Source: a virus
Taxonomy: Duplodnaviria; Heunggongvirae; Uroviricota; Caudoviricetes
DNA length: 40,062 bases
Direction: 5' to 3' (one strand)
Virus record (IMG/VR): IMGVR_UViG_2671180458_000005
Made by a program: the position numbers and the translations under genes
Part shown: piece by piece, positions 1-40,062 of the stretch
Layout of the letters: every line of letters begins with the position of its first letter
Position numbering within the stretch: position 1 is the first letter of the stretch
Notes under the pieces: generated by a model
Told to the model about the DNA's origin: nothing
The model's input: only the letters and a program-made list of their open reading frames with translations
Databases searched by the model: none

Positions 1-1
1 T

Positions 2-622
2 GCAGTCGCAAATATTCCGCAGCCGGCAGACGGTAAAAGTATCACCCCGGATGATGTGCGTCCGATGCTTGAGCAGATGGTGAAGGAGGCGGTAAGCCAT
101 ATTCCTGTTCCGCGTGATGGTCGTGACTATGATCCGGATGTTCTGCAGAAGGCGGTGAATGATGCGGTGAGTGCCCTGCCGGCTCCGCAGGACGGGCGTG
201 ATGCCACTGCACTGGAAATACTCCCTGCCATTGACGATCAAAAATCCTTTCCCCGGGGCACGTATGCCACACACCAGGGCGGACTCTGGCGGGCGTATGA
301 AAAAACGCACGGGATGCGGGGATGGGAATGCCTGGTTGACGGGGTGGCGGATATTGACGTCAGCATGACGGGTGAACGGTTGTTCTCTGTGGTGGTCCGG
401 CAGAGCAGTGGCCAGCGTACGGAAAAAACATTTTCCCTGCCGGTGATGCTCTACCGCGGTGTGTTCAGAGCCGGTGAAACCTACCACCCCGGCGATACGG
501 TGACGTGGGGGGGCTCGCTGTGGCACTGCAACAGTATGACCGGTGATAAACCCGGAGAAGCTCATTCATCAGGCTGGGCCCTGGCTGCAAAACGTGGGCG
601 GGATGCAGGAGGCGGAAAATGA
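2..622 (+). CDS. Phage structural protein, C-terminal part; the frame is open from the window edge so the gene starts upstream. Contains tandem peptide repeats of the form (I/L)PxPxDG(K/R)D
   Basis: Frame 2 has no stop from position 2 to 622; repeats IPQPADGKSITPDDVR / IPVPRDGRDYDPDVLQ / LPAPQDGRDATALEILP visible in translation; sits directly upstream of head-tail connector genes. Function not recognised. Confidence 0.45.
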   Translation, partial: AVANIPQPADGKSITPDDVRPMLEQMVKEAVSHIPVPRDGRDYDPDVLQKAVNDAVSALPAPQDGRDATALEILPAIDDQKSFPRGTYATHQGGLWRAYEKTHGMRGWECLVDGVADIDVSMTGERLFSVVVRQSSGQRTEKTFSLPVMLYRGVFRAGETYHPGDTVTWGGSLWHCNSMTGDKPGEAHSSGWALAAKRGRDAGGGK

Positions 623-945
623 CGGCATTACTGACGCTGGAAGAGATCAAGGCACATCTGCGTGTCGACCATGACGCGGATGATGACATGCTGATGGAGA
701 AGGTTCGTCAGGCTACCGCCGTGCTGCTGGCCTACATTCAGGGCAGCCGGGATAAAGTGATTCGTGAGGACGGTGAACTGATCCCGGGCGAGGCATTAAC
801 CCGGATGAAGGGGGCTGCCATGCGACTGACCGGGATGCTGTACCGGAATCCGGATCTTGCGGAGCGGGAAGAACTGCTTCAGGGGGAGCTGCCGTTTTCT
901 GTTTCCGTGCTGATTTACGATTTGCGTTGTCCGACGGTGTTATGA
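619..945 (+). CDS. Head-tail connector/adaptor protein (HK97 gp6-like family)
   Basis: 108 aa; ATGA start/stop overlap with upstream gene; GGAGG upstream; position and size typical of head-tail adaptor; sequence resemblance recalled, not searched. Confidence 0.6.
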   Translation: MTALLTLEEIKAHLRVDHDADDDMLMEKVRQATAVLLAYIQGSRDKVIREDGELIPGEALTRMKGAAMRLTGMLYRNPDLAEREELLQGELPFSVSVLIYDLRCPTVL

Positions 946-954
946 GGAGGGGGA

Positions 955-1305
955 ATGGCAATATCTGCAGGTCGTCTGACACAGATGATAAGTGTTCTGA
1001 ACCCGGTGTTAACCCGTAATGCTGCCGGAGAAATGACGGAAGAATGGGTGTCATGCGGGAAAATTCATGCGGATATCCGTGGCAGGAGCAGCCGGGAGCG
1101 GATGCAGTCCGGTGCGGAAATGGCGCAGGCGGAAATCCGCATCTGGGTGCGCGGTCAGTCCGGTCGGGAAATCACGGCAGCGTCACGACTTCATGTGCTG
1201 AGTGGTCCATGGCGTGACCGGATCCTGAACGTTGTCGGGCTGCCCGTGCCGGATGAGACCGGCGGACGTCTGGAAATTCTCTGTCGGCTGGGAGGGGAAA
1301 AATGA
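955..1305 (+). CDS. Head-tail joining / head closure protein
   Basis: 116 aa; RBS GGAGGGGG 5 nt upstream; synteny in connector cluster. Confidence 0.55.
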   Translation: MAISAGRLTQMISVLNPVLTRNAAGEMTEEWVSCGKIHADIRGRSSRERMQSGAEMAQAEIRIWVRGQSGREITAASRLHVLSGPWRDRILNVVGLPVPDETGGRLEILCRLGGEK

Positions 1306-1748
1306 TCGAAACCCTGCTGGATTTTTCGGGGCTGGAGGACATCAGCCGCGATTTGCAGCTTCTGAGTGGTGCGGAAAATAACCGGGTGCTGCGTGAGGCA
1401 ACCCGTGCGGGTGCGAATGTGCTGAAAGAAGAAGTGGTGTCACGGGCACCGGTGCGCAGGGGAAAACTGCGCCGCAATGTGGTGGTCCTTTCCCGGCGCT
1501 CCCGCGATGGCGGGATGGAATCCGGTGTCCATATCCGTGGTGTTAATCCGGACACCGGTAACAGCGATAACACCATGAAGGCGGATAACCCGCGCAATGC
1601 TTTCTACTGGCGGTTTGTGGAAATGGGGACCGTGAATATGCCACCGCACCCGTTTGTGCGCCCGGCGTTTGATGTGCGCAGTGAACAGGCAGCGCAGGTG
1701 GCGATTGCGCGGATGAACCGGGCCATTGATGAGGTACTGAGACGATGA
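1302..1748 (+). CDS. HK97 gp10-family tail component
   Basis: 148 aa; ATGA overlap with previous gene; family resemblance recalled. Confidence 0.55.
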   Translation: MIETLLDFSGLEDISRDLQLLSGAENNRVLREATRAGANVLKEEVVSRAPVRRGKLRRNVVVLSRRSRDGGMESGVHIRGVNPDTGNSDNTMKADNPRNAFYWRFVEMGTVNMPPHPFVRPAFDVRSEQAAQVAIARMNRAIDEVLRR

Positions 1749-2089
1749 CGGAGGCGGATTTGTATCCTCATCTGGCGCATCTTGCCGGCGGGCAGGTGTA
1801 CCCGTATGTGGTCCCCCTGCTGGATGGCAGGCCGTCGGTGGCGCTTCCGTGGGTGGTTTTCAGCCTGATTTCATCGGTGTCTGCGGACGTGATGGGCGGG
1901 CAGGCGGAGTCCTCAGTGGCGGTGCAGATAGACGTTTATGCCGGGACTGTGACGCAGGCGCGTCAGATACGTCAGGACGCCCGTGAAGCCATAATGCTGC
2001 TGGCCCCGGGATCCGTCAGTGAAATGCAGGACTATATTCCGGAAAACCGCTGTTACCGTGCAACCCTAGAGTTTCAGGTCACGGTGTGA
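1745..2089 (+). CDS. Tail completion / tail terminator-type protein (occupies lambda U position)
   Basis: 114 aa; ATGA overlap; immediately upstream of major tail protein. Confidence 0.5.
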   Translation: MTEADLYPHLAHLAGGQVYPYVVPLLDGRPSVALPWVVFSLISSVSADVMGGQAESSVAVQIDVYAGTVTQARQIRQDAREAIMLLAPGSVSEMQDYIPENRCYRATLEFQVTV

Positions 2090-2154
2090 CTTTTTCTTTT
2101 TTCTACAAAACCCATACCCCGCCGCGTGCGGATTTTTTATTATCAGGAGGCAGA

Positions 2155-2871
2155 ATGTCTGCTTTGTATGAACGCTCACAGCTGACGCAGGTGATGATTT
2201 CATCTGCCCCGGCGACTGCTGAAACTATGGATAAGGCGGAATATCTGCGCCTGGACTGCACCATCAAGGAAGTCCAGTTCACCGCCGGTCAGAAACAGGA
2301 TATTGATGTGACCACGCTCTGCTCCACAGAGCAGGAGAACATCAACGGTCTGGGGGCGTCGTCCGAGATTTCCATGTCGGGTAATTTCTATCTGAATCAG
2401 GCCCAGAACGCCCTGCGTGATGCCTATGACAATGACGCGTTGTATGCGTTTAAGGTGCAGTTTCCGTCCGGTAAGGGCTTTAAATTCCTGGCGGAAGTGC
2501 GTCAGCACACCTGGTCATCCGGTACCAACGGCGTGGTGGCTGCAACGTTCTCACTGCGTCTGAAAGGCAAACCGGTGTCCTTTGTGGTACCGCTGGCGTT
2601 TGTGAAAAATCTGGATAAGACACTTACCGTGAATACCGGTGTGCTGCTGACAATGTCAGTCAGTGCCAACGGGGGAACGCCGCCGTATAAATACGCCTGG
2701 AAGAAGGATGGTCAGCCGGTTGACGGGCAGACGACAGACACCTTCAGTAAGCCAGGTGCGCAGTCCGCCGATGCGGGGAAATATACCTGCGTGGTGACTG
2801 ATTCGGCAGAGAAAGCACAGAGTGTGACGTCTGTTGAATGCACCGTGACAGTGAGCGCAGCCGCCGGATAA
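2155..2871 (+). CDS. Major tail tube protein with C-terminal Ig-like domain (lambda V analogue)
   Basis: Start moved to ATG 2155 behind AGGAGG; C-terminal segment (VNTGVLLTMSVSANGGTPPYKYAWKKDGQPV...YTCVVTD) is a Big_2/Ig-like motif pattern; position before G/T chaperones. Confidence 0.7.
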   Translation: MSALYERSQLTQVMISSAPATAETMDKAEYLRLDCTIKEVQFTAGQKQDIDVTTLCSTEQENINGLGASSEISMSGNFYLNQAQNALRDAYDNDALYAFKVQFPSGKGFKFLAEVRQHTWSSGTNGVVAATFSLRLKGKPVSFVVPLAFVKNLDKTLTVNTGVLLTMSVSANGGTPPYKYAWKKDGQPVDGQTTDTFSKPGAQSADAGKYTCVVTDSAEKAQSVTSVECTVTVSAAAG

Positions 2872-2885
2872 GGGGATGGGTCATC

Positions 2886-3260
2886 ATGAAAAAGGATCTG
2901 AAAACGCTGGCGCTGGCCAGACTGTCAGGGTTTCGTCATAAAACGGTGAAGGTGCCGGAATGGGGTAATGTCAGCGTGGTGCTGCGGGAGCCTTCGGCAG
3001 AGGCCTGGTATCTGTGGCAGGACGTGCTCAATGGTGATGGAGAGGATGATGATACCCTGTCGGTGGTGGCGAAAACCCGCCGTAACCTGGAAGCGGATGT
3101 GACGCTGTTCTGCGATGTCCTGTGTGATACGGATCTGCAACGGGTGTTCACTCCGGACGACCGTGAGCAGGTGCTGGCCGTCTATGGTCCGGTACATGCC
3201 CGCTTGCTGCGTCAGGCACTGGAACTGATCGCTGATGCAGAGTCGGTCAGAAAAAAGTAG
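2886..3260 (+). CDS. Tail assembly chaperone (lambda G analogue)
   Basis: Start at ATG 2886 behind AAGGGGA; ends in slippery heptamer followed by stop; immediately precedes tape measure. Confidence 0.65.
   Translation: MKKDLKTLALARLSGFRHKTVKVPEWGNVSVVLREPSAEAWYLWQDVLNGDGEDDDTLSVVAKTRRNLEADVTLFCDVLCDTDLQRVFTPDDREQVLAVYGPVHARLLRQALELIADAESVRKK
3251..3257 (+). promoter_or_regulatory. A_AAA_AAG slippery heptamer for programmed -1 ribosomal frameshift
   Basis: Heptamer AAAAAAG in zero frame of the G-like ORF, one codon before its stop; the -1 frame is open from here through the ATG of the 3284..3565 ORF. Confidence 0.65.
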
Positions 3261-3565
3261 CCCGCCCGGAAATTCGCTTTCTGATGCGACTTGCGCTCCG
3301 TCTGGGGCGCACCTTATCCGAACTGCGGCACAGCCTGAGTGCGAGCGAGGCGATGATGTGGATGGAGTTCGACAGGATATCCCCGCTGGGTGATGAGCGC
3401 GGGGATATCCGTAATGCACAGATCGTGAAAGCGGTTTTCGGGGCACAGGGGATGAATGTTGCACTGAAGGACGCCATGCTCTGCTGGGGCGAGGATGAGG
3501 ATAAGCCGGAGGTGGATCCGTTTGCGGCGCTGGAACACGCGCTGAGCTTTGCAGCACAGTCATGA
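3257..3565 (+). CDS. Frameshift extension of tail assembly chaperone (G-T fusion C-terminal part)
   Basis: -1 frame relative to G is open from 3257 to stop at 3565; conserved G/GT arrangement upstream of tape measure in long-tailed phages. Confidence 0.6.
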   Translation, partial: VARPEIRFLMRLALRLGRTLSELRHSLSASEAMMWMEFDRISPLGDERGDIRNAQIVKAVFGAQGMNVALKDAMLCWGEDEDKPEVDPFAALEHALSFAAQS

Positions 3566-3612
3566 ATGATGAGAACCGCTGAGGCGGTTTTTTTACGCCC
3601 GGAGAAAGGTGA

Positions 3613-6600
3613 ATGGCGACGTTACGTGAACTGATTATCAAAATTTCGGCAAATTCACAGTCATTCCAGTCGGAGATCCAGCGGGCGTCCCGTATGGGCA
3701 GTGAATATTACCGGACCCTGCAGAATGGCGGACGTCAGGCTGCTGCGGCAGCCAGGGAGCAGCGCCGGGCTCTGGCTGAGCTGAACAGCCAGTTGACGGA
3801 AATCCGCGCTTCGGCTGTCGGAATGACCGGTGCGTTTGCCGGTGCCTTTGCCACCGGACACCTGATTTCGCTGGCGGATGAATGGAGCTCCGTGAATGCC
3901 CGTCTGAAACAGGCGTCGCAGTCATCGGATGAATTTTCGTCATCACAGAAAGTGCTGATGGACATCAGCCAGCGGACAGGCACCGCATTTTCGGATAATG
4001 CGGCCCTGTTTGCCCGTTCGGCTGCCTCGATGCGTGAATATGGTTACAGTGCTGATGATGTGCTGAAGGTGACGGAGGCCATTTCGACAGGGCTGAAAAT
4101 TTCCGGTGCCAGTGCGGCAGAGGCGGGTTCGGTGATCACCCAGTTCAGCCAGGCGCTGGCACAGGGGGTGTTGCGCGGCGAGGAATTTAATTCGGTCAAT
4201 GAAAGTGGGGACCGGATCATTCGCGCACTGGCTGCAGGCATGGGCGTGGCCCGTAAGGATCTGAAGGCGATGGCGGACGATGGTCAACTGACGGCGGATA
4301 AAGTCGTTCCCGCGTTAATCAGCCAGCTGGGGATATTGCGTGATGAATATGCAGCCATGCCGGAAACGGTGTCTGACGGGATCACGAAGGTGGAAAACGC
4401 CTTTATGGCCTGGGTGGGCGGCGCGAATGAGGCCAGCGGAGCGACGAAAACGCTCTCCGGCGCACTGAACGGTGTGGCCGGAAATATTGATACCGTGGCA
4501 ACAGCTGCGGGTGTGCTGGTTGCTGTCGGGGTGGCCCGGTACTTTGGTAATCTGGCTTCCGGAGCGATGTCTGCCACGGCAGGACTTGTGACCGCTGCAC
4601 GTAATGAAGTGGCACTGGCTGAGGCCCAGTTAAGGGGAACGCAGATTGCCACGGCGCGGGCAAGGGCAGCCGTGTACCGGGCTCAGCAGGCTGTGGCGGC
4701 AGCCCGCGGGACTGAGATGCAGATTGCGGCAGAGGCCCGTCTGGCGGTCACACAGGAACGCCTGAACAGAAATATTGCTGCCAGAACCGCCGCCCAGAAT
4801 GCGCTGAACAGTACAACGGCGGTGGGCTCACGTCTGATGAGCGGTGCGCTGGGACTGGTTGGAGGCGTACCCGGACTGGTGATGCTGGGAGCTGCCGCAT
4901 GGTATACGCTGTACCAGAATCAGGAACAGGCCAGGGAGTCTGCGCACCAGTATGCACTGACGATTGATGAAATCGCGCATAAAACGCCATCAATGTCTCT
5001 GCCTGAAGCCTCAGATAATGAAGGGCGAACACGGGAGGCGCTGACAGAGCAGAACCGGCTGATTGATGAGCAGGCCAGCCGGGTGAAATCCCTGCAGGAA
5101 AAAATCGCCGGGTATCAGTATGTGCTGGCTAATCCGGGCTGGACGACCGGTAACGGCTTCATGATAAACCATCTGACATCGGTGAAAACTGTAACGGAAG
5201 GGCTTGCTCAGGCAACAGAGCAGTTTGCTGTTGAGCAGTCCCGTCTGGCACAGATGCAGGAAAAAGCGCAGTCCATTCAGGATGTGCTTGCCGGACTGGA
5301 AGAGCGCCGTGTTGTGTTAATTCGTCAGCAGGCGGCAGAGCAGAATAAAGCGTATCAGTCACTGCTGATCATGAACGGTCAGCATACGGAATTCAACCGC
5401 CTGCTGGGGCTGGGTAATGAACTGCTGCAACAGCGTCAGGGACTGGCGAGTGTACCGCTGCGACTGCCACAGGCCACTCTGGATGATAAACAGCAGGGCG
5501 CCCTGAATAACACAGAGCGTCAACTTGCCCTGTCCCGGCTGAAAGGGGAAGAAAAAGAGCGTGCCCGGCTGGGGTATGCGGCGGATGACCTTGGTCTGGT
5601 GGGGGATACGTATCAGGAGGCGAGGCAGCGTTACATCCGTAATTCGATGGAAGCCTGGCGCAATAATGAGGCGAATAAACCCAAATCCCGGGCCGGAAAA
5701 TCAGGGGCGGAAAAAGCGGAAGACAGTTTTTCCCGTCTGCTGAAGCAGCAGAAGGAACAACTGGCACTGGCCGGGAAGAATACAGAACTGGCAAAACTGA
5801 AATACCAGACCTCGCAGGGCGAGCTGAAAACCCTGACGGAGATACAGAAGCAGGAGCTGCTGCGCAATGCAGCCCTGATTGACCAGAAGAAAATTCGGGA
5901 GCAGTTACGGGCCCGGGAGGAGACCCTGAAAAATGATAATGCAGACGCAAGGGCATCAAATGACGCTGAGCTGCTGGGGTACGGGCAGGGTGAGCGGGTC
6001 CGTGAACGGATGCGGGAGCTGCAGCAGATTCGTGACGGCTACCGCCAGAAGGATGCGGACCTGCAGTCTCAGTATCAGACAGGGGATATCAGTGAGGATT
6101 TTTACAGACAGGCGCTGGCGCAGAATGCGCAGTATCTGAGTGAACGCCTTAAAGACCAGGAGGCTTTTTATGCCGAATCGGATGCGCAGCGTGCTGACTG
6201 GCAGAAAGGGCTGCAGGAAGGGCTAAGTAACTGGGTGGACAGCGCATCAGATTACGCTTCACAGGCAGCACAGCTTGCGACAGACGGTATCTCAGGGATG
6301 GTGAATAACATCACGGAGATGCTGAACGGAAATAAAGTGGAATGGCGCAGCTGGGCTGCATCAATCCTGCAGGAAATATCAAAAGTTCTTATGAATGCGG
6401 CCATTGTCAACGGCATTAAGATGGCGGCAAACAGTATGTCCGGTGCAGGAGGATTTTTCGGCAGTATAGGCAACTGGCTGGGTGGCGCGGTGGCAAATGC
6501 AAAAGGCGGCGTTTATACCTCGGCAAACCTGAGTGCATACAGTAACAGTATTGTGGACACGCCCACGTACTTTGCCTTTGCAAAAGGGGCAGGGCTGATG

Positions 6601-6855
6601 GGGGAAGCCGGACCTGAAGCCATCATGCCCCTGACCCGGGCAGCGGATGGTTCACTCGGCGTGCGTGCGGTGGGCAGTATGAACGGCAGTGCGGGTCTGG
6701 TGTATTCCCCGGTGTACCACATTGCCATTCAGAATGACGGCGCTAACGGGCAGATAGGGCCGGAAGCGGCGGGCACCCTTGTGCAACTGATTGACCAGCG
6801 GGTACAGGCGGTGATGTTATCCATGCGTCGTGACGGAGGAATGCTGAGTGGATGA
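3613..6855 (+). CDS. Tail tape measure protein
   Basis: 1080 aa; Ala/Gln-rich coiled-coil repeats, hydrophobic Gly-rich C-terminal segment; GGAGAAAGG RBS; position between chaperones and M. Confidence 0.85.
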   Translation: MATLRELIIKISANSQSFQSEIQRASRMGSEYYRTLQNGGRQAAAAAREQRRALAELNSQLTEIRASAVGMTGAFAGAFATGHLISLADEWSSVNARLKQASQSSDEFSSSQKVLMDISQRTGTAFSDNAALFARSAASMREYGYSADDVLKVTEAISTGLKISGASAAEAGSVITQFSQALAQGVLRGEEFNSVNESGDRIIRALAAGMGVARKDLKAMADDGQLTADKVVPALISQLGILRDEYAAMPETVSDGITKVENAFMAWVGGANEASGATKTLSGALNGVAGNIDTVATAAGVLVAVGVARYFGNLASGAMSATAGLVTAARNEVALAEAQLRGTQIATARARAAVYRAQQAVAAARGTEMQIAAEARLAVTQERLNRNIAARTAAQNALNSTTAVGSRLMSGALGLVGGVPGLVMLGAAAWYTLYQNQEQARESAHQYALTIDEIAHKTPSMSLPEASDNEGRTREALTEQNRLIDEQASRVKSLQEKIAGYQYVLANPGWTTGNGFMINHLTSVKTVTEGLAQATEQFAVEQSRLAQMQEKAQSIQDVLAGLEERRVVLIRQQAAEQNKAYQSLLIMNGQHTEFNRLLGLGNELLQQRQGLASVPLRLPQATLDDKQQGALNNTERQLALSRLKGEEKERARLGYAADDLGLVGDTYQEARQRYIRNSMEAWRNNEANKPKSRAGKSGAEKAEDSFSRLLKQQKEQLALAGKNTELAKLKYQTSQGELKTLTEIQKQELLRNAALIDQKKIREQLRAREETLKNDNADARASNDAELLGYGQGERVRERMRELQQIRDGYRQKDADLQSQYQTGDISEDFYRQALAQNAQYLSERLKDQEAFYAESDAQRADWQKGLQEGLSNWVDSASDYASQAAQLATDGISGMVNNITEMLNGNKVEWRSWAASILQEISKVLMNAAIVNGIKMAANSMSGAGGFFGSIGNWLGGAVANAKGGVYTSANLSAYSNSIVDTPTYFAFAKGAGLMGEAGPEAIMPLTRAADGSLGVRAVGSMNGSAGLVYSPVYHIAIQNDGANGQIGPEAAGTLVQLIDQRVQAVMLSMRRDGGMLSG

Positions 6856-7189
6856 GATTAAGACCCTTCACTGGTGTCCCCGGGAAGGGATGCAGGTGAC
6901 GGAGAAACCGTCGGTGGTGACGGTGAAGTTTGGCGACGGTTATCAGCAACGTCGTCCGGCAGGACTGAATGCGCAACTGAAGACCTTTCAGGTGGTTTTT
7001 CGGGTGACAACGGATGCTGAGCGGGAGGCACTGTCCGCGTTTCTGTCATGGCATGGTGGTTACCGGGCTTTTTTGTGGAAGCCCCCGAAACATAACCGGA
7101 CGGTCAGGGTGGTGTGCCGGGAGTGGAGTATTACGGATAACGCCCGGTACAGTGATTTCAGTTGTACGATAGAGCAGGTAGTTGGATGA
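6848..7189 (+). CDS. M: Minor tail protein M
   Basis: 113 aa; GTG start overlapping tape-measure stop; motif FGDGYQQRRPAGLNA...WHGGYRAFLWKPP matches lambda M as recalled. Confidence 0.85.
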   Translation: MDEIKTLHWCPREGMQVTEKPSVVTVKFGDGYQQRRPAGLNAQLKTFQVVFRVTTDAEREALSAFLSWHGGYRAFLWKPPKHNRTVRVVCREWSITDNARYSDFSCTIEQVVG

Positions 7190-7387
7190 GAATTATCCTA
7201 TAAATCACTCTTTATTGTTTAGTTGTTAATTATTTTTAATCTGTCTTGTCAGAAAGTGCGAAATCGATCTTGTATTTACATTTTGTTACATAATATAAAT
7301 TGAACTAAGAATTTGTATTAAAATATTTTAATTTTTGTTCATGACATCTAAATGCATGAATAGTTCAGTTTAAATAAGGATTAAATC

Positions 7388-8542
7388 ATGAAAAAAATGA
7401 CAGTGGCACTTTCTGCTGTAGCAGTGGCAGTGATGTTTGCTGCGGGGGCGCAGGCAGCAGAAGTTTATAATAAAGATGGTAATAAACTGGATCTTTACGG
7501 GCGTGCAACCGCTCTGCATTACTTCTCGGATGATAAAGGTAATGACGGAGACCAGACTTATGCTCGTCTCGGCTTTAAAGGCGAAACGCAGATTAATGAT
7601 CAACTGACCGGATTTGGTCAGTGGGAATACCAGTTCTCTGGTAACAAAACGGAATCTGAAGGTTCCGCGGGAAATAAAACCCGTCTGGCATTTGCAGGTC
7701 TGAGATTTGCAGATGTTGGTACCATTGATTACGGACGTAACTATGGTATTGCTTACGATGTCGGATCATATACTGACGTACTGCCTGAGTTTGGTGGTGA
7801 TGGCTGGACGCAGACCGATAACTTTATGACGGCCCGAACTTCCGGTGTCCTGACATACCGTAATACAGACTTCTTCGGACTGGTTGATGGTCTGAATTTT
7901 GCGGCGCAGTATCAGGGCAAAAATGAGCGTGATGACCTTCAGAAGGCTAATGGCGACGGGTATGGTTTCTCGGCCAGCTATGAGTTTGATGGTTTTGGTT
8001 TTGTCGCTGCGTATACCAAGTCAGATCGTACTGATAAGCAGGTTCAGGGGTTGAATGGTACTGCAGATGTTCTTGATCCTGCATCAGGTAAAAAGGTTGG
8101 AGAAAAAGCAGTTGACTCAGGTAGTGTGGCAAAAGGTAAACATGCTGAATTCTGGGGAACTGGTCTTAAATATGATGCCAATAACCTGTATCTGGCAGCA
8201 GTGTATTCTGAAACCCAGAATATGACGACCTTTGGTGATCAAGGTGTTGCGGATAAAGCTCAGAATATCGAAGCCGTTGTTCAGTATCAGTTTGATTTTG
8301 GTCTGCGCCCGTCCCTTGCCTACCTTCAGTCCCGCGGACAGGATGTTATGGTTGGTGGTGTGAACCATGGCGATCAGGATCTGGTTAAATATATTGATGT
8401 CGGTGCGACTTATTACTTTAACAAGAATATGTCCACCTATGTTGATTATAAAATTAACCTGATTGATGAAAGTGAATTTACCCGGAAAGCCGGTGTTGCG
8501 ACAGATAATATCGTTGCTGTGGGTATGACTTATCAGTTCTGA
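7388..8542 (+). CDS. OmpC/OmpF-family general porin (phage-borne moron)
   Basis: 384 aa; signal peptide ending AQA then [15 protein letters not shown]...; internal PEFGGD and [14 protein letters not shown] motifs and C-terminal ...VGMTYQF; AT-rich 200-bp upstream region; lies between M and L. Confidence 0.9.
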
Positions 8543-8715
8543 TTATTGCTGATAAGTTAATAAATACGGGCCGTCTGCCCTTACAGGCGGCCTGTATCAA
8601 TGAAAACACAGTTTTCATTGGTCACTGCGATCAGCAATTGCCATCTGGCATGTGCTGATTTAACTTTCTGTTATTACCTTTATTGGTTTTATTTTAAATT
8701 GGACTTTTATTGTTC

Positions 8716-8739
8716 GGGGCGCGTCTGCGCCCCTTTTTT
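8716..8739 (+). terminator. Rho-independent terminator downstream of porin gene
   Basis: GGGGCGC-GTCT-GCGCCCC followed by TTTTTT, 12 nt before L start. Confidence 0.7.
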
Positions 8740-8751
8740 ATGGGCGGATAT

Positions 8752-9450
8752 ATGCAGGATATTCACGAAGAAAGCCTGAACGAGTCGGTTAAGTCAGAGC
8801 AGTCACCGCGGGTGGTGCTCTGGGAAATCGACCTGACGGTGCAGGGCGGTGAGCGGTATTTTTTCTGCAATGAGCTGAATGAAAAAGGGGAGCCGGTGAC
8901 CTGGCAGGGGCGTGAATATCAGGCGTACCCGATTGAGGGCAGCGGCTTTGAGATGAACGGAAAGGGCAGCAGTGCCCGCCCGTCGCTGACGGTCTCCAAT
9001 CTTTTCGGCCTTGTCACCGGGATGGCGGAGGATTTGCAGAGCCTGGTGGGTGCCACGGTGGTCCGCCGCCGGGTGTATGCGCGTTTTCTGGATGCGGTGA
9101 ATTTTGTGGCGGGGAATCCGGAGGCCGACCCGGAGCAGGAGCTGACGGACCGGTGGGTGGTGGAGCAGATGTCAGCGCTGACGGCCATGACGGCCTCGTT
9201 TGTGCTGGCGACACCGACGGAGACGGACGGTGCGCTGTTTCCCGGTCGCATCATGCTGGCGAACACCTGTATGTGGGATTACCGGGGCGATGAATGCGGG
9301 TATAACGGTCCGGCAGTGGCGGATGAGTTCGACAACCCCACCACGGATATCCGGAAGGACAGATGCAGTAAATGCATGCGCGGGTGTGAGATGCGCGGCA
9401 TGGTGGCTAATTTCGGCGGTTTCCTTTCCATTAATAAACTTTCGCAGTAA
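8752..9450 (+). CDS. L: Minor tail protein L
   Basis: 232 aa from ATG 8752 (MQDIHEESL...), same length as lambda L; upstream in-frame extension overlaps the terminator and is rejected. Confidence 0.85.
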   Translation: MQDIHEESLNESVKSEQSPRVVLWEIDLTVQGGERYFFCNELNEKGEPVTWQGREYQAYPIEGSGFEMNGKGSSARPSLTVSNLFGLVTGMAEDLQSLVGATVVRRRVYARFLDAVNFVAGNPEADPEQELTDRWVVEQMSALTAMTASFVLATPTETDGALFPGRIMLANTCMWDYRGDECGYNGPAVADEFDNPTTDIRKDRCSKCMRGCEMRGMVANFGGFLSINKLSQ

Positions 9451-9460
9451 ATCCCGCTTT

Positions 9461-10204
9461 ATGACACAGACTGAATCAGCGATTCTGGCGCATGCCCGGC
9501 GGTGTGCGCCGGCGGAGTCGTGCGGCTTCGTGATAAGCACCCCGGAGGGCGAACGGTACCAGCCCTGCGTGAATATCTCCGCAGAGCCGGAGGCGTATTT
9601 TCGTATTACACCGGAAGACTGGCTGCAGGCACAGATGCAGGGGAAGATTGTGGCGCTGGTCCACAGTCATCCCGGTGGTCTGCCCTGGCTGAGCGAGGCG
9701 GACCGGCGGCTGCAGATAAAGAGTGCCCTGCCCTGGTGGCTGGTCTGCCGGGGTGAAATTCACCGGTTCCGCTGTGTGCCGCACCTGACCGGACGGCGCT
9801 TTGAACACGGTGTGACGGACTGTTACACCCTGTTCCGGGATGCATACCATCTGGCGGGGATAACGCTGCCGGATTTTGTGCGTGAGGATGACTGGTGGCG
9901 CAACGGTCAGAACCTGTACCTGGACAACCTGGCAGACAACGGCTTTTACCGGGTGTCTCCGTCCTGTGCACAGGCAGGCGATATCCTGCTGTGCTGCTTT
10001 GGTTCATCGGTGCCGAATCATGCCGCCATTTACTGTGGCAACGGTGAACTGCTTCACCATATACCTGAACAACTGAGTAAACGGGAGAGGTATTCTGAAA
10101 AATGGCAACGACGAACGCATTCTGTCTGGCGTCACCGCCACTGGTCCGCATCTGCCTTCACGGGGATTTACAACGATTTGGTCGCCGCATCAGCCTGTAT
10201 GTGA
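9461..10204 (+). CDS. K: Tail tip assembly protein K (JAB/MPN plus NlpC/P60-like regions)
   Basis: Start chosen at ATG 9461 (MTQTESAILAH...); HSHPGG motif (JAMM-like) and later Cys/His motifs; 103-nt overlap with I as in lambda. Start uncertain (no obvious SD). Confidence 0.75.
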   Translation: MTQTESAILAHARRCAPAESCGFVISTPEGERYQPCVNISAEPEAYFRITPEDWLQAQMQGKIVALVHSHPGGLPWLSEADRRLQIKSALPWWLVCRGEIHRFRCVPHLTGRRFEHGVTDCYTLFRDAYHLAGITLPDFVREDDWWRNGQNLYLDNLADNGFYRVSPSCAQAGDILLCCFGSSVPNHAAIYCGNGELLHHIPEQLSKRERYSEKWQRRTHSVWRHRHWSASAFTGIYNDLVAASACM

Positions 10205-10740
10205 ACACGGCAGCGGAGGCCATCCGTGCCCTGTCGCTGCAGGTGCCGGGATTCCGGCAGAAACTGTATGAGGGATGGTATCAGTTACGCATTGCGGGCA
10301 GGGATGTATCTGAACAGGAGCTTCATTCCAGAGTATGTGAGCCGTTGAATGACGGGGATGTTATCCATCTGGTGCCCCGGACGGAGGGGGCAAAAAACGG
10401 CGGTGTTCTTCAGGTGGTGGCCGGTGCTGTTCTGGCTGTTGTGGGATATGTGTTCAGCTGGACCGGTATTGGTGCTGTCATCGGTAATCTTGGGGTGGCC
10501 ATGATGGTGGGGGGTATCACGCAGATGCTCACCCCCAGGGCGAAAACACCGTCTGCCACGACAACAGATAATGGTAAACGGAACACGTATTTCTCCTCAC
10601 TGGACAACATGATTGCCCAGGGTAACCCGATGCCGGTGCCTTACGGTGAAATGCTGGTTGGTTCACGACGGATATCCCAGGACATCAGCACCCGTGATGA
10701 GGGCGGAGATGGGAAAGTGGTGGTTATCGGGCGGGGATAA
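10102..10740 (+). CDS. I: Tail assembly protein I
   Basis: 212 aa; LASPPLVRICLHGDLQRFGRRI...YFSSLDNMIAQGN...GEMLVGSR matches lambda I as recalled; overlaps K 3-prime end. Confidence 0.85.
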   Translation: MATTNAFCLASPPLVRICLHGDLQRFGRRISLYVNTAAEAIRALSLQVPGFRQKLYEGWYQLRIAGRDVSEQELHSRVCEPLNDGDVIHLVPRTEGAKNGGVLQVVAGAVLAVVGYVFSWTGIGAVIGNLGVAMMVGGITQMLTPRAKTPSATTTDNGKRNTYFSSLDNMIAQGNPMPVPYGEMLVGSRRISQDISTRDEGGDGKVVVIGRG

Positions 10741-10778
10741 AAATAAAAAAATCCCGCAGAGTTAGCGGAGCTGCGGGA
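10741..10778 (-). terminator. Hairpin with A-tract on plus strand (reads as a minus-strand intrinsic terminator)
   Basis: CCCGCAG-11 nt loop-CTGCGGG at 10754..10778 preceded on plus strand by AAATAAAAAAA; no minus-strand gene identified that would use it. Confidence 0.35.
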
Positions 10779-10873
10779 AGAGATACGAAGATTAACTGTA
10801 AGGAGTTATTATTATGTCACAGCAAAAAAAACGGTAACGCAGAGAAATTATAAGCGCCACTGGGATTTTGTGA

Positions 10874-10898
10874 AAATGTGAAGAATTTCAGAAATTTT
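10874..10898. repeat. Copy 1 of conserved 25-nt box AAATGTGAAGAATTTCAGAAATTTT
   Basis: Exact 25-mer repeated at 11053..11077; contains palindrome AATTTC-A-GAAATT. Confidence 0.8.
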
Positions 10899-11052
10899 CT
10901 GTTGCGGAGCTGAACTAAAAAACGCTCCCGCAATACACCTGGATATTAACGGGAGGAACGAATAGTCACCTTAAGGAGTTGCGATTAATTGCTTTTATTG
11001 ACCGCAGGTAATCTACCCATCCGGCAAGGTTTCCTCCACGGGAATTTGCCGG

Positions 11053-11077
11053 AAATGTGAAGAATTTCAGAAATTTT
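11053..11077. repeat. Copy 2 of conserved 25-nt box AAATGTGAAGAATTTCAGAAATTTT
   Basis: Identical to 10874..10898; followed 14 nt later by a strong terminator hairpin. Confidence 0.8.
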
Positions 11078-11090
11078 ATTCCGTCATGAC

Positions 11091-11122
11091 ACAGGCACCC
11101 TCCGGGGTGCCTGTTGTTTTTG
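11091..11122 (+). terminator. Rho-independent terminator immediately upstream of J
   Basis: ACAGGCACCC-TCCG-GGGTGCCTGT followed by TGTTTTT. Confidence 0.7.
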
Positions 11123-11164
11123 GGCATAAACAGATTAAGACATCAGACAGGAGTGGGGGACAGA

Positions 11165-14100
11165 GTGGGTAAAGGGGGCGGCAAGGGGCACACACCGCGT
11201 GAGGCGAAGGACAATCTCAAGTCAACGCAGATGATGAGCGTGATTGATGCCATTGGTGAGGGACCGGTGGAAGGCCCGGTGAAGGGACTGCAGAGTATTC
11301 TGGTGAACAAAACCCCGCTGACGGACACGGACGGTAATCCCGTGATACACGGTGTGACCGCCGTCTGGCGTGCCGGGGAGCAGGAGCAGACACCGCCGGA
11401 AGGCTTTGAGTCCTCCGGGGCGGAAACCGCACTGGGCGTGGAGGTGACGAAGGCAAAGCCGGTGACGCGCACCATCACGTCAGCGAACATTGACCGTCTG
11501 CGGGTCACCTTCGGGGTGCAGTCACTGGTGGAGACCACCTCAAAGGGTGACCGTAATCCCTCTTCTGTCCGCCTGCTGATTCAGCTTGAGCGTAACGGGC
11601 ACTGGGTGACGGAGAAGGATGTCACCATTAACGGCAAGACCACCTCGCAGTACCTGACGTCGGTGATTCTGAATAATCTCCCTGAGCGCCCCTTTAACAT
11701 CCGGATGGTCAGGGAGACGGCGGACAGCACCACGGACCAGCTGCAGAACAGAACGCTGTGGTCGTCATACACCGAAATCATCGATGTGAAACAGTGCTAC
11801 CCGAACACGGCCATTGTGGGGCTGCAGGTGGATGCGGAGCAGTTCGGTGGCCAGCAGATGGTGGTGAACTACCATATCCGCGGCCGCATCATTCAGGTGC
11901 CGTCAAACTATGACCCGGAAAAACGCACCTACAGCGGTATCTGGGACGGGAGTCTGAAACCGGCATACAGCAATAACCCGGCCTGGTGCCTGTGGGACAT
12001 GCTGACCCACCCGCGCTACGGCATGGGAAAACGCCTGGGGGCCGCGGATGTGGACAAGTGGGCACTGTATGCCATCGGGCAGTACTGTGACCAGACGGTC
12101 CCGGATGGTTTCGGGGGAACAGAGCCGCGGATGACTTTCAATGCGTACCTGTCACAGCAGCGTAAGGTGTGGGATGTCCTGGGGGATTTCTGCTCGGCGA
12201 TGCGCTGTATGCCGGTATGGAACGGCCAGACGCTGACGTTCGTTCAGGACCGTCCGTCGGATGTGGTGTGGCCGTACACGAACAGCGATGTGGTGGTGGA
12301 TGATAACGGCGTGGGGTTCCGCTACAGCTTCAGTGCCCTGAAGGACCGGCACACGGCGGTGGAGGTGAATTACACCGACCCGCAGAACGGCTGGCAGACT
12401 TCCACTGAACTGGTGGAAGACCCGGACGCCATCCTGCGCTACGGGCGCAATCTGCTGAAGATGGATGCGTTTGGCTGTACCAGCCGCGGTCAGGCCCACC
12501 GTGCCGGACTGTGGGTGATAAAGACAGAACTGCTGGAAACGCAGACGGTGGATTTCACGCTCGGGTCACAGGGGCTGCGGCACACGCCCGGTGACATCAT
12601 TGAAATCTGTGATAACGACTATGCCGGGACCCTGACCGGTGGACGTATCCTGTCCATCGATGCCGCCAGCCGTACCCTGACGCTGGACCGTGAGGTGACA
12701 CTGCCGGAAGCAGGGACATCGACGGTGAACCTGATTAACGGCAGCGGTAAGCCGGTGCGCGTGGACATCACTGCACACCCCGCCCCGGACCGGATACAGG
12801 TCAGCGCCCTGCCGGATGGCGTGGAGACATACGGTGTGTGGGGACTCTCCCTGCCGTTACTGCGTCGTCGCCTGTTCCGCTGTGTTTCCATCCGGGAAAA
12901 CACGGACGGCACCTTTGCCATCACGGCAGTGCAGCACGTACCGGAAAAAGAAGCCATCGTGGATAACGGGGCCAGCTTTGAGCCGCTCTCCGGCTCACTG
13001 AACAGCGTTATCCCGCCGGCTGTGCAGCACCTCACGGTGGAGGTGAGTGCCTCAGACGGCCAGTATCTGGCGCTGGCGAAATGGGACACGCCGCGGGTGG
13101 TGAAGGGCGTGCGCTTCAGTCTGCGCCTGACCAGTGGCAGTGGTGAAAACAGCCGCCTGGTGACCACCGCCATCACTGCCGACACGGAGCACCGTTTCAG
13201 TGGCCTGCCGCCCGGGGAATACACCCTGACGGTCAGGGCGATAAACAGCTACGGCCGGCAGGGCGAACCTGCCACCACCACATTCCGGATTAATGCGCCT
13301 GCAGCACCGGCCAGCATTGAGCTGACGCCGGGGTATTATCAGATAACAGCAGTACCGGTGCTGGCGGTGTATGACCCGACGGTACAGTATGAATTCTGGT
13401 TCTCAGAAAAACGCATCACGGACATGGCACAGGTGGAAACCTCTGCCCGTTATCTGGGGACAGGCAGCCAGTGGAGTGTCTCCGGCCCGCACATTAAGCC
13501 GGGGAAGGATTTCTGGTTTTATGTGCGCAGCGTCAACCTGGTGGGGAAATCTGCGTTTGTGGAAGCCAGTGGCCGGGCCAGCAATGATGCGGAAGGGTAT
13601 CTGGGGCTGTTTCGGGAAAAGATAGGAAAACTGCATCTGGCACAGGGGATGTGGGAGCTGATTGATAACAGCCAGCTTGACGATGAGATGGCGGAGATGA
13701 AGACCACCATCACCGAAACCCGCAATGAAATCACGCAGACGGTCAGTAAAACCCTGGAAGACCAGAGTGCCACCATACAGCAGATACAGCGGGTGCAGAC
13801 AGACACAAATAACGACCTGGCTGCGCTGTACATGCTGAAGGTGCAGAAAACGAAAAACGGCATTCCGTATGTTGCCGGTATAGGTGCGGGGATTGAGGAT
13901 GCTGATGGTCAGCCCCTGAGCAATATACTGCTGCAGGCGGACCGTATCGCGATGATTAACCCGGAGAACGGCAACACCACGCCGCTGTTTGTGGCGCAGG
14001 GGAATCAGCTGTTCATGAACGATGTGTTCCTGAAGCGACTGTTTGCAGTGAGCATCACCTCGTCCGGCAATCCCCCGACGTTCTCCCTGACGCCGGAGGG

Positions 14101-14632
14101 CAGGCTGACGGCCCGCAATGCTGACATCAGCGGACATATCAGTGCGAACTCGGGCACGCTCAATAATGTCGTGATAGCGGAGAACTGTACGATAAATGGC
14201 ACGCTGAAAGCGGAGAACATTATTGGTGATCTTGTGAAATGTGCAGGGGTGGCTTTTCCGGTGGATGGTAGTTACCTTGCGAACGGTACACGAACGCTGA
14301 CGGTGTATGACGATCACAGCTTTGACCGGCAGATTATAATCCCGCCGATAATCTATGTCGGGTCAAAACAGGAATCCCGTACCAGTAATGACATCTGGAC
14401 AGAGTGCTTCCTGCATGTTGATCAGAACGGACGCCGGATTTATTCCGGCAGGTCAGTGACAGAGCCGGGAATTTTCAGCGGGATCATCGATATGCCAGCC
14501 GGTCATGGTCATATCACCCTGAGTTTTACCGTAAGTTCACGACGTCAGAACGGGAGTTTTGGCAGTTCACGTATCAGTAACCTTCAGGCGATAGTGGTGA
14601 AGAAAAACAGCGCGGGGATCAGCATCCGCTGA
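11165..14632 (+). CDS. J: Tail tip host-specificity protein J
   Basis: GTG start at 11165 giving (M)[21 protein letters not shown], matching lambda J N-terminus as recalled; GGAG 11 nt upstream; about 1155 aa; C-terminal ~150 aa look divergent from lambda J. Confidence 0.85.
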
Positions 14633-14831
14633 ACATCGCGCCCCGGGATTGCCGGAAGGAGACAAAAACCGTACATTATGCGCGGGTGCCTTTGGCTGAT
14701 GGCCGGAGGGAACACCTGAAGGCCGGAAAGACGAAGGCCCCGGACAAACATTCATGTTTAACCCGAGGCCTGACGTTCCTACCTTCAACAAGTGGAAGGT
14801 TAGCGCCTCTCCGTAAAAGGAGCAAGCGTTT

Positions 14832-14972
14832 ATGTCGCAAAAACCGTTAAAAACCACCGTGATTTGTATCACGGTAGTGCTCATTATCTGGATCACCCAC
14901 ACTTCACTGTGCGAGTTCCGGTTCCGGATAGCGGGCGCGGAGATTGCGGCGTTCTTACAGTGTAAGCAGTAA
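14832..14972 (+). CDS. Hok/Gef-family type I toxin (small membrane peptide)
   Basis: 46 aa MSQKPLKTTVICITVVLIIWITHTSLCEFRFRIAGAEIAAFLQCKQ; N-terminal TM helix plus C-terminal LCE-RFR-G-E-AAF motif as in HokB; AAGGAG 8 nt upstream; not in supplied ORF track (under 60 aa). Confidence 0.75.
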   Translation: MSQKPLKTTVICITVVLIIWITHTSLCEFRFRIAGAEIAAFLQCKQ

Positions 14973-15066
14973 GAAACCGTGGCGGGGGAGAATATCCCCC
15001 GCCGACCGGTTGCTGAGGGTGGTCAGCCGGACGGCACCGTTTTAGCACCAACAAACCACAAATTTT

Positions 15067-15101
15067 ACCGCAGGCCGGGAAACCGGTACTGCGGTTTTTT
15101 T
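15067..15101 (+). terminator. Rho-independent terminator between hok-like gene and stf
   Basis: ACCGCAGGCCGGGAAACCGGTACTGCGGT followed by TTTTTTT. Confidence 0.65.
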
Positions 15102-15114
15102 ATGGGGGAAATCC

Positions 15115-16515
15115 ATGACAGTCAGAATATCGGGTGTGCTGAAGGATGGTACGGGAAAAGCGGTACCGGGATGCACGATAGAGCTGAAAGCGCGCCGTAC
15201 AACGGAGACGGTGATTGTCACCACGGTGGCGTATGGTCAGCCGGGGGAAACCGGCAGTTACAGTATGGATGTTGAGCCCGGGTTATACCGGGTGACGCTG
15301 AACACGGAAGGGTACGCGCCGTCATATGTGGGTGACATTCTGGTGAAAGCGGATTCTGCACCGGGAACGCTGAATAAATTTCTGATGGACCTGGAAGACG
15401 CACCGTATTACCCGAAAGCCCTTGCAGAGCTGGAAGCGGTGGCAGCGGAAATCCTGAAACGTGCGGAAGCCTCCGCAGCCAGTGCGGAGGAGGCAAAAAA
15501 ACGGGCAGAGAATGCGCGGGGACCGAAGGGGGATAAGGGGGACACCGGGCCGCAGGGTATTCCCGGGCCAAAAGGCGATACCGGCGAGCGGGGGCCAAAG
15601 GGTGAGCGTGGTGAGACAGGACCACAGGGGCTTCAGGGTGTGAAAGGTGAACGGGGAGAGAAGGGCGAAAAAGGCGAGCCGGGAGGGCCGGATGCGACGA
15701 CGGCACAGAAGGGAATTGTGCAGTTAAGCAGCGCAACGGACAGTGATGATGAAACGAAGGCAGCCACCCTGAAAGCGGTGAAAGCGGCAATGGACAAAGC
15801 GGACGGATGCCTGGAGAAAGCGAAAAACGGTGACGATATCCCGGATAAGGTGAAGTTTCTGAACACCGTGGGAGCAGCCAGAGTATACGGGCGGGACATT
15901 CATACGGGGGCCGGTGAATGGACCACGAGTGAGTTTGTGGCCTGGCTGAAAGAAAAGGGGGCATTTGACCAGCCTTACTGGATGATGAAGGCATCACTGC
16001 TTGCGGAATTTAATAAGGTCATCACGGATGTCGGACCGGGAAAACTCAATCTGGGAGGCTGCGCCATTGAGGTGATGGGGACGTATAACGCAGCCATAGT
16101 CCGGGTCACCATCGGCGAATACGGTGGCGATGGTTTTCTGAACGGCACGGTCTGTACCTGTACAGTTTACGGAGACACACAACGTTTTCACTGGCGGGTG
16201 GATTACAGCACAAAAAACAAGCCCACAACAGCAAGCCTGACAGTAAATGGCTGGGAGCGTGATGAAGTAACCGGTCGTTTGCGGCAATGGGGCAGTATTG
16301 AGGTAAGTGAGGATGATGGTAAGCTTATGACACAACACTCTATCCGTTTTCCTGTCGCTTTTCCGGTTGCTGCTCTGAATGCTCAGGTGTCTGCAGTGGG
16401 AGACCCCAACGTCATTAAGATGTATACCCTGTCGAATCCGTCATTAGTGTCTGTGACTCTGATAACAGTCAGGGGATGCTACGGCAAGTTTTCATGGGAA
16501 GCGATCGGATACTGA
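15115..16515 (+). CDS. stf: Side tail fiber protein with collagen-like Gly-X-Y repeats
   Basis: N-terminus [28 protein letters not shown] matches lambda Stf N-terminus as recalled; [37 protein letters not shown] repeats; [10 protein letters not shown] motif. Confidence 0.85.
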
Positions 16516-16524
16516 GGGCATTGT

Positions 16525-16749
16525 ATGGAACAGTATGTTTTTTCACCGTCAGAGAATATGTTTTATCCCCTGTCCCTGCGGCCGGTTTATGAGGCAGCAG
16601 GGCGCTGGCCGGAAGACGGTATTGTGGTGGATTATGTGGTGTATAAAGTCTTTGCAGCGGATGCTGCACCGGCAGGTATGAAGCGGGGCGTCGGTGCGGA
16701 AAAAATGCCGGTCTGGGTGCCGGTATCGGAGGAGGGCACGGAAACATGA
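16525..16749 (+). CDS. Hypothetical small protein between stf and tfa (possibly tail fiber assembly-related)
   Basis: 74 aa ORF, ATGA overlap with following gene; no confident family recognition. Confidence 0.4.
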   Translation: MEQYVFSPSENMFYPLSLRPVYEAAGRWPEDGIVVDYVVYKVFAADAAPAGMKRGVGAEKMPVWVPVSEEGTET

Positions 16750-17414
16750 TGCATATCAGAAATTTTTCGTATTACACCCCGGCAGAGCCGGATGTTGCAG
16801 GCGCGATGTACCTGAAGTCTGAGGATGGTCAGGACTGGTATGAGTGTCAGGCGTTGTTTTCGCCGGAGACGCTGAAGGTGGTGTATGACAGCCGGGGTGT
16901 GATTACGGGATACGGTAAGGACACTGCGTTACTGTGGCCGGTGAACCAGAGTGTGGCAGAAGTGCCGGATACCCCGGAGAGCCGGAAAATTGACCTGAGC
17001 GGGCGCTGGGGCTTTGACGGGGAGAAAATCACGGACCTGCTGACCGCGGAGAAAGCGCGAGGGATGAAGGGCGATGAAATAAACGCGTGGCGTAATGCGA
17101 TGGAAGCGGCGAACTACACGTTTGAGCACAATGGGCGTAAATGGGACTACGGGAAGTCAACGCAGACGCGTCTTGAGCCGTCGGTGGCTGCAGCGAAAGC
17201 GGGGAAACTGCCGGAGGCGTTTTTCTGGACGGATGCGGAAAACAATGATGTGCCGGTGACAGCAGAAGAGCTTATAGCGCTGAGTGAAGCGGCAGAGCAG
17301 GCGATGTTCACTAAAGGGATGGAAATCCACATTCGCCAGCGCACCATGAAGAAGGAGCTGGAAAAGCTGACCAGTGCGGATGAGATACTGGCATACAGGG
17401 TGGACTGGAAATAA
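16746..17414 (+). CDS. tfa: Tail fiber assembly protein (Tfa family)
   Basis: 222 aa; N-terminal pattern (SEDGQDWYE...VVYDSRGVITG...AEVPD...GRWGFDG) resembles E. coli prophage Tfa proteins as recalled; position after stf. Confidence 0.65.
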   Translation: MMHIRNFSYYTPAEPDVAGAMYLKSEDGQDWYECQALFSPETLKVVYDSRGVITGYGKDTALLWPVNQSVAEVPDTPESRKIDLSGRWGFDGEKITDLLTAEKARGMKGDEINAWRNAMEAANYTFEHNGRKWDYGKSTQTRLEPSVAAAKAGKLPEAFFWTDAENNDVPVTAEELIALSEAAEQAMFTKGMEIHIRQRTMKKELEKLTSADEILAYRVDWK

Positions 17415-17905
17415 AAAGAAGGGGAGCGGATGCTCCCCTGATATCTGAGTAGTATGCTGTTTATCGTTATCATTCATCAAAAGAATATTACCGTATGGCA
17501 CGGCAGCAGAACATGAAATTTGTCTCAGAACTGCAAATCAGCATTACGGGTAGTCAGGCAGATAACACAACGGGATAAAAAAACAGCAAAATGCATTGAT
17601 AAAAAATTTTTACAGGTAGGTTACCGGGCGTTATGTGACGCATATCAAAAACAGAACTGTAACGGGAGATAACAGAATGATGGATTCTGGCGTGGAGTAA
17701 CGGCGCAATGCGTTCCGGGATGGTGTTTCTGAGAATGTGGCTGAAAACGCCCACAATACAGTAAGAAAAATCCTAATCGATTATATTAATTTTTACGGAA
17801 CTATTCGGAATACCCTTATGAAAGGCAACGAAGTGTCAGTATTTTTAATGTGTTCTGACACGCGTTGCTCTGTTTGTATACAAATCATTTCATAGGGTAT
17901 ACCAG

Positions 17906-19177
17906 ATGAACAAAAAATTCTCTAAGACTATTCTTTCTTCTGTTGTTGCCGGACTGTTGCTGGTAAGTAGTGGGGGTGTTGCAAAAGAGATTGATATTGG
18001 TGGTAAATATAAAGTTATTCTGACAGAGGAAACAGGTTCGGCAAGGATTGTGGATATAAATACTAAAAAAGATTTATTTGATGGAATTATTAATGCGAAA
18101 ACAGGCACTGTTACTACTGTAAACAAAAAAGAGATTCAATCTGCTATAGATAGTTTTTATGCCGCTAACCCAAAAATAAATAAAGATGATCCAAACATTA
18201 AACAGATGGTGGCTCAGGCTGCTGGTAATTCGGGGCGTTATACAGTCTCTTTACCCAGTGGGCTCCCTTCGTTAACGACTGAAAATATTTTCAATCTAAA
18301 AGTGACTGATATTGAAAAAATAAAATCTAATATTGATGGTGTTAATTCAGTTATCACCAGTAAAACTGCAAAAGATTACAATATTGCTATCAGTAACGGC
18401 ATGAGTTCAGAAGCTGCGCTAACAGCGGCTAAAGATGGTAATGGAGCGCTGTTACAGGAATTCAACCGTCTCGGCACAAATGTAAATGACCTGAAAAATG
18501 CCACTACATTTGCTCTTGATGAAAATGGTGAAATTACCTATGAAAAAGGAGTGGAAAGCATTCCTGTTAAGGATGTGGTTGCAGAGGTAAAAGCCGATAC
18601 AACAATTCGTAAGAACAAAGATGGCAGCTATACCCTGGATCAGACCGCGCCTGATACTGTTCGTGTGAACGCTGCAATTGTTGATCTGGATAAAAATCTG
18701 AAAGACAGAACCACTGTTGGCGTGAATTCAGACGGCAGCCTGACCACTGCTGAAGGAGCCACAAAAACTGTTGCGGTAAGTGAAGGCCTTGTTTCCCTGT
18801 CGGGAAGAACTGGCCGTATTGATGCTGCGGTTGGTGGCATTGACACCCGTGTCACCAAAAACACTCAGACTATCCAGAATCACTCCCGCCAGCTGCAGGA
18901 GCATAACGCGCGGCTGAACAGTCAGCAGCGTCAGATTCGTGAAAACCACGAAGAAATGAAACGTGCTGCTGCACAGAGTGCGGCACTGGCAGGTTTGTTC
19001 CAGCCGTACAGTGTGGGTAAATTCAACGCCACGGCAGCACTGGGTGGTTACAGTGACAAACAGGCTATGGCCGTTGGTGTGGGTTACCGCTTTAACGAGC
19101 AGACAGCAGCCAAAGCAGGTATTGCAGCCAGCGACGGTGATGTATCCTACAACGTTGGTGTGAACTTCGAGTTTTAA
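17906..19177 (+). CDS. Trimeric autotransporter adhesin with YadA-like C-terminal anchor (Eib-like family)
   Basis: 423 aa; N-terminal signal peptide; coiled-coil stretch ([42 protein letters not shown]); C-terminal beta-barrel anchor ending NVGVNFEF; low-GC, AT-rich upstream region. Confidence 0.65.
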
Positions 19178-19201
19178 TTGCGGACAGTGACATGAAGCAT
19201 G

Positions 19202-19234
19202 ACGGCAGGCAGGGGATTTGGCCTGCCGTTTTTT
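19202..19234 (+). terminator. Rho-independent terminator after adhesin gene
   Basis: CGGCAGGC...GCCTGCCG hairpin followed by TTTTTTT. Confidence 0.6.
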
Positions 19235-19264
19235 TCTCATGTGAGCATGAAACAGGGGGCTGCG

Positions 19265-19738
19265 ATGAAAGTGATTCTGGCGACCCGTAACCGTTATCTG
19301 GAGTACGGTCTGCAACAGATGCTGGAAGGTTACAGGGTGATACTGGCGAGGGAATTTTTTATCCCGGAGAACAGGAAGAGTGTACCGACCCATGATGAGT
19401 CCTGGGTGATTATCTGTGATGCTATGGTGAGTCGTCTGATGCGCTGTATGTTTCAGGGACGCCGTTATCTTCAACTGGATGCGGAGGAGATTACAGGGCG
19501 TCTGGAAACGGACAGGAAAATCCGTAACGGTGACTGGGAACAGAACACATACGCACGTCCGCTGACGATGTCAGAGATGGTGGTGATGTTTGGTTATGTA
19601 TACCGGGAGTCAAAGCCGTGTCATCTTGCCCGTGAAATGGGAATTCACACGAAGACAGTGAACACCTTTCTGTATATGGGGCTTGGTAAAAACGGCCTGA
19701 GGTACAGAAGTGTGAAGCATCTTGTGGGGCGGGCATAG
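19265..19738 (+). CDS. LuxR/GerE-type HTH transcriptional regulator
   Basis: Start at ATG 19265 behind AGGGGG; C-terminal segment LTMSEMVVMFGYVYRESKPCHLAREMGIHTKTVNTFLYMGLGK fits LuxR-type HTH pattern. Confidence 0.5.
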   Translation: MKVILATRNRYLEYGLQQMLEGYRVILAREFFIPENRKSVPTHDESWVIICDAMVSRLMRCMFQGRRYLQLDAEEITGRLETDRKIRNGDWEQNTYARPLTMSEMVVMFGYVYRESKPCHLAREMGIHTKTVNTFLYMGLGKNGLRYRSVKHLVGRA

Positions 19739-20570
19739 CCGCGTTTTGTTATCCGGGGGTGAAGAATAATCTGGTAAATTGTCATGAAACAGGCAAATCT
19801 GAAATACGTAAAGAAGCGCTACACAGCAGGAGCGATGTGTTTCATGCTTTTTGTGTGGCTGGGTACGGTGGTAACGCTCTGTGCAGTGGCTGCCTTAATG
19901 ATGCAATAAAAAAGGGGAGCTGCACAGCTCCCCGACCAGAAGAAAGAAACTTGATTACAATAAGTGAGTTGTTAAGTCGTCAGAATAATGGCATACAAAA
20001 TATGTCATGACAGCGATACCGATCGCGTTTAGTAAAGTGGGGTTAGGTCGTATTTCGCTCGCGCACGGTTACATGCTTCATTAACCACACCATTGTTGCC
20101 GGACATAGGAAATTCCCTGCAGGTGGATGAGCGATTTTCATAAATGCTGTAGCAGGCATTGACTCTCGGTTGACCGCTCAGGACCACACAGCGAGGATTT
20201 TTCTGGTTAGTGCTCTGCATGCATCGATGGTACGGAGAAATCTGTTCTGTCAGTGTTACGGGGATGGTACCGCCAGCATCATCTGCTTCAGCTCAGTAAA
20301 AAGAGACGCGGAAAAATGCACAACAGGCACCACACATCACGCATGGATTAGGATTGTTCATAAATTCACTACGCAAGTATTAGTAATGATAATGGATAAC
20401 AGACAATATTTTATCAGAAAGAAAAAAGTAAGATGGTCAAAAATGCCCCAAAGAAAGCTTGGAATATTCTTCTTAAATTTCACGTGATTTATTGATTTTT
20501 CGTGTATGTTTTTAATACATTTATTCCAAGAAAAATTTATAACCTTTTGATTTTACGATTCGGTATTATC

Positions 20571-20631
20571 GGTCTCGAAAACCGGAGTGGGGGCAACTCC
20601 ACCGGGGGTTCAAATCCCCCTCTCTCCGCCA
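20571..20631 (+). other. 3-prime fragment of a tRNA-Ser (serU-like) gene = attP core
   Basis: GGTCTCGAAAACCGGAGTGGGGGCAACTCCACCGGGGGTTCAAATCCCCCTCTCTCCGCCA matches anticodon-arm-to-CCA portion of E. coli serU as recalled; 5-prime half absent; adjacent to int 3-prime end. Confidence 0.65.
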
Positions 20632-20683
20632 GAATTCAATCACTTACACATCATTAAGTCAATGATGAAAATCACACTTGGAA

Positions 20684-21709
20684 TTACTTGGAATATTTTG
20701 TTGGAATATTCTGGGGTAATGGTACATCCAGTGTGGGTGAGATCTTTACTTTTCTATCATAGATTAGCACCTGTCCTTCGGTCTTGTGACCAGAGAAAAG
20801 TTGCTTATCCCGGCTACTACCTTCGTAATCTGATATCCCCTTGGCTTTAAGGTCATGGAATGTAAAATCCGTCGCGATCCCTGATATTTGTCCAGCCAAA
20901 TTTCTTGCCTCAACCCACATTTCATTAAATCCTTTATACATGTAACGGTTGCCGTACTGATTGCTGATTACATAGGCTGACTTGGGTAGCTGTTTAGCTT
21001 TTTCTATAACTGATTGCAGACGGGGAGTCCAGGCTTTTATCTGTTTCTTTCCTGTTTTACCTTGCTGGATAAAGATCCCGTCGTTTCCGATCTGTTCCCA
21101 TTTCAGAGACAACACATCGGAAATCCTTGCTGCGCACAGGTATGCAATTTCCATTGCGATAAAAACAGGCACAGGAGCCACGCTTAATACGGCCTGGTAT
21201 TCTTTGTCAGTCACATAGCGCTCTCGGTTTTTGGCCTTGAATTTACTTACACCGGCACAAGGATTAGCCTTTACATACCCTCGTTCATACCCCCAACTGT
21301 AAACGCGTGACATGCTGCTTTTTTCATGGTTTGCCTGCGTTTTACTCTGCTCGCCCCTTTTGTCCATGTATCGTCTGATGTGCTCTGGTTTTACAGAATC
21401 GGCCAGCACCTTACCGAATACGGCCAGCAGTTTTTTTTGATGTTGCAGATAATCTTTTTGCGTTCTGGGACTAAGATCGCTGTAATAGGCGCTGGCGAGA
21501 AATTTTTCCCACAAACGCCCAAATGTCATTGCGTGATCATGATGGTTAACCGTTTCTTCATATTTTTTCCATAATGCGGCTAAACCATCCTTGATTGCAG
21601 TTAAGGTTACAGATTCTCTGGATGTTGGTTTCCATACATAACTATATTTATTGGGATATACCTTTGGCGGTAATTTTTCGTGTTCGGGATTTTTCCTTCG
21701 TCTTCCCAT
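20684..21709 (-). CDS. int: Tyrosine site-specific integrase
   Basis: 341 aa; position next to att core and upstream xis; Arg/His/Tyr-containing C-terminal region typical of phage integrases. Confidence 0.85.
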   Translation of the reverse strand: MGRRRKNPEHEKLPPKVYPNKYSYVWKPTSRESVTLTAIKDGLAALWKKYEETVNHHDHAMTFGRLWEKFLASAYYSDLSPRTQKDYLQHQKKLLAVFGKVLADSVKPEHIRRYMDKRGEQSKTQANHEKSSMSRVYSWGYERGYVKANPCAGVSKFKAKNRERYVTDKEYQAVLSVAPVPVFIAMEIAYLCAARISDVLSLKWEQIGNDGIFIQQGKTGKKQIKAWTPRLQSVIEKAKQLPKSAYVISNQYGNRYMYKGFNEMWVEARNLAGQISGIATDFTFHDLKAKGISDYEGSSRDKQLFSGHKTEGQVLIYDRKVKISPTLDVPLPQNIPTKYSK

Positions 21710-21912
21710 TAGATCGCACCGAAATCAGGTTCAGCCTCACGTGGTGGTAAAGTGTTTCTACAGGTAAACAGTTCCCGACTGACGATCGGTTTTCCACTAC
21801 GATTGGTATAGAACGGAAGCCCATTTTTTATTAACCAGTTGCGCTGGTGGCTTGCATATTTGCAGCCCGTTAATATTAGCAATTCATCTTCGGTTAAAAA
21901 TAAGCTGCTCAT
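21709..21912 (-). CDS. xis: Excisionase-like small DNA-binding protein
   Basis: 67 aa; 1-nt overlap with int start; position. Confidence 0.55.
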   Translation of the reverse strand: MSSLFLTEDELLILTGCKYASHQRNWLIKNGLPFYTNRSGKPIVSRELFTCRNTLPPREAEPDFGAI

Positions 21913-21970
21913 AGCTATATCTCATAACCGCCGCTAACTATATGCGGTTAGCGGCGATCAGGGTTGAACA

Positions 21971-24415
21971 TTAAAAATCAGCCTGATTTGGGAACAGTTT
22001 TTGCCAGATAGCTGAAACGTATTTTGCCTGGTAACGCGCATCGTGCAGGGCATTATGGCGTTCACCCTCAAATGTGGTGACGTTGCGGGCATCGAAATCC
22101 ATCACCAACCCCAGAGCGACCATCGTTCTTACATCGCGATCATTGGTGTAACGCCACGGGCAGGGGATCTCCTGCCGTTCATATGAACGGCGTAAAATCA
22201 CGTTGTCGAAGTTGGCTCCATTTCCCCAGACCTGAACAAAAAACTCACCGGAGTTTTCGTCTATAAATTCCCGTAATTGTAAAAGCGCATCATCAAGCGG
22301 TATTCGATCAGCTAAAATGGCGGCACGGGCTTCGCCAGAGCGTTGAAGCCACCATTCGATGGTGCTTATGTCTACAGTGCCGCCACATGTACCCATATCA
22401 ATTATTTTGCTGAATTCAGGCCCCTGCTCTCCGGTTTGTGGATCGAAAAATACAGCGCCTATTGAGGCTATTGGTGCGTCAGGATTTTTGCCCATTGTTT
22501 CAAGGTCAATCATCAGATGGTGCCACAACCTGCTGGTGGATGTGATTTCACGATGACCGTTCACCTTAATTAAGAGATTTGCTGTCTCGCCTGTTTCATT
22601 ATTGCCATTGGCATGTTGATCGCCTTCGGTGCACTCCTTGTTCGGGAGTCCGGCACTTTCCATTTCCTCCGGATCTTTTTCCCGGGCTTCATCCTGGCTT
22701 TCTTCGTTGAATGTCTCCTGGTATGTTGCGTCGCCCATCACCGCGCCACAGTCAGGACAGTTGCCGCCGCCGGTCTGACCGCAGGCTGTGCAGACTTTTT
22801 CCGGTTCCTGTTGCGCTACTGGTTCAGGCTGTTTCGTTTCTGGCTCGTTTTGTTGCGCATTTGGACTGTGTTGTTCCGCTTTATGGCCTTTCTGTTCCGT
22901 TTCTTGCTGGTTATGGTTCACAGAATCGCGGGTTTCAATCCCCTTCACCCATTTTGGATCATTCGGGTCGCTAATCCCTTCAACAAATTCTCCGTGAGAA
23001 GCAGCCAGTAATTTATCTGCATCGACAGGATTTTTGGGTGGAATGTTTTTCCTGGCTTCATAGAGTTCTGCACGCAGTTTCTGATATTTCGCATCAACAG
23101 AATTTATCTGTGGCTGAGCATTCATCGACTGCGTGTCCTGATTATGTTCAGTTGTATCCGGTTCCACTGCTTCAGTCGTTGCCTGTTCATCTGCCATTGC
23201 GCCAGATGGCTGCGGTTTTTCTTCATCATCCTGTTTTCCTTCTTTTGTTACACGCTGCGGCATTGGAGCAGAGGAGCGACCGCAGGCAATATCCACGATT
23301 TCTGGATCAGGGTTGGCATGGTCGGTTTCGGTCAGTACTTTGTTCAGATATTCGGTAACACGGTGGGGAGTAGCCTCGATACCAATTGGTGCTTCTTTCA
23401 CGGACGCAACCACTATCGCGCGGGAATAATCCAGGTGACCAGGCATGGCGATGAATTTGTCACGAAAAACAGAAAAGGGCGGCTTATTCTCTGAAACGAT
23501 TTCTTCAATGCGTTTGGCGTGTGCCGGATGTGGATTGTAAATATCGATGTCCATTGAACGGGCCAGAACGCCAGCGGCAACGTCACGTTCCACTGACGCA
23601 TCATCGTGGACAAAACCTTCACCGCGATCGGTAAGAATTCCTCCGCCAGCATTAGCGCCGGATGGCGTGCGGCTGATGCGTAAAGCACGATTTCCTTTCA
23701 TCCACTCTTTTGTCAGCAGACCTCGATCGGTATAGTCAGCGTCCAGGTATGCTTCGAAAAAAGCAGTCATTAACCCCAGACTGGAATTAACGGGATTAGG
23801 GAAAACTTTGTCTGTGTCGCGTACCAGTTTGTGAAGGTCGCGAATCTCCAGCGGGTCGAGCAGCTTTGTGTTGTGGGAAATAGCCAGGGCAGTAACAGCA
23901 GGCAGTTCTTCAGCTCGTGCGATATGTAATGCCTGAAGTTCTTCCCGTGAAACGTGCGTTACCGGTTTTTCGCTGCCATGTTGCGCAAGCCAGCGAATGG
24001 GCAGTTCCTGACCGGAAATCGGCAGGAGCATATTATCCTCAATCTCAGCCATGTCTTCGCCATTGACGTTGGTATTGTCAGTGCTGGCTGGTTTGTCCTG
24101 AACTGAGGGGGAAGGCGCTATAAATATCATTGTGATGCCATCTTCTCCGCCTTTTTCATAGCGGTTGCAGAATTCGGTATCAAACACACCTTCAGGCGGC
24201 AGGTCATTAACAATGGGCAAATTCACGCGAACAGGTTTTTTGAAATCCTCTTCGTCAAATCCAGCATCGTCCATTGCGACAACACCCCGTGATATTGCAA
24301 CCGATAATTTTTTTGCTGTGCGCCAGTAAAAACCGCCTTTAATCCCAAGGCGTTTTCTGACTTTGTCATTTTTGGCTTCGTAATACAGTGCAATTTCTTC
24401 TTTATCAGTGCTCAT
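21971..24415 (-). CDS. Large exonuclease with C-terminal DnaQ-like DEDDh 3-5 exonuclease domain and central zinc-ribbon motif
   Basis: 814 aa; C-terminus has MIDLETMG (Exo I-like) and [15 protein letters not shown] (Exo III-like) motifs; [16 protein letters not shown] Cys4 motif; acidic linker; N-terminal part resembles prophage proteins annotated exodeoxyribonuclease VIII (recalled). Confidence 0.7.
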
Positions 24416-24507
24416 TGATAAACCTCATAACTATTTTAAGGTTGTACGAATCCCTGCCATTGCTGGCATACTTAATCAACGGGTATGGCGTTAATATGGC
24501 TGGCGGG

Positions 24508-24696
24508 TTATCCAGCCGGTATTTCGTTATTCAGGTACAGCGATACTTTGTTTAACGGGAGACATTCACCGGAAATTTTTTGCTCGTCTCTTGCCTGATG
24601 GCAGGATTCTTTACTGGCATAAATTCCGGTAATCACATTCTGTGGCTCACCCGTTATAAGAAAAACAGTCATTACCAGTGCAAATGCAGAAGTCAC
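24508..24696 (-). CDS. Small membrane protein, YdfD-like
   Basis: 62 aa with N-terminal hydrophobic helix; ATGA overlap with DicB-like gene upstream; synteny with dicB-ydfD of Qin prophage (recalled). Confidence 0.5.
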   Translation of the reverse strand: MTSAFALVMTVFLITGEPQNVITGIYASKESCHQARDEQKISGECLPLNKVSLYLNNEIPAG

Positions 24697-24881
24697 TGCT
24701 GCCCCCCGAAAATACCAAGTTTAAGAAGGGCAATTCTGGAGAGTATGGAATTATCATTGAGAAGATAAGGCTCATATTTTCTCATCTTAATGGCATCTTC
24801 AGTAAACTCCCGGTTACTGAGCAGAACACCAATATCAAAACACCCTTCAGACGTATTAACGTTTGGTAATAACGTTTCCAT
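24693..24881 (-). CDS. dicB: Cell division inhibitor DicB homologue
   Basis: 62 aa METLLPNVNTSEGCFDIGV...FTEDAI... closely resembles E. coli DicB N-terminus and length as recalled; dicF-like RNA upstream. Confidence 0.65.
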   Translation of the reverse strand: METLLPNVNTSEGCFDIGVLLSNREFTEDAIKMRKYEPYLLNDNSILSRIALLKLGIFGGQQ

Positions 24882-24891
24882 TATCGCGTCC

Positions 24892-25449
24892 TCAACAATG
24901 AATTTTTAGTAATTGCTCCACAGTCATATTTTTAATTGCGCTCCGGTTTACAAGAGTCCAGCCTTGTTTCTCCAGATAAAACTGGAAGGTATCCAGGGTG
25001 CAGACCATTGCGCCGTCCGGAACGGTTTCAGTGAATTTGATATTGCCGTGTTCGTCGAGACGGATAACCAGGGTACGTCCGTCCCCGTGAATCATTTTGT
25101 CGGGAGACGGGGCGTTATTCTGGCGCAGTTCTTTCTCCATGCGATCGAACTCAGCGATGTAGGCTTCTTTAAATGCAGCGGCTTTTTTGCCGGTGAAGCC
25201 CATCACCAGGAAAACGAAGCCGTTTTTGGTGATTTGGTACATTGGGAGTTTGCGACTGGTTGAGTCGGTATATTCGCTCGACACAAAATTGTGCTCAGTG
25301 AATTTTGCTGAACAGTCCAGATTGCGAATTTTATCCAACACTCGTTCGTGGCGTTTACCAAAGAACTCAGCGATCGCAATAGACGTAGTGACAGCGCGTC
25401 CATTTTCGATGGTTACGTCAGGGTGAGAAAGGGCAGGGATAGTAGCCAT
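24892..25449 (-). CDS. Rha-family phage regulatory protein
   Basis: Motifs FFGKRHERVLDKIRNL and PMYQITKNGFVFLVMGFTGKKAAAFKEAYIAEFDRME fit Rha family; start set at internal ATG 25449 (GAGG upstream); the longer ORF to 25746 crosses a hairpin plus T-run, so the true start is uncertain. Confidence 0.6.
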   Translation of the reverse strand: MATIPALSHPDVTIENGRAVTTSIAIAEFFGKRHERVLDKIRNLDCSAKFTEHNFVSSEYTDSTSRKLPMYQITKNGFVFLVMGFTGKKAAAFKEAYIAEFDRMEKELRQNNAPSPDKMIHGDGRTLVIRLDEHGNIKFTETVPDGAMVCTLDTFQFYLEKQGWTLVNRSAIKNMTVEQLLKIHC

Positions 25450-25929
25450 GATGGCAGCCTCGATAGTCAGTTTAAATAACTCACCACCAAGGCTTTCCAC
25501 GACCATAAGGGTGGTGAGACGTACAGGGGTGGAAATACCGGTGACTACCGAAACCGGCCAGCCTTTCGGCTGCCCTGCACGCCCCACCATAATCTGAATG
25601 TGGCTGTGCATTACGCATAAAAAAACCGCCTGAGCGCGGTTATGCGCAGTAGTCATCATCGGGTTTCCACGCCCGGCACCCGCTTTATGAGGTGCAGGTG
25701 CACTATAATTCCACCCATTCTGGTTTTCAATAGCTACATTCAACATTTTCTCTTACCCTTCATCACCGAAGTGAACTTTGTTGATGCAGTGCCTGGTGCC
25801 TCCAGGTGACGTTAACCAGTTAACAATTAACGCCGGATTGTTAGTTGATGTCTGTTACGCCAGTAAAAGACCGCTTGTTTTAACTGTTCCGCGTGCGCTT
25901 AGCCGCATTCACCGCATCACAAAATTCAC

Positions 25930-25992
25930 TTTAAAAAGGGTGGCAGAGCAGTCACGGAGTAGAACTGATGCCACCAAAGACTACACATGGGT
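25930..25992 (-). ncRNA. dicF: DicF-like small RNA
   Basis: Minus strand reads ...UCAGUUCUACUCCGUGACUGCUCUGCCACCCUUUUU, near-identical to the 3-prime two-thirds of E. coli DicF as recalled, including terminator hairpin and U-run; downstream flank also matches; 5-prime end less conserved and not mapped. Confidence 0.65.
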
Positions 25993-26241
25993 ATTGTGGC
26001 GGGGCTGTCACTTAATCGTATGGTCAACCTGACAACCCGGTGCATTTTCTGGAGCAATGGAGGAAACCCCAGCCATACTTACCGCCGCGCCATTTCGCGG
26101 ATTGCCACAACCGGAAGCGCACGTTCGAAGAAATCTAACGACAAGCCTTCTAAGGGAAAGAGCTTCGCCGTGCGCTTTCGTGTTATACCCTGACTTTTCA
26201 GGGTAAATTAACCAGTGGCAACCTGTTTTTACTGGTGCTAA

Positions 26242-26394
26242 TCAGTTAGTGTTTCTGGCTAACCAGCGACGCGCGCCAGCTTCGGTTTTAAACTTTTTAC
26301 TTTTGGTATACGTCATCGCGGTAAACGTGCCGTCCTGGTTAGGGAACACACCGCATACCAGAGATTCGTTGTTGCCAAGATTGAGCGTATCCAT
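26242..26394 (-). CDS. Hypothetical small protein, first ORF downstream of the leftward promoter
   Basis: 50 aa MDTLNLGNNESLVCGVFPNQDGTFTAMTYTKSKKFKTEAGARRWLARNTN; not in ORF track; no family recognised. Confidence 0.4.
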   Translation of the reverse strand: MDTLNLGNNESLVCGVFPNQDGTFTAMTYTKSKKFKTEAGARRWLARNTN

Positions 26395-26577
26395 GTTGAC
26401 CTCATTTACCCTTAACGCCGGGTCGCGGAACTAAAAACCTGCTGCGCTGTTATACAAAGTGTTCCCGCCGTCATGTTCATACGCCTCGGGCTGGCTACTT
26501 AACCCCTTGCCACTGCCGGGTAACTCGAAGTATTGCCTGGCGTTCTGTGGGGCGGAGTGGGTTGGTGAGTGCAATCT

Positions 26578-26616
26578 ACAATTAAAAACTGTTTTGTGTC
26601 AACAGTTTTTAATTGT
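26578..26616. promoter_or_regulatory. Operator palindrome (OL-like) containing a leftward promoter
   Basis: ACAATTAAAAACTGTT-TTGTGTC-AACAGTTTTTAATTGT; on minus strand a perfect TTGACA -35 sits in the centre with TAGATT about 18 nt downstream; near-identical palindrome at 27612..27650. Confidence 0.65.
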
Positions 26617-26625
26617 GCATTTAAG

Positions 26626-26649
26626 CAAAAAAATCCCTCGAAAGAGGGA
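26626..26649 (-). terminator. Rho-independent terminator after parE-like gene (minus strand)
   Basis: Minus strand TCCCTC-TTTC-GAGGGA followed by TTTTTTT. Confidence 0.65.
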
Positions 26650-26667
26650 GTATGAAAATAGTTCAGC

Positions 26668-26955
26668 TCAGATAGAGAAGGGAAATTGTCGGCGAGCATG
26701 TGTCACGCTTACAATCTCAATGCTTGAAGCAGCTACTCTGTACAGGATTATGTAGTTAGGGTGGGTCACTATCTCTCTCAACCCAGAAACCCGTTCGCTT
26801 GGTGGATATAGGTACGGATGCTCAGATAGAGGTAATACCGATGTTTCAATACGTATTTTAAGTCTACGCGCTGCCGGTGGGTTCTCCTTGGCGATGTAAG
26901 TTATGATCTGACGCAAATCATCGCGAGCAGATGGTAGCCATAAAATGGGCAACAT
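26668..26955 (-). CDS. ParE/RelE-family type II toxin
   Basis: 95 aa; start codon overlaps antitoxin stop by 1 nt; sequence pattern typical of ParE toxins (recalled). Confidence 0.7.
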   Translation of the reverse strand: MLPILWLPSARDDLRQIITYIAKENPPAARRLKIRIETSVLPLSEHPYLYPPSERVSGLREIVTHPNYIILYRVAASSIEIVSVTHARRQFPFSI

Positions 26956-27146
26956 TACTCGCTCCTGTTAGTTACAGCAATTTGAGCAATAAGATTTTCC
27001 ATTTCAGCTATTACCTCGTCATGTGGAATTGCAGGGCGAGGGTCTGCAAGGCTTGACGCTACTTTAGCGCGCAACCATTCGTTGTAACTGTTTTCTTGTT
27101 CGATAGTTTCGAATTCTGAAACTATCGGAGAAAGGGCTGTACTCAT
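26955..27146 (-). CDS. Small antitoxin, PaaA2-like
   Basis: 63 aa MSTALSPIVSEFETIEQENSYNEWLRAKVASSLADPRPAIPHDEV...; size and sequence resemble PaaA2 of the E. coli O157 paaR2-paaA2-parE2 module as recalled; translationally coupled to toxin. Confidence 0.6.
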   Translation of the reverse strand: MSTALSPIVSEFETIEQENSYNEWLRAKVASSLADPRPAIPHDEVIAEMENLIAQIAVTNRSE

Positions 27147-27173
27147 GGCATAACTCCTCTTCTTGTACTGTGG

Positions 27174-27575
27174 TCACGCCCGGCGGCTTTTTTGTGCCGC
27201 CAGCCACCGGGCAATGGTTTCTTCCATTGATTTTTTTTTGTCTTTGATTTCTTGAAGCATTTTTTCTTGGTCCTCCTCAGGGAACGCACTAAAAGCCTGG
27301 AGTAATTCGCGTTGGCGAGGACCAATTTTCATCGTGTTAGGGGTGAACATTTGCTCCCCCTCTTCAGGAGGCAATAAAAACCAATGCAACGGATGCCCTG
27401 TAACCTCAACCAGTTTATCCAAACTTGAGGCTTTAGGTGTAGCCTTACCGCTGACCCATTGTTGAACAGTTTGTTGTGTCACACCAATTCTACGGGCCAG
27501 CTCAGCCTGGCTCCATCCAGTTTCCTGAAGAAGCTTGCTGATTCTGTACATCGATACTTCTAGGGCGCTCATCAT
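27174..27575 (-). CDS. XRE-family HTH repressor (prophage repressor / PaaR-like regulator)
   Basis: HTH segment WSQAELARRIGVTQQTVQQWVSGK; divergent from cro-like gene across an operator palindrome; no LexA-type autocleavage motifs seen; start (MMSALE or MYRIS) uncertain, no SD. Confidence 0.7.
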   Translation of the reverse strand: MMSALEVSMYRISKLLQETGWSQAELARRIGVTQQTVQQWVSGKATPKASSLDKLVEVTGHPLHWFLLPPEEGEQMFTPNTMKIGPRQRELLQAFSAFPEEDQEKMLQEIKDKKKSMEETIARWLAAQKSRRA

Positions 27576-27611
27576 TATTCAATTTTACAGGTAAATACTG
27601 TTAAAAGCATC

Positions 27612-27650
27612 ACAATAAAAAACTGTTGATCGCGTACAGTTTTTTATTGT
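27612..27650. promoter_or_regulatory. Operator palindrome (OR-like) between divergent repressor and cro-like genes
   Basis: ACAATAAAAAACTGT-TGATCGCGT-ACAGTTTTTTATTGT, perfect 15-bp inverted repeat arms. Confidence 0.7.
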
Positions 27651-27683
27651 AGCCTTTGCCTATAGTTTTTAGAGGAGGGCAAA

Positions 27684-27956
27684 ATGCTAGATAGCACTCG
27701 CAAAAAAATTAGGCAGAAATACACTCAGGCTGAAATAGGTCGTTATATGGGGGGCGCTCAACAGACAGTTTGGCAATGGTTTAGCTTTGGCGTTCCCCCA
27801 AAGCAGGTAATTCCGCTATGTCAGCTAATGAAGTGGGAGGTTACCCCGCATGAAATTCGCCCAGACATTTACCCTAATCCGACCGACGGCTTACCTGTCG
27901 AGTATCAGGCTAACACACAACCAGAGGCGGGGGTGATTCATGAAAATCAAGCATGA
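27684..27956 (+). CDS. Cro-like HTH protein, YdaS family
   Basis: 90 aa; GAGGAGGG RBS; HTH with QQTVWQWF; RPDI motif as in Rac YdaS (recalled). Confidence 0.6.
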   Translation: MLDSTRKKIRQKYTQAEIGRYMGGAQQTVWQWFSFGVPPKQVIPLCQLMKWEVTPHEIRPDIYPNPTDGLPVEYQANTQPEAGVIHENQA

Positions 27957-28365
27957 ACACATCCGCATGGCAATGAATGCCTGGGCGTATCCAGACGGTG
28001 AGAAAGTTCCAGCAGCTGAAATAGCCCGGACTTATTTCGAGCTGGGGATGACGTTCCCGGAACTGTACGACGACAGCCATCCGGAAGCCCTGGCTCGTAA
28101 TACCCAGAAAATTTTCCGCTGGGTGGAGAAGGACACGTCTGATGCTGTTGAAAAAATTCAGGCGCTGTTACCGGCGATCGAAAAGGCGATGCCGCCTTTG
28201 CTGGTGGCCCGTATGCGCAGTCACAGTTCTGAATATTACCGGGAGATCGTCGAACGACGGGATCGGCTGGTGAAAGATGTGGATGATTTTGTCGCTGTAG
28301 CGATCGCCTGGGGCACCCTGACTAACAGTGGTGGTCAGCCTGGTAATGCAGTTGTTGTGCATTGA
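27940..28365 (+). CDS. YdaT-family protein
   Basis: 141 aa beginning MKIKHEHI and ending ...VVVH, resembling Rac YdaT termini as recalled; overlaps ydaS-like gene. Confidence 0.6.
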   Translation: MKIKHEHIRMAMNAWAYPDGEKVPAAEIARTYFELGMTFPELYDDSHPEALARNTQKIFRWVEKDTSDAVEKIQALLPAIEKAMPPLLVARMRSHSSEYYREIVERRDRLVKDVDDFVAVAIAWGTLTNSGGQPGNAVVVH

Positions 28366-28433
28366 CCAACAATATTTATACCGGATTTCTTCCGGAAGTT
28401 CGTGGGTAAAGTTCGGTATCAGAAGAGGTGAGT

Positions 28434-29471
28434 ATGGCTAATGCCTGGCTCAGATTGTGGCATGACATGCCAAATGACCCCAAGTGGCGAACGATTGCCA
28501 GGGTATCAGGACAGCCAATCGCAACAGTGATGGCAGTGTATATCCATCTTCTGGTGAGCGCGTCACGAAATGTCACGACATGTCACGGCGTGTCACTACG
28601 TGGTCACATTGATGTCACGACGGAAGATTTAGCAAGTGCGCTTGATGTGACGGAAGACGTAATTGATTCAATTTTGCATGCAATGCAGGGGCGGGTTCTG
28701 GATGGTGACCTTATTTCCGGATGGGAAAAACGTCAGGTGCTGAAAGAGGACAATGGTAACGTTTCGCAAACGGCAAAATCCCCGGCAGAGCGCAAGAGAG
28801 CGCAGCGGGAGCGCGAAAAGCTGCGGAAATATGATGCTGATTGTCACGATGAGTCACGACGTGTCACGCATCTGTCACGACAAGTCACGACAGATAAAGA
28901 TACAGATACAGAATTAAACCCCACACATAACGCGCGCATGCGCGAGAGTGCTCCAACCGGTGAGTCGAATGGTGCGTCGTTGCAGACAGCCGAACCTGAA
29001 TTCCTGGACGGCCTGAGCGAACCGATCGGGAAATTTTCGATGACCACTGTCTGGCAGCCGTCGCCGGATTTTCGACAACGGGCAGCAGTGTGGGGTATGG
29101 CTCTGCCTGAGCCGGAATTTACACCTGCTGAGCTTGCCGCATTCCGGGATTACTGGATGGCGGAGGGGAAGGTTTTCACGCAGGTTCAGTGGGAGCAGAA
29201 ATTTGCCCGCCACGTGCAGCACGTCAGGGCACAGGTAAAACCAGTCAGCAAGGGGGTAAGCCATGCAGCATCAGGTGGCACGGCATCACGGGCAGTTCAG
29301 AAAATCCGGGCAGCACGAGAACAGTGGGAACGTGAAAACGGATTTATCAGCAACGGAAACGGCCTGGAAGCTGTGGGAACTTATGGGGGAGGTGTATTCG
29401 AACCGATGGACCCAGAAGAACGGGGCTGCGCCGTCGAAACTCTGGATTGCTCAGATTGGCGCGATGACTGA
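28434..29471 (+). CDS. Replication initiation protein (lambda O functional analogue, YdaU/DnaT-domain-like) containing origin iterons
   Basis: RBS GAGGTG then ATG 28434; two internal clusters of GTCAC(G) repeats at ~10-bp spacing; followed by P-like gene. Confidence 0.65.
   Translation: MANAWLRLWHDMPNDPKWRTIARVSGQPIATVMAVYIHLLVSASRNVTTCHGVSLRGHIDVTTEDLASALDVTEDVIDSILHAMQGRVLDGDLISGWEKRQVLKEDNGNVSQTAKSPAERKRAQREREKLRKYDADCHDESRRVTHLSRQVTTDKDTDTELNPTHNARMRESAPTGESNGASLQTAEPEFLDGLSEPIGKFSMTTVWQPSPDFRQRAAVWGMALPEPEFTPAELAAFRDYWMAEGKVFTQVQWEQKFARHVQHVRAQVKPVSKGVSHAASGGTASRAVQKIRAAREQWERENGFISNGNGLEAVGTYGGGVFEPMDPEERGCAVETLDCSDWRDD
28562..28889 (+). repeat. Putative replication origin: 11 GTCAC(G) iterons in two clusters (28562..28619 and 28843..28889)
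   Basis: Six repeats at spacing 10,10,10,11,11 and five at 10,10,11,10, helically phased, inside the O-like ORF. Confidence 0.65.
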
Positions 29472-29925
29472 ACAGCAAATCCGGCAGGTCTGCCGTCAGT
29501 GCATGGACCGCTGCCGGGCGGGTGAAACGTGGCCCCCGGACCTGGCTGAGTTTGTTGCGCTGATTTCGGAGAGTGAGGCAAATCCATTTGGTCTTACGGT
29601 GGATGCCGTGATGGAAGAGTACCGGCGCTGGCGCAATGAATCCTGGCGATACGACGGGAGTGATAAATACCCGTGGCCACAGCCTGTGCTGTACCACATC
29701 TGCCTCGAAATGCGTACCAGAGGGATTGAGCGCCAGATGACGCAGGGTGAGTTAAAACGACTTGCGGAACGGCAACTGACGAAATGGGCAAAGCATGTTG
29801 GTAACGGGATGAGTATTCCGCCGATCCGGAGGCAACTCGCATCGCCGAAGCGCCCGCAAGGGCCAACGCCAATTGAATTACTGAAACAGGAATACGAGCG
29901 CCGGAAGGCGGCTGGTTTTGTTTGA
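29263..29925 (+). CDS. Replication protein P-like (helicase loader)
   Basis: C-terminal two-thirds align by eye with lambda P (recalled). Overlaps O-like ORF by about 200 nt in another frame, so the start is uncertain. Confidence 0.6.
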   Translation: MQHQVARHHGQFRKSGQHENSGNVKTDLSATETAWKLWELMGEVYSNRWTQKNGAAPSKLWIAQIGAMTEQQIRQVCRQCMDRCRAGETWPPDLAEFVALISESEANPFGLTVDAVMEEYRRWRNESWRYDGSDKYPWPQPVLYHICLEMRTRGIERQMTQGELKRLAERQLTKWAKHVGNGMSIPPIRRQLASPKRPQGPTPIELLKQEYERRKAAGFV

Positions 29926-29958
29926 ATTTGAGAAATGATTTTGTCGGAGGACGTTTTA

Positions 29959-30633
29959 ATGGAAACCGTTTTTGACGCACTGCAAGCAATGGGAAAAGCC
30001 ACATCCATAGAACTTGCTGCGCGACTTGGTATCAGTCGTGAAGAAGTGCTGAACGAGTTGTGGGAACTGAAAAGAAATGGCGTCGTTGATAAAACGGGTC
30101 ACACCTGGTTTCTGGCTGGTAAAGGTGAATCCGGGGTAACCGAAGAGCAGCCAGCACAATCTGAAGTACCGGATGTGCTGACCGGGGAGGTCGAACAAAA
30201 AGTTACCGCGGACATGATGATTGAGTTTATCTGTCAGGATGGGGCTAAAACGTGTGAGGAACTGGCGGATAAGTTCGGTGTTAGCATTCGCAAGGTTGCT
30301 TCCACGTTGGCGGTCGTAACAGCAACGGGGCGCCTGGCACGCGTAAATCAGAACGGTAAATTTCGTTACTGCATACCGGGCGCTGATTTACCGGCAGAGC
30401 CGGAAGCTGCATCCGTAGCGGAAACCGATGGTAAAGCCTTTCCTCAGCCAGCAGGTGTTGCGTTACCAGTTCGGGAAGCGGAAACACAGGAAGAAATAAA
30501 AACGGAAAGTGTGGCGGTCACAGTGCAGTCACAGCCGTCGTTCACCAGAAAGCATCCGGATGGTCTGATTTTACCATCGCTGCATGTGGCTAACCGCGAG
30601 CTGCGCCGGGCAAAAGGTCAGGTTCAGAAGTGA
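29959..30633 (+). CDS. Hypothetical protein with winged-helix-like segments (DUF1627-like)
   Basis: Start ATG 29959 behind GGAGG; family assignment from memory only. Confidence 0.45.
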
Positions 30634-31034
30634 GAGCGAGTCTGCGCCGCGCTACGGGAGCTGAACAAGTGCCGGGATATTCTCCGGGATATTACCGCCA
30701 CCAGAGAACAGCAGCGGTGAGTGGCTGGAAGACGTGGTGCCGGGCTGAAATCCTGATACTCCGCCAGTGTGTGGGAACTATGAAGGTGAAAAGCATTGGC
30801 GCACTTATCGGACGAACTGAAGCGGCAGTGAGAACGAAGGCACTGGAGCTGGGCATCAGTATGATGTTACGTGGTGATTTTCACCCGTCGGCAAAATATT
30901 CACAGCGTGATATTGAGCTGGCGCGGCAACTGCATCAGCGCGGTGTACCCCGACGGGAAATTGCCGAAAAGTTCGGAATGAAGTTGCGTGCAGTGAATAA
31001 CTACGTTTATTTCGACAGGAGGATTCAGGCGTGA
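30630..31034 (+). CDS. Hypothetical protein with C-terminal HTH-like segment
   Basis: GTG start overlapping previous stop; alternative start ATG 30780; C-terminal [18 protein letters not shown] looks HTH-like. Confidence 0.4.
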
Positions 31035-31336
31035 GGGTGAGAATTTATATCGCCGGTCCGATGACGGGATATGAAAATTTCAACCGCGAGGCGTTTCACA
31101 GGGCGGAAGAAGCGCTGAAACGGGAAGGGCATACCGTTTTAAACCCGGCAGTACTTCCGGACGGGCTGACTCAGCCACATTACATGGATATTTGCATGGC
31201 AATGATTCGTTGTGTGGATGCAATTTACATGCTGAAAGGCTGGCAGCGGTCGGCAGGCGCTAAGGCAGAACTGGCACTGGCAGAGAAACTGGGACATGCG
31301 GTGATTTTCCAGGAGGCAACCAGTGAGCGAAATTAA
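31031..31336 (+). CDS. Nucleoside 2-deoxyribosyltransferase-like protein (DUF4406-like)
   Basis: 101 aa; GTG start behind AGGAGG; N-terminal RIYIAGPMTG...F motif characteristic of the deoxyribosyltransferase-like fold. Confidence 0.6.
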   Translation: MRVRIYIAGPMTGYENFNREAFHRAEEALKREGHTVLNPAVLPDGLTQPHYMDICMAMIRCVDAIYMLKGWQRSAGAKAELALAEKLGHAVIFQEATSERN

Positions 31337-31483
31337 TTACCAGGAACTACGGCAGGTGAAAGAGAAAGCATAATCCAGAACTGAATAATTAAAATCAGCA
31401 CTGTAAATAAAATTTAATCCTTAACCGGAGGGATTTCTGCACCCTCAGAACATCAGGAGACCGCCCGGCAGGGCGGTAGTGAA

Positions 31484-31666
31484 ATGCGAAAGTTCAAAAT
31501 AATTATTGAAACGGGAATAGCCGGTGGAGATTTTGAGGATGTATTCGAAGTGGACGATGACGCAACACCTGATGAAATTCATGACGAAGCAAAAGAAATT
31601 TTCTTTAACTACTGCAATTACTCATATCACGAAATAAAAGACGAAGAGGAAGAACAAAATGGCTGA
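31484..31666 (+). CDS. Small highly acidic protein (hypothetical)
   Basis: 60 aa, about one third Asp/Glu; stop overlaps start of next small ORF (ATGGCTGA). Confidence 0.5.
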   Translation: MRKFKIIIETGIAGGDFEDVFEVDDDATPDEIHDEAKEIFFNYCNYSYHEIKDEEEEQNG

Positions 31667-31835
31667 TTTTGGTTCAACTAAATACAACGTCAGTTTTGAA
31701 GAATGGCATGAACTGTTAATGGACTATGCAGAGTTACGTGGTGGCAGTGCTGCTGATGCTGAAGCATGGCGTGATGATTATGAAGCAGGAAAAACTCCGG
31801 TCGAAGCATATTGTGATGAGTGGGGCGATGAATGA
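31659..31835 (+). CDS. Small acidic protein (hypothetical)
   Basis: 58 aa MADFGSTKYNVSFEEWHELLMDYAELRGGSAADAEAWRDDYEAGKTPVEAYCDEWGDE; overlaps both neighbours by 4-8 nt; not in ORF track. Confidence 0.5.
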   Translation: MADFGSTKYNVSFEEWHELLMDYAELRGGSAADAEAWRDDYEAGKTPVEAYCDEWGDE

Positions 31836-32347
31836 GCGAGATTAATTATCAGGAAGGGCATGAAACGGCAGGGCAGGCAAAACCAGTTGCATGGCGATAT
31901 CGCTACGTGAAAAAAGACGTTACAGACTTTCAGGGGAAGCCGTGGGCTGGTGACTGGAAATATGTACCGACAAAAGAGGATTGTAACGACAGGCCGAACT
32001 ATGAAATTCAGGCCTTATTCATCGGCCCGCCAGTCCCGGTGACATCAGAAGGACTGGTTAAAGCTGTGCGCTTTTATGAACAGGTAAAGCGTGAGAATCC
32101 GCCAGTCGAAACAGGAGCATGGAAGGATGCTGTTGACTGGGTGCTCAGAGAGGCCTGCTGTGCTGCCATTCTGGGTAAAGCCGACAATCCACCAGCATCC
32201 GGCAATCAGGTTAGCGAATTAGCAATGTGGGTTAAACGGCTGGTCAGCCAACTGAAAAAAGCGAAGCCGGACTGCAAATTACCGGATAAGGCGATGGACT
32301 ACCTGAAGCGAAACGGACTGATAAACGAGGAGGATATTTTACGATGA
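31832..32347 (+). CDS. Hypothetical protein
   Basis: 171 aa; ATGA overlap with upstream ORF; a truncated copy of its first codons lies at 31323..31372. Confidence 0.55.
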   Translation: MSEINYQEGHETAGQAKPVAWRYRYVKKDVTDFQGKPWAGDWKYVPTKEDCNDRPNYEIQALFIGPPVPVTSEGLVKAVRFYEQVKRENPPVETGAWKDAVDWVLREACCAAILGKADNPPASGNQVSELAMWVKRLVSQLKKAKPDCKLPDKAMDYLKRNGLINEEDILR

Positions 32348-32427
32348 CCTGGCCTGAAGCGTTCATAACGGTAGGAATTGCAATGGCGGTGGCGCTGGTG
32401 GTGTATTCGATTTGCCGCTGGGGATAA
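32344..32427 (+). CDS. Putative 27-aa hydrophobic membrane peptide
   Basis: MTWPEAFITVGIAMAVALVVYSICRWG; ATGA overlap with upstream gene; followed by hairpin. Confidence 0.3.
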   Translation: MTWPEAFITVGIAMAVALVVYSICRWG

Positions 32428-32439
32428 ATTGCCGAAAAA

Positions 32440-32476
32440 AGATCCCGCCACAAACATGAGCCGGGATCTTTGATTT
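32440..32476 (+). terminator. Possible intrinsic terminator
   Basis: AGATCCCG...CGGGATCT stem with 14-nt loop followed by T-rich tract. Confidence 0.4.
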
Positions 32477-32549
32477 ATATAGCCTACGAATCCGCAGTAA
32501 GAGAGGGGCAGACGGTTTATTCTAACACCGGAATGATGTGGGTAAAAGT

Positions 32550-32849
32550 TTATAAGAAATCGGTTTCATAACTTTGCCCACCATGATAGATACCGACAAT
32601 AAAGACTTTTCTGCCATCAACGGCAAAAGCAATAATCGTTCTGTGGCGGAAATGAGTTACCCGCATCCCCTGGCGAATATCATCGCGTTTATTGCCCCGA
32701 TGCGGGAATGTAGAAAACCCATCAAGATAATCAAGAAGCGCATTGGCATAATTGTCAGCAATGACGTTCCCTGCTTTCTCCGTTATATATCTGTGCAGGT
32801 TGATTATTTGTTGTTCGGCCTCAGGAGTAATGATGACTTCATATGTCAT
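32550..32849 (-). CDS. parE: ParE-family type II toxin
   Basis: 99 aa; immediately downstream of ParD-like gene on same strand. Confidence 0.7.
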   Translation of the reverse strand: MTYEVIITPEAEQQIINLHRYITEKAGNVIADNYANALLDYLDGFSTFPHRGNKRDDIRQGMRVTHFRHRTIIAFAVDGRKVFIVGIYHGGQSYETDFL

Positions 32850-32854
32850 GCAGA

Positions 32855-33112
32855 TTACTTCCCGGATCGAATCGCGGCGCGAACCTGTGAAATGGAGCGT
32901 CCGTTGTTTGGGTTTTCGCGGATAGAATCAAGAGAGGGGGCGGCTGAATGCGTTAACCACGCTTCGATTGCTTTATCGCGCTCATTCAGTGCGCGAAGCC
33001 CTTCACGAATGACCTCGCTTTCTGAAGCATAGGCACCGGAAGCCACACGGGCGCGCACCATGTCAGCCATCTCGTTAGTTAATGTAATGCTGAATTGTTG
33101 GGTTGTACGCAT
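32855..33112 (-). CDS. parD: ParD-family (RHH) antitoxin
   Basis: Start at ATG 33112 (MRTTQQFSITLTNEMADMVRARV...), GAGG upstream. Confidence 0.65.
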   Translation of the reverse strand: MRTTQQFSITLTNEMADMVRARVASGAYASESEVIREGLRALNERDKAIEAWLTHSAAPSLDSIRENPNNGRSISQVRAAIRSGK

Positions 33113-33247
33113 GGTAAACCTCACGGAGTAGGATAGAACACTATTCGATGATAGCACGCTGCCTGTTGACGACAACAGAAATCAGAGACAATATTGCCGC
33201 ACGCCAGCCTGAACAACTGGCACCTGCTGCGCCAGCAGAGACAACCG

Positions 33248-33526
33248 ATGGCGCAAGATACCAAATTACACAATTCGGATAACTCCGCCGCCCCTGCCAG
33301 CAGGCACGGGCGGCGTTCTCATGCATTCAAATCTGACTGGTTCCAGCATGACCCATGCACTGAAGAACAGGCCGAATGGCTGATCCAGTGCTACCGCAGA
33401 CGTGGTTACGAGTTTCAGAAAGATCTCAGCTTCGATCGTCGTCACTGGATAATCTCCGTCAGGCTCCCTTATTCCGAACGCCCACCGCGTCCGTCCCGCA
33501 CATTCCAGCAGCGTATCTGGAGGTAA
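33248..33526 (+). CDS. Hypothetical protein
   Basis: ORF ends 1 nt before the GTG start of the next gene; start uncertain (TTG 33194 or ATG 33248). Confidence 0.35.
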   Translation: MAQDTKLHNSDNSAAPASRHGRRSHAFKSDWFQHDPCTEEQAEWLIQCYRRRGYEFQKDLSFDRRHWIISVRLPYSERPPRPSRTFQQRIWR

Positions 33527-33527
33527 C

Positions 33528-34577
33528 GTGCGGGTATTACTTCGACCTGTTCTGGTACCGGAACTCGGGATGGTGCTCCTTAAGCCGGGCCGTGAATCAA
33601 TGTCAGCATTCCATAACGGCAGAATATTGGTGGAGCCGGAACCGAAAAACATGCGCGGTCTGCCGTCCGGAGTCGTTCCTGCCGTTCGCCAGCCGCTGGC
33701 AGAGGATAAAACATTACTGCCATTTTTCAGCGATGAGCGGGTTATTCGTGCAGCAGGTGGTGCAGGTGCACTGTCTGACTGGTTATTACGTCACGTGAAA
33801 TCCTGCCAGTGGCCACACGGCGATTATCATCACAGCGAAACCGTCATTCACCGTTACGGTACCGGCGCGATGGTGTTGTGCTGGCACTGTGACAACCAGC
33901 TGCGCGACCAGACATCAGAATCACTCGATCAACTTGCTCAGCAGAATCTGGCAGTCTGGATGATTGATGTTATACGTCACGCAATAAGCGGTACGCAGGA
34001 GAGGGAGTTATCGCTGGCCGAATTATCCTGGTGGGCGGCCTGCAATCAGGTGGTGGATGCACTACCTGAGGCAGTAGCGCGTCGTTCGCTGGGATTACCG
34101 GTGGAAAAAATCCGCTCCGTATACCGTGAGAGTGACATCGTACCGGGAGAACAGACAGCCATCAGCATACTGAAGCAGCGCACAAAAAATATTGCGCTGC
34201 CACTTCACGTCCACCAGCAACAAAATCCACCACAGAAAAAAACGGTTGTCAGTATCGCCGTTGATCCGGAGTCTCCTGAATCGTTTATGAAGCGGCCTAA
34301 ACATCGCCGTTGGGTTAATGAGAAATACACGCGCTGGGTAAAGACACAGCCGTGTGCGTGTTGTGGTAAGCCAGCTGACGATCCGCATCACCTGATTGGT
34401 CATGGTCAGGGGGGAATGGGAACAAAAGCCCACGATATTTTCACGCTACCGCTGTGTCGGGAGCATCATAACGAGCTTCATGCGGATCCGCTGGCGTTCG
34501 AAGAAAAGCATGGTTCTCAGGTTGATTTAATTTTTCGTTTTCTTGATCACGCCTTTGCAACCGGTGTGCTTGGGTAA
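33528..34577 (+). CDS. YdfU-like protein with C-terminal Cys/His HNH-like motif (DUF968-like)
   Basis: 349 aa; GTG start behind GGAGG; C-terminal CACCGKPADDPHHLIGHGQGG...LCREHHNELHADP. Confidence 0.55.
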   Translation: MRVLLRPVLVPELGMVLLKPGRESMSAFHNGRILVEPEPKNMRGLPSGVVPAVRQPLAEDKTLLPFFSDERVIRAAGGAGALSDWLLRHVKSCQWPHGDYHHSETVIHRYGTGAMVLCWHCDNQLRDQTSESLDQLAQQNLAVWMIDVIRHAISGTQERELSLAELSWWAACNQVVDALPEAVARRSLGLPVEKIRSVYRESDIVPGEQTAISILKQRTKNIALPLHVHQQQNPPQKKTVVSIAVDPESPESFMKRPKHRRWVNEKYTRWVKTQPCACCGKPADDPHHLIGHGQGGMGTKAHDIFTLPLCREHHNELHADPLAFEEKHGSQVDLIFRFLDHAFATGVLG

Positions 34578-34590
34578 AAGGGGGGTATTG

Positions 34591-34965
34591 ATGTGTATAG
34601 AGTTTGTTTTGCCTTACCCGCCGACGGTGAATACTTACTGGCGACGTCGTGGCAGCACATATTTTGTATCAAAAGCCGGGGAGCGTTATCGCCGGGCAGT
34701 GGCGTTTATTGTTCGCCAGCAGCGACTGAAATTAAGCCTGTCCGGACGGCTGGCAATAAAAATTATTGCAGAGCCACCGGATAAGCGTCGTCGTGACCTG
34801 GACAACATTCTGAAAGCACCGCTGGATGCGCTGACGCATGCGGGACTGCTTATCGACGATGAACAGTTTGATGAAATCAATATTGTACGTGGTCAGCCAG
34901 TATCTGGTGGACGTCTGGGGGTGAAGATTTACCCCATAATGCTTGAAGGGCAGGTCAAAAAATGA
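34591..34965 (+). CDS. rusA: Holliday junction resolvase RusA
   Basis: LPYPPTVNTYWRRRG and DKRRRDLDNILKAPLDALTHAGLLIDDEQ motifs; start ATG 34591 behind AAAAGGGGGG. Confidence 0.8.
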   Translation: MCIEFVLPYPPTVNTYWRRRGSTYFVSKAGERYRRAVAFIVRQQRLKLSLSGRLAIKIIAEPPDKRRRDLDNILKAPLDALTHAGLLIDDEQFDEINIVRGQPVSGGRLGVKIYPIMLEGQVKK

Positions 34966-35783
34966 AACTGGAAGATTTACCGAAATACTACTCCCCAAAA
35001 TCCCCCGGCCTGACTGATGCATCGGCCTCAACGTCAAAAGATGCGCTGAGTATCACTGATGTGATGGCCGCGCAGGGCATGACACAGAATCGGGCTGAGA
35101 TGGGGTTTTCTGCGTTCCTTGGGAAAATGGGCATTAGTATGAATGACAGAGAGCGGGCAACAGAATTGCTGACAGAATATGCACTCAGTCGGTGTGATCG
35201 CGTGGCGGCGTTAAGAAAACTCCCGGCAGAAATAAAACCGGCAGTGATGCGTATTATGGCTTCGTATGCGTTTGAAGATTATGCCCGTAGCGCGGCGAGC
35301 AAAAAACAGTGCCCCTGCTGTCACGGAAAAAAATTTATTGAAAGCGAGGTTTTTACAAACAAGATCCAGTATCCGGATGGTAAGCCGCCAGTGTGGGCAA
35401 AGTGCACAAAAGGCGTGTATCCGTCTTACTGGGAGGAATGGAAAAAAGTCAGGGAGGTGGTAAAAGTTGCCTGTCCGGAGTGTGGCGGAAAGGGGGAGGT
35501 TTCCACCGCCTGTAAAGATTGTCGTGGGCGCGGTGTTGCCATTCATCGTGAAGAGTCGGAAAAACAGGGTGTGCCGGTTTTCAGAAACTGCCAGCGTTGT
35601 GGTGGGCGTGGCTATGAAAGATTACCTTCAACGGAGGCATTTAATGCCATATGTAATGTAACCGATGCCATATCTCTTGATACATGGAAAAAAACAGTTA
35701 AACGTTTTTACGATACGCTGGTGGTGCAGTTTGATATTGAAGAAGCATGGGCAGAACAACAACTGAAAAAGGTGACCAGATAG
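34962..35783 (+). CDS. Late-gene antitermination protein Q (multi-zinc-finger type)
   Basis: 273 aa with several CxxC pairs; ATGA overlap with rusA; followed by late promoter-like region and terminator. Confidence 0.65.
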   Translation: MKLEDLPKYYSPKSPGLTDASASTSKDALSITDVMAAQGMTQNRAEMGFSAFLGKMGISMNDRERATELLTEYALSRCDRVAALRKLPAEIKPAVMRIMASYAFEDYARSAASKKQCPCCHGKKFIESEVFTNKIQYPDGKPPVWAKCTKGVYPSYWEEWKKVREVVKVACPECGGKGEVSTACKDCRGRGVAIHREESEKQGVPVFRNCQRCGGRGYERLPSTEAFNAICNVTDAISLDTWKKTVKRFYDTLVVQFDIEEAWAEQQLKKVTR

Positions 35784-35863
35784 CTTTGTTGATTTTTCCC
35801 GAATCTGTGGTAAATTTGCCCTAACGATGGGCGTTTTATGCCTGACGTTAGAAGATTTTTACA

Positions 35864-35886
35864 CCCGTCGCCAGGCGGGTTTTTTT
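35864..35886 (+). terminator. Rho-independent terminator downstream of Q (tR-prime analogue)
   Basis: CCCGTC-GCCA-GGCGGG followed by TTTTTTT about 80 nt after Q stop. Confidence 0.6.
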
Positions 35887-36008
35887 ATGACTGAAATCAC
35901 GCCAGTACAGTAAACGCGCTGGTGGCGGTGAATACCGGTCTTTCAGCTTGCTGGCTTTTTTGACAAGAGTTATTGGTGTGTCACGTTAACCGGAAAAGGG
36001 AAAAAGAC

Positions 36009-36206
36009 ATGCTGATACAGCAGGATATGACCGAAACCGCCAGAGTGGTGTTTAATGAATTAAGCGTCACCGAACCGGCGACAGTCGGGGAGATTGCGCA
36101 GAATACTTACCTTTCACGCGAACGCTGCCAGTTAATACTGACCCAGCTTGTTATGGCGGGTCTGGCAGACTATCAGTTCGGTTGTTACAGACGCCTTCAG
36201 TCATGA
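36009..36206 (+). CDS. Small winged-helix DNA-binding protein (hypothetical)
   Basis: 65 aa from ATG 36009; segment VGEIAQNTYLSRERCQLILTQLVMAGLADY looks wHTH-like. Confidence 0.4.
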   Translation: MLIQQDMTETARVVFNELSVTEPATVGEIAQNTYLSRERCQLILTQLVMAGLADYQFGCYRRLQS

Positions 36207-36356
36207 AGGCTTTTTTATTTGTGGTAAATGGGCGGCTGGTGGGTGTTAGGGGCACTCACCAGCCATCTGCTCATGCGTCTGGATCACAAGCAAACCTCAG
36301 GCCCACTGCTTTGCGCAAAAGCAGAATGAGCCTATCAGAGACAGGCTTAATGATCC

Positions 36357-37415
36357 ATGCTTAACACTGTAAAAATATCCAGTTGTGAGTTAATCAACGC
36401 CGACTGCCTGGAATTTATCCGGTCGTTACCCGAAAATTCTGTTGACCTGATAGTCACGGATCCGCCGTACTTTAAAGTGAAGCCTGAGGGCTGGGATAAC
36501 CAGTGGAAGGGCGACGATGATTACCTGAAGTGGCTGGACCAGTGTCTGGCGCAGTTCTGGCGGGTGCTGAAACCTGCCGGAAGTCTTTACCTGTTCTGTG
36601 GCCATCGCCTGGCATCTGATATCGAAATCATGATGCGTGAACGCTTCAGTGTGCTGAACCATATTATCTGGGCAAAGCCGTCCGGACGCTGGAACGGGTG
36701 CAACAAGGAAAGCCTGAGGGCGTATTTCCCCGCCACAGAGCGCATTCTGTTCGCGGAACATTATCAGGGGCCGTATCGTCCGAAAGATGCCGGGTATGAG
36801 GCGAAGGGCAGGGCACTGAAACAGCATGTGATGGCTCCGCTGATTGCTTACTTTCGTGATGCGCGTGCTGCCCTGGGGATAACGGCAAAACAGATAGTGG
36901 ATGCCACAGGAAAGAAAAACATGGTGTCGCACTGGTTCAGTGCCAGTCAGTGGCAACTGCCGAACGAAAGTGATTATCTGAAATTACAGGCGCTGTTTGC
37001 CCGGGTGGCAGAAGAGAAGCATCAGCGGGGTGAACTGGAGAAGCCCCACCACCAGCTGCTGGAGACGTATACTTCACTGAACCGGCAGTATGCGGAACTG
37101 CAGAGTGAATATAAGCATCTGCGGCGGTATTTTGGCGTGACGGCGCAGGTGCCGTACACCGATGTGTGGACGCATAAACCGGTGCAGTACTATCCCGGGA
37201 AACATCCGTGCGAAAAACCGGCAGAAATGCTGCAGCAGATAATCAGCGCGAGCAGTCGTCCGGGGGACCTGGTTGCAGATTTTTTCATGGGGTCGGGTTC
37301 GACAGTCAAAGCCGCGATGGCACTGGGGCGTCGTGCAACTGGTGTTGAGCTGGAGACTGAACGTTTTGAGCAGACGGTCAGGGAAGTTCAGGATTTAGCC
37401 AGTCAGAACGGATGA
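36357..37415 (+). CDS. DNA methyltransferase (N6-adenine/N4-cytosine type, no cognate endonuclease seen)
   Basis: 352 aa; motif IV LIVTDPPY near N-terminus and motif I FMGSGST near C-terminus. Confidence 0.85.
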   Translation: MLNTVKISSCELINADCLEFIRSLPENSVDLIVTDPPYFKVKPEGWDNQWKGDDDYLKWLDQCLAQFWRVLKPAGSLYLFCGHRLASDIEIMMRERFSVLNHIIWAKPSGRWNGCNKESLRAYFPATERILFAEHYQGPYRPKDAGYEAKGRALKQHVMAPLIAYFRDARAALGITAKQIVDATGKKNMVSHWFSASQWQLPNESDYLKLQALFARVAEEKHQRGELEKPHHQLLETYTSLNRQYAELQSEYKHLRRYFGVTAQVPYTDVWTHKPVQYYPGKHPCEKPAEMLQQIISASSRPGDLVADFFMGSGSTVKAAMALGRRATGVELETERFEQTVREVQDLASQNG

Positions 37416-37455
37416 TATTGCAGGATTAGTTACGTACCGTTATTATCCTGCACTC

Positions 37456-37531
37456 GGCCCTTTAGCTCAGTGGTGAGAGCGAGCGACTCATAATCGCCAG
37501 GTCGCTGGTTCAAATCCAGCAAGGGCCACCA
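37456..37531 (+). tRNA. tRNA with CAU anticodon (Ile2-lysidine type or Met), ileZ-like
   Basis: 76 nt; acceptor GGCCCTT/AAGGGCC; anticodon loop CTCATAA; T-loop GGTTCAAATCC; ends CCA. Confidence 0.8.
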
Positions 37532-37540
37532 TATCACATA

Positions 37541-37617
37541 CCGCCATTAGCTCATCGGGATAGAGCGTCAGCCTTCGAAGCTGGTTGCGCGGGGTTCGAG
37601 TCCTCGATGGCGGTCCA
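37541..37617 (+). tRNA. tRNA-Arg (anticodon UCG), argN-like
   Basis: 77 nt; acceptor CCGCCAT/ATGGCGG; anticodon loop CTTCGAA; GGTTCGAGTCC T-arm; ends CCA. Confidence 0.7.
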
Positions 37618-37630
37618 TTATCGGTATTCA

Positions 37631-37707
37631 GCGTTGTTAGCTCAGCCGGACAGAGCAATTGCCTTCTAAGCAATCGGTCACTGGTTCGAATCCAGTACAA
37701 CGCGCCA
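37631..37707 (+). tRNA. tRNA-Arg (anticodon UCU), argO-like
   Basis: 77 nt; acceptor GCGTTGT/ACAACGC; anticodon loop CTTCTAA; GGTTCGAATCC T-arm; ends CCA. Confidence 0.8.
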
Positions 37708-37721
37708 TATTTATTTACCAG

Positions 37722-37746
37722 GCTCGCTTTTGCGGGCCTTTTTTGT
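37722..37746 (+). terminator. Possible terminator after tRNA cluster
   Basis: GGCTCGC-TTTT-GCGGGCC imperfect hairpin followed by TTTTTT. Confidence 0.45.
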
Positions 37747-37876
37747 ATCCGCGCCACGCCCGGCGCATATCAACCACAGAGCCTTTCGGGGGTGAGCTTA
37801 CGGAGTGGTCAGTGTGACTTTCTCTGTGGGCAGATCGCTCCCGGGCGTTGGCTCACCCACCTAAAGGAACGTCACG

Positions 37877-38308
37877 ATGTTTGGTATTTTCAAAAAGAAA
37901 ACCCGCAGAGCAGCAGCGGAAATTAAAAAGTTTGAGAAACGTGATCTGGCACAGGCGGTTATTAATGCTGCCTACCTGGTAGCCTATGCAGATGGTGAAT
38001 GTGAGGCTTCAGAGAAAGCGAAGATCGAGCAGGTCTTGCGTAACCAGCCAGCGTTGTCCGCGTTTACGTCAGAAATTAATGCTATCAGTGCCACGATCAC
38101 AGGTCAGCTTGACACCAACTTTAAAATTGGTCGTCGAGCGGCGTTGCGTGAAATTGAAGATGTGAAACACGATACGCGTGAAGCGGAAGATGTGCTGGAT
38201 GTGGCGGTGGCCATTGCTGAAGCAGATGGTGAAATTGAGCCGGAAGAGCGTAAGGTTCTGGAAGAGATTGCTGGTGTTCTTGGCCTGCGACTGGAGAACC
38301 ACCTGTGA
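37877..38308 (+). CDS. TerB-like domain protein
   Basis: 143 aa; two AxADGE motifs (AYADGECEASEKAKI and AEADGEIEPEERKVLEEI) typical of TerB fold; AAAGGA RBS. Confidence 0.6.
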   Translation: MFGIFKKKTRRAAAEIKKFEKRDLAQAVINAAYLVAYADGECEASEKAKIEQVLRNQPALSAFTSEINAISATITGQLDTNFKIGRRAALREIEDVKHDTREAEDVLDVAVAIAEADGEIEPEERKVLEEIAGVLGLRLENHL

Positions 38309-38469
38309 CGGTAAAACTGCGTCTGGCCGCTGTGGCACTCCTGCTGTTTCTGGTGGTGATGGTGGATTTCACCAGCAGGATCATGTCGGTGCTGGCGGAT
38401 GGAGTGCTGGTGGTCGGTATTGTGGTGGTGCTTTTTCCTTTGGTGAAAAAGGACATGCCAGGTAGTTAG
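38305..38469 (+). CDS. Small hydrophobic membrane protein, translationally coupled to TerB-like gene
   Basis: 54 aa VTVKLRLAAVALLLFLVVMVDFTSRIMSVLADGVLVVGIVVVLFPLVKKDMPGS; GTGA overlap; not in ORF track. Confidence 0.45.
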   Translation: MTVKLRLAAVALLLFLVVMVDFTSRIMSVLADGVLVVGIVVVLFPLVKKDMPGS

Positions 38470-38717
38470 CCGGGTATCAGTCATGCCCCGAAAATTTTAA
38501 ATGTCTCACAATTCAGACGGTTGACAGTTGTCTGTTTTGCGGGGAGTTTGTTAAAAGAAACAGGCATGGTGAATCCCCCTGAGCGGAGGGGCGACTGGTG
38601 CATTAGGTGTTATCTTTGATACCCAGGAAAGTAAACGCGCGGGTTTGGTGGCACCGGGCTGAACTCACCGGGAGGCACCCGGCATCATGCGCATGATGAT
38701 ACAGATACGCGGCTTTA

Positions 38718-38741
38718 GCCCCTCTCCGGAGGGGCTTTTAT
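38718..38741 (+). terminator. Rho-independent terminator
   Basis: GCCCCTC-TCCG-GAGGGGC followed by TTTTATAT. Confidence 0.6.
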
Positions 38742-38770
38742 ATGAATTTTGTAAGATATGAGTAAACTAA

Positions 38771-39106
38771 TTATGGACACTGTTGTTTTAGTCCGTAAGG
38801 GCATATTTGCAGAATGCAATGATTATTAAAGCATTCTTTCAATACGTTATCTGAATTTGCAGGACATTCCTGGCTGTTTTTGATTAAATCCCAGAATCTT
38901 TTATTGAATGGTACAACGTTGTAAATGGTTACAGGTAGCACTTTGTTATTAAGTACGATACCTGTGTGAGTCAACGTAAATATACTTTCAGGAGGTAAGA
39001 AAACATCCGATTGATACCAGATTATTAATTTTATTTTACTCCATATGGCTGAAAAAGATATTCCGCATGATGGCTGGATAACTGTATCAATCACAATCCA
39101 CTTCAT
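38771..39106 (-). CDS. Hypothetical Cys-containing protein in low-GC island
   Basis: 111 aa; strong SD TAAGGAGG 7 nt upstream on minus strand; AT-rich surroundings. Confidence 0.55.
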
Positions 39107-39367
39107 TTAGCCTCCTTATTTATGCTGTGCTGGTGATGTTCTGAAAAGTATAAATGATAATTTTGAATGTAAACCATAGAGCAGAATTATTTTTCTGATG
39201 TTGTTTATTGTTTATTTAAATACAGGTTTTTATATCCCGTCTTGTAGTTTATCCATGCATACCTGCTTTATGATGAGGTTTTCATTTAAGGTATGGTTTT
39301 GTGTTTTTTTTTTCTGTATTTCATGTCAGGTATTTTAAAGAATTGTTTTTAATATGGTGGAAAGAAC

Positions 39368-40062
39368 CATGGCATTTAAACACTATGACGTGGTCAGGGC
39401 GGCGTCGCCGTCAGACCTTGCGGAGCGACTGACTCAAAAACTGAAGGAGGGGTGGCAGCCATTTGGCAGCCCTGTCGCCATCACGCCTTATACCCTGATG
39501 CAGGCCATTGCGGCGGAAGGTGATGTCACCACACCTGTGGTGGTGAAGCCGTCGGATGGAGAAGGCACAGTAATCAGCGCCACCAGTGACCCGGAGTATT
39601 ACTTTGTTGTGGTTCTGGCAGGGCAGTCAAACGGCATGTCGTATGGTGAAGGCCTTCCGCTGCCGGAGACATATGACCGTCCGGACCCGCGTATTAAGCA
39701 GCTGGCGCGCCGCAGTACGGTGACACCGGGCGGTGCCGCCTGTAAGTATAACGACATTATTCCGGCGGACCATTGTCTGCATGATGTGCAGGACATGAGC
39801 CGTCTTAACCATCCGAAAGCGGACCTGTCAAAGGGGCAGTACGGAACCGTGGGGCAGGGGCTGCATATCGCCAAAAAACTGCTGCCGTTTATACCGGCGA
39901 ATGCGGGTATTTTGCTGGTTCCGTGCTGCCGTGGTGCTTCGGCATTCACAACGGGTGCAGACGGCACATACAGCGAATCAGCCGGTGCATCGGAAAATTC
40001 ACTGCGCTGGGGTGTGGGTAAGCCGCTGTATCAGAATTTGGTGAGCCGGACTAAAGCCGCAC
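39368..40062 (+). CDS. NanS-p-like sialate O-acetylesterase (DUF1737 N-terminus), 5-prime part; continues beyond window
   Basis: N-terminus MAFKHYDVVRAASPSDLAERLTQKLKEGWQPFGSPV and following SGNH-like region (VVLAGQSNG) resemble Stx-phage nanS-p genes as recalled; no stop before window end. Confidence 0.65.

Follow-up and report, generated by a model that had tools for sequence, protein, structure and literature searches.

A predicted lysis/lysogeny switch of the DicA/PaaR type, with a PaaA-ParE toxin-antitoxin pair in the rexAB position, in a lambdoid Escherichia coli phage

Introduction

The locus described here raises the question of which regulator acts at two near-identical palindromes bracketing a phage repressor gene, and of what a toxin-antitoxin pair co-oriented with that gene does between them. 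A layout of this kind, repressor plus toxin-antitoxin, has already been published for paaR2-paaA2-parE2 of CP-933P in E. coli O157:H7 (Jurenas 2021, PMC8630535). The OR of CP-933P has been footprinted, its PL, PR and PRM have been shown to be repressed by PaaR2 and YdaS, and its PRE to be activated by YdaT; moreover, the locus stabilises a plasmid and PaaR2 forms octamers (PMC8630535, PMC9986795). In neither state of the switch was ParE2 activity detected (PMC8630535).

The present region lies in a window of 40,062 nucleotides (the whole stretch of DNA analysed; IMG/VR record IMGVR_UViG_2671180458_000005, Caudoviricetes). Most probably it is the switch between lysis and lysogeny in a lambdoid E. 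coli phage of the DicA/PaaR type, with the operators and the toxin-antitoxin pair proposed below.

Gene content of the region

The following genes and associated elements were identified:

26668 to 26955, minus strand: parE toxin gene (95 aa; Pfam ParE_toxin, 2.6e-17; PDB 5cw7_B, ParE2, 1.1e-36)
26955 to 27146, minus strand: paaA antitoxin gene (63 aa; Pfam PF21217, PaaA2, 6.6e-21, above cut-off; PDB 3zbe, PaaA2, 1.4e-23)
27096 to 27132, minus strand: hairpin in the 5' part of the paaA coding sequence (10-bp stem, 7-nt loop; conserved with compensatory changes)
27174 to 27575, minus strand: gene for a CI-type repressor (133 aa; XRE/434-like HTH at residues about 4-66, linker, PaaR2/DicA-like helical C-terminal domain at about 86-132)
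27684 to 27956, plus strand: ydaS, Cro-like regulator (90 aa; Pfam YdaS_toxin, 3.2e-08; PHROG 35; role by analogy with PMC8630535)
27933 to 27950, no strand assigned: inverted repeat resembling a YdaT-binding site (GTGATTCATGAAAATCAA; overlaps the ydaT start codon; one mismatch to TTGATT-N6-AATCAA)
27940 to 28365, plus strand: ydaT, CII-like regulator (141 aa; PDB 8bt1, 1.2e-76)

The reading of the locus as an immunity region, proposed in an earlier note made from the sequence alone, is supported by the CI-type repressor, the Cro-like YdaS, the CII-like YdaT and the replication genes. Both ydaS and ydaT diverge from the repressor gene, O/P-like replication genes are found nearby, and the window carries tail, int, exo, replication and Q modules; no N gene was seen in it between PL and the dicB-type operon. 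Comparison of YdaS with solved structures gave no meaningful match. A perfect copy of the TTGATT-N6-AATCAA repeat is present at the same place in CP-933P, where the YdaT site has been footprinted (PMC9986795).

The same note had described a 63-aa antitoxin and a 95-aa ParE toxin with 1-nt coupling, and this is confirmed: both families are matched in Pfam and in the PDB, both ORFs of the predicted pair are full length, and the paaA stop codon overlaps the parE start codon by 1 nt (TAATG). The position claimed for the pair, co-oriented with the repressor gene and occupying the place of rexAB, is also supported, the pair lying between PL/OL-like and PR/OR-like elements. PaaA has no DNA-binding domain, and neither has PaaA2 (PMC8630535). 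PADLOC returned no defence-system model matching PaaA or ParE.

The repressor

No match to Peptidase_S24 was obtained for the 133-aa repressor, and its predicted structure consists of the HTH domain and two C-terminal helices. The best NCBIfam model is DicA (NF007257), with a score of 52.8 bits, below the cut-off of 101, and a match spanning residues 11-130; by BLASTP, the identity with DicA of K-12 is 28% over 111 aa (E 3e-12). The PDB search returned only generic XRE domains, with the 434 repressor as best match (E 2e-5; fold match 1pra). The recognition helix, QQ(T)xxQ, aligns to Q28, Q29, S30 and Q33 of the 434 repressor, and Q34, Q35 and Q38 are invariant in the present repressor family. 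The recognition helix of YdaS, AQQTVWQW, resembles that of the repressor, TQQTVQQW; in the type A system, PaaR2 and its YdaS likewise share SYLSQ(L/M)xSGR.

In comparisons with PaaR2, PaaA2 and ParE2, the antitoxin and the toxin gave the expected family matches, but the repressor matched PaaR2 in the C-terminal domain only. With the PaaR2 sequence taken from an IMG/VR locus that carries ParE2, the two repressors can be aligned only from residue ~37 (42% over 95-98 aa, E 7e-21); the last ~45 residues are ~75% identical, the N-terminal ~36 are not alignable, and global identity is 34%. The identification of the repressor as PaaR2 was rejected on the grounds that the C-terminal domain is the only shared part and that the operators are unrelated. 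Since its N-terminal domain and its operators both differ from those of PaaR2, the repressor is a heteroimmune relative and not PaaR2 itself. From these alignments it is clear that the protein is a mosaic, in which an apparently swappable 434-like DNA-binding domain is joined to a putative oligomerisation domain shared with PaaR and DicA. At least four types of repressor N-terminal domain are linked to paaA-parE in E. coli.

Short, non-cleavable prophage repressors have been described as being induced by antirepressors and not by RecA cleavage (PMC3121763, PMC10448788). No clear LexA-controlled antirepressor was found in the window, and no inducer was identified. The candidate considered, a 92-aa ORF (33248-33526) beside a CTGT-N8-ACAG palindrome, was set aside: it is of 'unknown function' in PHROGs, and the palindrome would equally fit a ParD operator.

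Palindromes and operators

The two near-identical 39-nt palindromes of the earlier note, ACAATTAAAAACTGTTTTGTGTCAACAGTTTTTAATTGT at 26578-26616 and ACAATAAAAAACTGTTGATCGCGTACAGTTTTTTATTGT at 27612-27650, were recovered by reading of the sequence and by a repeat finder, and a shuffle test agreed. They bracket the genes for the repressor, PaaA and ParE together with a terminator, and their arms, of 15-16 nt, are perfectly complementary in both elements. Aligned with each other as direct copies they show 77% identity, and as an inverted pair 81% complementarity. Of the eight local inverted repeats reported in the whole 40-kb window, arm complementarity is highest in these two, which are also the sole pair sharing sequence. 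The 15-mer ACAATWAAAAACTGT has four exact matches, all inside the palindromes; when up to three mismatches were allowed, seven matches were found, against 2.3 +/- 1.4 in shuffles, none of 100 shuffles reaching seven.

On sequence grounds, each 15-mer of the form ACA-N9-TGT looks like a complete predicted operator, and each 39-nt palindrome like two adjacent 15-bp operators. The sites are as follows:

26578 to 26592: OL operator 1, ACAATTAAAAACTGT, within the PL spacer; read on the minus strand, its last T opens the -10
26602 to 26616: OL operator 2, ACAGTTTTTAATTGT, 24 bp centre-to-centre from operator 1 and adjoining the PL -35
27587 to 27601: OR3, ACAGGTAAATACTGT on the plus strand and ACAGTATTTACCTGT on the minus strand, within the PRM spacer
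27612 to 27626: OR2, ACAATAAAAAACTGT, directly flanked by the PR -35 and, on its opposite side, by the PRM -35 position
27636 to 27650: OR1, ACAGTTTTTTATTGT, within the PR spacer

Thus OL comprises two sites, and the three 15-mers of OR stand at -75, -51 and -26 relative to the repressor ATG. The palindromes had been described as pairs of half-sites; the palindromes stand, but each is better read as two 15-bp operators, and the third site of OR (27587-27601) had been overlooked. This site has three mismatches to the motif given at first, yet it fits ACA-N9-TGT.

Promoters, terminator and start of the repressor transcript

The transcription signals proposed for the region are the following:

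26573 to 26602, minus strand: PL-like promoter, -35 TTGACA (26602..26597), 18-nt spacer, -10 TAGATT (26578..26573)
27626 to 27655, plus strand: PR-like promoter, -35 TTGATC (27626-27631), 18-nt spacer, -10 TAGCCT (27650-27655), in the exact register of PL
27575 to 27587, minus strand: PRM-like promoter core, with TAAAAT (27587..27582) as its -10 and, after 6 nt, the A of the repressor ATG (27575)
26624 to 26649, minus strand: intrinsic terminator of the repressor-paaA-parE transcript, stem TCCCTC/GAGGGA followed by T7

PL is the best promoter-like match of the region (10/12 matches in the promoter scan), and the TTGACA -35 for leftward transcription that had been reported at the 26578-26616 palindrome was found there on the minus strand. 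Downstream of PL, in the leftward direction, lie DUF1391/ydfA, DicF, isrK/C4, a Rha-Ash gene, dicB, exo and int. The consensus scan of the region called neither PR (-10 TAGCCT) nor PRM, whose transcription starts are predictions, and PRM has no good -35. A common register is observed, in which the -10 of PL, PR and PRM each begins on the last T of an operator. The terminator claimed after the toxin gene corresponds to a terminator-like hairpin with a T-run on the minus strand (26649..26634).

A leaderless repressor mRNA had also been suggested, from the apparent lack of a Shine-Dalgarno sequence. None is present in the 11 nt upstream of the repressor ATG, AAAATTGAATA, whereas the start codons of paaA, parE and ydaS are all preceded at 7-8 nt by GAGG/AGGAG. 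Types A, B and C, and five genera, share the arrangement '-10, 6 nt, ATG', and in type A (paaR2) the start has been mapped experimentally and is leaderless (PMC8630535). By analogy with paaR2, a transcription start at 27575, the A of the repressor ATG, is predicted, and with it a probably leaderless mRNA. Furthermore, the N-terminal residues that precede an internal Met are conserved, and this Met is replaced by Thr in type C; therefore the upstream ATG is taken as the start.

Other signals were considered and not retained. A promoter-like match antisense in parE (26686-26715) and a plus-strand terminator-like match in the repressor gene (27212-27229) are at chance level. The conserved PL leader (26395-26566, minus strand) folds no better than shuffled sequences (z +1.46), so that a put/nut-like structured RNA is not supported there. 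No Rfam match at E <= 1 was obtained within 26200-27700.

Conservation across genera and alternative readings

A profile search of genome contigs with the repressor alignment provided five distant loci, which serve to show repressors without a toxin-antitoxin pair and not for statistics. Loci of Salmonella, Serratia, Raoultella and Morganella with the same repressor family contain neither PaaA nor ParE but other cargo. The ACA-N9-TGT 15-mers are found at -75, -51 and -26 in E. coli, Salmonella, Raoultella and Morganella. Serratia deviates slightly, two of its three OR sites departing from ACA-N9-TGT, and no strict OL pair was found there. At -26 the site is retained in E. coli, Salmonella, Serratia and Raoultella and differs by one base in Morganella. 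A second pair of 15-mers, 23-25 bp apart, is located downstream of whatever cargo succeeds the repressor. The ACA/TGT ends match in 87 of 90 cells, and pairwise identity falls from 93% at the operator ends to 36-55% in those parts of the spacers that lie outside the PR -35. As regards the promoters, the -35 and -10 of PL keep the same register in the E. coli, Salmonella, Raoultella and Morganella relatives, PR retains TTGA(T/C) and TA...T across genera, and in related loci of E. coli and Salmonella OL is preceded by an equivalent stem and T-run. The proposal that one regulator controls both palindromes gains support from this comparison, the same sites accompanying the repressor family across genera whatever lies between them. 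Judged from the sequences compared, paaA-parE is an exchangeable passenger, one among several cargos that can occupy the rexAB slot.

These data bear directly on what the unit of binding may be. Each 39-bp palindrome could form one operator of two 15-bp half-sites to which a single dimer or tetramer binds as a unit, with one such operator at each end of the region and no third site; both E. coli elements are indeed perfect palindromes with 15-16-nt arms, and the pair is nearly palindromic still in Salmonella and Morganella. This is unlikely, however, when the 15-mers are taken one by one. Each forms a dyad by itself, in which ACA(A/G)T faces inward as in the 434 operators, whereas on either side of the 39-mer centre the quarter-sites face outward; apart from the -35 bases of PR and PL, the 9-nt centre is free to vary; and the 15-mer at -26, which stands alone, keeps its position across genera. 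In Raoultella, neighbouring 15-mers are not mutual reverse complements, each keeping its ACA...TGT ends, and a relative from Arsenophonus has a single 15-mer, ACAAGATGATCTTGT, which is a perfect palindrome by itself; because of these two cases the 15-mer is taken as the unit. The resemblance of the 39-mer centres, CTGT-N9-ACAG, to the LexA box CTGT-N8-ACAG would suggest SOS boxes and direct control of the region by LexA. The probability of this is close to negligible: the spacing is 9 and not 8, a strict search for CTGT-N8-ACAG finds none in the immunity region, conservation is as high at the outer ACA/TGT ends as at the inner ones, and the 9 nt in the centre show neither AT-richness nor conservation.

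The locus might also be primarily a three-component toxin-antitoxin system, with the HTH protein as the split-off DNA-binding module of the antitoxin and the palindromes as operators of that system. Such was the original description of paaR-paaA-parE by Hallez 2010, in the summary given by PMC4803016, and the absence of a DNA-binding domain from PaaA (PMC8630535) accords with it. This is nevertheless highly unlikely, given that the same repressor and the same OR/OL layout occur in Salmonella, Raoultella and Morganella without any toxin-antitoxin genes, that the repressor is homologous to the prophage repressor DicA over its full length, and that the second operator pair overlaps the strong outward promoter of the dicB/exo/int operon and not a toxin-antitoxin promoter.

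Proposed mechanism and role of the toxin-antitoxin pair

Under the preferred reading, that of a phage lysis/lysogeny switch, a leaderless PRM transcript would yield a short, non-cleavable CI-like repressor together with PaaA and ParE and would terminate just before OL. Dimers of the repressor would bind 15-bp operators of the form ACA(A/G)T-N5-A(C/T)TGT, the two OL sites blocking PL, and OR1 and OR2 blocking PR. OR2, which adjoins the weak PRM -35, would probably activate PRM, and OR3 would shut PRM off at high repressor levels. Looping between OL and OR, over 1.03 kb, seems likely because the C-terminal domain is common to PaaR2, which forms octamers. The Cro-like YdaS, with its near-identical recognition helix, would probably compete for the same sites, and YdaT, acting at the ydaS/ydaT inverted repeat, would drive a PRE-like promoter back towards the repressor gene.

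In such a switch, paaA-parE would be expressed whenever the prophage is repressed. It may be hypothesised, as in the earlier note, that the pair stabilises lysogeny or aborts infection. Most likely it would be addictive: after loss or replacement of the immunity region, the labile antitoxin would decay and poisoning would follow. Defence against other phages is a second possibility; in Gifsy-type prophages the same slot holds anti-phage genes (PMC12724215). A more ambitious proposal, that PRM-coupled PaaA and ParE are a working part of the switch, or a defence, in a complete and possibly inducible phage, appears rather unlikely. Within it, PRM shut-off could free ParE, making the lytic decision irreversible or punishing heteroimmune recombinants, or the pair could act against incoming phages by a RexAB-like abortive infection, and the paaA mRNA hairpin might set the antitoxin:toxin ratio. 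If this were true, the toxin-antitoxin pair would exert selection on the sites of recombination, with ydaS, OR, the N-terminal domain of the repressor and OL being swapped, and the C-terminal domain and the toxin-antitoxin genes staying.

Comparison with known systems

The arrangement resembles lambda cI-rexA-rexB, in which repressor and passenger genes are carried, as is predicted here, on a leaderless PRM transcript between OL and OR. Both have a tripartite OR with centre spacings of 24-25 bp and cro- and cII-type genes diverging from the repressor gene, and the same logic of occlusion, activation and autorepression would apply (PMC8630535). Unlike in lambda, the downstream genes encode PaaA and ParE, which have no sequence relation to RexA or RexB, the repressor is without the S24 autocleavage domain, and OL contains two sites and not three.

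The DNA-binding side recalls phage 434, with a five-helix XRE HTH carrying Gln-Gln at the start of helix 3, and with QQ(S/T)xxQ opening the recognition helix of repressor and Cro-like protein alike. The 434 operators read ACAA-N6-TTGT (operator sequences and contacts after Anderson, Aggarwal, Harrison and Ptashne), and the operators described here similarly end in ACA(A/G). They are nonetheless 15 bp long, with A or G at position 4, as against 14 bp in 434 (PMC1636474); the match between the repressors is remote (E 2e-5) and the contact model an analogy. Moreover, the C-terminal domain is a short helical hairpin here and a LexA-like protease domain in 434.

With the repressors DicA (Qin), GfoR/GtgR (Gifsy) and RacR (Rac), the present protein shares a size of ~135 aa and an HTH followed by a helical C-terminal domain, although RacR is barely similar to it. 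The left operon is also of the dicB type, with DUF1391/ydfA, DicF and dicB. In Qin, dicA and the dicB promoter have nothing between them, while in the present locus the toxin-antitoxin pair is inserted at that place.

The closest relationships are found within E. coli, where the repressor-operator segment is present in 510 of 5426 complete genomes, including O157:H7, and a near-identical immunity region occurs in an Stx2b prophage. O157:H7 genomes typically have two paaA-parE places, one of this type and one of the CP-933P type. The second paa system of EDL933 has the same operators, and its repressor, PaaA, ParE and YdaS are 97%, 89%, 99% and 87% identical to those described here; it differs in prophage backbone and replication genes, and its YdaT is only 79% identical. 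It is presumably the paaR1-paaA1-parE1 of Hallez 2010, in a CP-933M/Sp4-like prophage. PaaA1 and PaaA2 have been reported not to cross-neutralise (PMC4803016).

Finally, CP-933P has the same gene order and orientation, the same YdaT site at the ydaS/ydaT junction, an OL/PL element beyond the toxin-antitoxin terminator, the same '-10, 6 nt, ATG' geometry and a common C-terminal repressor domain; in global alignment the antitoxin is 68%, the toxin 66% and YdaT 84% identical. [quoted passage not shown] At the DNA level, homology is 90% in ydaT, absent from ydaS through repressor codon ~87, 68% from codon ~88 and the C-terminal domain through the toxin-antitoxin genes, absent again at OL, and 93% beyond PL. 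On this comparison, the window is of a different immunity type from CP-933P. Since a repressor followed by PaaA and ParE in the rexAB slot has already been published for the latter, the locus is a variant of a known design and not a new kind of system; what is added is a sequence-level model of a second, common immunity type, with predicted 15-bp operators, a tripartite OR, a bipartite OL and one register for PL, PR and PRM. CP-933P is cryptic, while the window carries the phage modules listed above, and it offers concrete predicted sites for studying toxin-antitoxin modules in a live rather than a cryptic phage.

Gene organisation and published precedent

An earlier note on this DNA had placed a repressor and a PaaA2/ParE-like pair in an immunity region at 26578-27650, and ORF calling returned the minus-strand frames as described, of 133, 63 and 95 aa, the last two sharing one base (TAATG):

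27174-27575, minus strand: repressor, 133-aa HTH protein (ORF; XRE-type HTH)
26955-27146, minus strand: 63-aa PaaA2-family antitoxin (Pfam 6.6e-21; PDB 3zbe 1.4e-23)
26668-26955, minus strand: 95-aa ParE toxin (Pfam 2.6e-17; CP-933P ParE2 5cw7_B 1.1e-36)
26649..26634, minus strand: terminator-like hairpin with T-run, after parE
27684-27956, plus strand: ydaS, YdaS-family Cro-like gene, opposite strand to the repressor
27940-28365, plus strand: ydaT (solved CP-933P YdaT, 1.2e-76; 84% identical in global alignment)

The toxin-antitoxin genes are predicted to be cotranscribed with the repressor, the transcript ending at the terminator right before the left operator OL. DnaT-domain and lambda-P-like replication genes lie 3' of ydaT. 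To the left of the 26578-26616 palindrome are found a DUF1391/ydfA-like gene, DicF, isrK and C4 RNAs and a Rha/Ash gene, and further left dicB, an exonuclease and the integrase; the window as a whole covers the stretch from tail genes to Q, int included. In the closest E. coli genome, which matches at 99.1% over 2.2 kb, the same immunity region is part of an Stx2b prophage at tRNA-Ser, and stx2b occupies the place that a TerB-domain ORF has in the window.

The headline reading agrees with a design already published for CP-933P, a cryptic prophage of E. coli O157:H7, by Jurenas et al. (2021) on paaR2-paaA2-parE2 and by Prolic-Kalinsek et al. The CP-933P locus is part of the immunity region; PaaR2 does the work of CI there and has a leaderless mRNA, as transcription starts at the A of its ATG and the N-terminus of the protein was sequenced (PMC8630535). 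PaaR2 and the Cro-like YdaS leave footprints on the 97-bp intergenic region, each represses PRM, PR and the PL located past the toxin-antitoxin genes, and YdaT switches on a PRE-like promoter (PMC8630535); the YdaT site, TTGATT-N6-AATCAA, has been mapped to the ydaS/ydaT junction (PMC9986795).

Repressor types and their distribution

At least four repressor N-domain types were distinguished among 80 loci with ParE2-like toxins: A (PaaR2), B (the window), C and D. Of 5426 complete E. coli genomes, 510 have the type B repressor with its right operator OR and 833 a paaA-parE cassette of whatever type; O157:H7 genomes usually have two cassettes. The EDL933 cassette outside CP-933P shares 97% (repressor), 89% (PaaA) and 99% (ParE) identity with the window, PaaA being more divergent than ParE, and is presumably the paaR1-paaA1-parE1 of Hallez 2010; cross-reaction of that system with system 2 is reportedly absent (PMC4803016). 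The repressor N-domain/OR segment (27330-27700) is uniform, with 504 of 510 E. coli genomes at 95-99% identity, and the toxin-antitoxin/OL segment (26668-27146) falls into classes (95-99%, n=178; 90-95%, n=263; 80-90%, n=75 genomes). Type D loci (comparison loci L062, L050, L061, L065, L067-L070; ~3000-3840) have two tandem PaaR-like genes 5' of paaA-parE: a PaaR2-like gene adjoins OR and the second (MGVLEISALRI...) immediately precedes the toxin-antitoxin genes.

Predicted operators and promoters

Reading of the sequence from 26000 to 28600, with a repeat finder, bore out the two 39-nt palindromes, ACAATTAAAAACTGT-TTTGTGTCA-ACAGTTTTTAATTGT at 26578-26616 and ACAATAAAAAACTGT-TGATCGCGT-ACAGTTTTTTATTGT at 27612-27650, which show the highest arm complementarity among the local inverted repeats reported in the 40-kb window and are the sole pair of them sharing sequence. 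The 15-mer ACAATWAAAAACTGT has four exact copies, confined to these palindromes; with up to 3 mismatches there are 7 matches against 2.3 expected, a number attained by 0 shuffles.

The 15-mers had been proposed as half-sites. We read each as a complete operator for one repressor dimer on account of the relatives' sites: adjacent 15-mers in Raoultella are not reverse complements of one another, and the lone 15-mer of an Arsenophonus relative, ACAAGATGATCTTGT, is perfectly palindromic by itself. Moreover, OR had been described as one palindrome only, a third site at 27587-27601 having been missed because of its 3 mismatches to the motif then used. We read the predicted layout as a tripartite OR and a bipartite OL, with centres spaced 24-25 bp, like those of lambda:

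27636-27650: OR1, predicted operator
27612-27626: OR2, predicted operator
27587-27601: OR3, predicted operator
26578-26592 and 26602-26616: OL, two predicted operators
26602..26573, minus strand: PL, TTGACA-18-TAGATT (promoter scan)
27626-27655, plus strand: PR, predicted, TTGATC-18-TAGCCT, in exact register with PL
27587..27582, minus strand: PRM -10, predicted, TAAAAT, a good -35 being absent

The consensus promoter scan picked up neither PR nor PRM, whose transcription starts are predictions. The -10 begins at an operator's last T in PL, PR and PRM alike, the -35 of PL and PR begins at the last T of the adjacent operator, and this register is retained across genera. OR2 adjoins the PRM -35 position, the place expected of a repressor dimer acting as activator; in CP-933P, PaaR2 at low level raised PRM ~4-fold (PMC8630535). 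Furthermore, the PRM spacing (-10, 6 nt, ATG) is common to types A and C and to every type B genus, and the type A arrangement, GATAAT-TACCAC-ATG, is leaderless by experiment (PMC8630535). The start of the repressor is, judging from the alignments, the upstream ATG, because the residues ahead of the internal Met are conserved and this Met is Thr in type C.

Over its first ~100 nt (CACCAACCCACYCCGCCCCA...; 26395-26566, minus strand), the PL transcript is 93% conserved even with CP-933P, despite the different operators, and the leader is also recognisable in Salmonella and Morganella (compared in loci L073, L053, L087, L095, L099 and L002). This segment gave no Rfam match and no fold above background (z +1.46), and a 47-aa ORF across it is spurious.

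The repressor and its proposed DNA recognition

Among solved structures, the phage 434 repressor comes closest to the window's repressor (2e-5); a Pfam domain search found no S24 peptidase domain in its 133 aa. In the AlphaFold model (mean pLDDT 79.6), a five-helix HTH (4-66) is joined by a low-confidence linker to a helix-turn-long-helix C-domain (86-132); fold-search matches (NHTF, SinR, C proteins, 434, P22 c2) are limited to the HTH part. Since the alignment with K-12 DicA spans both domains (28%, E 3e-12) and DicA is the best NCBIfam model, with a score under its cut-off, the repressor by homology belongs to the short non-cleavable prophage repressors (DicA, GfoR/GtgR), which are induced by antirepressors and not by RecA-mediated cleavage (PMC3121763; PMC10448788). 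No convincing antirepressor or LexA box was found in the window.

In the alignment with the 434 repressor, the recognition helix TQQTVQQ corresponds to TQQSIEQ, and Q34, Q35 and Q38 are invariant across the family. In the 434 co-crystals, Gln28, Gln29 and Gln33 contact ACAA; the quarter-sites of the window are ACA(A/G)T, directed toward the 15-mer centre, and a 434-like contact model is a reasonable inference. The type C repressor has a Lys aligned to 434 Gln33, with ACAC as operator quarter-site. Within each immunity type, repressor and Cro-like protein appear to have matching recognition helices, given AQQTVWQW in YdaS beside TQQTVQQ here and SYLSQ(L/M)xSGR common to PaaR2 and its YdaS in type A. 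PaaR2 forms octamers (PMC8630535), and because the C-domain is common to both repressors, OL-OR looping across 1034 bp is a fair inference. In Citrobacter braakii (locus L085, 2641-3393), a 250-aa protein consists of a type-B-like repressor with an additional HTH domain fused at its N-terminus.

Conservation in other genera and possible role of the toxin-antitoxin genes

Type B repressor homologues occur in Salmonella (81%), Serratia (75%), Raoultella/Klebsiella (68%) and Morganella (69%), and their loci, compared with E. coli, all retain YdaS, YdaT and the replication genes on one side. ACA-N9-TGT 15-mers occupy exactly the positions -75, -51 and -26 relative to the repressor ATG; this holds for E. 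coli, Salmonella, Raoultella and Morganella, and Serratia shows one-base deviations. Two further 15-mers of this form, spaced 23-25 bp, lie past the cargo in the relatives, Serratia being without a strict OL pair. The ACA/TGT ends are preserved in 87/90 cells across genera; pairwise identity is 93% at the operator ends, whereas the spacers outside the PR -35 have 36% and 55%.

None of the Salmonella, Serratia, Raoultella and Morganella loci has PaaA or ParE 3' of the repressor. As these genera fill the slot with other genes, the comparison shows the toxin-antitoxin pair to be cargo. Gifsy-type prophages carry anti-phage genes in the equivalent neighbourhood (PMC12724215). In loci L087-L095 (~3400-4400) the slot holds a 112-120-aa protein without Pfam matches (Salmonella), a 133-aa protein and DUF2767 (Raoultella), ~1 kb with zero called genes (Serratia) or a 143-aa protein (Morganella), and OL/PL comes after it in each genus (the strict OL pair absent in Serratia).

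The best-supported putative role of the pair is addiction stabilising the immunity region, as published: on a plasmid, the CP-933P paa locus is addictive (PMC8630535). The pair may also act in defence. ParE2 activity was undetected in both switch states of CP-933P (PMC8630535), and no PADLOC model matched PaaA or ParE.

A hairpin lies within the 5' coding part of paaA (27096-27132, minus strand; 10-bp stem CGAUAGUUUC / GAAACUAUCG, 7-nt loop AGAAUUC). Its stem recurs in 17 distinct alleles, where 95.9% of cells pair (slid windows 24-47%), with G-C/A-U swaps at two pairs involving third codon positions; third positions vary in the loop (3/3) and are invariant or co-varying in the stem, and the covariation score was attained in 3/500 shuffles. 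The independent events being few, this evidence is no more than suggestive. The hairpin may govern how the mRNA is processed or how much antitoxin is made relative to toxin; alternatively, it may have arisen as a side effect of the codons for V-S-E-F-E-T.

Other features of the window

Three consecutive Rfam RNAs lie in the PL operon (25507-25989, minus strand):

25938-25989, minus strand: DicF RNA
25619-25695, minus strand: isrK RNA
25507-25594, minus strand: C4 antisense RNA

A 284-aa Ash+Rha ORF (24892-25746), which also matches anti-repressor PHROGs, contains the last two in its 5' part; the cluster is similar to the P1/P7 c4-ant and Gifsy-1 isrK modules and is set in a dicB-type operon. 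A second toxin-antitoxin pair occupies the nin-like region (32550-33178, minus strand; parD 32855-33112/33175, parE 32550-32849). Some 50 nt 5' of parD lies CTGTTGACGACAACAG (33163-33178), a perfect palindrome that agrees with the LexA pattern CTGT-N8-ACAG and just as well with a putative ParD operator; divergent from it is a 92-aa ORF (33248-33526; phrog_1212, 'unknown function'). Finally, at 37456-38747, Q is followed by three tRNAs (Met, Arg, Arg) and the slot that holds stx2b in L001, the closest E. coli prophage:

37877-38308: 143-aa TerB-domain ORF, in the stx2b-equivalent slot
38535-38747: STnc100 sRNA match, after the TerB-domain ORF

Relation to known systems

The PaaR2 sequence used for comparison (MQKKE..., 123 aa) was taken from an IMG/VR locus encoding ParE2. 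Its alignment with the window's repressor is confined to residue ~37 onward (42% over 98 aa): the last ~45 residues are ~75% identical, against a global identity of 34%. At the DNA level, CP-933P and the window are 90% identical in ydaT, have no homology over ydaS, OR and the repressor gene as far as codon ~87, and are 68% identical over the stretch of the repressor C-domain, paaA and parE; OL again lacks homology, and the sequence past PL is 93% identical. Judged by this alignment, the window is an immunity type different from CP-933P.

The analysis confirms the observation of the earlier note and supports its interpretation: among the known PaaR/DicA-type immunity regions carrying PaaA/ParE, the system is a heteroimmune member. 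As far as the searched literature shows, its operator architecture and domain mosaic are undescribed for type B. The likeness to 434 is a resemblance and not membership, because the operator has 15 bp here and 14 bp in 434. The classical pattern of heteroimmune lambdoid phages, with specificity cassettes exchanged and flanks in common, is matched, and both architecture and mosaic obey the familiar lambda/434 logic.

What the first reader, a model, noticed from the sequence alone, without database searches (positions are those of the whole stretch)
31031..31336. Nucleoside 2-deoxyribosyltransferase-like (DUF4406-like) protein in the nin-like region
The RIYIAGPMTG motif marks a nucleoside deoxyribosyltransferase/Rcl-like fold. 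Enzymes of this fold process nucleosides or nucleotides, so in a phage it could serve nucleotide salvage or degrade nucleotide second messengers used by host defence; function here is unknown.
Basis: inference. Interest (0 to 1): 0.45.

Follow-up and report, generated by a model that had tools for sequence, protein, structure and literature searches.

The report
Small DUF4406 nucleotide-glycosidase-like prophage gene
This is a real, well-conserved 101-residue gene of a Rac-like lambdoid E. coli phage that belongs to the already catalogued but never characterised DUF4406 family, a stripped-down relative of enzymes that cut the base off nucleotides; it is common and ordinary as an annotation, and its actual job is still unknown.

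Summary
The ORF at 31031-31336 (+) is real. It has a GTG start, an AGGAGG Shine-Dalgarno 8 nt upstream and a GTGA start/stop overlap with the upstream HTH gene. dN/dS is about 0.08 and 82 of 82 related copies are intact. It matches Pfam DUF4406 over its full length (E 8.5e-37) and misses the PF05014 cut-off. RefSeq already names a 99%-identical nucleotide copy "DUF4406 domain-containing protein", and 1214 of 5426 complete E. coli genomes carry the gene. The AlphaFold model (pLDDT 88) matches nucleoside deoxyribosyltransferases, MilB and DNPH1/Rcl, and more weakly TIR domains.

Profile alignments place these residues:
- Glu80 on the catalytic nucleophile.
- Tyr6 on the catalytic Tyr.
- Ser74/Gly76 and the G9-P-M-T-G13 loop on the 5'-phosphate-binding elements of NMP/dNMP N-glycosidases. 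True transferases have Asp at the Ser74 position.

Two things depart from those enzymes. The general-acid Asp position is Cys55, and the protein ends 21 residues after the Glu, so it lacks the C-terminal part of the related enzymes.

My best guess (about 0.45) is a stand-alone deoxynucleotide N-glycosidase or phosphodeoxyribosyl-transferase that edits nucleotide pools in early lytic growth. Anti-defence roles are not excluded and nothing supports them. I found no functional literature. Interest is low to moderate.

The parts
31031..31336 (+). Coding sequence of the 101-aa DUF4406 protein, including the TAA stop. GTG start; an alternative GTG start lies at 31037.
   Evidence: ORF list and sequence. 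Pfam PF14359 E 8.5e-37. RefSeq annotates the 99.3%-identical nucleotide copy with the same boundaries as 'DUF4406 domain-containing protein' WP_044808070.1. dN/dS about 0.08.
31017..31022 (+). Shine-Dalgarno-like AGGAGG, 8 nt upstream of the GTG start.
   Evidence: Read directly from the sequence.
30630..31034 (+). Upstream gene for a 134-aa HTH/DNA-binding protein (PHROG 323). Its TGA stop overlaps the DUF4406 start as GTGA at 31031-31034, which suggests translational coupling within the early-right operon.
   Evidence: This neighbour class sits upstream in 41 of 83 loci and a LygF-like protein in another 41. No promoter-like or terminator-like site lies around the gene.
31046..31048 (+). Codon for Tyr6, the equivalent of the catalytic Tyr (NDT Tyr7, human DNPH1 Tyr24, DmtZ Tyr6).
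   Evidence: Tyr in 237 and Phe in 19 of 258 family sequences. The YIAGP motif aligns with TbPDT YIAGP. The role of this Tyr is described in the DmtZ paper PMC12884076.
31055..31069 (+). Codons for the G9-P10-M11-T12-G13 loop after strand 1. It is predicted to bind the 5'-phosphate and stack on the base (compare BlsM AGPFMG, DNPH1 GSIRGG, MilB Phe22-Arg23).
   Evidence: G9 in 256/258, P10 in 244/259, M11 in 238/261 and G13 in 250/261 sequences. Aligned to BlsM.
31193..31195 (+). Codon for Cys55, which sits at the position of the general-acid/ligand-binding Asp of the superfamily (NDT Asp72, human DNPH1 Asp80, MilB Asp78, Asn in TbPDT and DmtZ).
   Evidence: Profile alignments to TbPDT, LmPDT, BcmB, BlsM and MilB. 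The spacing rule [D/N/C]-x7-D-x10-12-[D/S]-x-G-x3-E was checked on verified sequences with MilB numbering. Family-wide the position is C 214, D 20, T 9 of 265.
31250..31258 (+). Codons for Ser74-Ala75-Gly76. Ser74 and Gly76 are the equivalents of the phosphate-binding Ser/Gly of NMP/dNMP N-glycosidases (MilB Ser97/Gly99, rat DNPH1 Ser87/Gly89). Nucleoside transferases have Asp at the Ser position.
   Evidence: S74 in 254/256 and G76 in 250/254 sequences. Alignments. Ligand contacts.
31268..31270 (+). Codon for Glu80, the predicted catalytic nucleophile.
   Evidence: E in 250 of 252 family sequences. It aligns with the catalytic Glu of TbPDT, BlsM, MilB and BcmB, six residues after Ser74 as in NDT (D92/E98), DNPH1 (S98/E104) and MilB (S97/E103).

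Best explanation
The ORF encodes a small stand-alone enzyme of the N-(deoxy)ribosyltransferase-like superfamily, Pfam family DUF4406. It is transcribed with the early-right operon of a Rac-like lambdoid phage, between the replication genes and Q, and is probably translationally coupled to the upstream HTH gene.

Inferred mechanism:
- Like its relatives it probably works as a homodimer.
- It binds a 2'-deoxyribonucleoside 5'-monophosphate, or a closely related 5'-phosphorylated (deoxy)ribosyl compound. The phosphate would be held by the G9-P-M-T-G13 loop and Ser74/Gly76, and the base would stack on Met11.
- Glu80, positioned by Tyr6, attacks C1' to form a covalent (deoxy)ribosyl-enzyme intermediate and releases the free base.
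- Water then resolves the intermediate (N-glycosidase) or another base does (phosphodeoxyribosyl transfer).
- The biological effect would be editing or sanitising the nucleotide pool while the phage replicates.

Shown here: the gene is real and under purifying selection; it belongs to the family; it has the fold; the listed residues occupy those positions and are conserved.
Inferred only: the dimer, the substrate class, the chemistry and the biological role.

Two features differ from every characterised relative, so base specificity and even the exact substrate cannot be read off by homology. Cys55 sits where the general-acid Asp/Asn normally is. The chain also ends 21 residues after the nucleophile, so it lacks the C-terminal part in which rat DNPH1 carries the partner-subunit contacts (printed as Ser17', and Met119').
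For: Family and reality of the gene:
- Pfam DUF4406 E 8.5e-37 and PHROG 355 E 6.6e-48.
- dN/dS about 0.08 and 82/82 intact copies.
- Present in 1214/5426 complete E. coli genomes, in 325 phage records across Vibrio, Arthrobacter, Aeromonas, Pseudomonas, Mycobacterium and other hosts, and in 12,357 50%-identity clusters.

Fold:
- AF2 model pLDDT 88.2, pTM 0.82.
- Foldseek top 30 are almost all NDT/PDT, MilB, DNPH1 or BcmB, with TM about 0.7 on the query length.

Sequence link:
- A broad DUF4406 profile hits T. brucei PDT at E 2.1e-5 over the full length, and the CMP N-glycosidases BcmB, BlsM and MilB at E 0.07-0.17.

Active site:
- Those alignments put E80 on the catalytic Glu and S74/G76 on MilB Ser97/Gly99. 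The same position is Asp in TbPDT. AGPMTG aligns with BlsM AGPFMG.
- MilB Ser97/Gly99 and rat DNPH1 Ser87/Gly89 plus loop backbone amides bind the 5'-phosphate.
- Hydrolases carry uncharged small residues where transferases carry Asp/Asn for the 5'-OH, and the catalytic Tyr is said to exclude ribosylated substrates.
- S74, G76, E80, G9 and G13 are each conserved in at least 95% of 267 aligned domain sequences from the collected homologues.

Precedent: a phage-encoded NDT-like protein, DmtZ, is an experimentally proven dAMP N-glycosidase/transferase.

Stand-alone action: upstream neighbours fall into only 2 main classes, but there are 18 different downstream neighbours in 83 loci. Fusion partners carry no recognisable domain.
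Against: - No biochemical or genetic data exist for any DUF4406 protein in the searched literature.
- The general-acid Asp position is Cys55. Family-wide it is C/D/T/A/G/S, so it is not strictly conserved.
- The C-terminal third of NDT/DNPH1/MilB is missing: Foldseek TM normalised on the target is only about 0.5. The partner-subunit residues that complete the site in DNPH1 (Met119' and a partner-subunit Ser) therefore have no counterpart. The pocket may be open and take a larger or different substrate.
- The residue equivalences rest on low-scoring profile alignments and a spacing rule. I could not inspect a 3D superposition, because the tools do not return model coordinates or structural alignments.
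- The best-scoring solved relatives by sequence and by Foldseek are nucleoside transferases (TbPDT), not nucleotide hydrolases.
- No neighbouring nucleotide-metabolism gene points to a pathway.
Confidence: 0.45

Rival explanations
1. It is a genuine nucleoside 2'-deoxyribosyltransferase that swaps bases between deoxynucleosides for salvage. This is the label PHROGs and many phage annotations give it.
For: - The best sequence-profile and Foldseek hits are T. brucei and L. mexicana purine deoxyribosyltransferases (E 2.1e-5; E 3e-5).
- The YIAGP motif is shared with them.
- PHROG 355 carries the label 'nucleoside 2-deoxyribosyltransferase'.
- Conserved prolines follow strand 2 (P39, P43). The DmtZ paper describes a conserved Pro as typical of transferases.
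Against: - It scores below the Pfam PF05014 cut-off (16.5 against 28.8 bits).
- The residue that binds the 5'-OH in transferases (Asp92 in L. leichmannii NDT, Asp in TbPDT) is an essentially invariant Ser, as in nucleotide hydrolases.
- The general-acid Asp/Asn position is Cys55.
- The C-terminal part of the NDT chain is absent; from my own knowledge of L. leichmannii NDT, that part supplies Asn123' and the C-terminal carboxylate of the partner subunit.
- Three of four phage PF05014 NDTs tested in one study showed no transglycosylation with dA, dG or dZ, so the label is unreliable even for closer family members.
Confidence: 0.12
2. It is a counter-defence enzyme. It would cleave an N-glycosidic bond in NAD+-derived or other nucleotide immune signals (Thoeris cADPR isomers and similar), or destroy toxic nucleotide analogues made by host defences. 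It would use the TIR/NDT-type catalytic Glu in an open active site.
For: - The missing C-terminal part predicts a more open pocket.
- The gene sits in a mosaic accessory region next to a recombination junction (18 downstream classes) and near other accessory genes such as ParDE. It is phage-borne in every context I examined.
- Related small DUFs of this fold have recently turned out to be NADases (DUF4062). NDT-like domains act on adenine nucleotides or NAD in retron Ec86.
Against: - There is no direct evidence of any kind.
- Sequence similarity points to NDT and NMP-glycosidases rather than to TIR.
- No hit in PADLOC, although that library holds defence rather than anti-defence models.
- No paper links this family to defence or counter-defence.
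- The conserved Ser/Gly phosphate motif fits a simple mononucleotide.
Confidence: 0.12
3. It is a non-catalytic nucleotide-binding protein, a sponge or regulator, that has kept the binding pocket of the fold but not full catalytic machinery.
For: - Cys occupies the general-acid Asp position, and that position varies across the family.
- The protein is very small and lacks the residues that complete the partner subunit's site.
- From my own knowledge, phage sponges for nucleotide signals are typically small stand-alone proteins.
Against: - The nucleophile Glu80 (250/252), Ser74 (254/256) and Tyr6 (237 Tyr plus 19 Phe of 258) are conserved as expected for catalysis.
- Characterised active relatives tolerate Asn at the general-acid position (TbPDT and DmtZ).
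Confidence: 0.08

Closest known systems
DUF4406 (Pfam PF14359; PHROG 355), uncharacterised phage and prophage proteins
   Same: Full-length match at E 8.5e-37. All family signature residues are present. The size (about 95-105 aa) and the phage early-region context are the same. RefSeq already labels a 99%-identical nucleotide copy with this name.
   Different: Nothing distinguishes it from the family; it is a typical enterobacterial member. The family itself has no assigned function.
DNPH1/Rcl, 2'-deoxynucleoside 5'-phosphate N-hydrolase (5-hydroxymethyl-dUMP N-hydrolase)
   Different: Human Asp80 (general acid) corresponds to Cys55 here. DNPH1 continues about 60 residues past the Glu and supplies partner-subunit residues (printed as Ser17', and Met119', rat numbering); this protein stops after 21. 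There is no significant pairwise sequence similarity.
MilB / BlsM / BcmB CMP (hydroxymethyl-CMP) N-glycosidases
   Different: These enzymes are ribo-specific; the aligned BlsM residue at the catalytic-Tyr position is Phe, whereas this protein has Tyr6. MilB Asp78 corresponds to Cys55. MilB Arg23, the gate that reads the 5-hydroxymethyl group, corresponds to Thr12. They are about 60 residues longer.
DmtZ of Z-genome actinophages (dAMP N-glycosidase / phosphodeoxyribosyl transferase, NAR 2026, PMC12884076)
   Same: A phage-encoded, NDT-like, stand-alone or fused small enzyme that acts on a dNMP to reshape the nucleotide pool. It has the Tyr6/Glu103 catalytic pair and uncharged residues at the 5'-phosphate pocket.
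   Different: DmtZ is about 145 aa and has Asn77 at the general-acid position. It sits next to or is fused with DutZ in PurZ0 phages. This window has no PurZ, DatZ or Dut context, and there is no sign of modified DNA.
Nucleoside 2'-deoxyribosyltransferases (PF05014: L. leichmannii NDT, T. brucei PDT)
   Same: Closest solved relatives by sequence profile (E 2.1e-5) and by Foldseek (E 3e-5). They share YIAGP and the catalytic Glu.
   Different: It scores below the PF05014 gathering cut-off. Ser replaces the Asp that binds the 5'-OH, and Cys replaces the Asp/Asn general acid. The C-terminal part of the chain is missing.
DUF1937 (PDB 1t1j, a structural-genomics hypothetical protein, target APC5043)
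   Different: It is also uncharacterised, so it says nothing about function. The hit is below the Pfam cut-off (22.2 against 23 bits).
TIR-domain NADases (SARM1, ThsB, DUF4062)
   Different: I detected no sequence-level relationship. The phosphate-type Ser-x-Gly-x3-Glu motif and the YIAGP strand are NDT-like, not TIR-like.

Membership tests
DUF4406 (Pfam PF14359) | Score at or above Pfam's gathering threshold, over the full domain. | tested here: met
   125.9 bits against a cut-off of 22, E 8.5e-37, profile positions 2-91 of 91.
DUF4406 (Pfam PF14359) | Family signature residues: YIAGPMTG, NR..F, LNPA.LP.GL, YM.IC.AM and GW..S.GA..E. | tested here: met
   All are present in the window protein. 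Conservation was measured in 33 sequences and in 267 aligned domain sequences.
Nucleoside 2'-deoxyribosyltransferase (Pfam PF05014) | Score at or above Pfam's gathering threshold. | tested here: not met
   16.5 bits against a cut-off of 28.8, E 0.0092.
Nucleoside 2'-deoxyribosyltransferase (Pfam PF05014) | Catalytic Glu nucleophile and the Tyr on strand 1. | tested here: met
   Glu80 and Tyr6 align with the TbPDT catalytic Glu and with YIAGP. Both are highly conserved.
Nucleoside 2'-deoxyribosyltransferase (Pfam PF05014) | An Asp six residues before the Glu that binds the 5'-OH of the nucleoside (Asp92 in L. leichmannii NDT). | tested here: not met
   The position is Ser74, and it is Ser in 254 of 256 family sequences. 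The NDT sequence and numbering were verified.
Nucleoside 2'-deoxyribosyltransferase (Pfam PF05014) | The general-acid Asp/Asn (Asp72 in NDT, Asn in TbPDT). | tested here: not met
   Cys55 occupies the aligned position and the position given by the spacing rule. Caveat: the alignment is low-scoring and I inspected no 3D superposition.
Nucleoside 2'-deoxyribosyltransferase (Pfam PF05014) | A C-terminal segment that supplies partner-subunit active-site residues (Asn123' and the C-terminal Tyr157; these two residues are from my own knowledge of L. leichmannii NDT). | tested here: not met
   The protein ends 21 residues after Glu80, whereas L. leichmannii NDT continues 59 residues after Glu98. Foldseek TM is about 0.5 when normalised on the target length.
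dNMP/NMP N-glycosidases (DNPH1/Rcl, MilB/BlsM, DmtZ) | Same fold, with the catalytic Glu and a Tyr or Phe on strand 1. | tested here: met
dNMP/NMP N-glycosidases (DNPH1/Rcl, MilB/BlsM, DmtZ) | An uncharged Ser six residues before the Glu, a Gly four residues before it, and a Gly-containing loop after strand 1, which together bind the 5'-phosphate. | tested here: met
   Ser74/Gly76 align with the S-P-G of BcmB, BlsM and MilB. G9...G13 match BlsM AGPFMG and DNPH1 GSIRG.
dNMP/NMP N-glycosidases (DNPH1/Rcl, MilB/BlsM, DmtZ) | An Asp/Asn that contacts the sugar and the base (human DNPH1 Asp80, MilB Asp78, DmtZ Asn77). | tested here: not met
   The position is Cys55. Only about 8% of family representatives have Asp there.
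dNMP/NMP N-glycosidases (DNPH1/Rcl, MilB/BlsM, DmtZ) | [quoted passage not shown] | not testable with these tools
   This needs an enzyme assay. No published assay of any DUF4406 protein turned up.
dNMP/NMP N-glycosidases (DNPH1/Rcl, MilB/BlsM, DmtZ) | A homodimer with a composite active site. | not testable with these tools
   Only single-chain prediction is offered, and no coordinates are returned.
TIR-type NADases | Sequence membership in a TIR-family profile, and the catalytic Glu in the TIR position. | tested here: inconclusive
Known anti-phage defence proteins (PADLOC-DB) | A match to any model in the library. | tested here: not met
   0 families at E <= 0.01.

The most novel reading that the evidence does not exclude
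DUF4406 proteins could be a widespread class of minimal phage N-glycosidases with a non-canonical active site (Tyr, Cys/Tyr51 and Glu, open because the C-terminal part is missing). Their real substrate would not be a normal nucleotide but a host-made immune molecule: a NAD-derived or nucleotide-derived signal, or a toxic or chain-terminating nucleotide analogue. That would make this a new family of counter-defence enzymes carried by about a fifth of complete E. coli genomes.
Probability: 0.1. Interest if true: 0.7.

Novelty: already known. Interest (0 to 1): 0.28.

Why it matters
As an annotation this adds nothing new. The gene is already labelled DUF4406 in RefSeq and is present in 1214 of 5426 complete E. 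coli genomes and in hundreds of phage records.

It matters only as a pointer to an open question. A very common, strongly conserved, phage-restricted mini-enzyme of the nucleotide N-glycosidase fold has no known substrate. Existing database labels on this family ('nucleoside 2-deoxyribosyltransferase', 'MazG-like pyrophosphatase', 'deoxycytidylate deaminase', 'CMP N-glycosidase') disagree with one another, and the last three sit on proteins in which I could detect only a DUF4406 domain (the first two checked against Pfam).

The residue analysis here narrows the experiment. Ser74 and the Gly loop point to a 5'-phosphate, Tyr6 points to a 2'-deoxy sugar, Cys55 replaces the usual Asp, and the C-terminal part is missing. 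The obvious design is to test dNMPs first, then NAD/ADPR-type and immune-signal molecules, using E80Q, S74D and C55D mutants.

If the substrate turned out to be an immune signal or a toxic nucleotide, the family would be a significant new counter-defence class. If it is an ordinary dNMP, it would extend the DNPH1/DmtZ type of pool editing to temperate coliphages.

Tried and rejected
1. Direct sequence search of the PDB with the protein and with a narrow 33-sequence profile gave nothing meaningful. hhalign of that profile against single DNPH1 and NDT sequences also failed. Only a broader 75-sequence profile gave usable alignments.

2. I first took Asp53 (the YMDIC motif) to be the catalytic Asp and then rejected this. 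It is conserved in only 185 of 265 family sequences. It covaries with position 60, including charge swaps (D-R, R/H-D, P-D/N/E), which suggests a structural ion pair. The alignments and the -8 spacing from the strand-3 Asp both put the canonical Asp at Cys55.

3. Domain fusions as a clue to function led nowhere. About 40 longer homologues were scanned against Pfam and 10 against PHROGs. The extra parts match nothing informative: one HTH and some unknown PHROGs.

4. The PHROG and GenBank labels 'MazG-like pyrophosphatase' and 'deoxycytidylate deaminase' suggested a pathway link. The proteins so labelled (Arthrobacter phages Crewmate gp31 and Galaxy gp50) contain only a DUF4406 domain, so I regard the labels as noise.

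5. I looked for a conserved partner gene and found none. There are two main alternative upstream genes and 18 different downstream genes in 83 loci. Contexts in Vibrio, Klebsiella, Arthrobacter and Mycobacterium phages and in metagenomic prophages share only the general 'early / replication / nin-like' location. DNA methyltransferases recur nearby in several phages, but I did not test this statistically.

6. The gene has no promoter-like or terminator-like site of its own that would mark a moron.

7. NCBIfam and PADLOC gave no hits.

8. Literature searches for DUF4406, DUF1937, PF14359/IPR025518, and NDT together with anti-defence or Thoeris found only annotation mentions and work on other families.

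With the narrow alignment it returned only close E. coli prophage copies. Those were useful for dN/dS and neighbour analysis but added no diversity.
Full report
**Observation**

The window holds an ORF at 31031-31336 on the + strand: 101 codons with a GTG start. Its product is [101 protein letters not shown].

An AGGAGG sequence lies 8 nt upstream of the start (31017-31022). The GTG overlaps the TGA stop of the preceding ORF (30630-31034) as GTGA, which is the usual sign of translational coupling. A second in-frame GTG at 31037 would give the 99-aa form seen in some homologues.

No sigma-70-like promoter or intrinsic terminator flanks the gene. It therefore reads as part of the long rightward early transcript and not as an autonomous moron.

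**Is it a real gene?**

Yes.
- Pfam DUF4406 (PF14359) matches at E 8.5e-37, 125.9 bits against a cut-off of 22, over 90 of 91 profile positions.
- PHROG 355 matches at E 6.6e-48.
- 82 related copies from E. coli prophages and viral contigs are all intact (98-101 aa). Twenty-three same-length alleles give mean dS 0.276, mean dN 0.023 and a ratio of 0.08.
- 1214 of 5426 complete E. coli genomes carry it. RefSeq calls the 99.3%-identical nucleotide copy 'DUF4406 domain-containing protein' with the same boundaries.
- The family is large: 612 hits in the word-indexed search, 12,357 50%-identity clusters at E <= 1e-3, and 325 phage records from Vibrio, Arthrobacter, Aeromonas, Pseudomonas, Mycobacterium, Klebsiella, Rhizobium and other hosts.

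**Context**

The window is a Rac-like lambdoid phage. It runs through tail genes, integrase, an 814-aa RecE-type exonuclease, a Rha/anti-repressor-like regulator and a cI-like repressor. Then come a CII/YdaT-like protein, O-like and P-like replication proteins, DUF1627, a small HTH protein and the DUF4406 gene. After it come DUF7167, two small ORFs, a ParE/ParD pair on the other strand, DUF968/HNH, RusA, Q, a DNA methyltransferase and three tRNAs.

The 'nin-like region' description is therefore right. In the inducible phage Rac-SA53 the same gene ('rac19') sits in the same place. A metagenomic lambdoid prophage has it directly after its DnaB helicase gene. In Vibrio phage Her it lies between Roi-like and RNase H-like genes and the lysis genes.

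Among 83 loci the upstream neighbour falls into two main classes: this HTH protein or a LygF-like protein, 41 loci each. The downstream neighbour falls into 18 classes. The gene therefore has no conserved partner and sits at a mosaic junction.

**Fold**

An AlphaFold2 model built from 33 homologues is confident (pLDDT 88.2, pTM 0.82). It is a four-stranded alpha/beta core: E4-8, H19-31, E35-37, H48-60, E64-67, H75-87, E90-93.

Foldseek agrees. Its top 30 hits are almost all NDT/PDT, MilB, DNPH1 or BcmB (best E 3e-5). TM is about 0.7 on the query length but only about 0.5 on the target length, so this protein is a truncated core of those enzymes.

By sequence, a broad 75-member DUF4406 profile reaches T. 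brucei purine deoxyribosyltransferase at E 2.1e-5 over its whole length. It reaches the CMP N-glycosidases BcmB, BlsM and MilB at E 0.07-0.17. The protein does not reach Pfam's PF05014 cut-off (16.5 against 28.8 bits).

**Active-site comparison**

I confirmed the human DNPH1 and L. leichmannii NDT sequences against the PDB. I took residue roles from the literature:
- In rat DNPH1, Ser87, a partner-subunit Ser (printed as Ser17') and the backbone amides of Ile18, Arg19, Gly20 and Gly89 hold the phosphate. Glu93 holds the sugar.
- In MilB, Ser97 and Gly99 bind the phosphate, Asp78 binds sugar and base, Phe22 stacks on the base and Arg23 gates entry. The E103A mutant is catalytically inactive.
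- In DmtZ the triad is Tyr6, Asn77 and Glu103. Hydrolases carry uncharged small residues where transferases have Asp/Asn for the 5'-OH, and the Tyr is said to exclude ribosylated substrates.

The superfamily shares the frame [D/N]-x7-D-x10-12-[D/S]-x-G-x3-E:

| Protein | General acid | Strand-3 Asp | 5'-group binder | Nucleophile |
|---|---|---|---|---|
| L. leichmannii NDT | D72 | D80 | D92 | E98 |
| Human DNPH1 | D80 | D88 | S98 | E104 |
| MilB | D78 | D86 | S97 | E103 |
| This protein | C55 | D63 | S74 | E80 |

The profile alignments give the same equivalences independently. E80 falls on the catalytic Glu. S74/G76 fall on the S-P-G of BcmB, BlsM and MilB, where TbPDT has Asp. C55 falls on MilB Asp78 and on the TbPDT/LmPDT Asn. 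YIAGP matches TbPDT YIAGP, and AGPMTG matches BlsM AGPFMG.

Across 267 aligned domain sequences from the collected homologues, conservation is:
- E80 in 250/252
- S74 in 254/256
- G76 in 250/254
- G9 in 256/258
- G13 in 250/261
- Tyr6 as Tyr in 237 and Phe in 19 of 258
- Y51 in 261/265
- F22 in 262/262

Position 55 is Cys in 214, Asp in 20 and Thr/Ala/Gly/Ser in the rest. Asp53, which I first took for the catalytic Asp, is conserved in only 185/265. It covaries with position 60, including charge swaps, which points to a structural ion pair.

So the nucleophile, the Tyr and the phosphate-type Ser/Gly elements are present. The general-acid Asp is not. The chain also ends 21 residues after the Glu, so the partner-subunit residues that complete the site in DNPH1 have no counterpart.

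**Interpretation**

The pattern is that of a nucleotide (5'-phosphate) N-glycosidase of the DNPH1/MilB/DmtZ kind and not of a nucleoside transferase. Tyr6 favours a 2'-deoxy substrate.

Covalent catalysis by Glu80 would release the base, followed by hydrolysis or transfer. This is the most economical mechanism. There is a direct precedent in phage DmtZ, a proven dAMP glycosidase/transferase.

I put this at about 0.45, for four reasons:
1. No DUF4406 protein has been assayed.
2. Cys55 and the missing C-terminal part are real departures, and they could open the site to other substrates.
3. The residue equivalences come from weak alignments. I could not inspect a 3D superposition.
4. Nothing in the neighbourhood defines a pathway.

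The rivals are:
- True nucleoside transferase (0.12). The Ser74, Cys55, truncation and PF05014 cut-off results count against it.
- Counter-defence hydrolase of NAD-derived or nucleotide signals or of toxic analogues (0.12). This is compatible with the TIR-like fold, the open site, the accessory location and recent discoveries for sister DUFs. It has no positive evidence.
- Non-catalytic binder (0.08). The near-invariance of Glu80 counts against it.

**Comparison with what is known, and novelty**

The protein is a typical member of an already catalogued family, and identical or near-identical copies are already annotated as such. The finding is therefore 'already known' as an annotation, while the family's function remains open.

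Database labels on family members are inconsistent: NDT, CMP N-glycosidase, MazG-like pyrophosphatase, dCMP deaminase and hydrolase. For the two I checked, the protein contains only the DUF4406 domain.

The only added value here is the residue-level prediction (5'-phosphate, 2'-deoxy, non-canonical Cys55, truncated core). It makes a focused biochemical test straightforward.

**Verdict**

Interest is low to moderate (0.28). The most novel reading still open is a new family of phage counter-defence N-glycosidases, with a probability of about 0.1.

Noticed in passing
window 25507-25594 (-), 25619-25695 (-), 25938-25989 (-): Three Rfam matches above gathering score lie in the early-left/immunity-proximal region: C4 antisense RNA (79 bits), isrK Hfq-binding sRNA (63.5 bits) and DicF (61 bits). 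They overlap or flank the 284-aa Rha/anti-repressor-like gene at 24892-25746.
   Followed up: no
window 38535-38747 (+): A full-length match to the gammaproteobacterial sRNA STnc100 (139 bits, E 7e-31) lies downstream of the Q/methyltransferase/tRNA block.
   Followed up: no
window 37456-37707 (+): A cluster of three tRNA genes sits directly after the DNA methyltransferase gene (36357-37415): tRNA-Met (CAT), tRNA-Arg (TCG) and tRNA-Arg (TCT). From my own knowledge this resembles the tRNA cluster found downstream of Q in Stx-type lambdoid phages.
   Followed up: partly
window 32550-32849 (-) and 32855-33175 (-): A ParE/RelE-type toxin and ParD-type antitoxin pair is inserted on the opposite strand inside the nin-like region, about 1.2 kb downstream of the DUF4406 gene.
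   Followed up: partly
window 31337-31483: An AT-rich 147-bp intergenic spacer lies right after the DUF4406 stop. It ends in a GC-rich hairpin (ACCGCCC-GGCA-GGGCGGT, about 31459-31476) a few bases before the ATG of the DUF7167 gene at 31484. The fold z-score of the region is -2.3. It coincides with a mosaic junction: 18 different downstream genes occur in 83 related loci, and the megablast matches break here.
   Followed up: partly
window 29263-29925 versus 28428-29471 (+): The O-like (347 aa) and P-like (220 aa as listed) ORFs overlap by about 200 nt in different frames in the mechanical ORF list. RefSeq starts the P-like gene later, at 462 nt, in the related genome, so the true P start is probably internal.
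   Followed up: no
L002 (Arthrobacter phage Galaxy gp50), L003 (Arthrobacter phage Crewmate gp31): GenBank products 'deoxycytidylate deaminase' and 'MazG-like pyrophosphatase' are attached to 122-128-aa proteins in which Pfam detects only a DUF4406 domain (plus a sub-threshold PF05014 hit). These are likely annotation errors that have also spread into a PHROG label, phrog_12019.
   Followed up: yes
window 37877-38308 (+): A 143-aa ORF matches PHROG 632, labelled 'tellurite resistance' (E 1.8e-69), in the region between the tRNAs and STnc100.
   Followed up: no
L007 (Klebsiella phage Kpn74), L002 (Arthrobacter phage Galaxy), phage hit H79 (Mycobacterium phage Island3), and the Brachyspira prophage of PMC8845278: A DNA methyltransferase gene recurs within a few genes of the DUF4406 gene in unrelated phages, and lies 5 kb downstream in this window. 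This may simply reflect a shared early-region location. I did not test it statistically.
   Followed up: no

Follow-up and report, generated by a model that had tools for sequence, protein, structure and literature searches.

A ParDE toxin-antitoxin cassette in a probable swap-slot of an E. coli lambdoid prophage, beside a separate gene for a predicted membrane micro-protein

Introduction

Temperate phages carry cargo hotspots and morons, among them the P2/P4 defence hotspots and the lambda morons, in which a fixed interval with conserved flanks holds interchangeable, self-transcribed cassettes. At a much smaller scale, the single-pass small membrane proteins KdpF, AcrZ, MgtS and PmrR and the type I toxins TisB, DinQ and ShoB are under 30-50 aa long and consist of one hydrophobic helix with a small-xxx-small motif.

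The canonical ParD-ParE systems, i.e., RK2 ParDE, Caulobacter ParDE1 (3kxe), Mesorhizobium ParDE3 (5ceg/6x0a), P. aeruginosa ParDE (6xrw) and M. tuberculosis ParDE1 (8c24), share an antitoxin-then-toxin order with almost abutting genes, an RHH antitoxin, a toxin of the ParE fold and palindromes at the promoter. A prophage-borne ParE is known from the PaaR2-PaaA2-ParE2 module of the O157:H7 prophage CP-933P (5cw7; PMC8630535, PMC9986795), and toxin-antitoxin (TA) cargo at a position equivalent to the one described here is found in the relB-relE-hokD genes of the K-12 Qin prophage and in hokW-sokW of 933W/Sp5 (PMC8621323).

Here we describe a locus which resembles each of these systems in the features just named, in a phage sequence of 40,062 nucleotides (IMG/VR record IMGVR_UViG_2671180458_000005), the whole of which is called “the window” below. 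We consider it highly probable that the locus comprises an autonomous ParDE moron in a swap-slot of an E. coli lambdoid prophage, together with a separate and genuine gene for a small membrane peptide in the left flank of that slot.

Layout of the locus

The features of the locus are collected in Table 1. The first-pass annotation had placed the ParDE pair in a nin-like region, antisense to the surrounding rightward early genes, and this label is accurate because the rightward genes upstream of parDE encode a DnaT-like O protein, P, DUF1627, DUF4406 and DUF7167, and those downstream YdfU/DUF968, RusA and Q; both TA genes lie on the minus strand. The 171-aa gene ends in a stretch of ~100 nt whose product, a C-terminal module (...KPDCKLPDKAMDYLKRNGLI..EDILR), is also found on many Ea22/EaA/DUF551-type phage genes that otherwise differ. 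The Shine-Dalgarno sequence of the 27-codon ORF that follows, called the micro-gene here, lies within the last codons of the 171-aa gene. The 92-aa gene of the right flank was also compared with Rem, and it is not a Rem homologue.

Table 1. Features of the ParDE locus and of the other ParE system in the window
Feature	Position	Strand	Basis
PaaR2-PaaA2-ParE2 module (other ParE system)	26668-27575	-	profile and PDB 5cw7 matches
ParE2-type toxin	26668-26955	-	PF05016; PDB 5cw7, E=1e-36
PaaA2 antitoxin	26955-27146	-	PF21217
PaaR2-like HTH repressor	27174-27575	-	immunity region
Upstream 171-aa gene, function unassigned (PHROG 660)	31832-32347	+	profile match
Shine-Dalgarno GAGGAGGA (core GGAGG 32329-32333)	32327-32334	+	sequence; GGAGG-like sequence at this place in 113 homologous loci
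27-codon micro-gene, MTWPEAFITVGIAMAVALVVYSICRWG	32344-32427	+	comparative coding evidence
Slot insert: ParDE cassette (to ~33165) and rightward promoter module (33166-33197)	32429-33197		flank homology
Bidirectional intrinsic terminator (predicted)	32438-32471	both	fold prediction, compensatory stem changes
parE toxin gene, 99 aa	32550-32849	-	PF05016, PHROG 5232, AlphaFold2 and Foldseek
parD antitoxin gene, 85 aa	32855-33112	-	PF03693, TIGR02606, PHROG 6494, PDB ParD matches
parDE promoter and putative operators	33133-33178	-	predicted sites; ParD binding inferred
Rightward promoter-like module TTGACG-18-AATATT	33166-33195	+	common to the non-ParDE alleles L064 and L088; conserved in Salmonella
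Conserved right flank of slot	33198-34577	+	leader, 92-aa gene, YdfU/DUF968 gene
Right-flank leader	33198-33247	+	homology across sister phages
92-aa gene (PHROG 1212)	33248-33526	+	profile match
YdfU/DUF968 gene	33528-34577	+	product 85% identical to K-12 YdfU

Identity and integrity of the ParDE pair

Both TA genes are already annotated in RefSeq, the toxin there under the label ‘RelE/ParE family’. The parE product matches PF05016 over its full length (1-89/89) at 40.9 bits, with a cut-off of 23, and the ‘toxin’ family PHROG 5232 over 1-98/97 (E=3e-43), while the parD product scores 32.1 bits against PF03693 (cut-off 21) and 53.8 bits against TIGR02606 (cut-off 46.2), and matches the ‘antitoxin’ family PHROG 6494 over 1-85/85, the C-terminal half included. 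Residues 6-51 of ParD match the solved ParD chains 3kxe, 7ycv and 7b22, which points to an RHH N-terminus. The antitoxin gene comes first, preceded by the Shine-Dalgarno sequence GTGAGG (33124-33119), and the gap between the two genes is 5 nt.

The AlphaFold2 model of the toxin has a mean pLDDT of 82.8 and the elements E4-7, H9-26, H28-46, E61-67, E71-78 and E81-89. When the model was compared with the PDB by Foldseek, ranks 1-23 were all ParE toxins, with TM-scores of 0.64-0.74, and the RNases RelE, YoeB, YafQ and HigB scored lower (0.44-0.59); among solved ParE toxins, the closest in sequence is 24% identical. As modelled, the toxin has the ParE fold, in which two N-terminal helices pack against a three-stranded sheet, and not that of a RelE-type RNase, and it is predicted from fold and family to be a gyrase poison.

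Of the 5426 complete E. coli genomes, 328 carry the parDE unit, and the same lengths of parD and parE recur in more than 1000 contigs. In an alignment of 16 sequences there is no truncation and a core FPxRGNxRDDIRxGxRxTHFRHRT is conserved, and the differences between E. coli and Salmonella at codon positions 1/2/3 number 8/7/30 in parE and 3/1/13 in parD. A search for frameshifts or inactivating changes relative to homologues, proposed earlier as a way to refute the pair, found constant lengths and mainly third-position differences, and did not refute it; judged by these comparisons, both genes are intact and subject to purifying selection. The toxin belongs to a small ParE subfamily with 34 clusters, of which all the named ones but one belong to Enterobacterales, and the copies examined in E. 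coli, Salmonella and Yersinia all sit in lambdoid prophages. Our literature search found no experimental characterisation of this subfamily. Taken alone, the pair is an ordinary-looking type II module that adds little.

Promoter, operators and terminator of the cassette

On the minus strand, a parDE promoter is predicted with a -35 box TTGTCG (33175-33170) and an extended -10 box TGcTATCAT (33156-33148), the latter kept across three genera, as TATTAT in Salmonella and TAAAAT in Yersinia. A 6-4-6 palindrome, CTGTTGtcgtCAACAG, lies at 33178-33163 over the parD -35, and CTAT/ATAG half-sites follow at 33154-33151, 33144-33141 and 33136-33133, so that the palindromes cover the -35 and surround the predicted transcription start; we infer that ParD binds there. 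At the right slot edge, the rightward promoter-like module faces the 92-aa gene, ydfU, rusA and Q, and its -35 (TTGACG, 33166-33171) shares positions with the parD -35 as well as with the palindrome.

After parE, and beginning 10 nt past the micro-gene stop, stands the hairpin that the first-pass annotation had noticed behind the peptide ORF, with arms at 32438-32452 and 32457-32471. It is preceded by an A6 run and followed by TTTGATTT (U6 on the minus strand), and because of this 5' A-tract and 3' T-tract it could terminate transcription from either strand; it is predicted to end both the parDE transcript and the rightward transcript. A simple terminator scan left it unlisted because of its bulge. 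Folding of the 71-nt plus-strand region gives a structure of -18.1 kcal/mol (z=-2.3) that contains this hairpin, and one and the same base pair of its stem shows two independent compensatory changes, from T-A to G-C in a Salmonella locus (L137) and from T-A to C-G in another locus (L080). By these predictions, the 770-bp ParDE cassette has its own promoter, palindromes and bidirectional terminator.

There is also a promoter-like site in the 3' region of parE, where alleles differ by G-run indels. A conserved sRNA was considered for this region; against it stand the unexceptional conservation, the same indels and the lack of an Rfam match.

The cargo slot

The borders of the slot are sharp: in at least 31 loci, the homology between sister phages stops at 32428 and resumes at 33198, the left border being the micro-gene stop codon and the right border the promoter. 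In three loci (L019, L057 and L116) the left flanks are 98% identical and a 483-bp hok cassette stands in place of ParDE. At least one TA module is found in 60 of the 62 slots, counted as related loci with both borders, a figure which overstates the number of independent events since the IMG/VR loci from sequenced isolates are partly redundant. The cargo comes from four TA families, hok/sok, ParDE, RelE/HTH and Doc, or combinations of them, and in both orientations, and one allele carries a pair of 97-aa and 298-aa genes without a family match. At the equivalent place, immediately upstream of rem-ydfU-Q, K-12 Qin has relB-relE-hokD, and in a Salmonella prophage ParDE and HigBA adjoin Rem and Q.

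ParDE thus appears to be one interchangeable allele of the slot, because sister prophages hold hok/sok, RelE/HTH, Doc or combinations of them there; on this comparison of flanks, the slot is a TA hotspot in which the pair is one cargo among several, and the peptide is part of the left flank and not of the TA module. The cargo of this interval varies between phages that are otherwise nearly identical, and the position of the classic K-12 relBE-hokD locus falls within it; it could serve as a source of new cargo. We also asked whether 32428-32550 is the relic of a deleted hok cassette, and this was rejected, as only chance matches of 9-10 nt turned up.

The 27-codon micro-gene

It had been noted earlier that the short ORF is coupled to the upstream gene, and this holds: its ATG overlaps the TGA stop of that gene (ATGA), and a Shine-Dalgarno sequence lies 10 nt before the ATG, embedded in the 171-aa coding sequence. 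Homologues were sought with DNA patterns and tblastn. All 113 loci (113/113) show the ATGA overlap with a long ORF upstream and, inside that ORF, a GGAGG-like Shine-Dalgarno sequence, and the length of exactly 27 codons is kept in 113 of 126 pattern matches, with one clear pseudogene (POCJ13). Within its own frame pN/pS is 0.25 over all codons, or 0.35 over codons 8-27, given that the first seven codons of the main sample are fixed by the search pattern, and the other frames give 0.97-1.33; the family does not extend beyond Escherichia, Shigella and some Salmonella phages, so that this substitution sample is shallow and partly clonal. Against the virulent phage Av-05, 12 of 19.8 synonymous and 6 of 61.2 non-synonymous sites differ. 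A paralogue of 63% identity in BP-4795 and VT1-Sakai and the Salmonella homologue also keep length, motif and coupling, with TGATG or TAATG as the overlap.

The micro-protein has the invariant positions M1, W3, P4, E5, A6, G11, A15, Y21, S22 and W26, in the pattern WPEAF...GxxxA...YS..RW, and residues 6-24 have a mean Kyte-Doolittle hydropathy of 2.38. The first-pass annotation had left open whether the peptide is real, and the comparative evidence answers yes: judged from its coupling, fixed length, pattern of substitution and invariant residues, the 27-codon ORF is almost certainly a real gene, and a single-pass membrane micro-protein is the likeliest reading of its predicted product.

The micro-gene occurs in 1613 of 5426 complete E. 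coli genomes (about 30%) and in 96 phage records. The proteins encoded directly ahead of it fall into at least 29 clusters. In 933W it is present, unannotated, directly before sokW/mokW/hokW, and VT2-Sakai, like 933W a reference Stx phage, also has it; the hokW-sokW paper (PMC8621323) makes no mention of the peptide. Identical DNA alleles of the micro-gene precede either hok or ParDE, and because of this it is not regarded as a TA component. It was not found in K-12 CPS-53, although related YfdS/YfdT genes are there.

PGAP makes no call for the 27-aa ORF and the micro-gene is mostly unannotated; the peptide has no family match in Pfam, NCBIfam, PADLOC or a PDB profile search, a weak one to PHROG 4612, and the literature search on its sequence found nothing. 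As far as they were available, the supplements of one O157 Sakai ribosome-profiling study do not contain the 27-aa sequence, which is uninformative either way. Standard annotation omits the micro-gene, and functional work on the exo-xis/ea and nin regions therefore lacks it. Taken together, the micro-gene and the slot are modestly new.

Two further origins of the frame were considered and discarded. An in-frame fusion to DUF551 goes back to a ‘partial DUF551’ entry (GGESMTWPEAF...), which is the peptide frame read upstream of its ATG, and programmed frameshifting into the micro-gene was rejected as no slippery heptamer is present.

Two ParE systems in one phage

The window also carries the PaaR2-PaaA2-ParE2 module of Table 1, a close copy (26668-27575) of that of CP-933P, divergent from YdaS/YdaT genes (27684-28365). 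The claim that the phage has two distinct ParE-type toxins is borne out, given that the other toxin belongs to this module, the antitoxins are unrelated, and the two toxins, at ~20% identity, give no significant BLASTP alignment with each other. With toxins so different and antitoxins of different types, cross-neutralisation looks unlikely. Two co-resident ParE toxins with unrelated antitoxins offer a natural test case for TA insulation.

Discussion

We suggest that transcription of parDE starts at its own sigma-70 promoter (~33148-33175, minus strand), where ParD, an RHH antitoxin, would probably act as an autorepressor at the promoter palindromes, and that the bidirectional terminator would shield the cassette from the phage early transcript that converges on it. 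The slot would begin where one transcription unit ends and lie before the promoter of the following one (92-aa gene, ydfU, rusA, Q), and the ParDE allele would have spread by recombination in the conserved flanks, most likely serving the lysogen as an addiction/stabilisation or abortive-infection module. The micro-gene would be translated by coupling to whichever Ea22/EaA/DUF551-type gene precedes it, giving a single-span protein whose orientation, by the positive-inside rule, is probably N-out/C-in and which has a Trp at each membrane interface; its invariant G11xxxA15 may be a helix-packing motif, and the protein most likely binds itself or a host membrane protein.

Other readings of the toxin and of the ORF have to be weighed against this one. 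PF05016 and the RefSeq label are generic and do not separate RelE from ParE, and the phmmer similarity to solved ParE is weak (E=0.007), so a RelE-type ribosome-dependent mRNA interferase might be proposed in place of a gyrase poison; we hold this to be very unlikely, since the 23 best structural matches are ParE toxins with the RNases behind (TM ~0.7 vs ~0.45), and the partner is a ParD-type RHH antitoxin above the TIGR02606 cut-off. It is highly improbable that the 27-codon ORF is untranslated and constrained only as DNA or RNA, for instance as a linker for recombination of mosaic modules or as part of an RNA element. Its DNA similarity is mostly >90% across unrelated flanks, the homology breaks exactly at the ORF ends, and annotation and family searches are silent on it, as such an element would have it, but the third-position bias and the low pN/pS (0.25-0.35) exist in its own frame only, the replacements are conservative and hydrophobic, length, start-stop overlap and Shine-Dalgarno sequence are kept in the 63% paralogue, in Salmonella and in a virulent phage, and the Rfam search at the micro-gene finds no family. 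A linker role and a coding role of this ORF can coexist.

The peptide might also be a toxic or TA-related product. With 27 aa, a single hydrophobic helix and a charged C-terminal end, it resembles the membrane-damaging type I toxins TisB, DinQ and ShoB, and could be used for host takeover or superinfection exclusion, but this is unlikely: type I toxins have their own promoter and an antisense RNA antitoxin, whereas no antisense promoter was detected in or beside the ORF within the window, its expression is coupled to the upstream gene, the Rfam search is empty here as well, and the peptide sequence resembles no known toxin family. The least credible of the readings weighed here makes the peptide a third TA component, e.g., a membrane partner or modulator of ParDE or hok. 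One of these two cargoes lies directly downstream in ~85% of the 108 loci with enough flank, the E. coli genomes with peptide and terminator number 326 and those with the cassette 328, the E. coli-Salmonella homology block begins exactly at the peptide ATG, and the divergence of the ORF is about that of parE (85.7% vs 85.0%). Against this, identical peptide alleles stand before hok, ParDE or other cargo, and the cargoes work by unrelated mechanisms (type I, ParE, RelE, Doc) and point both ways; moreover, in BP-4795, VT1-Sakai and PhiR49_2 the peptide is followed by ordinary genes and xis-int, Av-05 has the peptide without an adjacent TA module, and Yersinia has ParDE without the peptide.

An autonomous cassette beside a separate micro-gene remains our preferred reading. 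A more ambitious version, which we regard as quite unlikely, is that the slot is more than a passive gap, with the TA state gating transcription towards Q and the micro-protein acting as a functional partner of the Ea22/EaA/DUF551 proteins. Because the rightward -35 overlaps the parD -35 and the palindrome expected to bind ParD or ParD-ParE, the TA state would gate the late-gene activator Q; each cargo would bring or abut the promoter of the 92-aa, ydfU, rusA and Q genes, and the micro-protein might, e.g., serve as a tether at the membrane or modulate a membrane protein of the host. If this were true, the role of the micro-gene would go beyond that of a recombination arm in the exchange of cargo.

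Comparison with known systems

The pair departs from the canonical ParD-ParE systems in the sequence of its toxin, which is 12-24% identical to any solved one. PaaR2-PaaA2-ParE2 differs from it in having an antitoxin, PaaA2 (PF21217), without a DNA-binding domain, and a separate HTH regulator that is at the same time the immunity repressor. The Qin and hok cassettes hold other toxin families and point with the early-gene flow, whereas ParDE points against it, and in K-12 Qin the micro-gene is absent from the stretch examined. Compared with the P2/P4 hotspots and the lambda morons, the cargo here is almost exclusively TA modules, and the borders are the stop codon of a micro-gene and a promoter. 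Finally, the micro-protein has no sequence similarity to any of KdpF, AcrZ, MgtS, PmrR, TisB, DinQ or ShoB and, in contrast with the small membrane proteins, its gene is carried by phages and is in every case translationally coupled to an Ea22/EaA/DUF551-type gene.

The ParD/ParE Cassette as One Allele of a Cargo Slot

The ParDE cassette of the nin-like region occupies, as one of several alleles, a cargo slot bounded by positions 32428 and 33198. At least 31 viral-contig loci match the left flank of the window up to 32428, one base beyond the stop codon of a 27-codon micro-gene, and match the right flank again from 33198, with inserts of 483 to ~2700 bp between the two borders. In three related loci (L019, L057, and L116), the left flank is 98% identical and includes the same 171-aa gene (31832-32347) upstream of the micro-gene, but the slot holds a 483-bp hok cassette. 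By BLAST, the ParDE cassette was found as a unit in 328 of 5426 complete E. coli genomes, and the 50 nt to its right (33198-33247) in 2217 of them. Among 62 slots having both borders, drawn from a partly clonal sample of related loci, the cargo was hok only in 34, ParDE in 15, hok with Doc (Fic/Doc) in 4, Doc only in 1, RelE (PF06296) with an HTH gene in 2, hok with RelE/HTH in 2, a coiled-coil/TM gene only in 2, and, in 1 slot each, hok with ParDE, hok with HTH, and hok with two unknown genes. These cargoes would be swapped via recombination in the conserved flanks.

In locus L025, 155-1450 nt beyond the micro-gene, hok stands in tandem with ParDE, separated from it by a lipoprotein-like minus-strand ORF; this shows that cargoes accumulate besides replacing each other. 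In L026 and L117, hok is accompanied by genes of 97 and 298 aa (~120-1350 nt downstream of the micro-gene) that had no match in Pfam, NCBIfam, or PADLOC; given that the slot otherwise holds almost exclusively toxin-antitoxin modules, these two genes are a candidate new toxin-antitoxin or defence pair. The ParDE subfamily sits in the early-left region of Yersinia prophages, and in phage ArgO145 the micro-gene and ParDE lie close to the integrase.

Several E. coli strains, many of which produce Shiga toxin, have chromosomal prophages that match the stretch 31800-33600 at 100% identity. The label "nin-like region" of the first-pass annotation is correct, with genes for a DnaT-like O protein, replication protein P, DUF1627, DUF4406, and DUF7167 on one side of ParDE, and YdfU/DUF968, RusA, and the antiterminator Q on the other.

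Features of the cargo slot and of the second ParE system in the window
Feature	Position	Strand	Details
27-aa ORF (micro-gene)	32344-32427	plus	ATG overlaps TGA of upstream gene; GGAGG 10 nt upstream
Terminator hairpin	arms 32438-32452, 32457-32471		begins 10 nt past micro-gene stop
parE	32550-32849	minus	99 aa; PF05016 40.9 bits (cut-off 23), entire profile matched
parD	32855-33112	minus	85 aa; PF03693 and TIGR02606, each above cut-off
parDE promoter-like site	-35 33175-33170; -10 33156-33148	minus	TTGTCG, 16 nt, TGcTATCAT
6-4-6 palindrome	33178-33163		spans parDE -35
Rightward promoter-like module	-35 33166-33171	plus	TTGACG, 18 nt, AATATT
ParE2-type toxin	26668-26955	minus	PDB 5cw7 match, E=1e-36
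PaaA2 antitoxin	26955-27146	minus	PF21217
HTH repressor	27174-27575	minus	immunity region

Identity and Integrity of the Two ParE Systems

The minus-strand ParD and ParE genes reported by the first-pass annotation are indeed at this place, 5 nt apart, and each also matches, over its full length, phage families labelled antitoxin and toxin, respectively. RefSeq names the proteins "ParD family antitoxin" (WP_001260977.1) and "type II toxin-antitoxin system RelE/ParE family toxin" (WP_000220600.1), and neither the Pfam family nor the RefSeq name can tell the ParE branch from the RelE branch. The toxin subfamily comprises 34 clusters from E. coli, Salmonella, Yersinia, Enterobacter, Erwinia, and one Desulfovibrio; 16 full-length members were aligned and the protein of the window was modelled (mean pLDDT 82.8). 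The 23 top-ranked solved structures were all ParE toxins, with a TM-score of ~0.7, including those of P. aeruginosa, Mesorhizobium, M. tuberculosis, V. cholerae, and Caulobacter as well as PaaA2-ParE2, PrpT, and PfiT, whereas RelE, YoeB, YafQ, and HigB ranked lower (~0.45). Because these matches are all ParE and the partner is of the ParD type, the model supports a toxin of the gyrase-poison type, with gyrase as its presumed target.

More than 1000 contigs carry the identical 99-aa and 85-aa sequences. The frameshifts or inactivating changes that would have spoken against the pair were not found relative to homologues, since lengths are constant, no ParE homologue in the 16-member alignment is truncated and its core is strongly conserved, and the differences from the Salmonella copy are biased to third codon positions (8/7/30 by position in parE and 3/1/13 in parD). 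The pair is an ordinary type II module, already annotated and uncharacterised. Protein clusters at 90% mix ParD with ParE, and the 27-aa peptide with DUF551 proteins, apparently because of partial or read-through gene calls, so that membership of these two clusters is not to be taken as homology.

The phage does carry two distinct ParE toxins, as had been claimed. The second belongs to a PaaA2-ParE2 module divergent from the YdaS and YdaT genes. The two toxins gave no significant pairwise alignment (~20% identity) and their antitoxins belong to unrelated families, and therefore cross-talk between the two systems looks unlikely at the sequence level. The HTH repressor-PaaA2-ParE2 architecture is the same as that described for CP-933P of O157:H7 (PMC8630535, PMC9986795). 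The immunity region as a whole (27174-28365) has a CP-933P-type layout, with the PaaR2-like HTH repressor/PaaA2-ParE2 on one strand and YdaS/YdaT on the opposite one; the repressor has 133 aa in the window and 166 aa in the otherwise close prophage L001.

The 27-Codon Micro-Gene

Judged by its conservation, the 27-codon ORF is a real gene that has been widely overlooked. A degenerate DNA pattern fixed in codons 1-7 gave 126 matches in viral contigs, 113 of them members of the 27-codon family. The coupling to the upstream gene proposed by the first-pass annotation holds throughout: in each of the 113, the start codon overlaps the TGA of a long ORF upstream, whose last codons contain a GGAGG-like sequence. 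In frame, pN/pS is 0.25, or 0.35 for the pattern-free codons 8-27, vs. 0.97-1.33 in the other frames; compared with the virulent phage Av-05, 12 of ~20 synonymous and 6 of ~61 non-synonymous sites differ, the replacements being hydrophobic swaps throughout. Length, motif, and start-stop overlap are all kept in a 63%-identical paralogue of BP-4795 and VT1-Sakai (MNWPEAFTAVGVAIAVAFILYSLFRWG) and in a Salmonella homologue (MSWPEAFATVGYALAVALVVYSICRWG) that comes after an unrelated DUF977 gene. Residues M1, W3, P4, E5, A6, G11, A15, Y21, S22, and W26 are invariant, and residues 6-24 have a mean hydropathy of 2.38. We infer that the peptide crosses the membrane once, with Trp at each interface, its predicted orientation being N-out/C-in by the positive-inside rule, because E5 and R25 are the sole charged residues. 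A GxxxA packing motif hints at contact between helices.

A few GenBank records call the ORF as a 27-aa hypothetical protein; it is missing from PGAP annotation, the RefSeq annotation of the matching prophages has no gene between the 171-aa gene and the toxin, and in the 933W reference it is unannotated between ST933Wp77 and sokW/hokW. A one-genome-per-species scan found it only in E. coli, Shigella, and a 431-bp contig labelled Xanthomonas. Of the phage records inspected, only that of Shigella phage POCJ13 has a clear pseudogene (L135, 1501-1581), with TAG at codon 3 (MT*PEAF...). Viral contigs L022/L096, L055, L066, and L107 (G+C 0.56-0.66) have ORFs of 27-34 aa that begin MTWPEAF, continue with a different hydrophobic helix, and overlap the upstream ORF stop; these may be distant relatives of the micro-gene from other groups of phages, or chance pattern matches.

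The peptide might be thought part of the toxin-antitoxin module, as hok or ParDE lies directly 3' of it in ~85% of the loci with enough flank, the E. coli-Salmonella homology block starts exactly at its ATG, and its divergence between these genera is similar to that of parE. However, identical DNA alleles of the peptide stand ahead of hok, ParDE, or other cargo, these cargoes work by unrelated mechanisms and are found pointing either way, in several phages it is ordinary genes and xis-int that come after the peptide, and ParDE of Yersinia occurs without it. The constant partner of the peptide is instead the upstream gene class, whose mosaic Ea22/EaA/DUF551-type proteins form at least 29 clusters and have only short C-terminal modules in common, and the peptide gene is often the last before a terminator. 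Given alleles indifferent to the cargo and this constant partner, we conclude that the peptide belongs to the left flank of the slot.

Predicted Promoters, Candidate Operators, and Terminator

The hairpin noted after the peptide ORF is present, with an A-run 5' and a T-run 3', and U6 follows it on the minus strand; its stem shows two independent compensatory changes at one base pair, in L080 and the Salmonella contig L137. Immediately past the parE stop there is a further promoter-like site on the minus strand (TTTACC-16-TGtTAGAAT, 32519-32546), which would yield an RNA of ~80 nt ending at the terminator at 32438 and having the CU-rich stretch CCCCUCUCUUAC. E. coli and Salmonella share 93% identity over this segment, vs. 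85% for parE, but G-run indels distinguish its alleles. At the other end, the parDE -10 is conserved (TATTAT in Salmonella, TAAAAT in Yersinia), and CTAT/ATAG half-sites flank the predicted start; together with the palindrome, they are candidate ParD operators.

A -10 hexamer with 5 or more of its 6 positions matched has its 3' end 0-8 nt short of 33198 in 20 of 26 distinct insert ends from ~7 unrelated sequence classes (loci L009-L128), the background frequency being 3.5%. Nearly all alleles thus appear to have a rightward promoter at the right-hand edge of the slot; the module of the window, common to non-ParDE alleles and conserved in Salmonella, would transcribe the 92-aa gene, ydfU, rusA, and Q. 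Its -35 overlaps both the parD -35 and the palindrome, and for this reason one may speculate that the toxin-antitoxin state gates transcription toward Q. This overlap of the cassette promoter region with the promoter toward the Q operon is one of three points that go beyond an ordinary ParDE module, the others being the micro-gene and the toxin-antitoxin hotspot. Over 1600 E. coli genomes have the leader before the 92-aa gene (33198-33262) with at least 99% identity. This leader has a direct repeat CGCCAGC..ACAAC at 33202 and 33230, forms two hairpins when folded (-21.1 kcal/mol, z=-2.4), and matches no Rfam family; it may serve as an operator or as a regulatory RNA element.

Comparison with Known Toxin-Antitoxin Sites

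ParDE and HigBA adjoin Rem and Q in a Salmonella prophage. In L137 (Salmonella enterica contig JAMBVK010000141.1, 2097-4300), ParDE, a HigB/HTH pair, and an ORF6N gene lie together between the replication genes and Rem-DUF1367-YbcO-Q of a lambdoid prophage, which makes a second genus with a cluster of toxin-antitoxin genes at the nin position. The ParDE pair sits in a well-delimited hotspot for toxin-antitoxin modules, to which the classic relBE-hokD site also belongs: in the Qin prophage of E. coli K-12, whose YdfU is 85% identical to that of the window, relB-relE-hokD lie immediately 5' of rem-ydfU-Q.

What the first reader, a model, noticed from the sequence alone, without database searches (positions are those of the whole stretch)
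36009..37415. Small wHTH protein plus DNA methyltransferase with no cognate endonuclease, directly downstream of the late terminator
The methyltransferase (DPPY and FxGxG motifs) would be expressed with late genes and could protect progeny DNA from host restriction. The preceding 65-aa wHTH protein is in the position of a controller-like regulator. No endonuclease gene is nearby.
Basis: partly seen in the sequence, partly recalled or inferred. Interest (0 to 1): 0.4.

Follow-up and report, generated by a model that had tools for sequence, protein, structure and literature searches.

The report
Phage non-specific adenine methylase with RNA leader
The methyltransferase is a 95%-identical relative of the known non-specific adenine methylase M.EcoGII, sitting in a lambdoid prophage's late operon; what looks new is a strongly conserved, structured 130-base RNA leader directly in front of it, while the small winged-helix gene is a frequent but dispensable neighbour with its own control element.

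Summary
A 65-aa ORF (36009-36206) and a 352-aa beta-class N6-adenine methyltransferase (36357-37415; DPPY 36459-36470, FMGSG 37284-37298) lie downstream of a lambda-like PR'/tR'. No restriction endonuclease was recognised among the ORFs screened between 17.9 and 39.1 kb.

The methyltransferase is not anonymous. It is 95% identical to M.EcoGII, the characterised non-specific adenine methylase that is silent in lysogens and harmful when expressed constitutively. The module occurs in over 3,000 complete E. coli genomes.

The 'controller' reading is not supported:
- The small protein is a generic winged helix, not an Xre-type C protein.
- It has its own conserved bipartite upstream element and its own terminator.
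- It is absent from 23 of 82 species-level loci.

Unexpectedly, the spacer before the methyltransferase ATG (36226-36356) is a conserved structured RNA:
- It is 80% identical across relatives, where four-fold degenerate sites of the adjacent gene are 36% identical.
- 18 base pairs show compensatory changes.
- It has no Rfam match.
- It was followed by this methyltransferase in all 118 viral contigs that could be assessed.

It most likely gates translation of a toxic late enzyme. That mechanism is inferred, not shown.

The parts
34962..35783 (+). Q antiterminator gene (273 aa)
   Evidence: Pfam PF03589 Antiterm, E 5e-52; phrog_127
35789..35828 (+). Lambda-like late promoter PR' (TTGATT, 16 nt, TGgTAAATT) and sigma-dependent pause element AACGAT
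   Evidence: Read from the sequence and compared from memory with lambda PR'. It falls below the threshold of the promoter scan (8 of 12 matches).
35863..35887 (+). tR'-like intrinsic terminator; predicts a short late-promoter RNA of about 64 nt
   Evidence: Terminator scan: 7-bp stem, 5 GC pairs, T7 tail
35947..35981 (+). Conserved bipartite DNA element CTTGCTG-N11-13-(C)AGAGTTAYNTGTRTG upstream of the small ORF. The geometry is promoter- or operator-like. No RNA structure.
   Evidence: Present in 53 of 57 loci with the small ORF and in 0 of 23 without it. Conserved even where the protein is highly diverged (E 3e-6 to the family profile). RNAalifold finds no base pairs.
36009..36206 (+). 65-aa winged-helix protein (phrog_331, function unknown)
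36193..36216 (+). Second terminator-like hairpin, with the stop codon of the small ORF in its loop, followed by a T-run
   Evidence: Terminator scan. In the upstream sequences printed, a hairpin plus T-run precedes the leader, including in loci without the small ORF. This was read by eye and not scored.
36226..36356 (+). Structured RNA leader. P0 36229-33 pairs with 36301-05. P1 36234-45 pairs with 36253-64. P2 36268-71 pairs with 36289-92. P3 36306-12 pairs with 36318-24. P4 is roughly 36327-31 with 36345-49. GAUCA 36282-86 and UGAUC 36351-55 are a candidate long-range pair. No canonical SD.
   Evidence: no Rfam match
36357..37415 (+). Beta-class N6-adenine DNA methyltransferase of the M.EcoGI/GII family (352 aa)
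   Evidence: PF01555; 329 of 348 residues identical to M.EcoGII; PADLOC MTase_II, E 7e-164
37456..37707 (+). Three tRNA genes: CAT (annotated tRNA-Ile in RefSeq), Arg-TCG and Arg-TCT
   Evidence: ARAGORN, Rfam, RefSeq annotation
37720..37745 (+). Terminator-like hairpin after the tRNA genes

Best explanation
This is the M.EcoGI/GII-type methylase cassette of lambdoid prophages.

The 352-aa enzyme is a SAM-dependent beta-class N6-adenine methyltransferase. By 95% identity to M.EcoGII, it most likely methylates adenine in essentially any sequence context.

It lies in the PR' late transcription unit behind two intrinsic terminators (tR' and the hairpin at 36193-36216). It should therefore be silent in the lysogen and transcribed only when Q makes RNA polymerase terminator-resistant. 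Progeny DNA would then be heavily m6A-modified and protected from many adenine-sensitive restriction systems (inferred).

Because the enzyme is harmful to cells, a further layer of control sits directly on its mRNA. This is a conserved leader of about 130 nt, folded into a three-way junction (P0/P1/P2) plus two hairpins (P3, P4). It abuts an AUG that has no canonical Shine-Dalgarno sequence. I infer that it gates translation initiation. One way would be to hold the weak SD-like UGAUC (-6 to -2) and the -12 to -7 segment in structure.

The 65-aa winged-helix gene is a separate, moron-like unit: its own conserved upstream element, the gene, then a terminator. It usually travels with the cassette but is not needed for it. 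Its role is unknown and is probably accessory regulation or targeting.
For: Identity of the enzyme
- Pfam and motifs.
- 95% identity to the M.EcoGII sequence printed in PMC11551740, Suppl. Table S1.
- That is closer than another common E. coli variant, which is 90% identical.
- Phage 1720a-02, named by Murray et al. as carrying a very similar enzyme, matches this region at 97% nucleotide identity.

Published properties
- M.EcoGII is non-specific, unexpressed in the lysogen and deleterious when constitutive (PMC5778455).
- Reconstructed relatives remain non-site-specific (PMC11551740).

Late-operon position
- Q, PR', tR' and the second terminator.
- The same order follows three different Q families and precedes different downstream genes.

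Leader
- It is one of the best-conserved stretches of the four-genome alignment.
- Mean identity is 80%, against 36% at four-fold degenerate sites of the adjacent gene, across 52 relatives.
- 1-nt indels and variable uORFs exclude coding.
- On a MAFFT alignment, 88% of cells are paired against 27-44% when partners are slid. 18 pairs show double changes against 5-9. None of 500 shuffles reaches the observed value.
- Results are similar on the covariance-model alignment. For example, P2 pair 61:85 is CG30/AU9/UA8/UG6.
- Many G-U pairs fit the + strand RNA only.
- There is exactly one hit per locus, always ending at the methyltransferase start.
- 118 of 118 assessable viral contigs carrying a leader motif have the methyltransferase directly downstream.
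Against: - Non-specificity is inferred from 95% identity. About six of the differences fall in or next to the target-recognition region (residues 160-240), and no activity was measured.
- The M.EcoGII sequence used was machine-read from a PDF and contains a few reading errors.
- Homologues at 92-93% similarity gave no detectable methylation in O111 lysogens (PMC6602927). That fits silence but proves nothing about late activity.
- No data here show late transcription.
- The leader's function is not shown. Pseudoknot-free folding gives only slightly lower accessibility of -12 to +3 than shuffled leaders (0.39 vs 0.47).
- The GRUCA:UGAUC pairing is 95% possible but both sides are almost invariant, so it has no covariation support.
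- Distant clades (Xenorhabdus, Photorhabdus and the L209-L211 contigs) have a reduced leader or none, and L211 has a normal SD.
Confidence: 0.7

Rival explanations
1. First reader's model. The small protein is a C-protein-like controller of a (decayed) restriction-modification system, and it sets the timing or level of methyltransferase transcription.
For: Adjacent, same strand, upstream position. Nucleic-acid-binding fold. Adjacency is kept even when the protein has diverged strongly.
Against: - No HTH_3/Xre domain.
- No endonuclease recognised among the ORFs screened.
- A terminator lies between the two genes.
- The conserved upstream element is bipartite and non-palindromic, unlike C-boxes.
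- The gene is absent from 23 of 82 loci that keep the leader and methyltransferase.
- No shared operator motif links the two upstream regions (CAGAG test, p=0.44).
Confidence: 0.07
2. The small winged-helix protein is a partner subunit that changes the substrate choice of the methyltransferase, for example towards RNA or a subset of DNA. The precedent is PNB-2 with the MT-A70 enzyme M.EcoPA8orf6770P of Stx phage PA8.
For: There is a published precedent: a small upstream wHTH protein forms a 1:1 complex with a phage methyltransferase and directs it to 16S rRNA (PMC10810198). M.EcoGII can methylate RNA. Gene adjacency is conserved across Enterobacterales.
Against: - The PA8 enzyme belongs to a different family (DPPW, MT-A70).
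- M.EcoGII is fully active alone.
- The partner gene is dispensable in many lineages.
- The two genes are in separate units divided by a terminator.
Confidence: 0.13
3. Com/mom-like control. The small protein binds the leader RNA and opens the translation start of the methyltransferase, as Mu Com does for mom.
For: The logic is the same: a small nucleic-acid-binding protein sits just upstream of a toxic, late, broad adenine-modifying enzyme, and a structured RNA sits at a start codon without an SD. Mu com/mom is recalled from established literature and was not tested here.
Against: The full leader is kept in many loci without the small gene. The protein has no zinc finger. Winged helices mostly bind DNA. 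Clades with the small gene can have a reduced leader.
Confidence: 0.12
4. The conserved spacer acts as DNA (promoter, operator or recombination site) or as a separate small RNA, not as a cis-acting mRNA leader.
For: P3 is nearly palindromic, and TGTGAAAAT upstream of P0 resembles an extended -10 in some sequences.
Against: - Compensatory changes, with frequent G-U pairs that would be C-A on the other strand.
- The -10-like hexamer lacks the key A in about half of the sequences.
- A start there would remove the 5' strand of P0, which is 100% paired.
- The element always ends at the ATG.
Confidence: 0.08

Closest known systems
M.EcoGII / M.EcoGI (E. coli O104:H4 C227-11 prophage methyltransferases; Murray et al. 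2018, PMC5778455)
   Same: 95% identical protein. Same beta-class motif order, length and prophage setting. A relative named in that paper (phage 1720a-02) matches this locus at 97% nucleotide identity.
   Different: 352 vs 349 aa, with a different C-terminal tail. About 15 substitutions, several of them in the target-recognition region. Activity was not measured here. The upstream small gene and leader are not mentioned in the passages of that paper retrieved here.
Phage Mu com-mom operon (recalled from the literature, not tested)
   Same: A late, toxic, broad-specificity adenine-modifying enzyme. A small nucleic-acid-binding protein is encoded just upstream. An RNA structure sits at the enzyme's translation start.
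   Different: Mom is not a methyltransferase. Com is a zinc finger whose gene overlaps mom. Here a winged helix is separated from the enzyme by a terminator and 150 nt, and the leader persists without it.
Type II R-M controller (C) proteins
   Same: A small DNA-binding protein gene upstream of a modification gene.
   Different: C proteins are Xre-type HTH proteins, bind palindromic C-boxes and control an endonuclease. None of these three features is found here.
PNB-2 / M.EcoPA8orf6770P of Stx phage PA8 (Gong et al. 2023, PMC10810198)
   Same: A small wHTH protein encoded upstream of a phage adenine methyltransferase.
   Different: That enzyme is MT-A70 (DPPW), lies elsewhere in the phage genome, is co-transcribed with its partner and needs it for activity. 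M.EcoGII works alone.
Translational riboregulators and riboswitches that mask the ribosome-binding site
   Same: A conserved multi-helix leader ending at a start codon. Junction and loop nucleotides are highly conserved. It contains a sequence (GRUCAC) identical to part of the 16S rRNA 3' tail and complementary to UGAUC at -6 to -2.
   Different: No Rfam family matches even at E<=10. No ligand or factor is known. Masking is not shown.

Membership tests
M.EcoGI/GII family of beta-class N6-adenine methyltransferases | Motif IV (DPPY) N-terminal, central target-recognition domain, motif I (FxGxG) C-terminal; N6_N4_Mtase domain | tested here: met
   DPPY at residues 35-38 and FMGSG at 310-314. PF01555 scores 151 bits against a cut-off of 26.7.
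M.EcoGI/GII family of beta-class N6-adenine methyltransferases | Close full-length sequence identity to the characterised enzyme | tested here: met
   329 of 348 residues identical (95%) to the M.EcoGII sequence from PMC11551740 Table S1, which is machine-read and has a few reading errors.
M.EcoGI/GII family of beta-class N6-adenine methyltransferases | Methylates adenine in any sequence context | not testable with these tools
   Inferred from identity. Engineered relatives remain non-site-specific.
M.EcoGI/GII family of beta-class N6-adenine methyltransferases | Prophage-borne and silent in the lysogen | tested here: inconclusive
   The prophage late-operon position behind two terminators is shown. 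Expression was not measured.
Type II R-M system with controller (C) protein | Cognate restriction endonuclease gene next to the methyltransferase | tested here: not met
   None recognised among the ORFs screened between 17.9 and 39.1 kb, nor in related loci. Several ORFs had no Pfam match, and 1-17.9 kb was not scanned.
Type II R-M system with controller (C) protein | Xre-type HTH (HTH_3) protein that binds palindromic C-boxes upstream of its own gene | tested here: not met
   No HTH_3 hit, and the fold is a winged helix. The conserved upstream element is bipartite and not palindromic.
TrmB family transcriptional regulators (the name RefSeq gives to some homologues) | PF01978 domain above the gathering score; usually a larger protein with an effector domain | tested here: not met
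   17.7 bits against a cut-off of 25.6, in a protein of only 65 aa. A profile search finds only 84 small stand-alone relatives among 1.8 billion representatives.
Lambda-type late transcription unit | Q gene followed by PR' with a promoter-proximal pause element and the tR' terminator | tested here: met
   PF03589 Q. TTGATT, 16 nt, TGgTAAATT, AACGAT, then the hairpin plus T7. The promoter reading rests on comparison with lambda from memory.
Any described RNA family (Rfam 15) | Covariance-model match to the leader | tested here: not met
   Nothing in 36207-36356 at E<=1 over 2.3 kb. Only chance-level hits at E<=10 over 201 nt.
Mu Com-type translational activator | Small zinc-finger protein required for translation of the downstream modifying enzyme | tested here: not met
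   No zinc-finger pattern in the sequence, and the predicted fold is a winged helix. The gene is dispensable in 28% of loci. RNA binding was not testable.

The most novel reading that the evidence does not exclude
The roughly 130-nt element at 36226-36356 is an undescribed class of cis-regulatory RNA dedicated to M.EcoGII-family methyltransferases. A three-way-junction leader would keep translation of a toxic, non-specific adenine methylase off until a specific signal opens the start site. The signal could be a phage late factor, the enzyme itself, or a small molecule such as SAM or SAH. The opening may involve a 16S-rRNA-tail mimic (GRUCAC) that pairs with the SD-like UGAUC.
Probability: 0.45. 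Interest if true: 0.6.

Novelty: new member of a known kind. Interest (0 to 1): 0.45.

Why it matters
M.EcoGII is widely used as a tool enzyme for non-specific m6A labelling, but how phages control it in nature has not been described.

Three points follow from this analysis:
- The gene is part of a compact mobile cassette found in most E. coli genomes.
- It carries a dedicated structured leader, which gives a directly testable handle on how a phage times a genome-wide, host-toxic DNA modification.
- The common annotation of the neighbouring small gene as a 'TrmB family transcriptional regulator' has no firm basis.

If the leader is a signal-responsive riboregulator, it would add a new RNA class tied to anti-restriction.

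Tried and rejected
- A conserved leader peptide. The start codon inside AAAUGGGCG opens ORFs of only 3-43 aa, mostly MGGWWVL, with frames broken by 1-nt indels. Rejected.
- Known RNA families. There is no Rfam hit at permissive thresholds. The passages on methyltransferases and prophages in the 224-motif survey (PMC5737381) describe no such motif.
- A shared operator (CAGAG) in the small gene's upstream element and in the P4 loop. There is no association with presence of the small gene (28/20 vs 10/11, Fisher p=0.44). Rejected.
- RNA structure in the element upstream of the small ORF. RNAalifold finds no pairs. It is a DNA-level bipartite motif. I could not fit it convincingly to the sigma-70, sigma-54, sigma-E, CII, LexA, CRP or IHF consensus sequences (by eye).
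- Occlusion of the ribosome-binding site in pseudoknot-free folding. The effect is weak. Inconclusive.
- Equating this enzyme with the Stx-phage rRNA methyltransferase of Gong et al. That is a different family (DPPW, MT-A70).
- Equating the predicted short PR' RNA with the 66-nt HnrS sRNA. No sequence was available in the paper's text to test this.
- m6A-reader or Z-alpha-like roles for the winged helix. The fold matches are generic, with E>0.1.
- PADLOC. There are no defence-system hits beyond generic MTase_II models.

Full report
**What is there.** The window is a lambdoid E. coli prophage.
- Upstream of the finding lie a DUF968 protein, RusA and a 273-aa Q antiterminator (PF03589) that ends at 35783.
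- The next 100 bases read like lambda PR': TTGATT, 16 nt, TGgTAAATT, then the pause element AACGAT. A strong intrinsic terminator follows at 35863-35887.
- After that come a 65-aa ORF (36009-36206) and a second terminator-like hairpin whose loop holds that ORF's stop codon (36193-36216).
- A 150-nt spacer then leads to a 352-aa ORF (36357-37415), three tRNA genes and another terminator.
- RefSeq annotates an identical stretch in E. coli FHI_NMBU_10 as 'hypothetical protein' and 'DNA-methyltransferase', with nothing annotated between them.
- No restriction endonuclease was recognised among the larger ORFs screened between 17.9 and 39.1 kb. Several of those ORFs had no Pfam match, and the tail-gene region was not scanned.

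**The methyltransferase is a known enzyme type.**
- It is a beta-class N6_N4 methyltransferase.
- The region matches 296 phage records, mostly Stx2 phages, and 3,357 of 5,426 complete E. coli genomes.
- The paper on M.EcoGII describes a 349-aa prophage enzyme with exactly this architecture. It methylates adenine in any context, is not expressed in the lysogen and harms cells when expressed constitutively. The paper names phage 1720a-02 as carrying a very similar gene (PMC5778455). That phage matches this locus at 97% nucleotide identity.
- I took the M.EcoGII sequence from Supplementary Table S1 of PMC11551740. The window's protein is 329/348 identical to it. That is closer than another abundant E. 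coli variant, which is 90% identical.
- Reconstructed relatives of M.EcoGII remain non-site-specific.
- The enzyme is therefore best read as an M.EcoGI/GII orthologue. Non-specific adenine methylation is a strong inference, not a measurement.

**The small protein.**
- It is a real gene. dN/dS against relatives is 0.05-0.1 while synonymous sites are saturated.
- Its family is narrow. The word-indexed search found 286 proteins, all from Enterobacterales prophage contexts. A full profile search found only 84 representatives among 1.8 billion, nearly all of about 60-110 aa.
- The AF2 model (pLDDT 75) is a three-helix winged-helix domain. It matches MarR, ArsR, IclR, PefI and Z-alpha domains only at chance-level E-values.
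- The 'TrmB family' name some databases give it rests on a sub-threshold match.
- It is not an Xre-type C protein.

**Association of the small gene with the methyltransferase.**
- In 82 species-representative loci with enough upstream sequence, 59 have the gene directly upstream of the methyltransferase and 23 do not.
- In viral contigs it is present in 109 of 116.
- The pairing persists when the protein has diverged strongly (E 3e-6 to the family profile).
- It also persists behind three unrelated Q families.

**The small gene's own signals.**
- A bipartite motif, CTTGCTG-N11-13-CAGAGTTAYNTGTRTG, lies at 35947-35981 in the window.
- It is present in 53 of 57 loci with the gene and in none of 23 without it.
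- It has no RNA structure.
- A terminator follows the gene.
- This is the anatomy of an autonomous moron-like unit, not of the first gene of a shared operon.
- What the protein does remains open.

**The unexpected part: the spacer.**
- In a four-genome alignment (E. coli, Klebsiella, Salmonella, Buttiauxella), the 150 nt before the methyltransferase ATG were among the best-conserved stretches.
- Across 52 relatives the leader is on average 80% identical to the window. Four-fold degenerate sites of the adjacent gene are 36% identical, and the protein is 74% identical.
- One-base indels and uORFs of 3-43 aa rule out coding.
- A structure with a closing helix P0, a long hairpin P1, a short helix P2, and hairpins P3 and P4 is supported on a structure-blind MAFFT alignment of 39 sequences:
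  - 88% of cells are paired, against 27-44% with partners slid.
  - 18 pairs have changes on both sides, against 5-9.
  - None of 500 shuffles reaches the observed values.
- A covariance-model alignment of 54 sequences gives the same picture. That alignment leans towards the model.
- The clearest cases are P1 (9 of 12 pairs with compensatory changes) and P2 pair 61:85 (CG 30, AU 9, UA 8, UG 6).
- Frequent G-U pairs favour the sense-strand RNA.
- The model finds exactly one copy per locus, always ending at the methyltransferase start, and only one in this window.
- A leader motif searched in IMG/VR returned 120 contigs. 118 have the methyltransferase immediately downstream and the other two are cut by the contig end.
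- No Rfam family matches.

**How it probably works.**
Shown:
- The gene order.
- The terminators.
- The identity of the enzyme.
- The conserved RNA fold abutting a start codon that lacks a canonical SD.

Taken from the literature:
- Non-specific activity, silence in lysogens and toxicity.

Inferred:
- Q-dependent read-through transcribes the cassette late.
- The enzyme then hypermethylates replicating phage DNA, which protects it from adenine-sensitive restriction.
- The leader limits or times translation.

One concrete proposal for the leader is as follows:
- UGAUC at -6 to -2 is the 3' extension of the perfect SD (UAAGGAGGUGAUC), correctly spaced to serve as a weak SD.
- The P2 loop carries GRUCAC, which is identical to part of the 16S rRNA 3' tail and complementary to that UGAUC.
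- The 3' arm of P4 covers -12 to -7.
- The long-range pairing is possible in 95% of cells. Both sides are nearly invariant, so covariation cannot test it.
- Pseudoknot-free folding shows only a weak accessibility effect.
- I therefore hold the 'translational gate' at moderate confidence and the exact mechanism at low confidence.

**Role of the small protein: three live options.**
- An independent regulator expressed from its own element.
- A targeting partner, like PNB-2 of phage PA8, where a small wHTH protein redirects a different phage methyltransferase to 16S rRNA (PMC10810198).
- A Com-like activator acting on the leader.

The last two are weakened by three facts. Many lineages keep the leader and enzyme without the small gene. 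M.EcoGII is active alone. A terminator separates the two genes.

**Verdict.**
- The finding as written is largely ordinary. It is a new member of a known, characterised and very common phage methyltransferase family.
- The 'controller' idea is not supported.
- The value added is threefold:
  - the specific identification as an M.EcoGII orthologue;
  - the cassette anatomy;
  - a well-supported, apparently undescribed structured RNA leader that merits experimental follow-up.

Noticed in passing
window 35789-35887: The lambda-like PR' (with the AACGAT pause element) and tR' predict a constitutive short RNA of about 64 nt. It is analogous to lambda 6S RNA and StxS, and close in size to the 66-nt prophage sRNA HnrS. 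I could not check whether it is HnrS.
   Followed up: partly
window 35947-35981: A bipartite DNA motif, CTTGCTG-N11-13-CAGAGTTAYNTGTRTG, is conserved from E. coli to distant relatives (L211). It is strictly linked to the small winged-helix gene. The geometry is promoter-like, but the -10 candidate (TAYNTG) is poor.
   Followed up: partly
L211 3150-3270: In a distant clade the spacer is only 73 nt. A hairpin resembling P1 (AGCUGGUG...CAUCGGCU) is followed by a U-run and looks like the terminator. The methyltransferase there has a normal SD (AAGGA).
   Followed up: no
L017 and L021, about 200-440 nt upstream of the methyltransferase: Where the winged-helix gene is missing, two Kosakonia-type loci carry a 79-aa protein with CxxC...CxxC motifs (zinc-ribbon-like) instead. 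This recalls the zinc-finger Com of phage Mu.
   Followed up: no
window 37877-39106: After the tRNA genes, the position where Stx phages carry stx holds a TerB-family protein, a DUF3927 protein and, on the minus strand, an ORF that RefSeq marks as a frameshifted iraM.
   Followed up: partly
window 17906-19177: A 423-aa protein with a YadA-type membrane anchor follows the tail-fibre genes. This resembles prophage-encoded Eib immunoglobulin-binding proteins.
   Followed up: no
window 26668-26955 (-) and 32550-33175 (-): Two ParE/RelE-type toxin genes lie in the early and nin regions. The second has an annotated ParD antitoxin next to it.
   Followed up: no
window 1-20000 vs 20684-40062: Tail genes precede the integrase and early region. 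The window is therefore either a permuted phage record or spans the end of one prophage and the start of another.
   Followed up: no

Follow-up and report, generated by a model that had tools for sequence, protein, structure and literature searches.

The DNA analysed here, called the window throughout, is a stretch of 40,062 nucleotides from a virus of the Caudoviricetes (IMG/VR record IMGVR_UViG_2671180458_000005). Across these 40 kb, ARAGORN called exactly three tRNA genes, all on the plus strand:

37456..37531, plus strand: tRNA gene with anticodon CAU, probably tRNA-Ile2, ileZ type (ARAGORN; Rfam 72.5 bits)
37541..37617, plus strand: tRNA-Arg gene with anticodon UCG, argN type (ARAGORN; Rfam 53.6 bits)
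37631..37707, plus strand: tRNA-Arg gene with anticodon UCU, argO type (ARAGORN; Rfam 70.1 bits)

All three scored above the gathering score of 29 bits with the Rfam tRNA model (RF00005; E-values of 4e-14 to 6e-9), and explicit stem parsing revealed a complete cloverleaf and an encoded CCA end in each of them. The sole non-standard pair among the three cloverleafs, A27xC43 in the CAU tRNA, is also present in the ileZ gene of 933W-type phages. Minimum-free-energy folding of the single sequences returned no cloverleaf for any of the three tRNAs, the normal outcome for tRNA sequences without modifications; structure was judged instead by the covariance model and by explicit stem parsing. An earlier, sequence-only reading of this DNA had placed three tRNA genes (CAU, Arg-UCG and Arg-UCU) at 37456-37707; ARAGORN and Rfam both call all three, and the coordinates and anticodons proved to be exact.

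That reading had also recognized in the order and anticodons of these genes the ileZ-argN-argO cluster of Stx phages, and the alignments bore this out. The three genes are identical to the annotated ileZ, argN and argO genes of Stx2a_F422 (AP012531, 933W species) at 76/76, 74/77 and 76/77 positions, respectively; their order, strand and spacing are the same as in the annotated clusters, and the trio as a whole is 96.4% identical to the 933W fragment Y10775 over 281 bp. With regard to the CAU gene, the sequence evidence favours tRNA-Ile2 over tRNA-Met on three grounds. First, it matches E. coli K-12 ileX at 68/76 positions, as against 54/77 for the elongator genes metT/metU and still fewer for the initiator gene metZ. 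Second, it retains C4-G69, C5-G68, U12-A23, C29-G41 and A73, reportedly established as TilS and IleRS determinants in work by Ikeuchi in 2005 and by Nureki in 1994, and the acceptor and anticodon-stem pairs among them are kept between K-12 ileX and the phage gene. Third, in a 100% identical genome copy, the NCBI PGAP annotation labels this gene tRNA-Ile. The correct label for the first gene would accordingly be tRNA-Ile2, although anticodon-only tools and several GenBank records give tRNA-Met. The 'Met' that ARAGORN printed for this gene is merely a literal reading of its anticodon.

The argN-type gene differs from the F422 argN by three substitutions, namely U20a in the D-loop, a C27 to U27 change that keeps the pairing as G-U, and U44 in the variable loop. 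Its cloverleaf is intact and has A20, C35 and, as discriminator, U73. The K-12 tRNA-Arg genes examined have A73 or G73 at that position; a UCG anticodon has no counterpart among those K-12 genes (anticodons ACG, CCG, UCU and CCU). The argO-type gene differs from the F422 argO at a single position, with A37 here and G37 in F422. It matches K-12 argU at only 56/77 positions, yet the two genes have the anticodon loop CUUCUAA in common, just as the ileZ-type gene and host ileX both have CUCAUAA. The ileZ and argO types thus have their anticodons and anticodon loops in common with the host ileX/ileY and argU genes.

This identity bears on counter-defence. Phage tRNAs and tRNA-targeting defences are a theme of the general literature, and the trio might make up for host tRNAs lost to cleavage or depletion in the course of infection or induction; anticodon nucleases and the tRNA-Arg-cutting colicin D are examples of agents with such effects. 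It would fit such a role that two of the three genes encode tRNA-Arg and that the relative PPyecE_EH1910, described below, carries a toxin-antitoxin pair at the tRNA position. However, a nuclease that recognizes the host loops should cut the phage copies as well, and no known nuclease partner was identified within the window. Because the loops equal those of the host, the idea is left without support, and we regard it as very improbable.

The trio lies in a region with the following features:

34962..35783, plus strand: gene for late-gene antiterminator Q, 273 aa (PF03589 Antiterm, E = 5e-52; phrog_127, 'anti-termination protein Q-like')
35789..35831, plus strand: lambda-type late promoter pR' (TTGATT, 16-nt spacer, TAAATT, then the AACGATGGG pause element)
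35863..35887, plus strand: candidate tR', intrinsic terminator of the short pR' transcript (7-pair stem, TTTTTTT; aligns with the T-run of lambda tR')
36009..36206, plus strand: small ORF, 65 aa and 'hypothetical protein' in RefSeq (phrog_331)
36193-36217, plus strand: terminator-like hairpin at the end of the small ORF (terminator scan)
36357..37415, plus strand: N6/N4 DNA methyltransferase gene, 352 aa (PF01555, E = 6e-44; PHROG DNA methyltransferase families)
37418..37446, plus strand: weak candidate sigma-70 promoter for the tRNAs (TTGCAG, 17-nt spacer, TATTAT; read from the sequence)
37720..37745, plus strand: intrinsic terminator that closes the tRNA module and forms the left border of the cargo slot (8-pair stem with 6 GC, TTTTTT; -16.3 kcal/mol)

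The Q gene is preceded on the same strand by a DUF968 gene and then rusA, and its RefSeq annotation in the 99.8% identical sister genome reads 'antitermination protein'. In an alignment with the Q end and pR' of lambda, the segment from GGTAAATTTG to AACGATGGG is conserved with unchanged spacing, the pR' core matches base for base, and AACGATGGG starts six bases past the TAAATT of pR'. We take AACGAT to be the sigma-70 pause signal of lambda pR'. A PF03589-type Q, a pR' with a pause element and a terminator at 35863-35880 follow one another here, which are the hallmarks of a Q-dependent late operon with predicted antitermination. The first tRNA gene starts 1672 nt 3' of the end of Q, with the small ORF and the methyltransferase gene in between, so that the earlier description of the trio as 'downstream of Q' is right for the transcription unit and wrong if adjacency was meant.

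The TTGCAG-17-TATTAT candidate promoter matches the consensus at only 3/6 bases of the -35 hexamer and overlaps a hairpin at 37419-37452 (z-score -3.2); Stx2_EH1910 and the 933W-type phage have it unchanged. A consensus promoter scan reported no sigma-70 site upstream of the trio. A 'pS tRNA promoter' within the q-stx2 interval is mentioned in PMC2858043. Stx2_EH1910, the 933W-type phage and PPyecE_EH1910 all retain the terminator at 37720-37745; beyond this terminator in the window lie the cargo slot and its downstream neighbours:

37756..38501, plus strand: cargo cassette in the position of stx2AB (homology breakpoints versus Stx2_EH1910)
37877-38308, plus strand: TerB/TciA-family gene (PF05099 TerB; PHROG match)
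38305-38469, plus strand: gene for a DUF3927/TciB-like membrane peptide, overlapping terB (PF13064 DUF3927; PHROG match)
38535..38747, plus strand: STnc100-family sRNA gene with its own terminator (Rfam RF02076, 139.4 bits, full length)
38771..39106, minus strand: iraM-like anti-adapter gene (NCBIfam NF007393, 161 bits versus a cut-off of 121)
39369..40062, plus strand: 5' part of a nanS-p-type sialate O-acetylesterase gene that leaves the window (DUF1737 and SASA; PF08410, E = 3e-16)

The overall order is therefore Q, pR'/tR', small ORF, methyltransferase, tRNAs with terminator, cargo slot, STnc100, iraM (minus strand) and nanS-p. The PHROG families of the terB/DUF3927 pair are phrog_632 and phrog_1470, and the z-score of the long hairpin in the terB leader is only -2.1. 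The STnc100 gene lies in shared sequence that starts at the right border of the slot, 38502, and a sequence about 74% identical to it follows stx2B in Stx2_EH1910 and Stx2a_F422. The region around the iraM-like gene (38748-39368) is AT-rich, at 31.6% GC. A permissive Rfam search of 35700-39400 yielded extra matches at chance level only. In the sister prophage of strain FHI_NMBU_10 (99.7% identical), the esterase gene, which the sister genome annotates as 'SASA family carbohydrate esterase', is followed by holin, lysozyme, terminase and structural genes. The position of the trio, in the late region after Q and pR' and before a cargo slot, nanS-p and the lysis genes, matches that of ileZ-argN-argO clusters.

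The sequence-only reading had further held that no stx genes follow the trio, and this was upheld: tblastn searches with Stx2A and Stx2B gave chance-level matches only in the window (best E = 0.046 over 25 aa) and nothing in the rest of the sister prophage, and the slot is occupied by terB/DUF3927. A Stx-converting phage carries both stxA and stxB, and the window carries neither; the prophage is to be classed with the Stx-phage-like lambdoid group, as a member that lacks stx.

We then compared the locus with related phages. The Stx2a phage Stx2_EH1910 (LC567834) has the 273-aa Q, the small ORF, the methyltransferase, the trio and the terminator in common with the window and is 97.7% identical to it over 34900-37755. 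Immediately beyond, stx2A and stx2B (locus 5359-6682, 1324 bp) replace window positions 37756-38501 (746 bp); homology returns at 38502, at about 72-74% identity, and iraM and nanS-p come after the slot, as in the window. The exchange of stx2AB and terB/DUF3927 is thus a clean cassette swap, and the suggestion of an stx-negative relative or a phage with swapped cargo, for which an alignment to Stx-phage late regions had been proposed, now has breakpoints at base resolution (37755/38502). The 933W-type phages (Stx2a_F422, AP012531; 933W, Y10775) agree with the window in the anticodons, order, strand and spacers of the trio and in the terminator after argO, and their next conserved downstream blocks are likewise STnc100-like sequence and nanS-p. 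Unlike the window, they carry a different, shorter Q (144 aa) that ends 441 nt upstream of the trio, and stx2AB fills their slot; their homology to the window begins at 37305, so that a relic of the methyltransferase gene, its final ~110 bp, persists. PPyecE_EH1910 (LC567835), a non-Stx lambdoid prophage, shows the converse arrangement: a cassette of a TciA/TerB-like gene and a small membrane ORF, 94% identical over 37720-38432, lies downstream of the same methyltransferase as in the window, whereas Q is different and the trio (window 37385-37719) is replaced by a two-gene insert annotated as 'plasmid stabilization protein' and 'transcriptional regulator'. The replacements in Stx2_EH1910 and PPyecE_EH1910 indicate that the trio and the stx/terB unit behave as exchangeable modules with conserved sequence at their borders.

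A search for a duplicated tRNA end around the cargo found none, and this favours homologous over site-specific exchange. The same result speaks against regarding the tRNA genes as remnants of attachment sites rather than as phage genes, an idea suggested by the many integrases that target tRNA genes and by a 2026 preprint that reads tRNA matches near neighbouring sRNA genes in this way. In addition, the three genes are full length, no integrase lies nearby, their late-operon position is constant in phage genomes including the 933W type, and the real attachment site is a 3' fragment of tRNA-Ser at 20570-20630, adjoining int. We rejected this reading on these grounds; its probability is negligible.

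To place the locus among known genomes, we searched with the 281-bp trio as query, requiring at least 80% of it to be covered. The trio was found in 2579/5426 complete E. coli genomes, with as many as 13 places in a single genome, and also in 283 phage records. The junction of argO with terB occurs in 787 complete E. coli genomes, O157:H7 included, and that of argO with stx2A in 599. In IMG/VR, 81 contigs with the 3' end of argO and at least 1.5 kb downstream were found among the 120 matches listed, and their slots were occupied as follows, in proportions that are indicative only, short contigs limiting them:

No cargo ORF before iraM or nanS-p: 29/81 contigs among the matches listed
TerB-type gene in the slot: 17/81 contigs among the matches listed, 7 of them arranged as in the window
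stx2AB in the slot: 12/81 contigs among the matches listed
Other inserts in the slot: 12/81 contigs among the matches listed
No probe match within 1.5-3 kb: 11/81 contigs among the matches listed, several of which lead straight to lysis genes

The junction counts and the slot census make a trio without stx the usual state and no oddity. The trio belongs to the textbook equipment of Stx-type lambdoid prophages, and the stx-negative configuration seen here is very common.

Another explanation for the trio is that it persists mainly as a stretch of conserved sequence which, with the STnc100-type gene, frames the slot and promotes cassette exchange by homology, with tRNA function secondary or lost. 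The breakpoints fall exactly at module edges (37384/37720 versus PPyecE_EH1910 and 37755/38502 versus Stx2 phages), the slot is highly polymorphic across the 81 IMG/VR contigs among the matches listed, the 110-bp methyltransferase relic stands upstream of ileZ in 933W-type phages, and argN is decayed or lost in several lineages, phiP27, CD306 and 19451123 among them. However, ileZ and argO are nearly invariant, with intact cloverleafs, even between lineages that have only 87-93% identity in their flanks, and argN and the spacers diverge where the neighbouring ileZ and argO stay invariant. The near-invariance of these two genes argues for selection on tRNA function, and the loss of argN in several lineages marks it as dispensable; judged from these patterns, only ileZ and argO appear to be under steady selection. 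We therefore consider a purely positional role rather unlikely, and the breakpoints suggest that an anchoring role would be additional to tRNA function and no replacement for it, the two not being mutually exclusive.

A reading that combines both roles takes the trio with its terminator and the STnc100-type sRNA gene as fixed 'bookends' around a slot for homologous recombination whose contents alternate across E. coli prophages between stx2AB, TerB/TciB-type pairs, small ORF pairs and nothing. We put this forward tentatively, as having a low but real chance of being correct. If true, ileZ and argO would be retained for two reasons, their tRNA products and their use as recombination anchors, and one double crossover between prophages that reside in the same cell and share the bookends could suffice to gain or lose stx2. 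Since both flanks of the stx2 slot are in common with Stx2a phages, the left one at 97.7% identity, the prophage is in any event a plausible recombination partner for toxin gain or loss; this is relevant in strains with several such prophages and is nothing new in kind.

Codon usage was compared with a baseline of 42 K-12 core genes, and the rates per 1000 codons were as follows:

K-12 core sample: ATA 2.4, AGA 1.2, AGG 0.7, CGA 2.6, CGG 3.5
Early, nin, Q and methyltransferase genes of the window prophage: ATA 11.4, AGA 8.3, AGG 4.4, CGA 6.1, CGG 12.2
Head and tail genes of the sister prophage: ATA 6.7, AGA 3.0, AGG 3.5, CGA 4.3, CGG 17.5
stx2AB: ATA 36.8, AGA 14.7, AGG 4.9, CGA 4.9, CGG 7.4

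Most comparisons of phage with core codons were significant (Fisher p 1e-6 to 1e-23), and ATA makes up 68% of the Ile codons in stx2AB. The size of the enrichment hinges on the baseline, since a chromosomal flank in the sister genome (cobU to shiA) already reaches 20.4 per 1000 for ATA+AGA+AGG+CGA, versus 17.6 in the phage head and tail genes. Within the window, the iraM-like gene has 6 ATA and 1 AGA in 111 codons (54 ATA per 1000), and the YadA-C-like gene at 17906-19177 is another AT-rich cargo gene with heavy ATA and AGR use. The terB and DUF3927 genes, in a cassette of 51.6% GC, contain 0 ATA, 1 AGA, 1 AGG and 2 CGA in 197 codons, and with so few of these codons the slot cargo is not what the trio is matched to. 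The earlier suggestion that the Arg tRNAs may aid expression of AT-rich morons, to be checked by the codon usage of low-GC morons, needs qualifying: the AT-rich iraM-like gene is a heavy user, but the slot cargo hardly uses these codons, and the phage backbone genes are enriched as well.

The codon-supply proposal for the trio, a long-standing one that these codon rates fit, is said to have originated with Plunkett and colleagues in 1999. That phage tRNAs in general compensate for differences in codon usage is summarised in PMC7946995, and PMC4631060 reports that lambdoid phages with these tRNAs are neither better nor worse codon-adapted than relatives without them. Our literature searches on the gene names of the trio and on functional work returned nothing useful.

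We consider it highly probable that the locus is the ileZ-argN-argO module of an stx-less, lambda-like (Stx-phage-type) prophage of E. coli and that it supplies rare-codon decoding, most likely for AUA, AGA/AGG and CGA/CGG. The trio belongs to the late transcription unit and lies roughly 1.6 kb past pR' and the terminator behind it, so Q-modified RNA polymerase would be expected to read through the tRNA genes upon induction, and host RNase P and 3' nucleases would mature the tRNAs. The CAU tRNA-Ile2 would presumably be converted to the lysidine form by host TilS and then read AUA, whereas tRNA-Arg(UCG) would read CGA/CGG and tRNA-Arg(UCU) would read AGA/AGG, if aminoacylated. The module would thereby raise the capacity to decode codons that E. 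coli core genes seldom use and phage genes use in excess, and cargo may be served too, namely stx2AB in relatives and the iraM-like gene here. The swappable slot comes right after the terminator of the trio and holds the terB/DUF3927 (TciA/TciB-like) pair here instead of stx2AB.

The weak candidate promoter and the downstream terminator could also allow low expression in the lysogen, and this leads to an alternative based on lysogenic conversion, in which the tRNAs are constitutive in the lysogen and mainly help the host to translate acquired AT-rich genes elsewhere, such as effectors, adhesins and other prophage cargo, rather than phage late genes. A terminator and a conserved candidate promoter belong to the module itself, and PMC2858043 mentions the pS promoter; trio-matching places number up to 13 per genome; and the iraM-like and YadA-C-like genes are heavy in ATA and AGR. 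On the other hand, the candidate promoter is weak by consensus, and the fixed place in a Q-dependent late operon fits a role at the time of induction at least equally well. A benefit to the lysogenic host is compatible with the data and not exclusive of codon supply to the phage; as the main role we judge it possible, but not the probable one. As a second possibility besides the bookend arrangement, and one put forward just as tentatively, argN (UCG) may specifically serve the structural genes, in which CGG is in roughly 5-fold excess.

Within the tRNA trio of the late region (ileZ, argN and argO), a comparison that included loci L015-L018, which carry the trio, revealed that the middle gene, argN (UCG; window 37541-37617), is the unstable member. 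The argN copies of phiP27, CD306 and 19451123 have a scrambled anticodon arm, and that of ETEC H10407 has a mismatched acceptor stem. Across these loci, ileZ and argO are nearly invariant. In the non-Stx lambdoid relative PPyecE_EH1910, a two-gene insert occupies the exact position of the window's trio. In 933W-type Stx2 phages, the final ~110 bp of a DNA methyltransferase gene persist upstream of ileZ, as observed when positions 3366-3516 of L004 (Stx2a_F422, a phage of this type) were compared with window 37305-37455. This relic suggests that the compact arrangement of the 933W-type phages, in which Q is followed by the tRNAs, was probably derived from an arrangement with the methyltransferase gene between Q and the tRNAs, as in the window.

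In the cargo slot after argO, the leader of terB (37756-37876) can form a long imperfect hairpin with arms near 37790-37802 and 37846-37858. Its fold reaches -56 kcal/mol with a z-score of -2.1, and the leader is conserved in PPyecE_EH1910; a search of the leader against Rfam gave no match. Other occupants follow argO in further IMG/VR loci (L054, L055, L090, L092 and L121, and L100 and L120), among them two small ORFs (74 and 69 aa) that form a pair inserted 5' of terB, and a 117-aa ORF preceding iraM.

Beyond the slot lies a further RNA gene:

38535-38747: full-length STnc100-family sRNA gene (139 bits), between the cargo slot and iraM/nanS-p

In Stx2 phages, a sequence ~74% identical to this gene lies directly 3' of stx2B. 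A 2026 preprint related STnc100 to PasD and read adjacent tRNA hits as integration sites. The tRNAs near STnc100 in the window are genes of the phage late region and not att sites.

Window 35789-35887 holds a pR' of lambda type, in which the AACGATGGG pause element is conserved, and a terminator ~40 nt beyond it. Judged from the sequence, the leader RNA running from this promoter to the terminator would be far shorter than the 6S RNA of lambda. Stx2 phages have a short pR' transcript, StxS, which the predicted leader of the window resembles.

Prophage end sequences meet inside the window:

1-20646 (first half): lambdoid prophage right end, with tape measure, J and tail fibre
17906-19177: YadA-C-like cargo gene, within the right end
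20570-20630: tRNA-Ser gene, 3' ~60 nt only, adjoining int
20684-21709, minus strand: int

Window 8752-20646 shows ~98% identity to the right end of the FHI_NMBU_10 sister prophage, and window 20570-40062 shows 99.7-99.98% identity to the left end of the same prophage. The tRNA-Ser fragment at 20570-20630, next to int, marks an attP-like junction, and thus the window covers either the junction between two prophages in tandem or a phage genome in circularly permuted form.

The early-left region carries an RNA cluster for immunity and cell-division inhibition (25507-25989), each member of which scored above the Rfam gathering score, with small ORFs beside it:

24508-24881: dicB-like small ORFs
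25507-25594, minus strand: C4 antisense RNA
25619-25695, minus strand: isrK
25938-25989, minus strand: DicF

According to the annotation of the sister genome, strain FHI_NMBU_10, two RelE/ParE-type toxin-antitoxin pairs are located within the early and nin regions of the prophage:

26668-27146, minus strand: RelE/ParE-type pair
32550-33175, minus strand: RelE/ParE-type pair

Follow-up and report, generated by a model that had tools for sequence, protein, structure and literature searches.

The stretch of DNA analyzed here (hereafter the window) is a 40,062-nt Caudoviricetes record, IMGVR_UViG_2671180458_000005, and we focus on its interval 37877-39367. The host element would be an E. coli lambdoid prophage that resembles Stx phages but lacks stx, and the interval would represent a mosaic accessory ('moron') segment within its late operon. 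Three units are found there: the gene pair tciA-tciB, the small RNA STnc100 and, on the opposite strand, an IraL-type stress regulator, all of them previously described. The ORF listing agrees with the initial annotation as to the three open reading frames, their strands and their lengths. The features of the locus and of its flanks are as follows.

34962-35783: Q gene (PF03589; Pfam)
35789..35886, plus strand: late promoter PR'-like region directly after Q (alignment to lambda, terminator scan)
35789-35794 and 35811-35816, plus strand: PR'-like elements, -35-like TTGATT and -10 TAAATT
35823-35828, plus strand: lambda-type pause element AACGAT
35863-35880, plus strand: first terminator, tR'-like stem and T-run (terminator scan)
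37456..37707, plus strand: three tRNA genes, CAT anticodon (tRNA-Ile in RefSeq), Arg-TCG and Arg-TCT (ARAGORN, Rfam, RefSeq)
37720..37747, plus strand: intrinsic terminator behind the tRNA trio, where the exchangeable slot has its left edge (terminator scan, blastn segments)
37877..38308, plus strand: tciA, 143-aa TerB-family protein (Pfam, PHROGs, phmmer, AF2, Foldseek)
38305..38469, plus strand: tciB, 54-aa DUF3927 protein, predicted two-helix membrane hairpin (Pfam, PHROGs, alignment)
38535..38747, plus strand: STnc100-family small RNA with its own intrinsic terminator (Rfam RF02076, alignment of 7 copies)
38684..38697, no strand: perfect palindrome ATCATGCGCATGAT (sequence scan, Rfam alignment)
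38771..39106, minus strand: iraL-type gene, 111-aa IraM/IraL-family putative RssB anti-adaptor (NCBIfam, identity to IraM and to the iraL type, PDB match)
39107..39175, minus strand: predicted iraL promoter and 5' UTR (match to the RACE-mapped CFT073 iraL 5' end)
39175-39170 and 39152-39147, minus strand: iraL promoter elements, -35-like GGTTTA and -10 TATACT, with the inferred start at 39139 and the Shine-Dalgarno sequence AAGGAGG
39369..40062, plus strand: start of the nanS-p-like gene (DUF1737 and SASA esterase), the right neighbor, which extends past the window end (Pfam, RefSeq annotation)

Identity of the three units

According to the initial annotation, nothing in this interval was recognizable as a characterized system. 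This view has to be revised, as the IraM/IraL family, STnc100 and TciA/TciB are all named, and the Pfam, NCBIfam, PHROGs and Rfam matches of the units all exceed the curated cut-offs. The profile searches proposed there for the three proteins returned PF05099, PF13064 and NF007393, each above its cut-off. TciA scores 61.2 bits against PF05099 (cut-off 24.4; residues 26-138) and matches phrog_632 (1.8e-69). In phmmer, its residues 14-137 align with the solved TerB structure PDB 2JXU (E 1e-7, 35.6 bits), and residues 87-138 are matched by the TerB-like region of DjlA. The AF2 model (pLDDT 86.2) is all-alpha with seven helices, and Foldseek ranks two TerB-like structures highest, 2H5N (TM 0.57-0.65, probability 1.00) and 2OU3, albeit with weak E-values (0.011 and 1.9). 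The protein has a basic N-terminus (MFGIFKKKTRR) and two acidic ADGE motifs; in 29 homologues D39 and G40 are nearly invariant, while D117, G118, E46 and E124 are invariant. We assign TciA to the TerB family, with a predicted all-alpha TerB-like fold. It has the Pfam family, the all-alpha fold and the repeated acidic motifs in common with TerB of the ter operon (2JXU). However, the similarity to 2JXU is remote, and terZ/A/C/D/E neighbors are missing here. DjlA has a membrane anchor and a TerB-like domain in one chain. This arrangement is analogous to TciB plus TciA, although TciA has no J-domain. A zinc finger in TciA was rejected: the Pfam zf-HC2 score (20.7 bits) stays below the threshold of 22.2, and the protein has a single Cys, so there is no HxxxCxxC site. 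A fused variant owes its database name, 'zinc-finger family protein', to the same weak zf-HC2 match. Two apparent TerB-DUF3927 fusion proteins were not counted as evidence of a true fusion: P0124 looks frameshifted where the two genes meet (...LENTCDGKTAP...), and the divergence of P0186 begins earlier, within the TciA C-terminus.

The stop codon of tciA does overlap the GTG start of tciB, as had been pointed out (junction cTGTGAcgg, i.e. GTGA), and this overlap implies translational coupling of the two genes. TciB scores 59.5 bits against PF13064 (cut-off 25) and matches phrog_1470 'TciB-like'. It is strongly hydrophobic, with two hydrophobic stretches and a maximum Kyte-Doolittle 15-residue window of 3.05, and the motifs DFT(S/G), LADG and WP are conserved in the alignment of P1 TciB and eight other partners. 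The pair takes its name from tciA/tciB of phage P1 and corresponds to PHROGs 632 and 1470; the P1 names themselves rest on homology. In P1, too, a 54-aa DUF3927 gene comes immediately behind a TerB-family gene, TciB can be aligned over its whole length, and both pairs adjoin phage tRNA genes; TciA is 42-52% identical to P1 TciA. In contrast, the gene overlap is 1 nt in P1 and 4 nt here, the P1 pair lies in an accessory region rather than in a lambdoid late operon, and tciC is present only in P1. No plus-strand ORF of at least 30 aa starts here at the tciB stop, where STnc100 comes next; P1 tciC itself is only 35 codons long. All three P1 genes, tciA/B/C, are non-essential (PMC10695390). We found no experiments on TciA or TciB in the searched literature.

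For the region that follows, the earlier description of a structured, GC-rich noncoding stretch with a terminator holds in part. It does contain an Rfam-matched RNA and a terminator: the match to RF02076 reaches 139.4 bits (threshold 47) and covers model positions 1-206 of 206, and a stem at 38717-38736 is followed by TTTTAT. However, the GC content is only 48-53%, like that of the surroundings, and the folding z-score alone is only -1.64. The full-length model match, the terminator and the position upstream of nanS-p are shared with the STnc100 copy, alias EcOnc27/sRNA103, downstream of stx2B; the family also occurs just downstream of stx2B in Stx2 phages, and STnc100 is related to PasD. The copy in the window is chimeric. 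Its 5' part is 81-84% identical to the type found after tciB, and its 3' part resembles the type after stx2 or before nanS-p (96-98% to copy 2 of ABU 83972), which is consistent with recombination inside the STnc100 repeat. A conserved block upstream includes TTGACA (38521-38526); there is no good -10 at 16-18 nt from it, and the transcription start is not defined by sequence. We considered the possibility that STnc100 is a PR'-leader ('6S-like') RNA, as in a Pantoea prophage it follows Q at a short distance, with one tRNA in between. Arguing against this are the separate lambda-like PR'/tR' directly after Q in the window and the lack of a good -10 behind the conserved TTGACA.

What STnc100 does can be carried over from work on close homologues (PMC5331693, PMC12711010, PMC12370729, bioRxiv 10.64898/2026.05.13.724894). 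In EDL933, 11 copies are expressed without induction, one of them confirmed by Northern blot (PMC5331693). EcOnc27, an Hfq-bound sRNA, overlaps with the copy that follows stx2 (PMC12711010). By analogy, the RNA encoded here would be an Hfq-associated small RNA whose homologous copies are expressed in uninduced lysogens. We judged a small ORF in STnc100 (ATG 38566, MVNPPERRGDWCIRCYL) by eye to be non-coding: its frame length varies in E. coli copies, and there is no equivalent Pantoea start, although ribosome footprints are seen on some of the EDL933 copies (PMC5331693). The palindrome ATCATGCGCATGAT is indeed present, one base away from where it had been placed. The window contains 4 perfect 14-nt palindromes compared with 2.4 +/- 1.3 in shuffles, that is, not beyond chance. 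The left half of this one provides the 3' strand of the closing helix of STnc100, in which CAUCAUGC pairs with GCAUGGUG at 38564-38571. A protein-binding operator was rejected, because the palindrome is not beyond chance, is imperfect in other copies and is explained by the closing helix.

The 111-aa protein scores 161.1 bits against NCBIfam NF007393 (cut-off 121), is 63% identical to K-12 IraM over 107 aa without gaps and 89-90% identical to the widespread iraL type, and matches the IraM structure PDB 8TWD with an E-value of 6.6e-33. Among the 13 RssB-contact residues listed from the IraM-RssB crystal structure (bioRxiv 10.1101/2023.01.07.523045), 10 are identical (I4, I6, W22, K26, I42, C14, F18, W30, I61 and Y62) and three are substituted (T13S, H63N, I64V). 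Judged by its sequence, it is an IraL-type RssB anti-adaptor, alike in family, length class and contact residues to both IraL of UPEC strain CFT073 and IraM of K-12. The mapped promoter and 5' UTR of CFT073 iraL are conserved as well. The 32-nt RACE-mapped 5' end (PMC4045071) matches 39139-39108 with 6 substitutions, and over the 60 nt upstream the sequence departs at 1 nt from an iraL locus whose own match to the RACE sequence has 2 substitutions. The perfect Shine-Dalgarno sequence and the low GC content attributed to this gene were both found, namely AAGGAGG 5 nt upstream of the ATG and 30-37% GC across 38700-39399. Compared with the common iraL type (~90% identity), the Shine-Dalgarno sequence is stronger (AAGGAGG versus AAGGAAA). 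The flanks of the gene do not align with those of K-12 iraM, and no STnc100 remnant was found beside K-12 iraM. A PhoP box was rejected by eye, since only a non-canonical TGTTTA-N1-TGTTTA and single GGTTTA half-sites are seen upstream; Mg2+ control as for K-12 iraM is therefore not expected. In O157:H7, a related IraM-family gene adjoins stx2c.

The function, too, is carried over from close homologues. CFT073 IraL binds RssB and stabilizes RpoS in log phase (PMC4045071), and K-12 IraM binds RssB and stabilizes RpoS (bioRxiv 10.1101/2023.01.07.523045). The divergent AT-rich cassette would run from its own sigma-70 promoter, and by analogy its product should bind RssB, blocking RpoS delivery to ClpXP. 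RpoS would then rise in growing lysogens, a lysogenic-conversion function.

An accessory slot shared with stx2AB

The proposal that the cargo occupies the slot equivalent to that of stx is borne out by the flanks, which align to the O157:H7 Stx2c prophage, with the interval replacing stx2AB. In blastn, window positions 37418-37755 are 91% and 38502-40062 are 78% identical to this prophage; within the aligned 37418-40062, only 37756-38501 is non-homologous. Hence, tciAB is a direct allelic alternative to stx2AB; the late-operon slot that both occupy has the tRNA terminator on one side and STnc100 on the other. The order in the O157:H7 prophage is three tRNAs, stx2A, stx2cB, STnc100, an IraM-family gene on the minus strand and SASA, so that the neighborhood comparison suggested earlier reveals the same tRNA/STnc100/IraM-family/SASA setting. 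The tRNA trio precedes stx in Stx phages, including stx2 in locus L006. In other words, both in the window and in Stx2c/Stx2a prophages the slot follows Ile/Arg/Arg tRNAs and a terminator and precedes STnc100, an IraM-family gene and nanS-p. The contents differ: the proteins are unrelated, and the cassette is 746 bp here but 1325 bp for stx2AB.

The same 1.7 kb recurs in ten complete RefSeq genomes (at least 97% of the length, 98.0-99.7% identity), and RefSeq annotates the identical loci as 'TerB family protein', 'DUF3927', 'IraM' and 'SASA esterase'. Among 5426 complete E. coli genomes, tciAB is present in 803 (median 4 copies) and the iraL cassette in 1432, while the full tciAB + STnc100 + iraL combination occurs in only 10. 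Since each is found without the others, the units are independent. It is very probable that an E. coli lambda-like prophage carries 37877-39367 as ordinary accessory cargo, and that this cargo consists of three separate, already-named units rather than one system. The alternative would be a single integrated regulatory system in which, for example, STnc100 or antisense read-through couples tciAB and iraL expression. STnc100 and iraL are indeed convergent with just 24 nt between them (38747 versus 38771), and since the hairpin they share lacks a minus-strand T-run, iraL transcripts could extend antisense into STnc100. Nonetheless, we regard such coupling as highly improbable given the rarity of the full combination and the loci in which the units are dissociated: stx2 with STnc100 and an IraM-like gene, iraL without tciAB (L004), and tciAB with two STnc100 copies but no iraL (L003).

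Transcription and possible role of TciA-TciB

The region downstream of Q has the block GGTAAATTTG.C..AACGATGGG in common with lambda, and this PR'-like region is the likely transcription source for tciAB. Terminators at 35863, 36193 and 37720 lie between it and tciA. A simple consensus matcher, which a weak or non-sigma-70 tciAB promoter could escape, found no sigma-70-like site on the plus strand in 35700-39450. With no promoter of its own detected and three intrinsic terminators downstream of a lambda-like PR', tciAB is most likely Q-dependent. Going by the RefSeq annotation of the identical locus, the lysis genes belong to this operon as well. Like stx2, tciAB would be made only once Q antitermination opens the late operon.

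The initial annotation treated the TerB-like protein and the small membrane protein as a two-gene unit, which agrees with our observation of the same pair in 10 phages and prophages with at least five unrelated backbones. The concern expressed there that homologues might never co-occur outside this phage can thus be set aside. The TerB-DUF3927 junction ranges from -4 to +3 nt in lambdoid, 186/P2-like, P1, jumbo and N4-like phages, and at 5/5 further places found from the DUF3927 side a TerB gene is directly upstream. Distant TciB partners were read directly from the loci. A tblastn search of the phage collection with TciB gave no matches, presumably due to the low-complexity filter, and a word-indexed protein search returned almost only E. 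coli sequences and was uninformative on distant relatives. TerB proteins of Pseudomonas and Vibrio phages are found without a small partner, so that in some lineages TciA apparently can work without TciB. The surroundings of the pair vary. In a Pantoea lambdoid prophage, holin, endolysin and spanin follow it directly, and in 186/P2-like prophages it belongs to the early lytic operon, behind cox/fil. It is found beside genes annotated as replication initiation protein and MoxR-like ATPase in N4-like phages, and at the genome start, beside tRNA genes, in jumbo phages.

It is tempting to speculate how the two proteins might work together. TciB would span the inner membrane as a hairpin of two helices, its two basic ends both cytoplasmic, and would tether the cytosolic TerB-fold TciA, whose acidic ADGE motifs are the family's presumed metal-binding sites. 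The complex would act at the membrane during lytic growth. The context points to such a function rather than to a lysogen defense module. Our tentative proposal, which may well turn out otherwise, is that TciA-TciB is a conserved lytic-cycle membrane module of temperate and virulent enterobacterial phages, a two-helix anchor with a TerB-fold, presumably metal-binding, sensor, and not a lysogenic-conversion or defense pair. One possibility is that it preserves the inner membrane or ion balance of the infected cell, or counters a host response, until programmed lysis.

The initial annotation instead favored a two-gene stress, superinfection-exclusion or abortive-infection module protecting the lysogen. 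The pair does occupy a moron slot and its genes are tightly linked; moreover, the plasmid ter cluster, to which TerB belongs, has been implicated in resistance to tellurite and in the inhibition of phages (PMC9603915). Yet the lack of a detected promoter, the three terminators after PR' and the early lytic position in 186/P2-like prophages all fit poorly with protection of a lysogen. N4-like and jumbo phages are of types generally regarded as virulent, so there the pair has no lysogen to protect. Up to 8 tciAB copies per EHEC genome would also be odd for a specific defense, and no PADLOC defense model rises above noise: in PADLOC-DB v2 the sole match is a partial one of TciA to PDC-S48 (15 bits, E 0.002), with none for TciB or the IraL-type protein. 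We therefore consider a protective role unlikely.

Somewhat less likely still is a role of the pair in tuning lysis timing, with TciB as a small membrane protein of the holin or antiholin type. A two-helix protein of 50-60 aa whose gene shares a Q-dependent operon with the lysis genes in the window, and a pair that directly precedes such genes in the Pantoea prophage, would suit this idea. However, Pfam gives TciB only DUF3927 and no holin family, and in N4-like, 186/P2-like and jumbo phages none of the positions of the pair adjoins lysis genes. Tellurite resistance, suggested by TerB-family membership and by the RefSeq and PHROG names, is the least credible reading, since the name reflects homology alone, phages of many hosts carry the pair with no obvious tellurite link, and the ter determinant is a multigene operon (terZABCDE), of which no other gene is annotated in 13.7 kb of the identical locus (~window 31700-40062 and beyond) or seen in the Pfam scan of the window ORFs, which covered 35.0 kb onward.

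Whatever its exact role, the TciA-TciB pair is very widespread, occurring in five phage types, and thus represents a cheap, well-defined target for functional study. The equivalence of its slot with that of stx2AB helps explain the exchange of toxin and non-toxin cargo between EHEC prophages. In addition, with an IraL-type RpoS stabilizer beside its lysis genes, the prophage probably alters the general stress response of its host.

Content of the slot and its equivalence with stx2AB

The three open reading frames, the tRNA genes and the nanS-p-like neighbour are present exactly as described in the initial annotation (ORF scan, tRNA calls and Pfam):

37456-37707: three tRNAs, upstream of tciA
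37877..38308, + strand: tciA (TerB family), 143 aa, from the ORF scan
38305..38469, + strand: tciB (DUF3927), 54 aa; its GTG start overlaps the preceding TGA in cTGTGAcgg
38771..39106, - strand: iraL-type ORF, 111 aa; AAGGAGG precedes the start
39369 onward: nanS-p-like DUF1737+SASA esterase gene (Pfam)

The low-GC region (30-37% GC over 38700-39399) and the terminator, a real one with a stem at 38717-38736 and a T-run, were likewise borne out. The palindrome is present at 38684-38697, but by itself it is unremarkable (the window has four perfect 14-mers, versus 2.4 +/- 1.3 in shuffles). The statement that none of the parts is recognisable as a characterised system was wrong: every part falls in a described family, with the three proteins matching PF05099, PF13064 and NF007393 above cut-offs. 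Identical loci carry the RefSeq annotation 'tellurite resistance TerB family protein | DUF3927 family protein | anti-adapter protein IraM | SASA family carbohydrate esterase'. Because each part can be placed in a described family and public genomes already have this sequence annotated, the components of the interval count as known. What had been observed is confirmed, and its interpretation is partly supported.

The assignment to the slot in which related Stx phages carry stx2AB is correct and can be made exact by alignment to the O157:H7 Stx2c prophage, where the order is tRNA-Ile, tRNA-Arg, tRNA-Arg, stx2A, stx2cB, STnc100, IraM-family gene (- strand) and SASA esterase. Local blastn aligned window segments 37418-37755 and 38502-40062 with this prophage; the intervening 37756-38501 (746 bp, tciAB) replaces 1325 bp with stx2AB. 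The IraM-family gene beside stx2c (Rafaela_II locus L006, 3504-3827, opposite strand) is 72% identical to the window protein and sits between nanS-p and the STnc100 copy after stx2cB. The Stx2c prophage therefore has a putative RpoS stabiliser beside its toxin genes.

Among 5426 complete E. coli genomes, tciAB is found in 803 (copies: median 4, up to 8) and the iraL cassette with its upstream region in 1432, at 90-95% identity. Each occurs without the other, and only 10 genomes have the full combination of tciAB, STnc100 and iraL; the three units are independent of each other. In two EHEC-type prophages (L018 and L019) the small post-Q ORF is followed, ahead of tciA, by a gene for an AraC-family (HTH_18) regulator, which takes the place of the methylase and tRNAs of the window; thus the segment upstream of tciAB is exchangeable too.

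STnc100 and the iraL-type gene

The noncoding stretch 38535-38747 is a full-length STnc100 small RNA (Rfam RF02076, 139.4 bits versus 47, model 1-206). The terminator belongs to this sRNA itself, and the palindrome contributes its left half, as the 3' strand, to the helix closing the STnc100 core (Rfam consensus and minimum-free-energy fold). EDL933 has 11 copies, expressed without induction, one of them Northern-confirmed (PMC5331693). Stx2 phages carry a copy 75 nt past the end of stx2B (PMC12370729), and there is overlap between this copy and the Hfq-bound sRNA EcOnc27/sRNA103 (PMC12711010). According to a 2026 preprint, STnc100 is related to PasD, an sRNA of EPEC, and the Pas sRNAs have a function yet to be elucidated (10.64898/2026.05.13.724894).

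A copy is present in every related locus examined: after stx2cB in O157:H7, before iraL in two other strains, between Q/tRNA and tciA in a Pantoea prophage, and, in ABU 83972 (L003), as two tandem copies after tciB followed by AsxR. The window copy is a chimera, similar to the post-tciB type in its 5' part (81-84%) and, starting at the conserved core hairpin, to the pre-nanS-p/post-stx2 type (96-98% to ABU copy 2), which is consistent with recombination within the STnc100 repeat. The tandem ABU 83972 copies, in the gap between tciB and nanS-p (4837-5584), differ in subtype, and the single window copy looks like a recombinant of the two, 5' from one and 3' from the other; the AsxR match there is on the opposite strand, and iraL is absent from this gap. 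Upstream of the Rfam start, a block CTCACAATTCAG..GTTGAC(A/T)GTTG(T/C)CTG (38497-38534) is kept in all E. coli copies of the STnc100 alignment, whether tciB, stx2B or a small ORF precedes. It contains a perfect TTGACA, yet no good -10 at 16-18 nt.

The 111-aa protein is an RssB anti-adaptor of the IraM/IraL family (NCBIfam NF007393, 161 bits versus 121; PDB 8TWD, E 6.6e-33). Identity is 89-90% to the widespread iraL type and 63% to K-12 IraM in an ungapped local BLASTP alignment (60% globally, 67/111 positions). Ten of the 13 RssB-contact residues of the IraM crystal structure are identical, the others being T13S, H63N and I64V. The 32-nt sequence from RACE mapping of the iraL mRNA 5' end in the UPEC strain CFT073 (PMC4045071) aligns with window 39139-39108, from which it differs by six substitutions. 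The next 60 nt upstream of 39139, which include a -10 (TATACT, 39152-39147, - strand), are one base off an iraL locus that itself differs from the RACE sequence by two substitutions. In growing cells IraL, which binds RssB, stabilises RpoS (PMC4045071), and the same function would be expected of the window protein.

The TerB-DUF3927 pair

Considering TciA and TciB as a two-gene module proved right in the sense of a linkage unit. Homologues co-occur well outside this phage, across several backbones. Searches from TciA homologues found the pair in a Pantoea lambdoid prophage (order Q, tRNA, STnc100, TerB, DUF3927, holin), in the early operon after cox/fil of an E. coli 186-like and a Serratia P2-like prophage, in P1 (tciA, tciB, tciC), in Salmonella and Erwinia jumbo phages and in two N4-like phages. 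In 10/10 cases the start of the second gene falls between 4 nt before and 3 nt past the last base of the preceding stop codon. Its product is a two-helix protein of 50-60 aa that can be aligned with TciB; conserved motifs of these partners are DFT(S/G), LADG and WP. Searching from divergent DUF3927 proteins, TerB was directly upstream in 5/5 places with an identical 4-nt overlap. The TerB genes of one Pseudomonas and one Vibrio phage have no such partner gene. The pair adjoins phage-borne tRNA genes in four unrelated backbones (P1, the Erwinia jumbo phage, the Pantoea prophage and the window, 37456-38469), though both may simply accumulate in accessory-gene hot spots. The first window tRNA (37456-37531) is Met (anticodon CAT) according to ARAGORN; RefSeq labels the identical gene tRNA-Ile, meaning the ileX/ileZ type, which is read as Ile once modified with lysidine. 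In P1, too, a tRNA-Ile with anticodon CAT directly follows tciC.

TciA belongs to the TerB family (PF05099, 61.2 bits versus a cut-off of 24.4; phrog_632, 1.8e-69) and matches the solved TerB structure 2JXU over nearly its full length (E 1e-7). Its AlphaFold model, based on 29 homologues, is all-helical at a confident pLDDT of 86, with TerB-like 2H5N and 2OU3 as best structural neighbours at weak Foldseek E-values. The N-terminus of TciA is basic (FGIFKKKTRR), and its two acidic ADGE motifs are conserved. TciB is a DUF3927 protein (PF13064, 59.5 bits versus 25; phrog_1470, labelled 'TciB-like') and, in the proposed model, would form a hairpin in the inner membrane, its two basic ends cytoplasmic, and keep the TerB-fold protein at the membrane. 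Such an arrangement would resemble DjlA, in which a single chain combines a membrane anchor with a TerB-like domain; the latter region matches TciA residues 87-138. In P1, tciA/B/C are non-essential (PMC10695390), and the searchable literature yielded no functional test of TciA-TciB. Tellurite resistance is an unlikely role, because the TerB homologue is the only ter-operon gene nearby (13.7-kb annotation of an identical locus; Pfam-scanned ORFs from 35.0 kb). The proposed defence role suits the context poorly, and PADLOC found no defence model for the locus proteins.

Late-operon context and probable expression of tciAB

The features preceding tciAB are as follows:

34962-35783: late antiterminator gene Q (PF03589)
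35863-35880, 36193-36210 and 37720-37739: intrinsic terminators after the PR'-like late promoter (terminator scan)

The region right after Q shares GGTAAATTTG.C..AACGATGGG with lambda PR', corresponding to its -10 and pause element. Within this late-promoter region (35784-35886), a strong terminator follows the shared block by ~45 nt, and the leader would therefore be short (roughly 60-70 nt), similar in size to the StxS sRNA of Stx1 phages.

Several other features were noted in the window. Between the PR' terminator tR' and the DNA methylase, 35973-36210 holds a 77-aa ORF with its own terminator. It belongs to a function-unknown family (phrog_331, 8.6e-38); winged-helix matches to TrmB and MarR are weak and below cut-offs. 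A small gene of this type also follows Q-type genes in other prophages (L018 and the tciAB-less iraL locus L004). A ParE-toxin/ParD-antitoxin pair (PF05016, PF03693; 32550-33112, - strand) is inserted upstream of the DUF968-RusA-Q block. Further away, 25507-25989 (- strand) carries in a row C4 antisense RNA (79 bits), isrK (63.5 bits) and DicF (61 bits) (Rfam), just upstream of and partly overlapping a Rha/Ash-domain antirepressor-like gene (24892-25746, - strand); together they look like a P1/P7-style immI-like region for antirepressor control within a lambdoid prophage.

Given the PR'-like region, the intervening terminators and the lack of any sigma-70-like site on the + strand from 35700 to 39450 (promoter scan), we infer that tciAB would be transcribed mainly by Q-modified polymerase in lytic growth, as stx2 is. 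N4-like and jumbo phages are generally regarded as virulent. The presence of the pair in these phages and its early lytic position in 186/P2-like prophages agree with lytic transcription of tciAB, and the same context argues against a role serving the lysogen.
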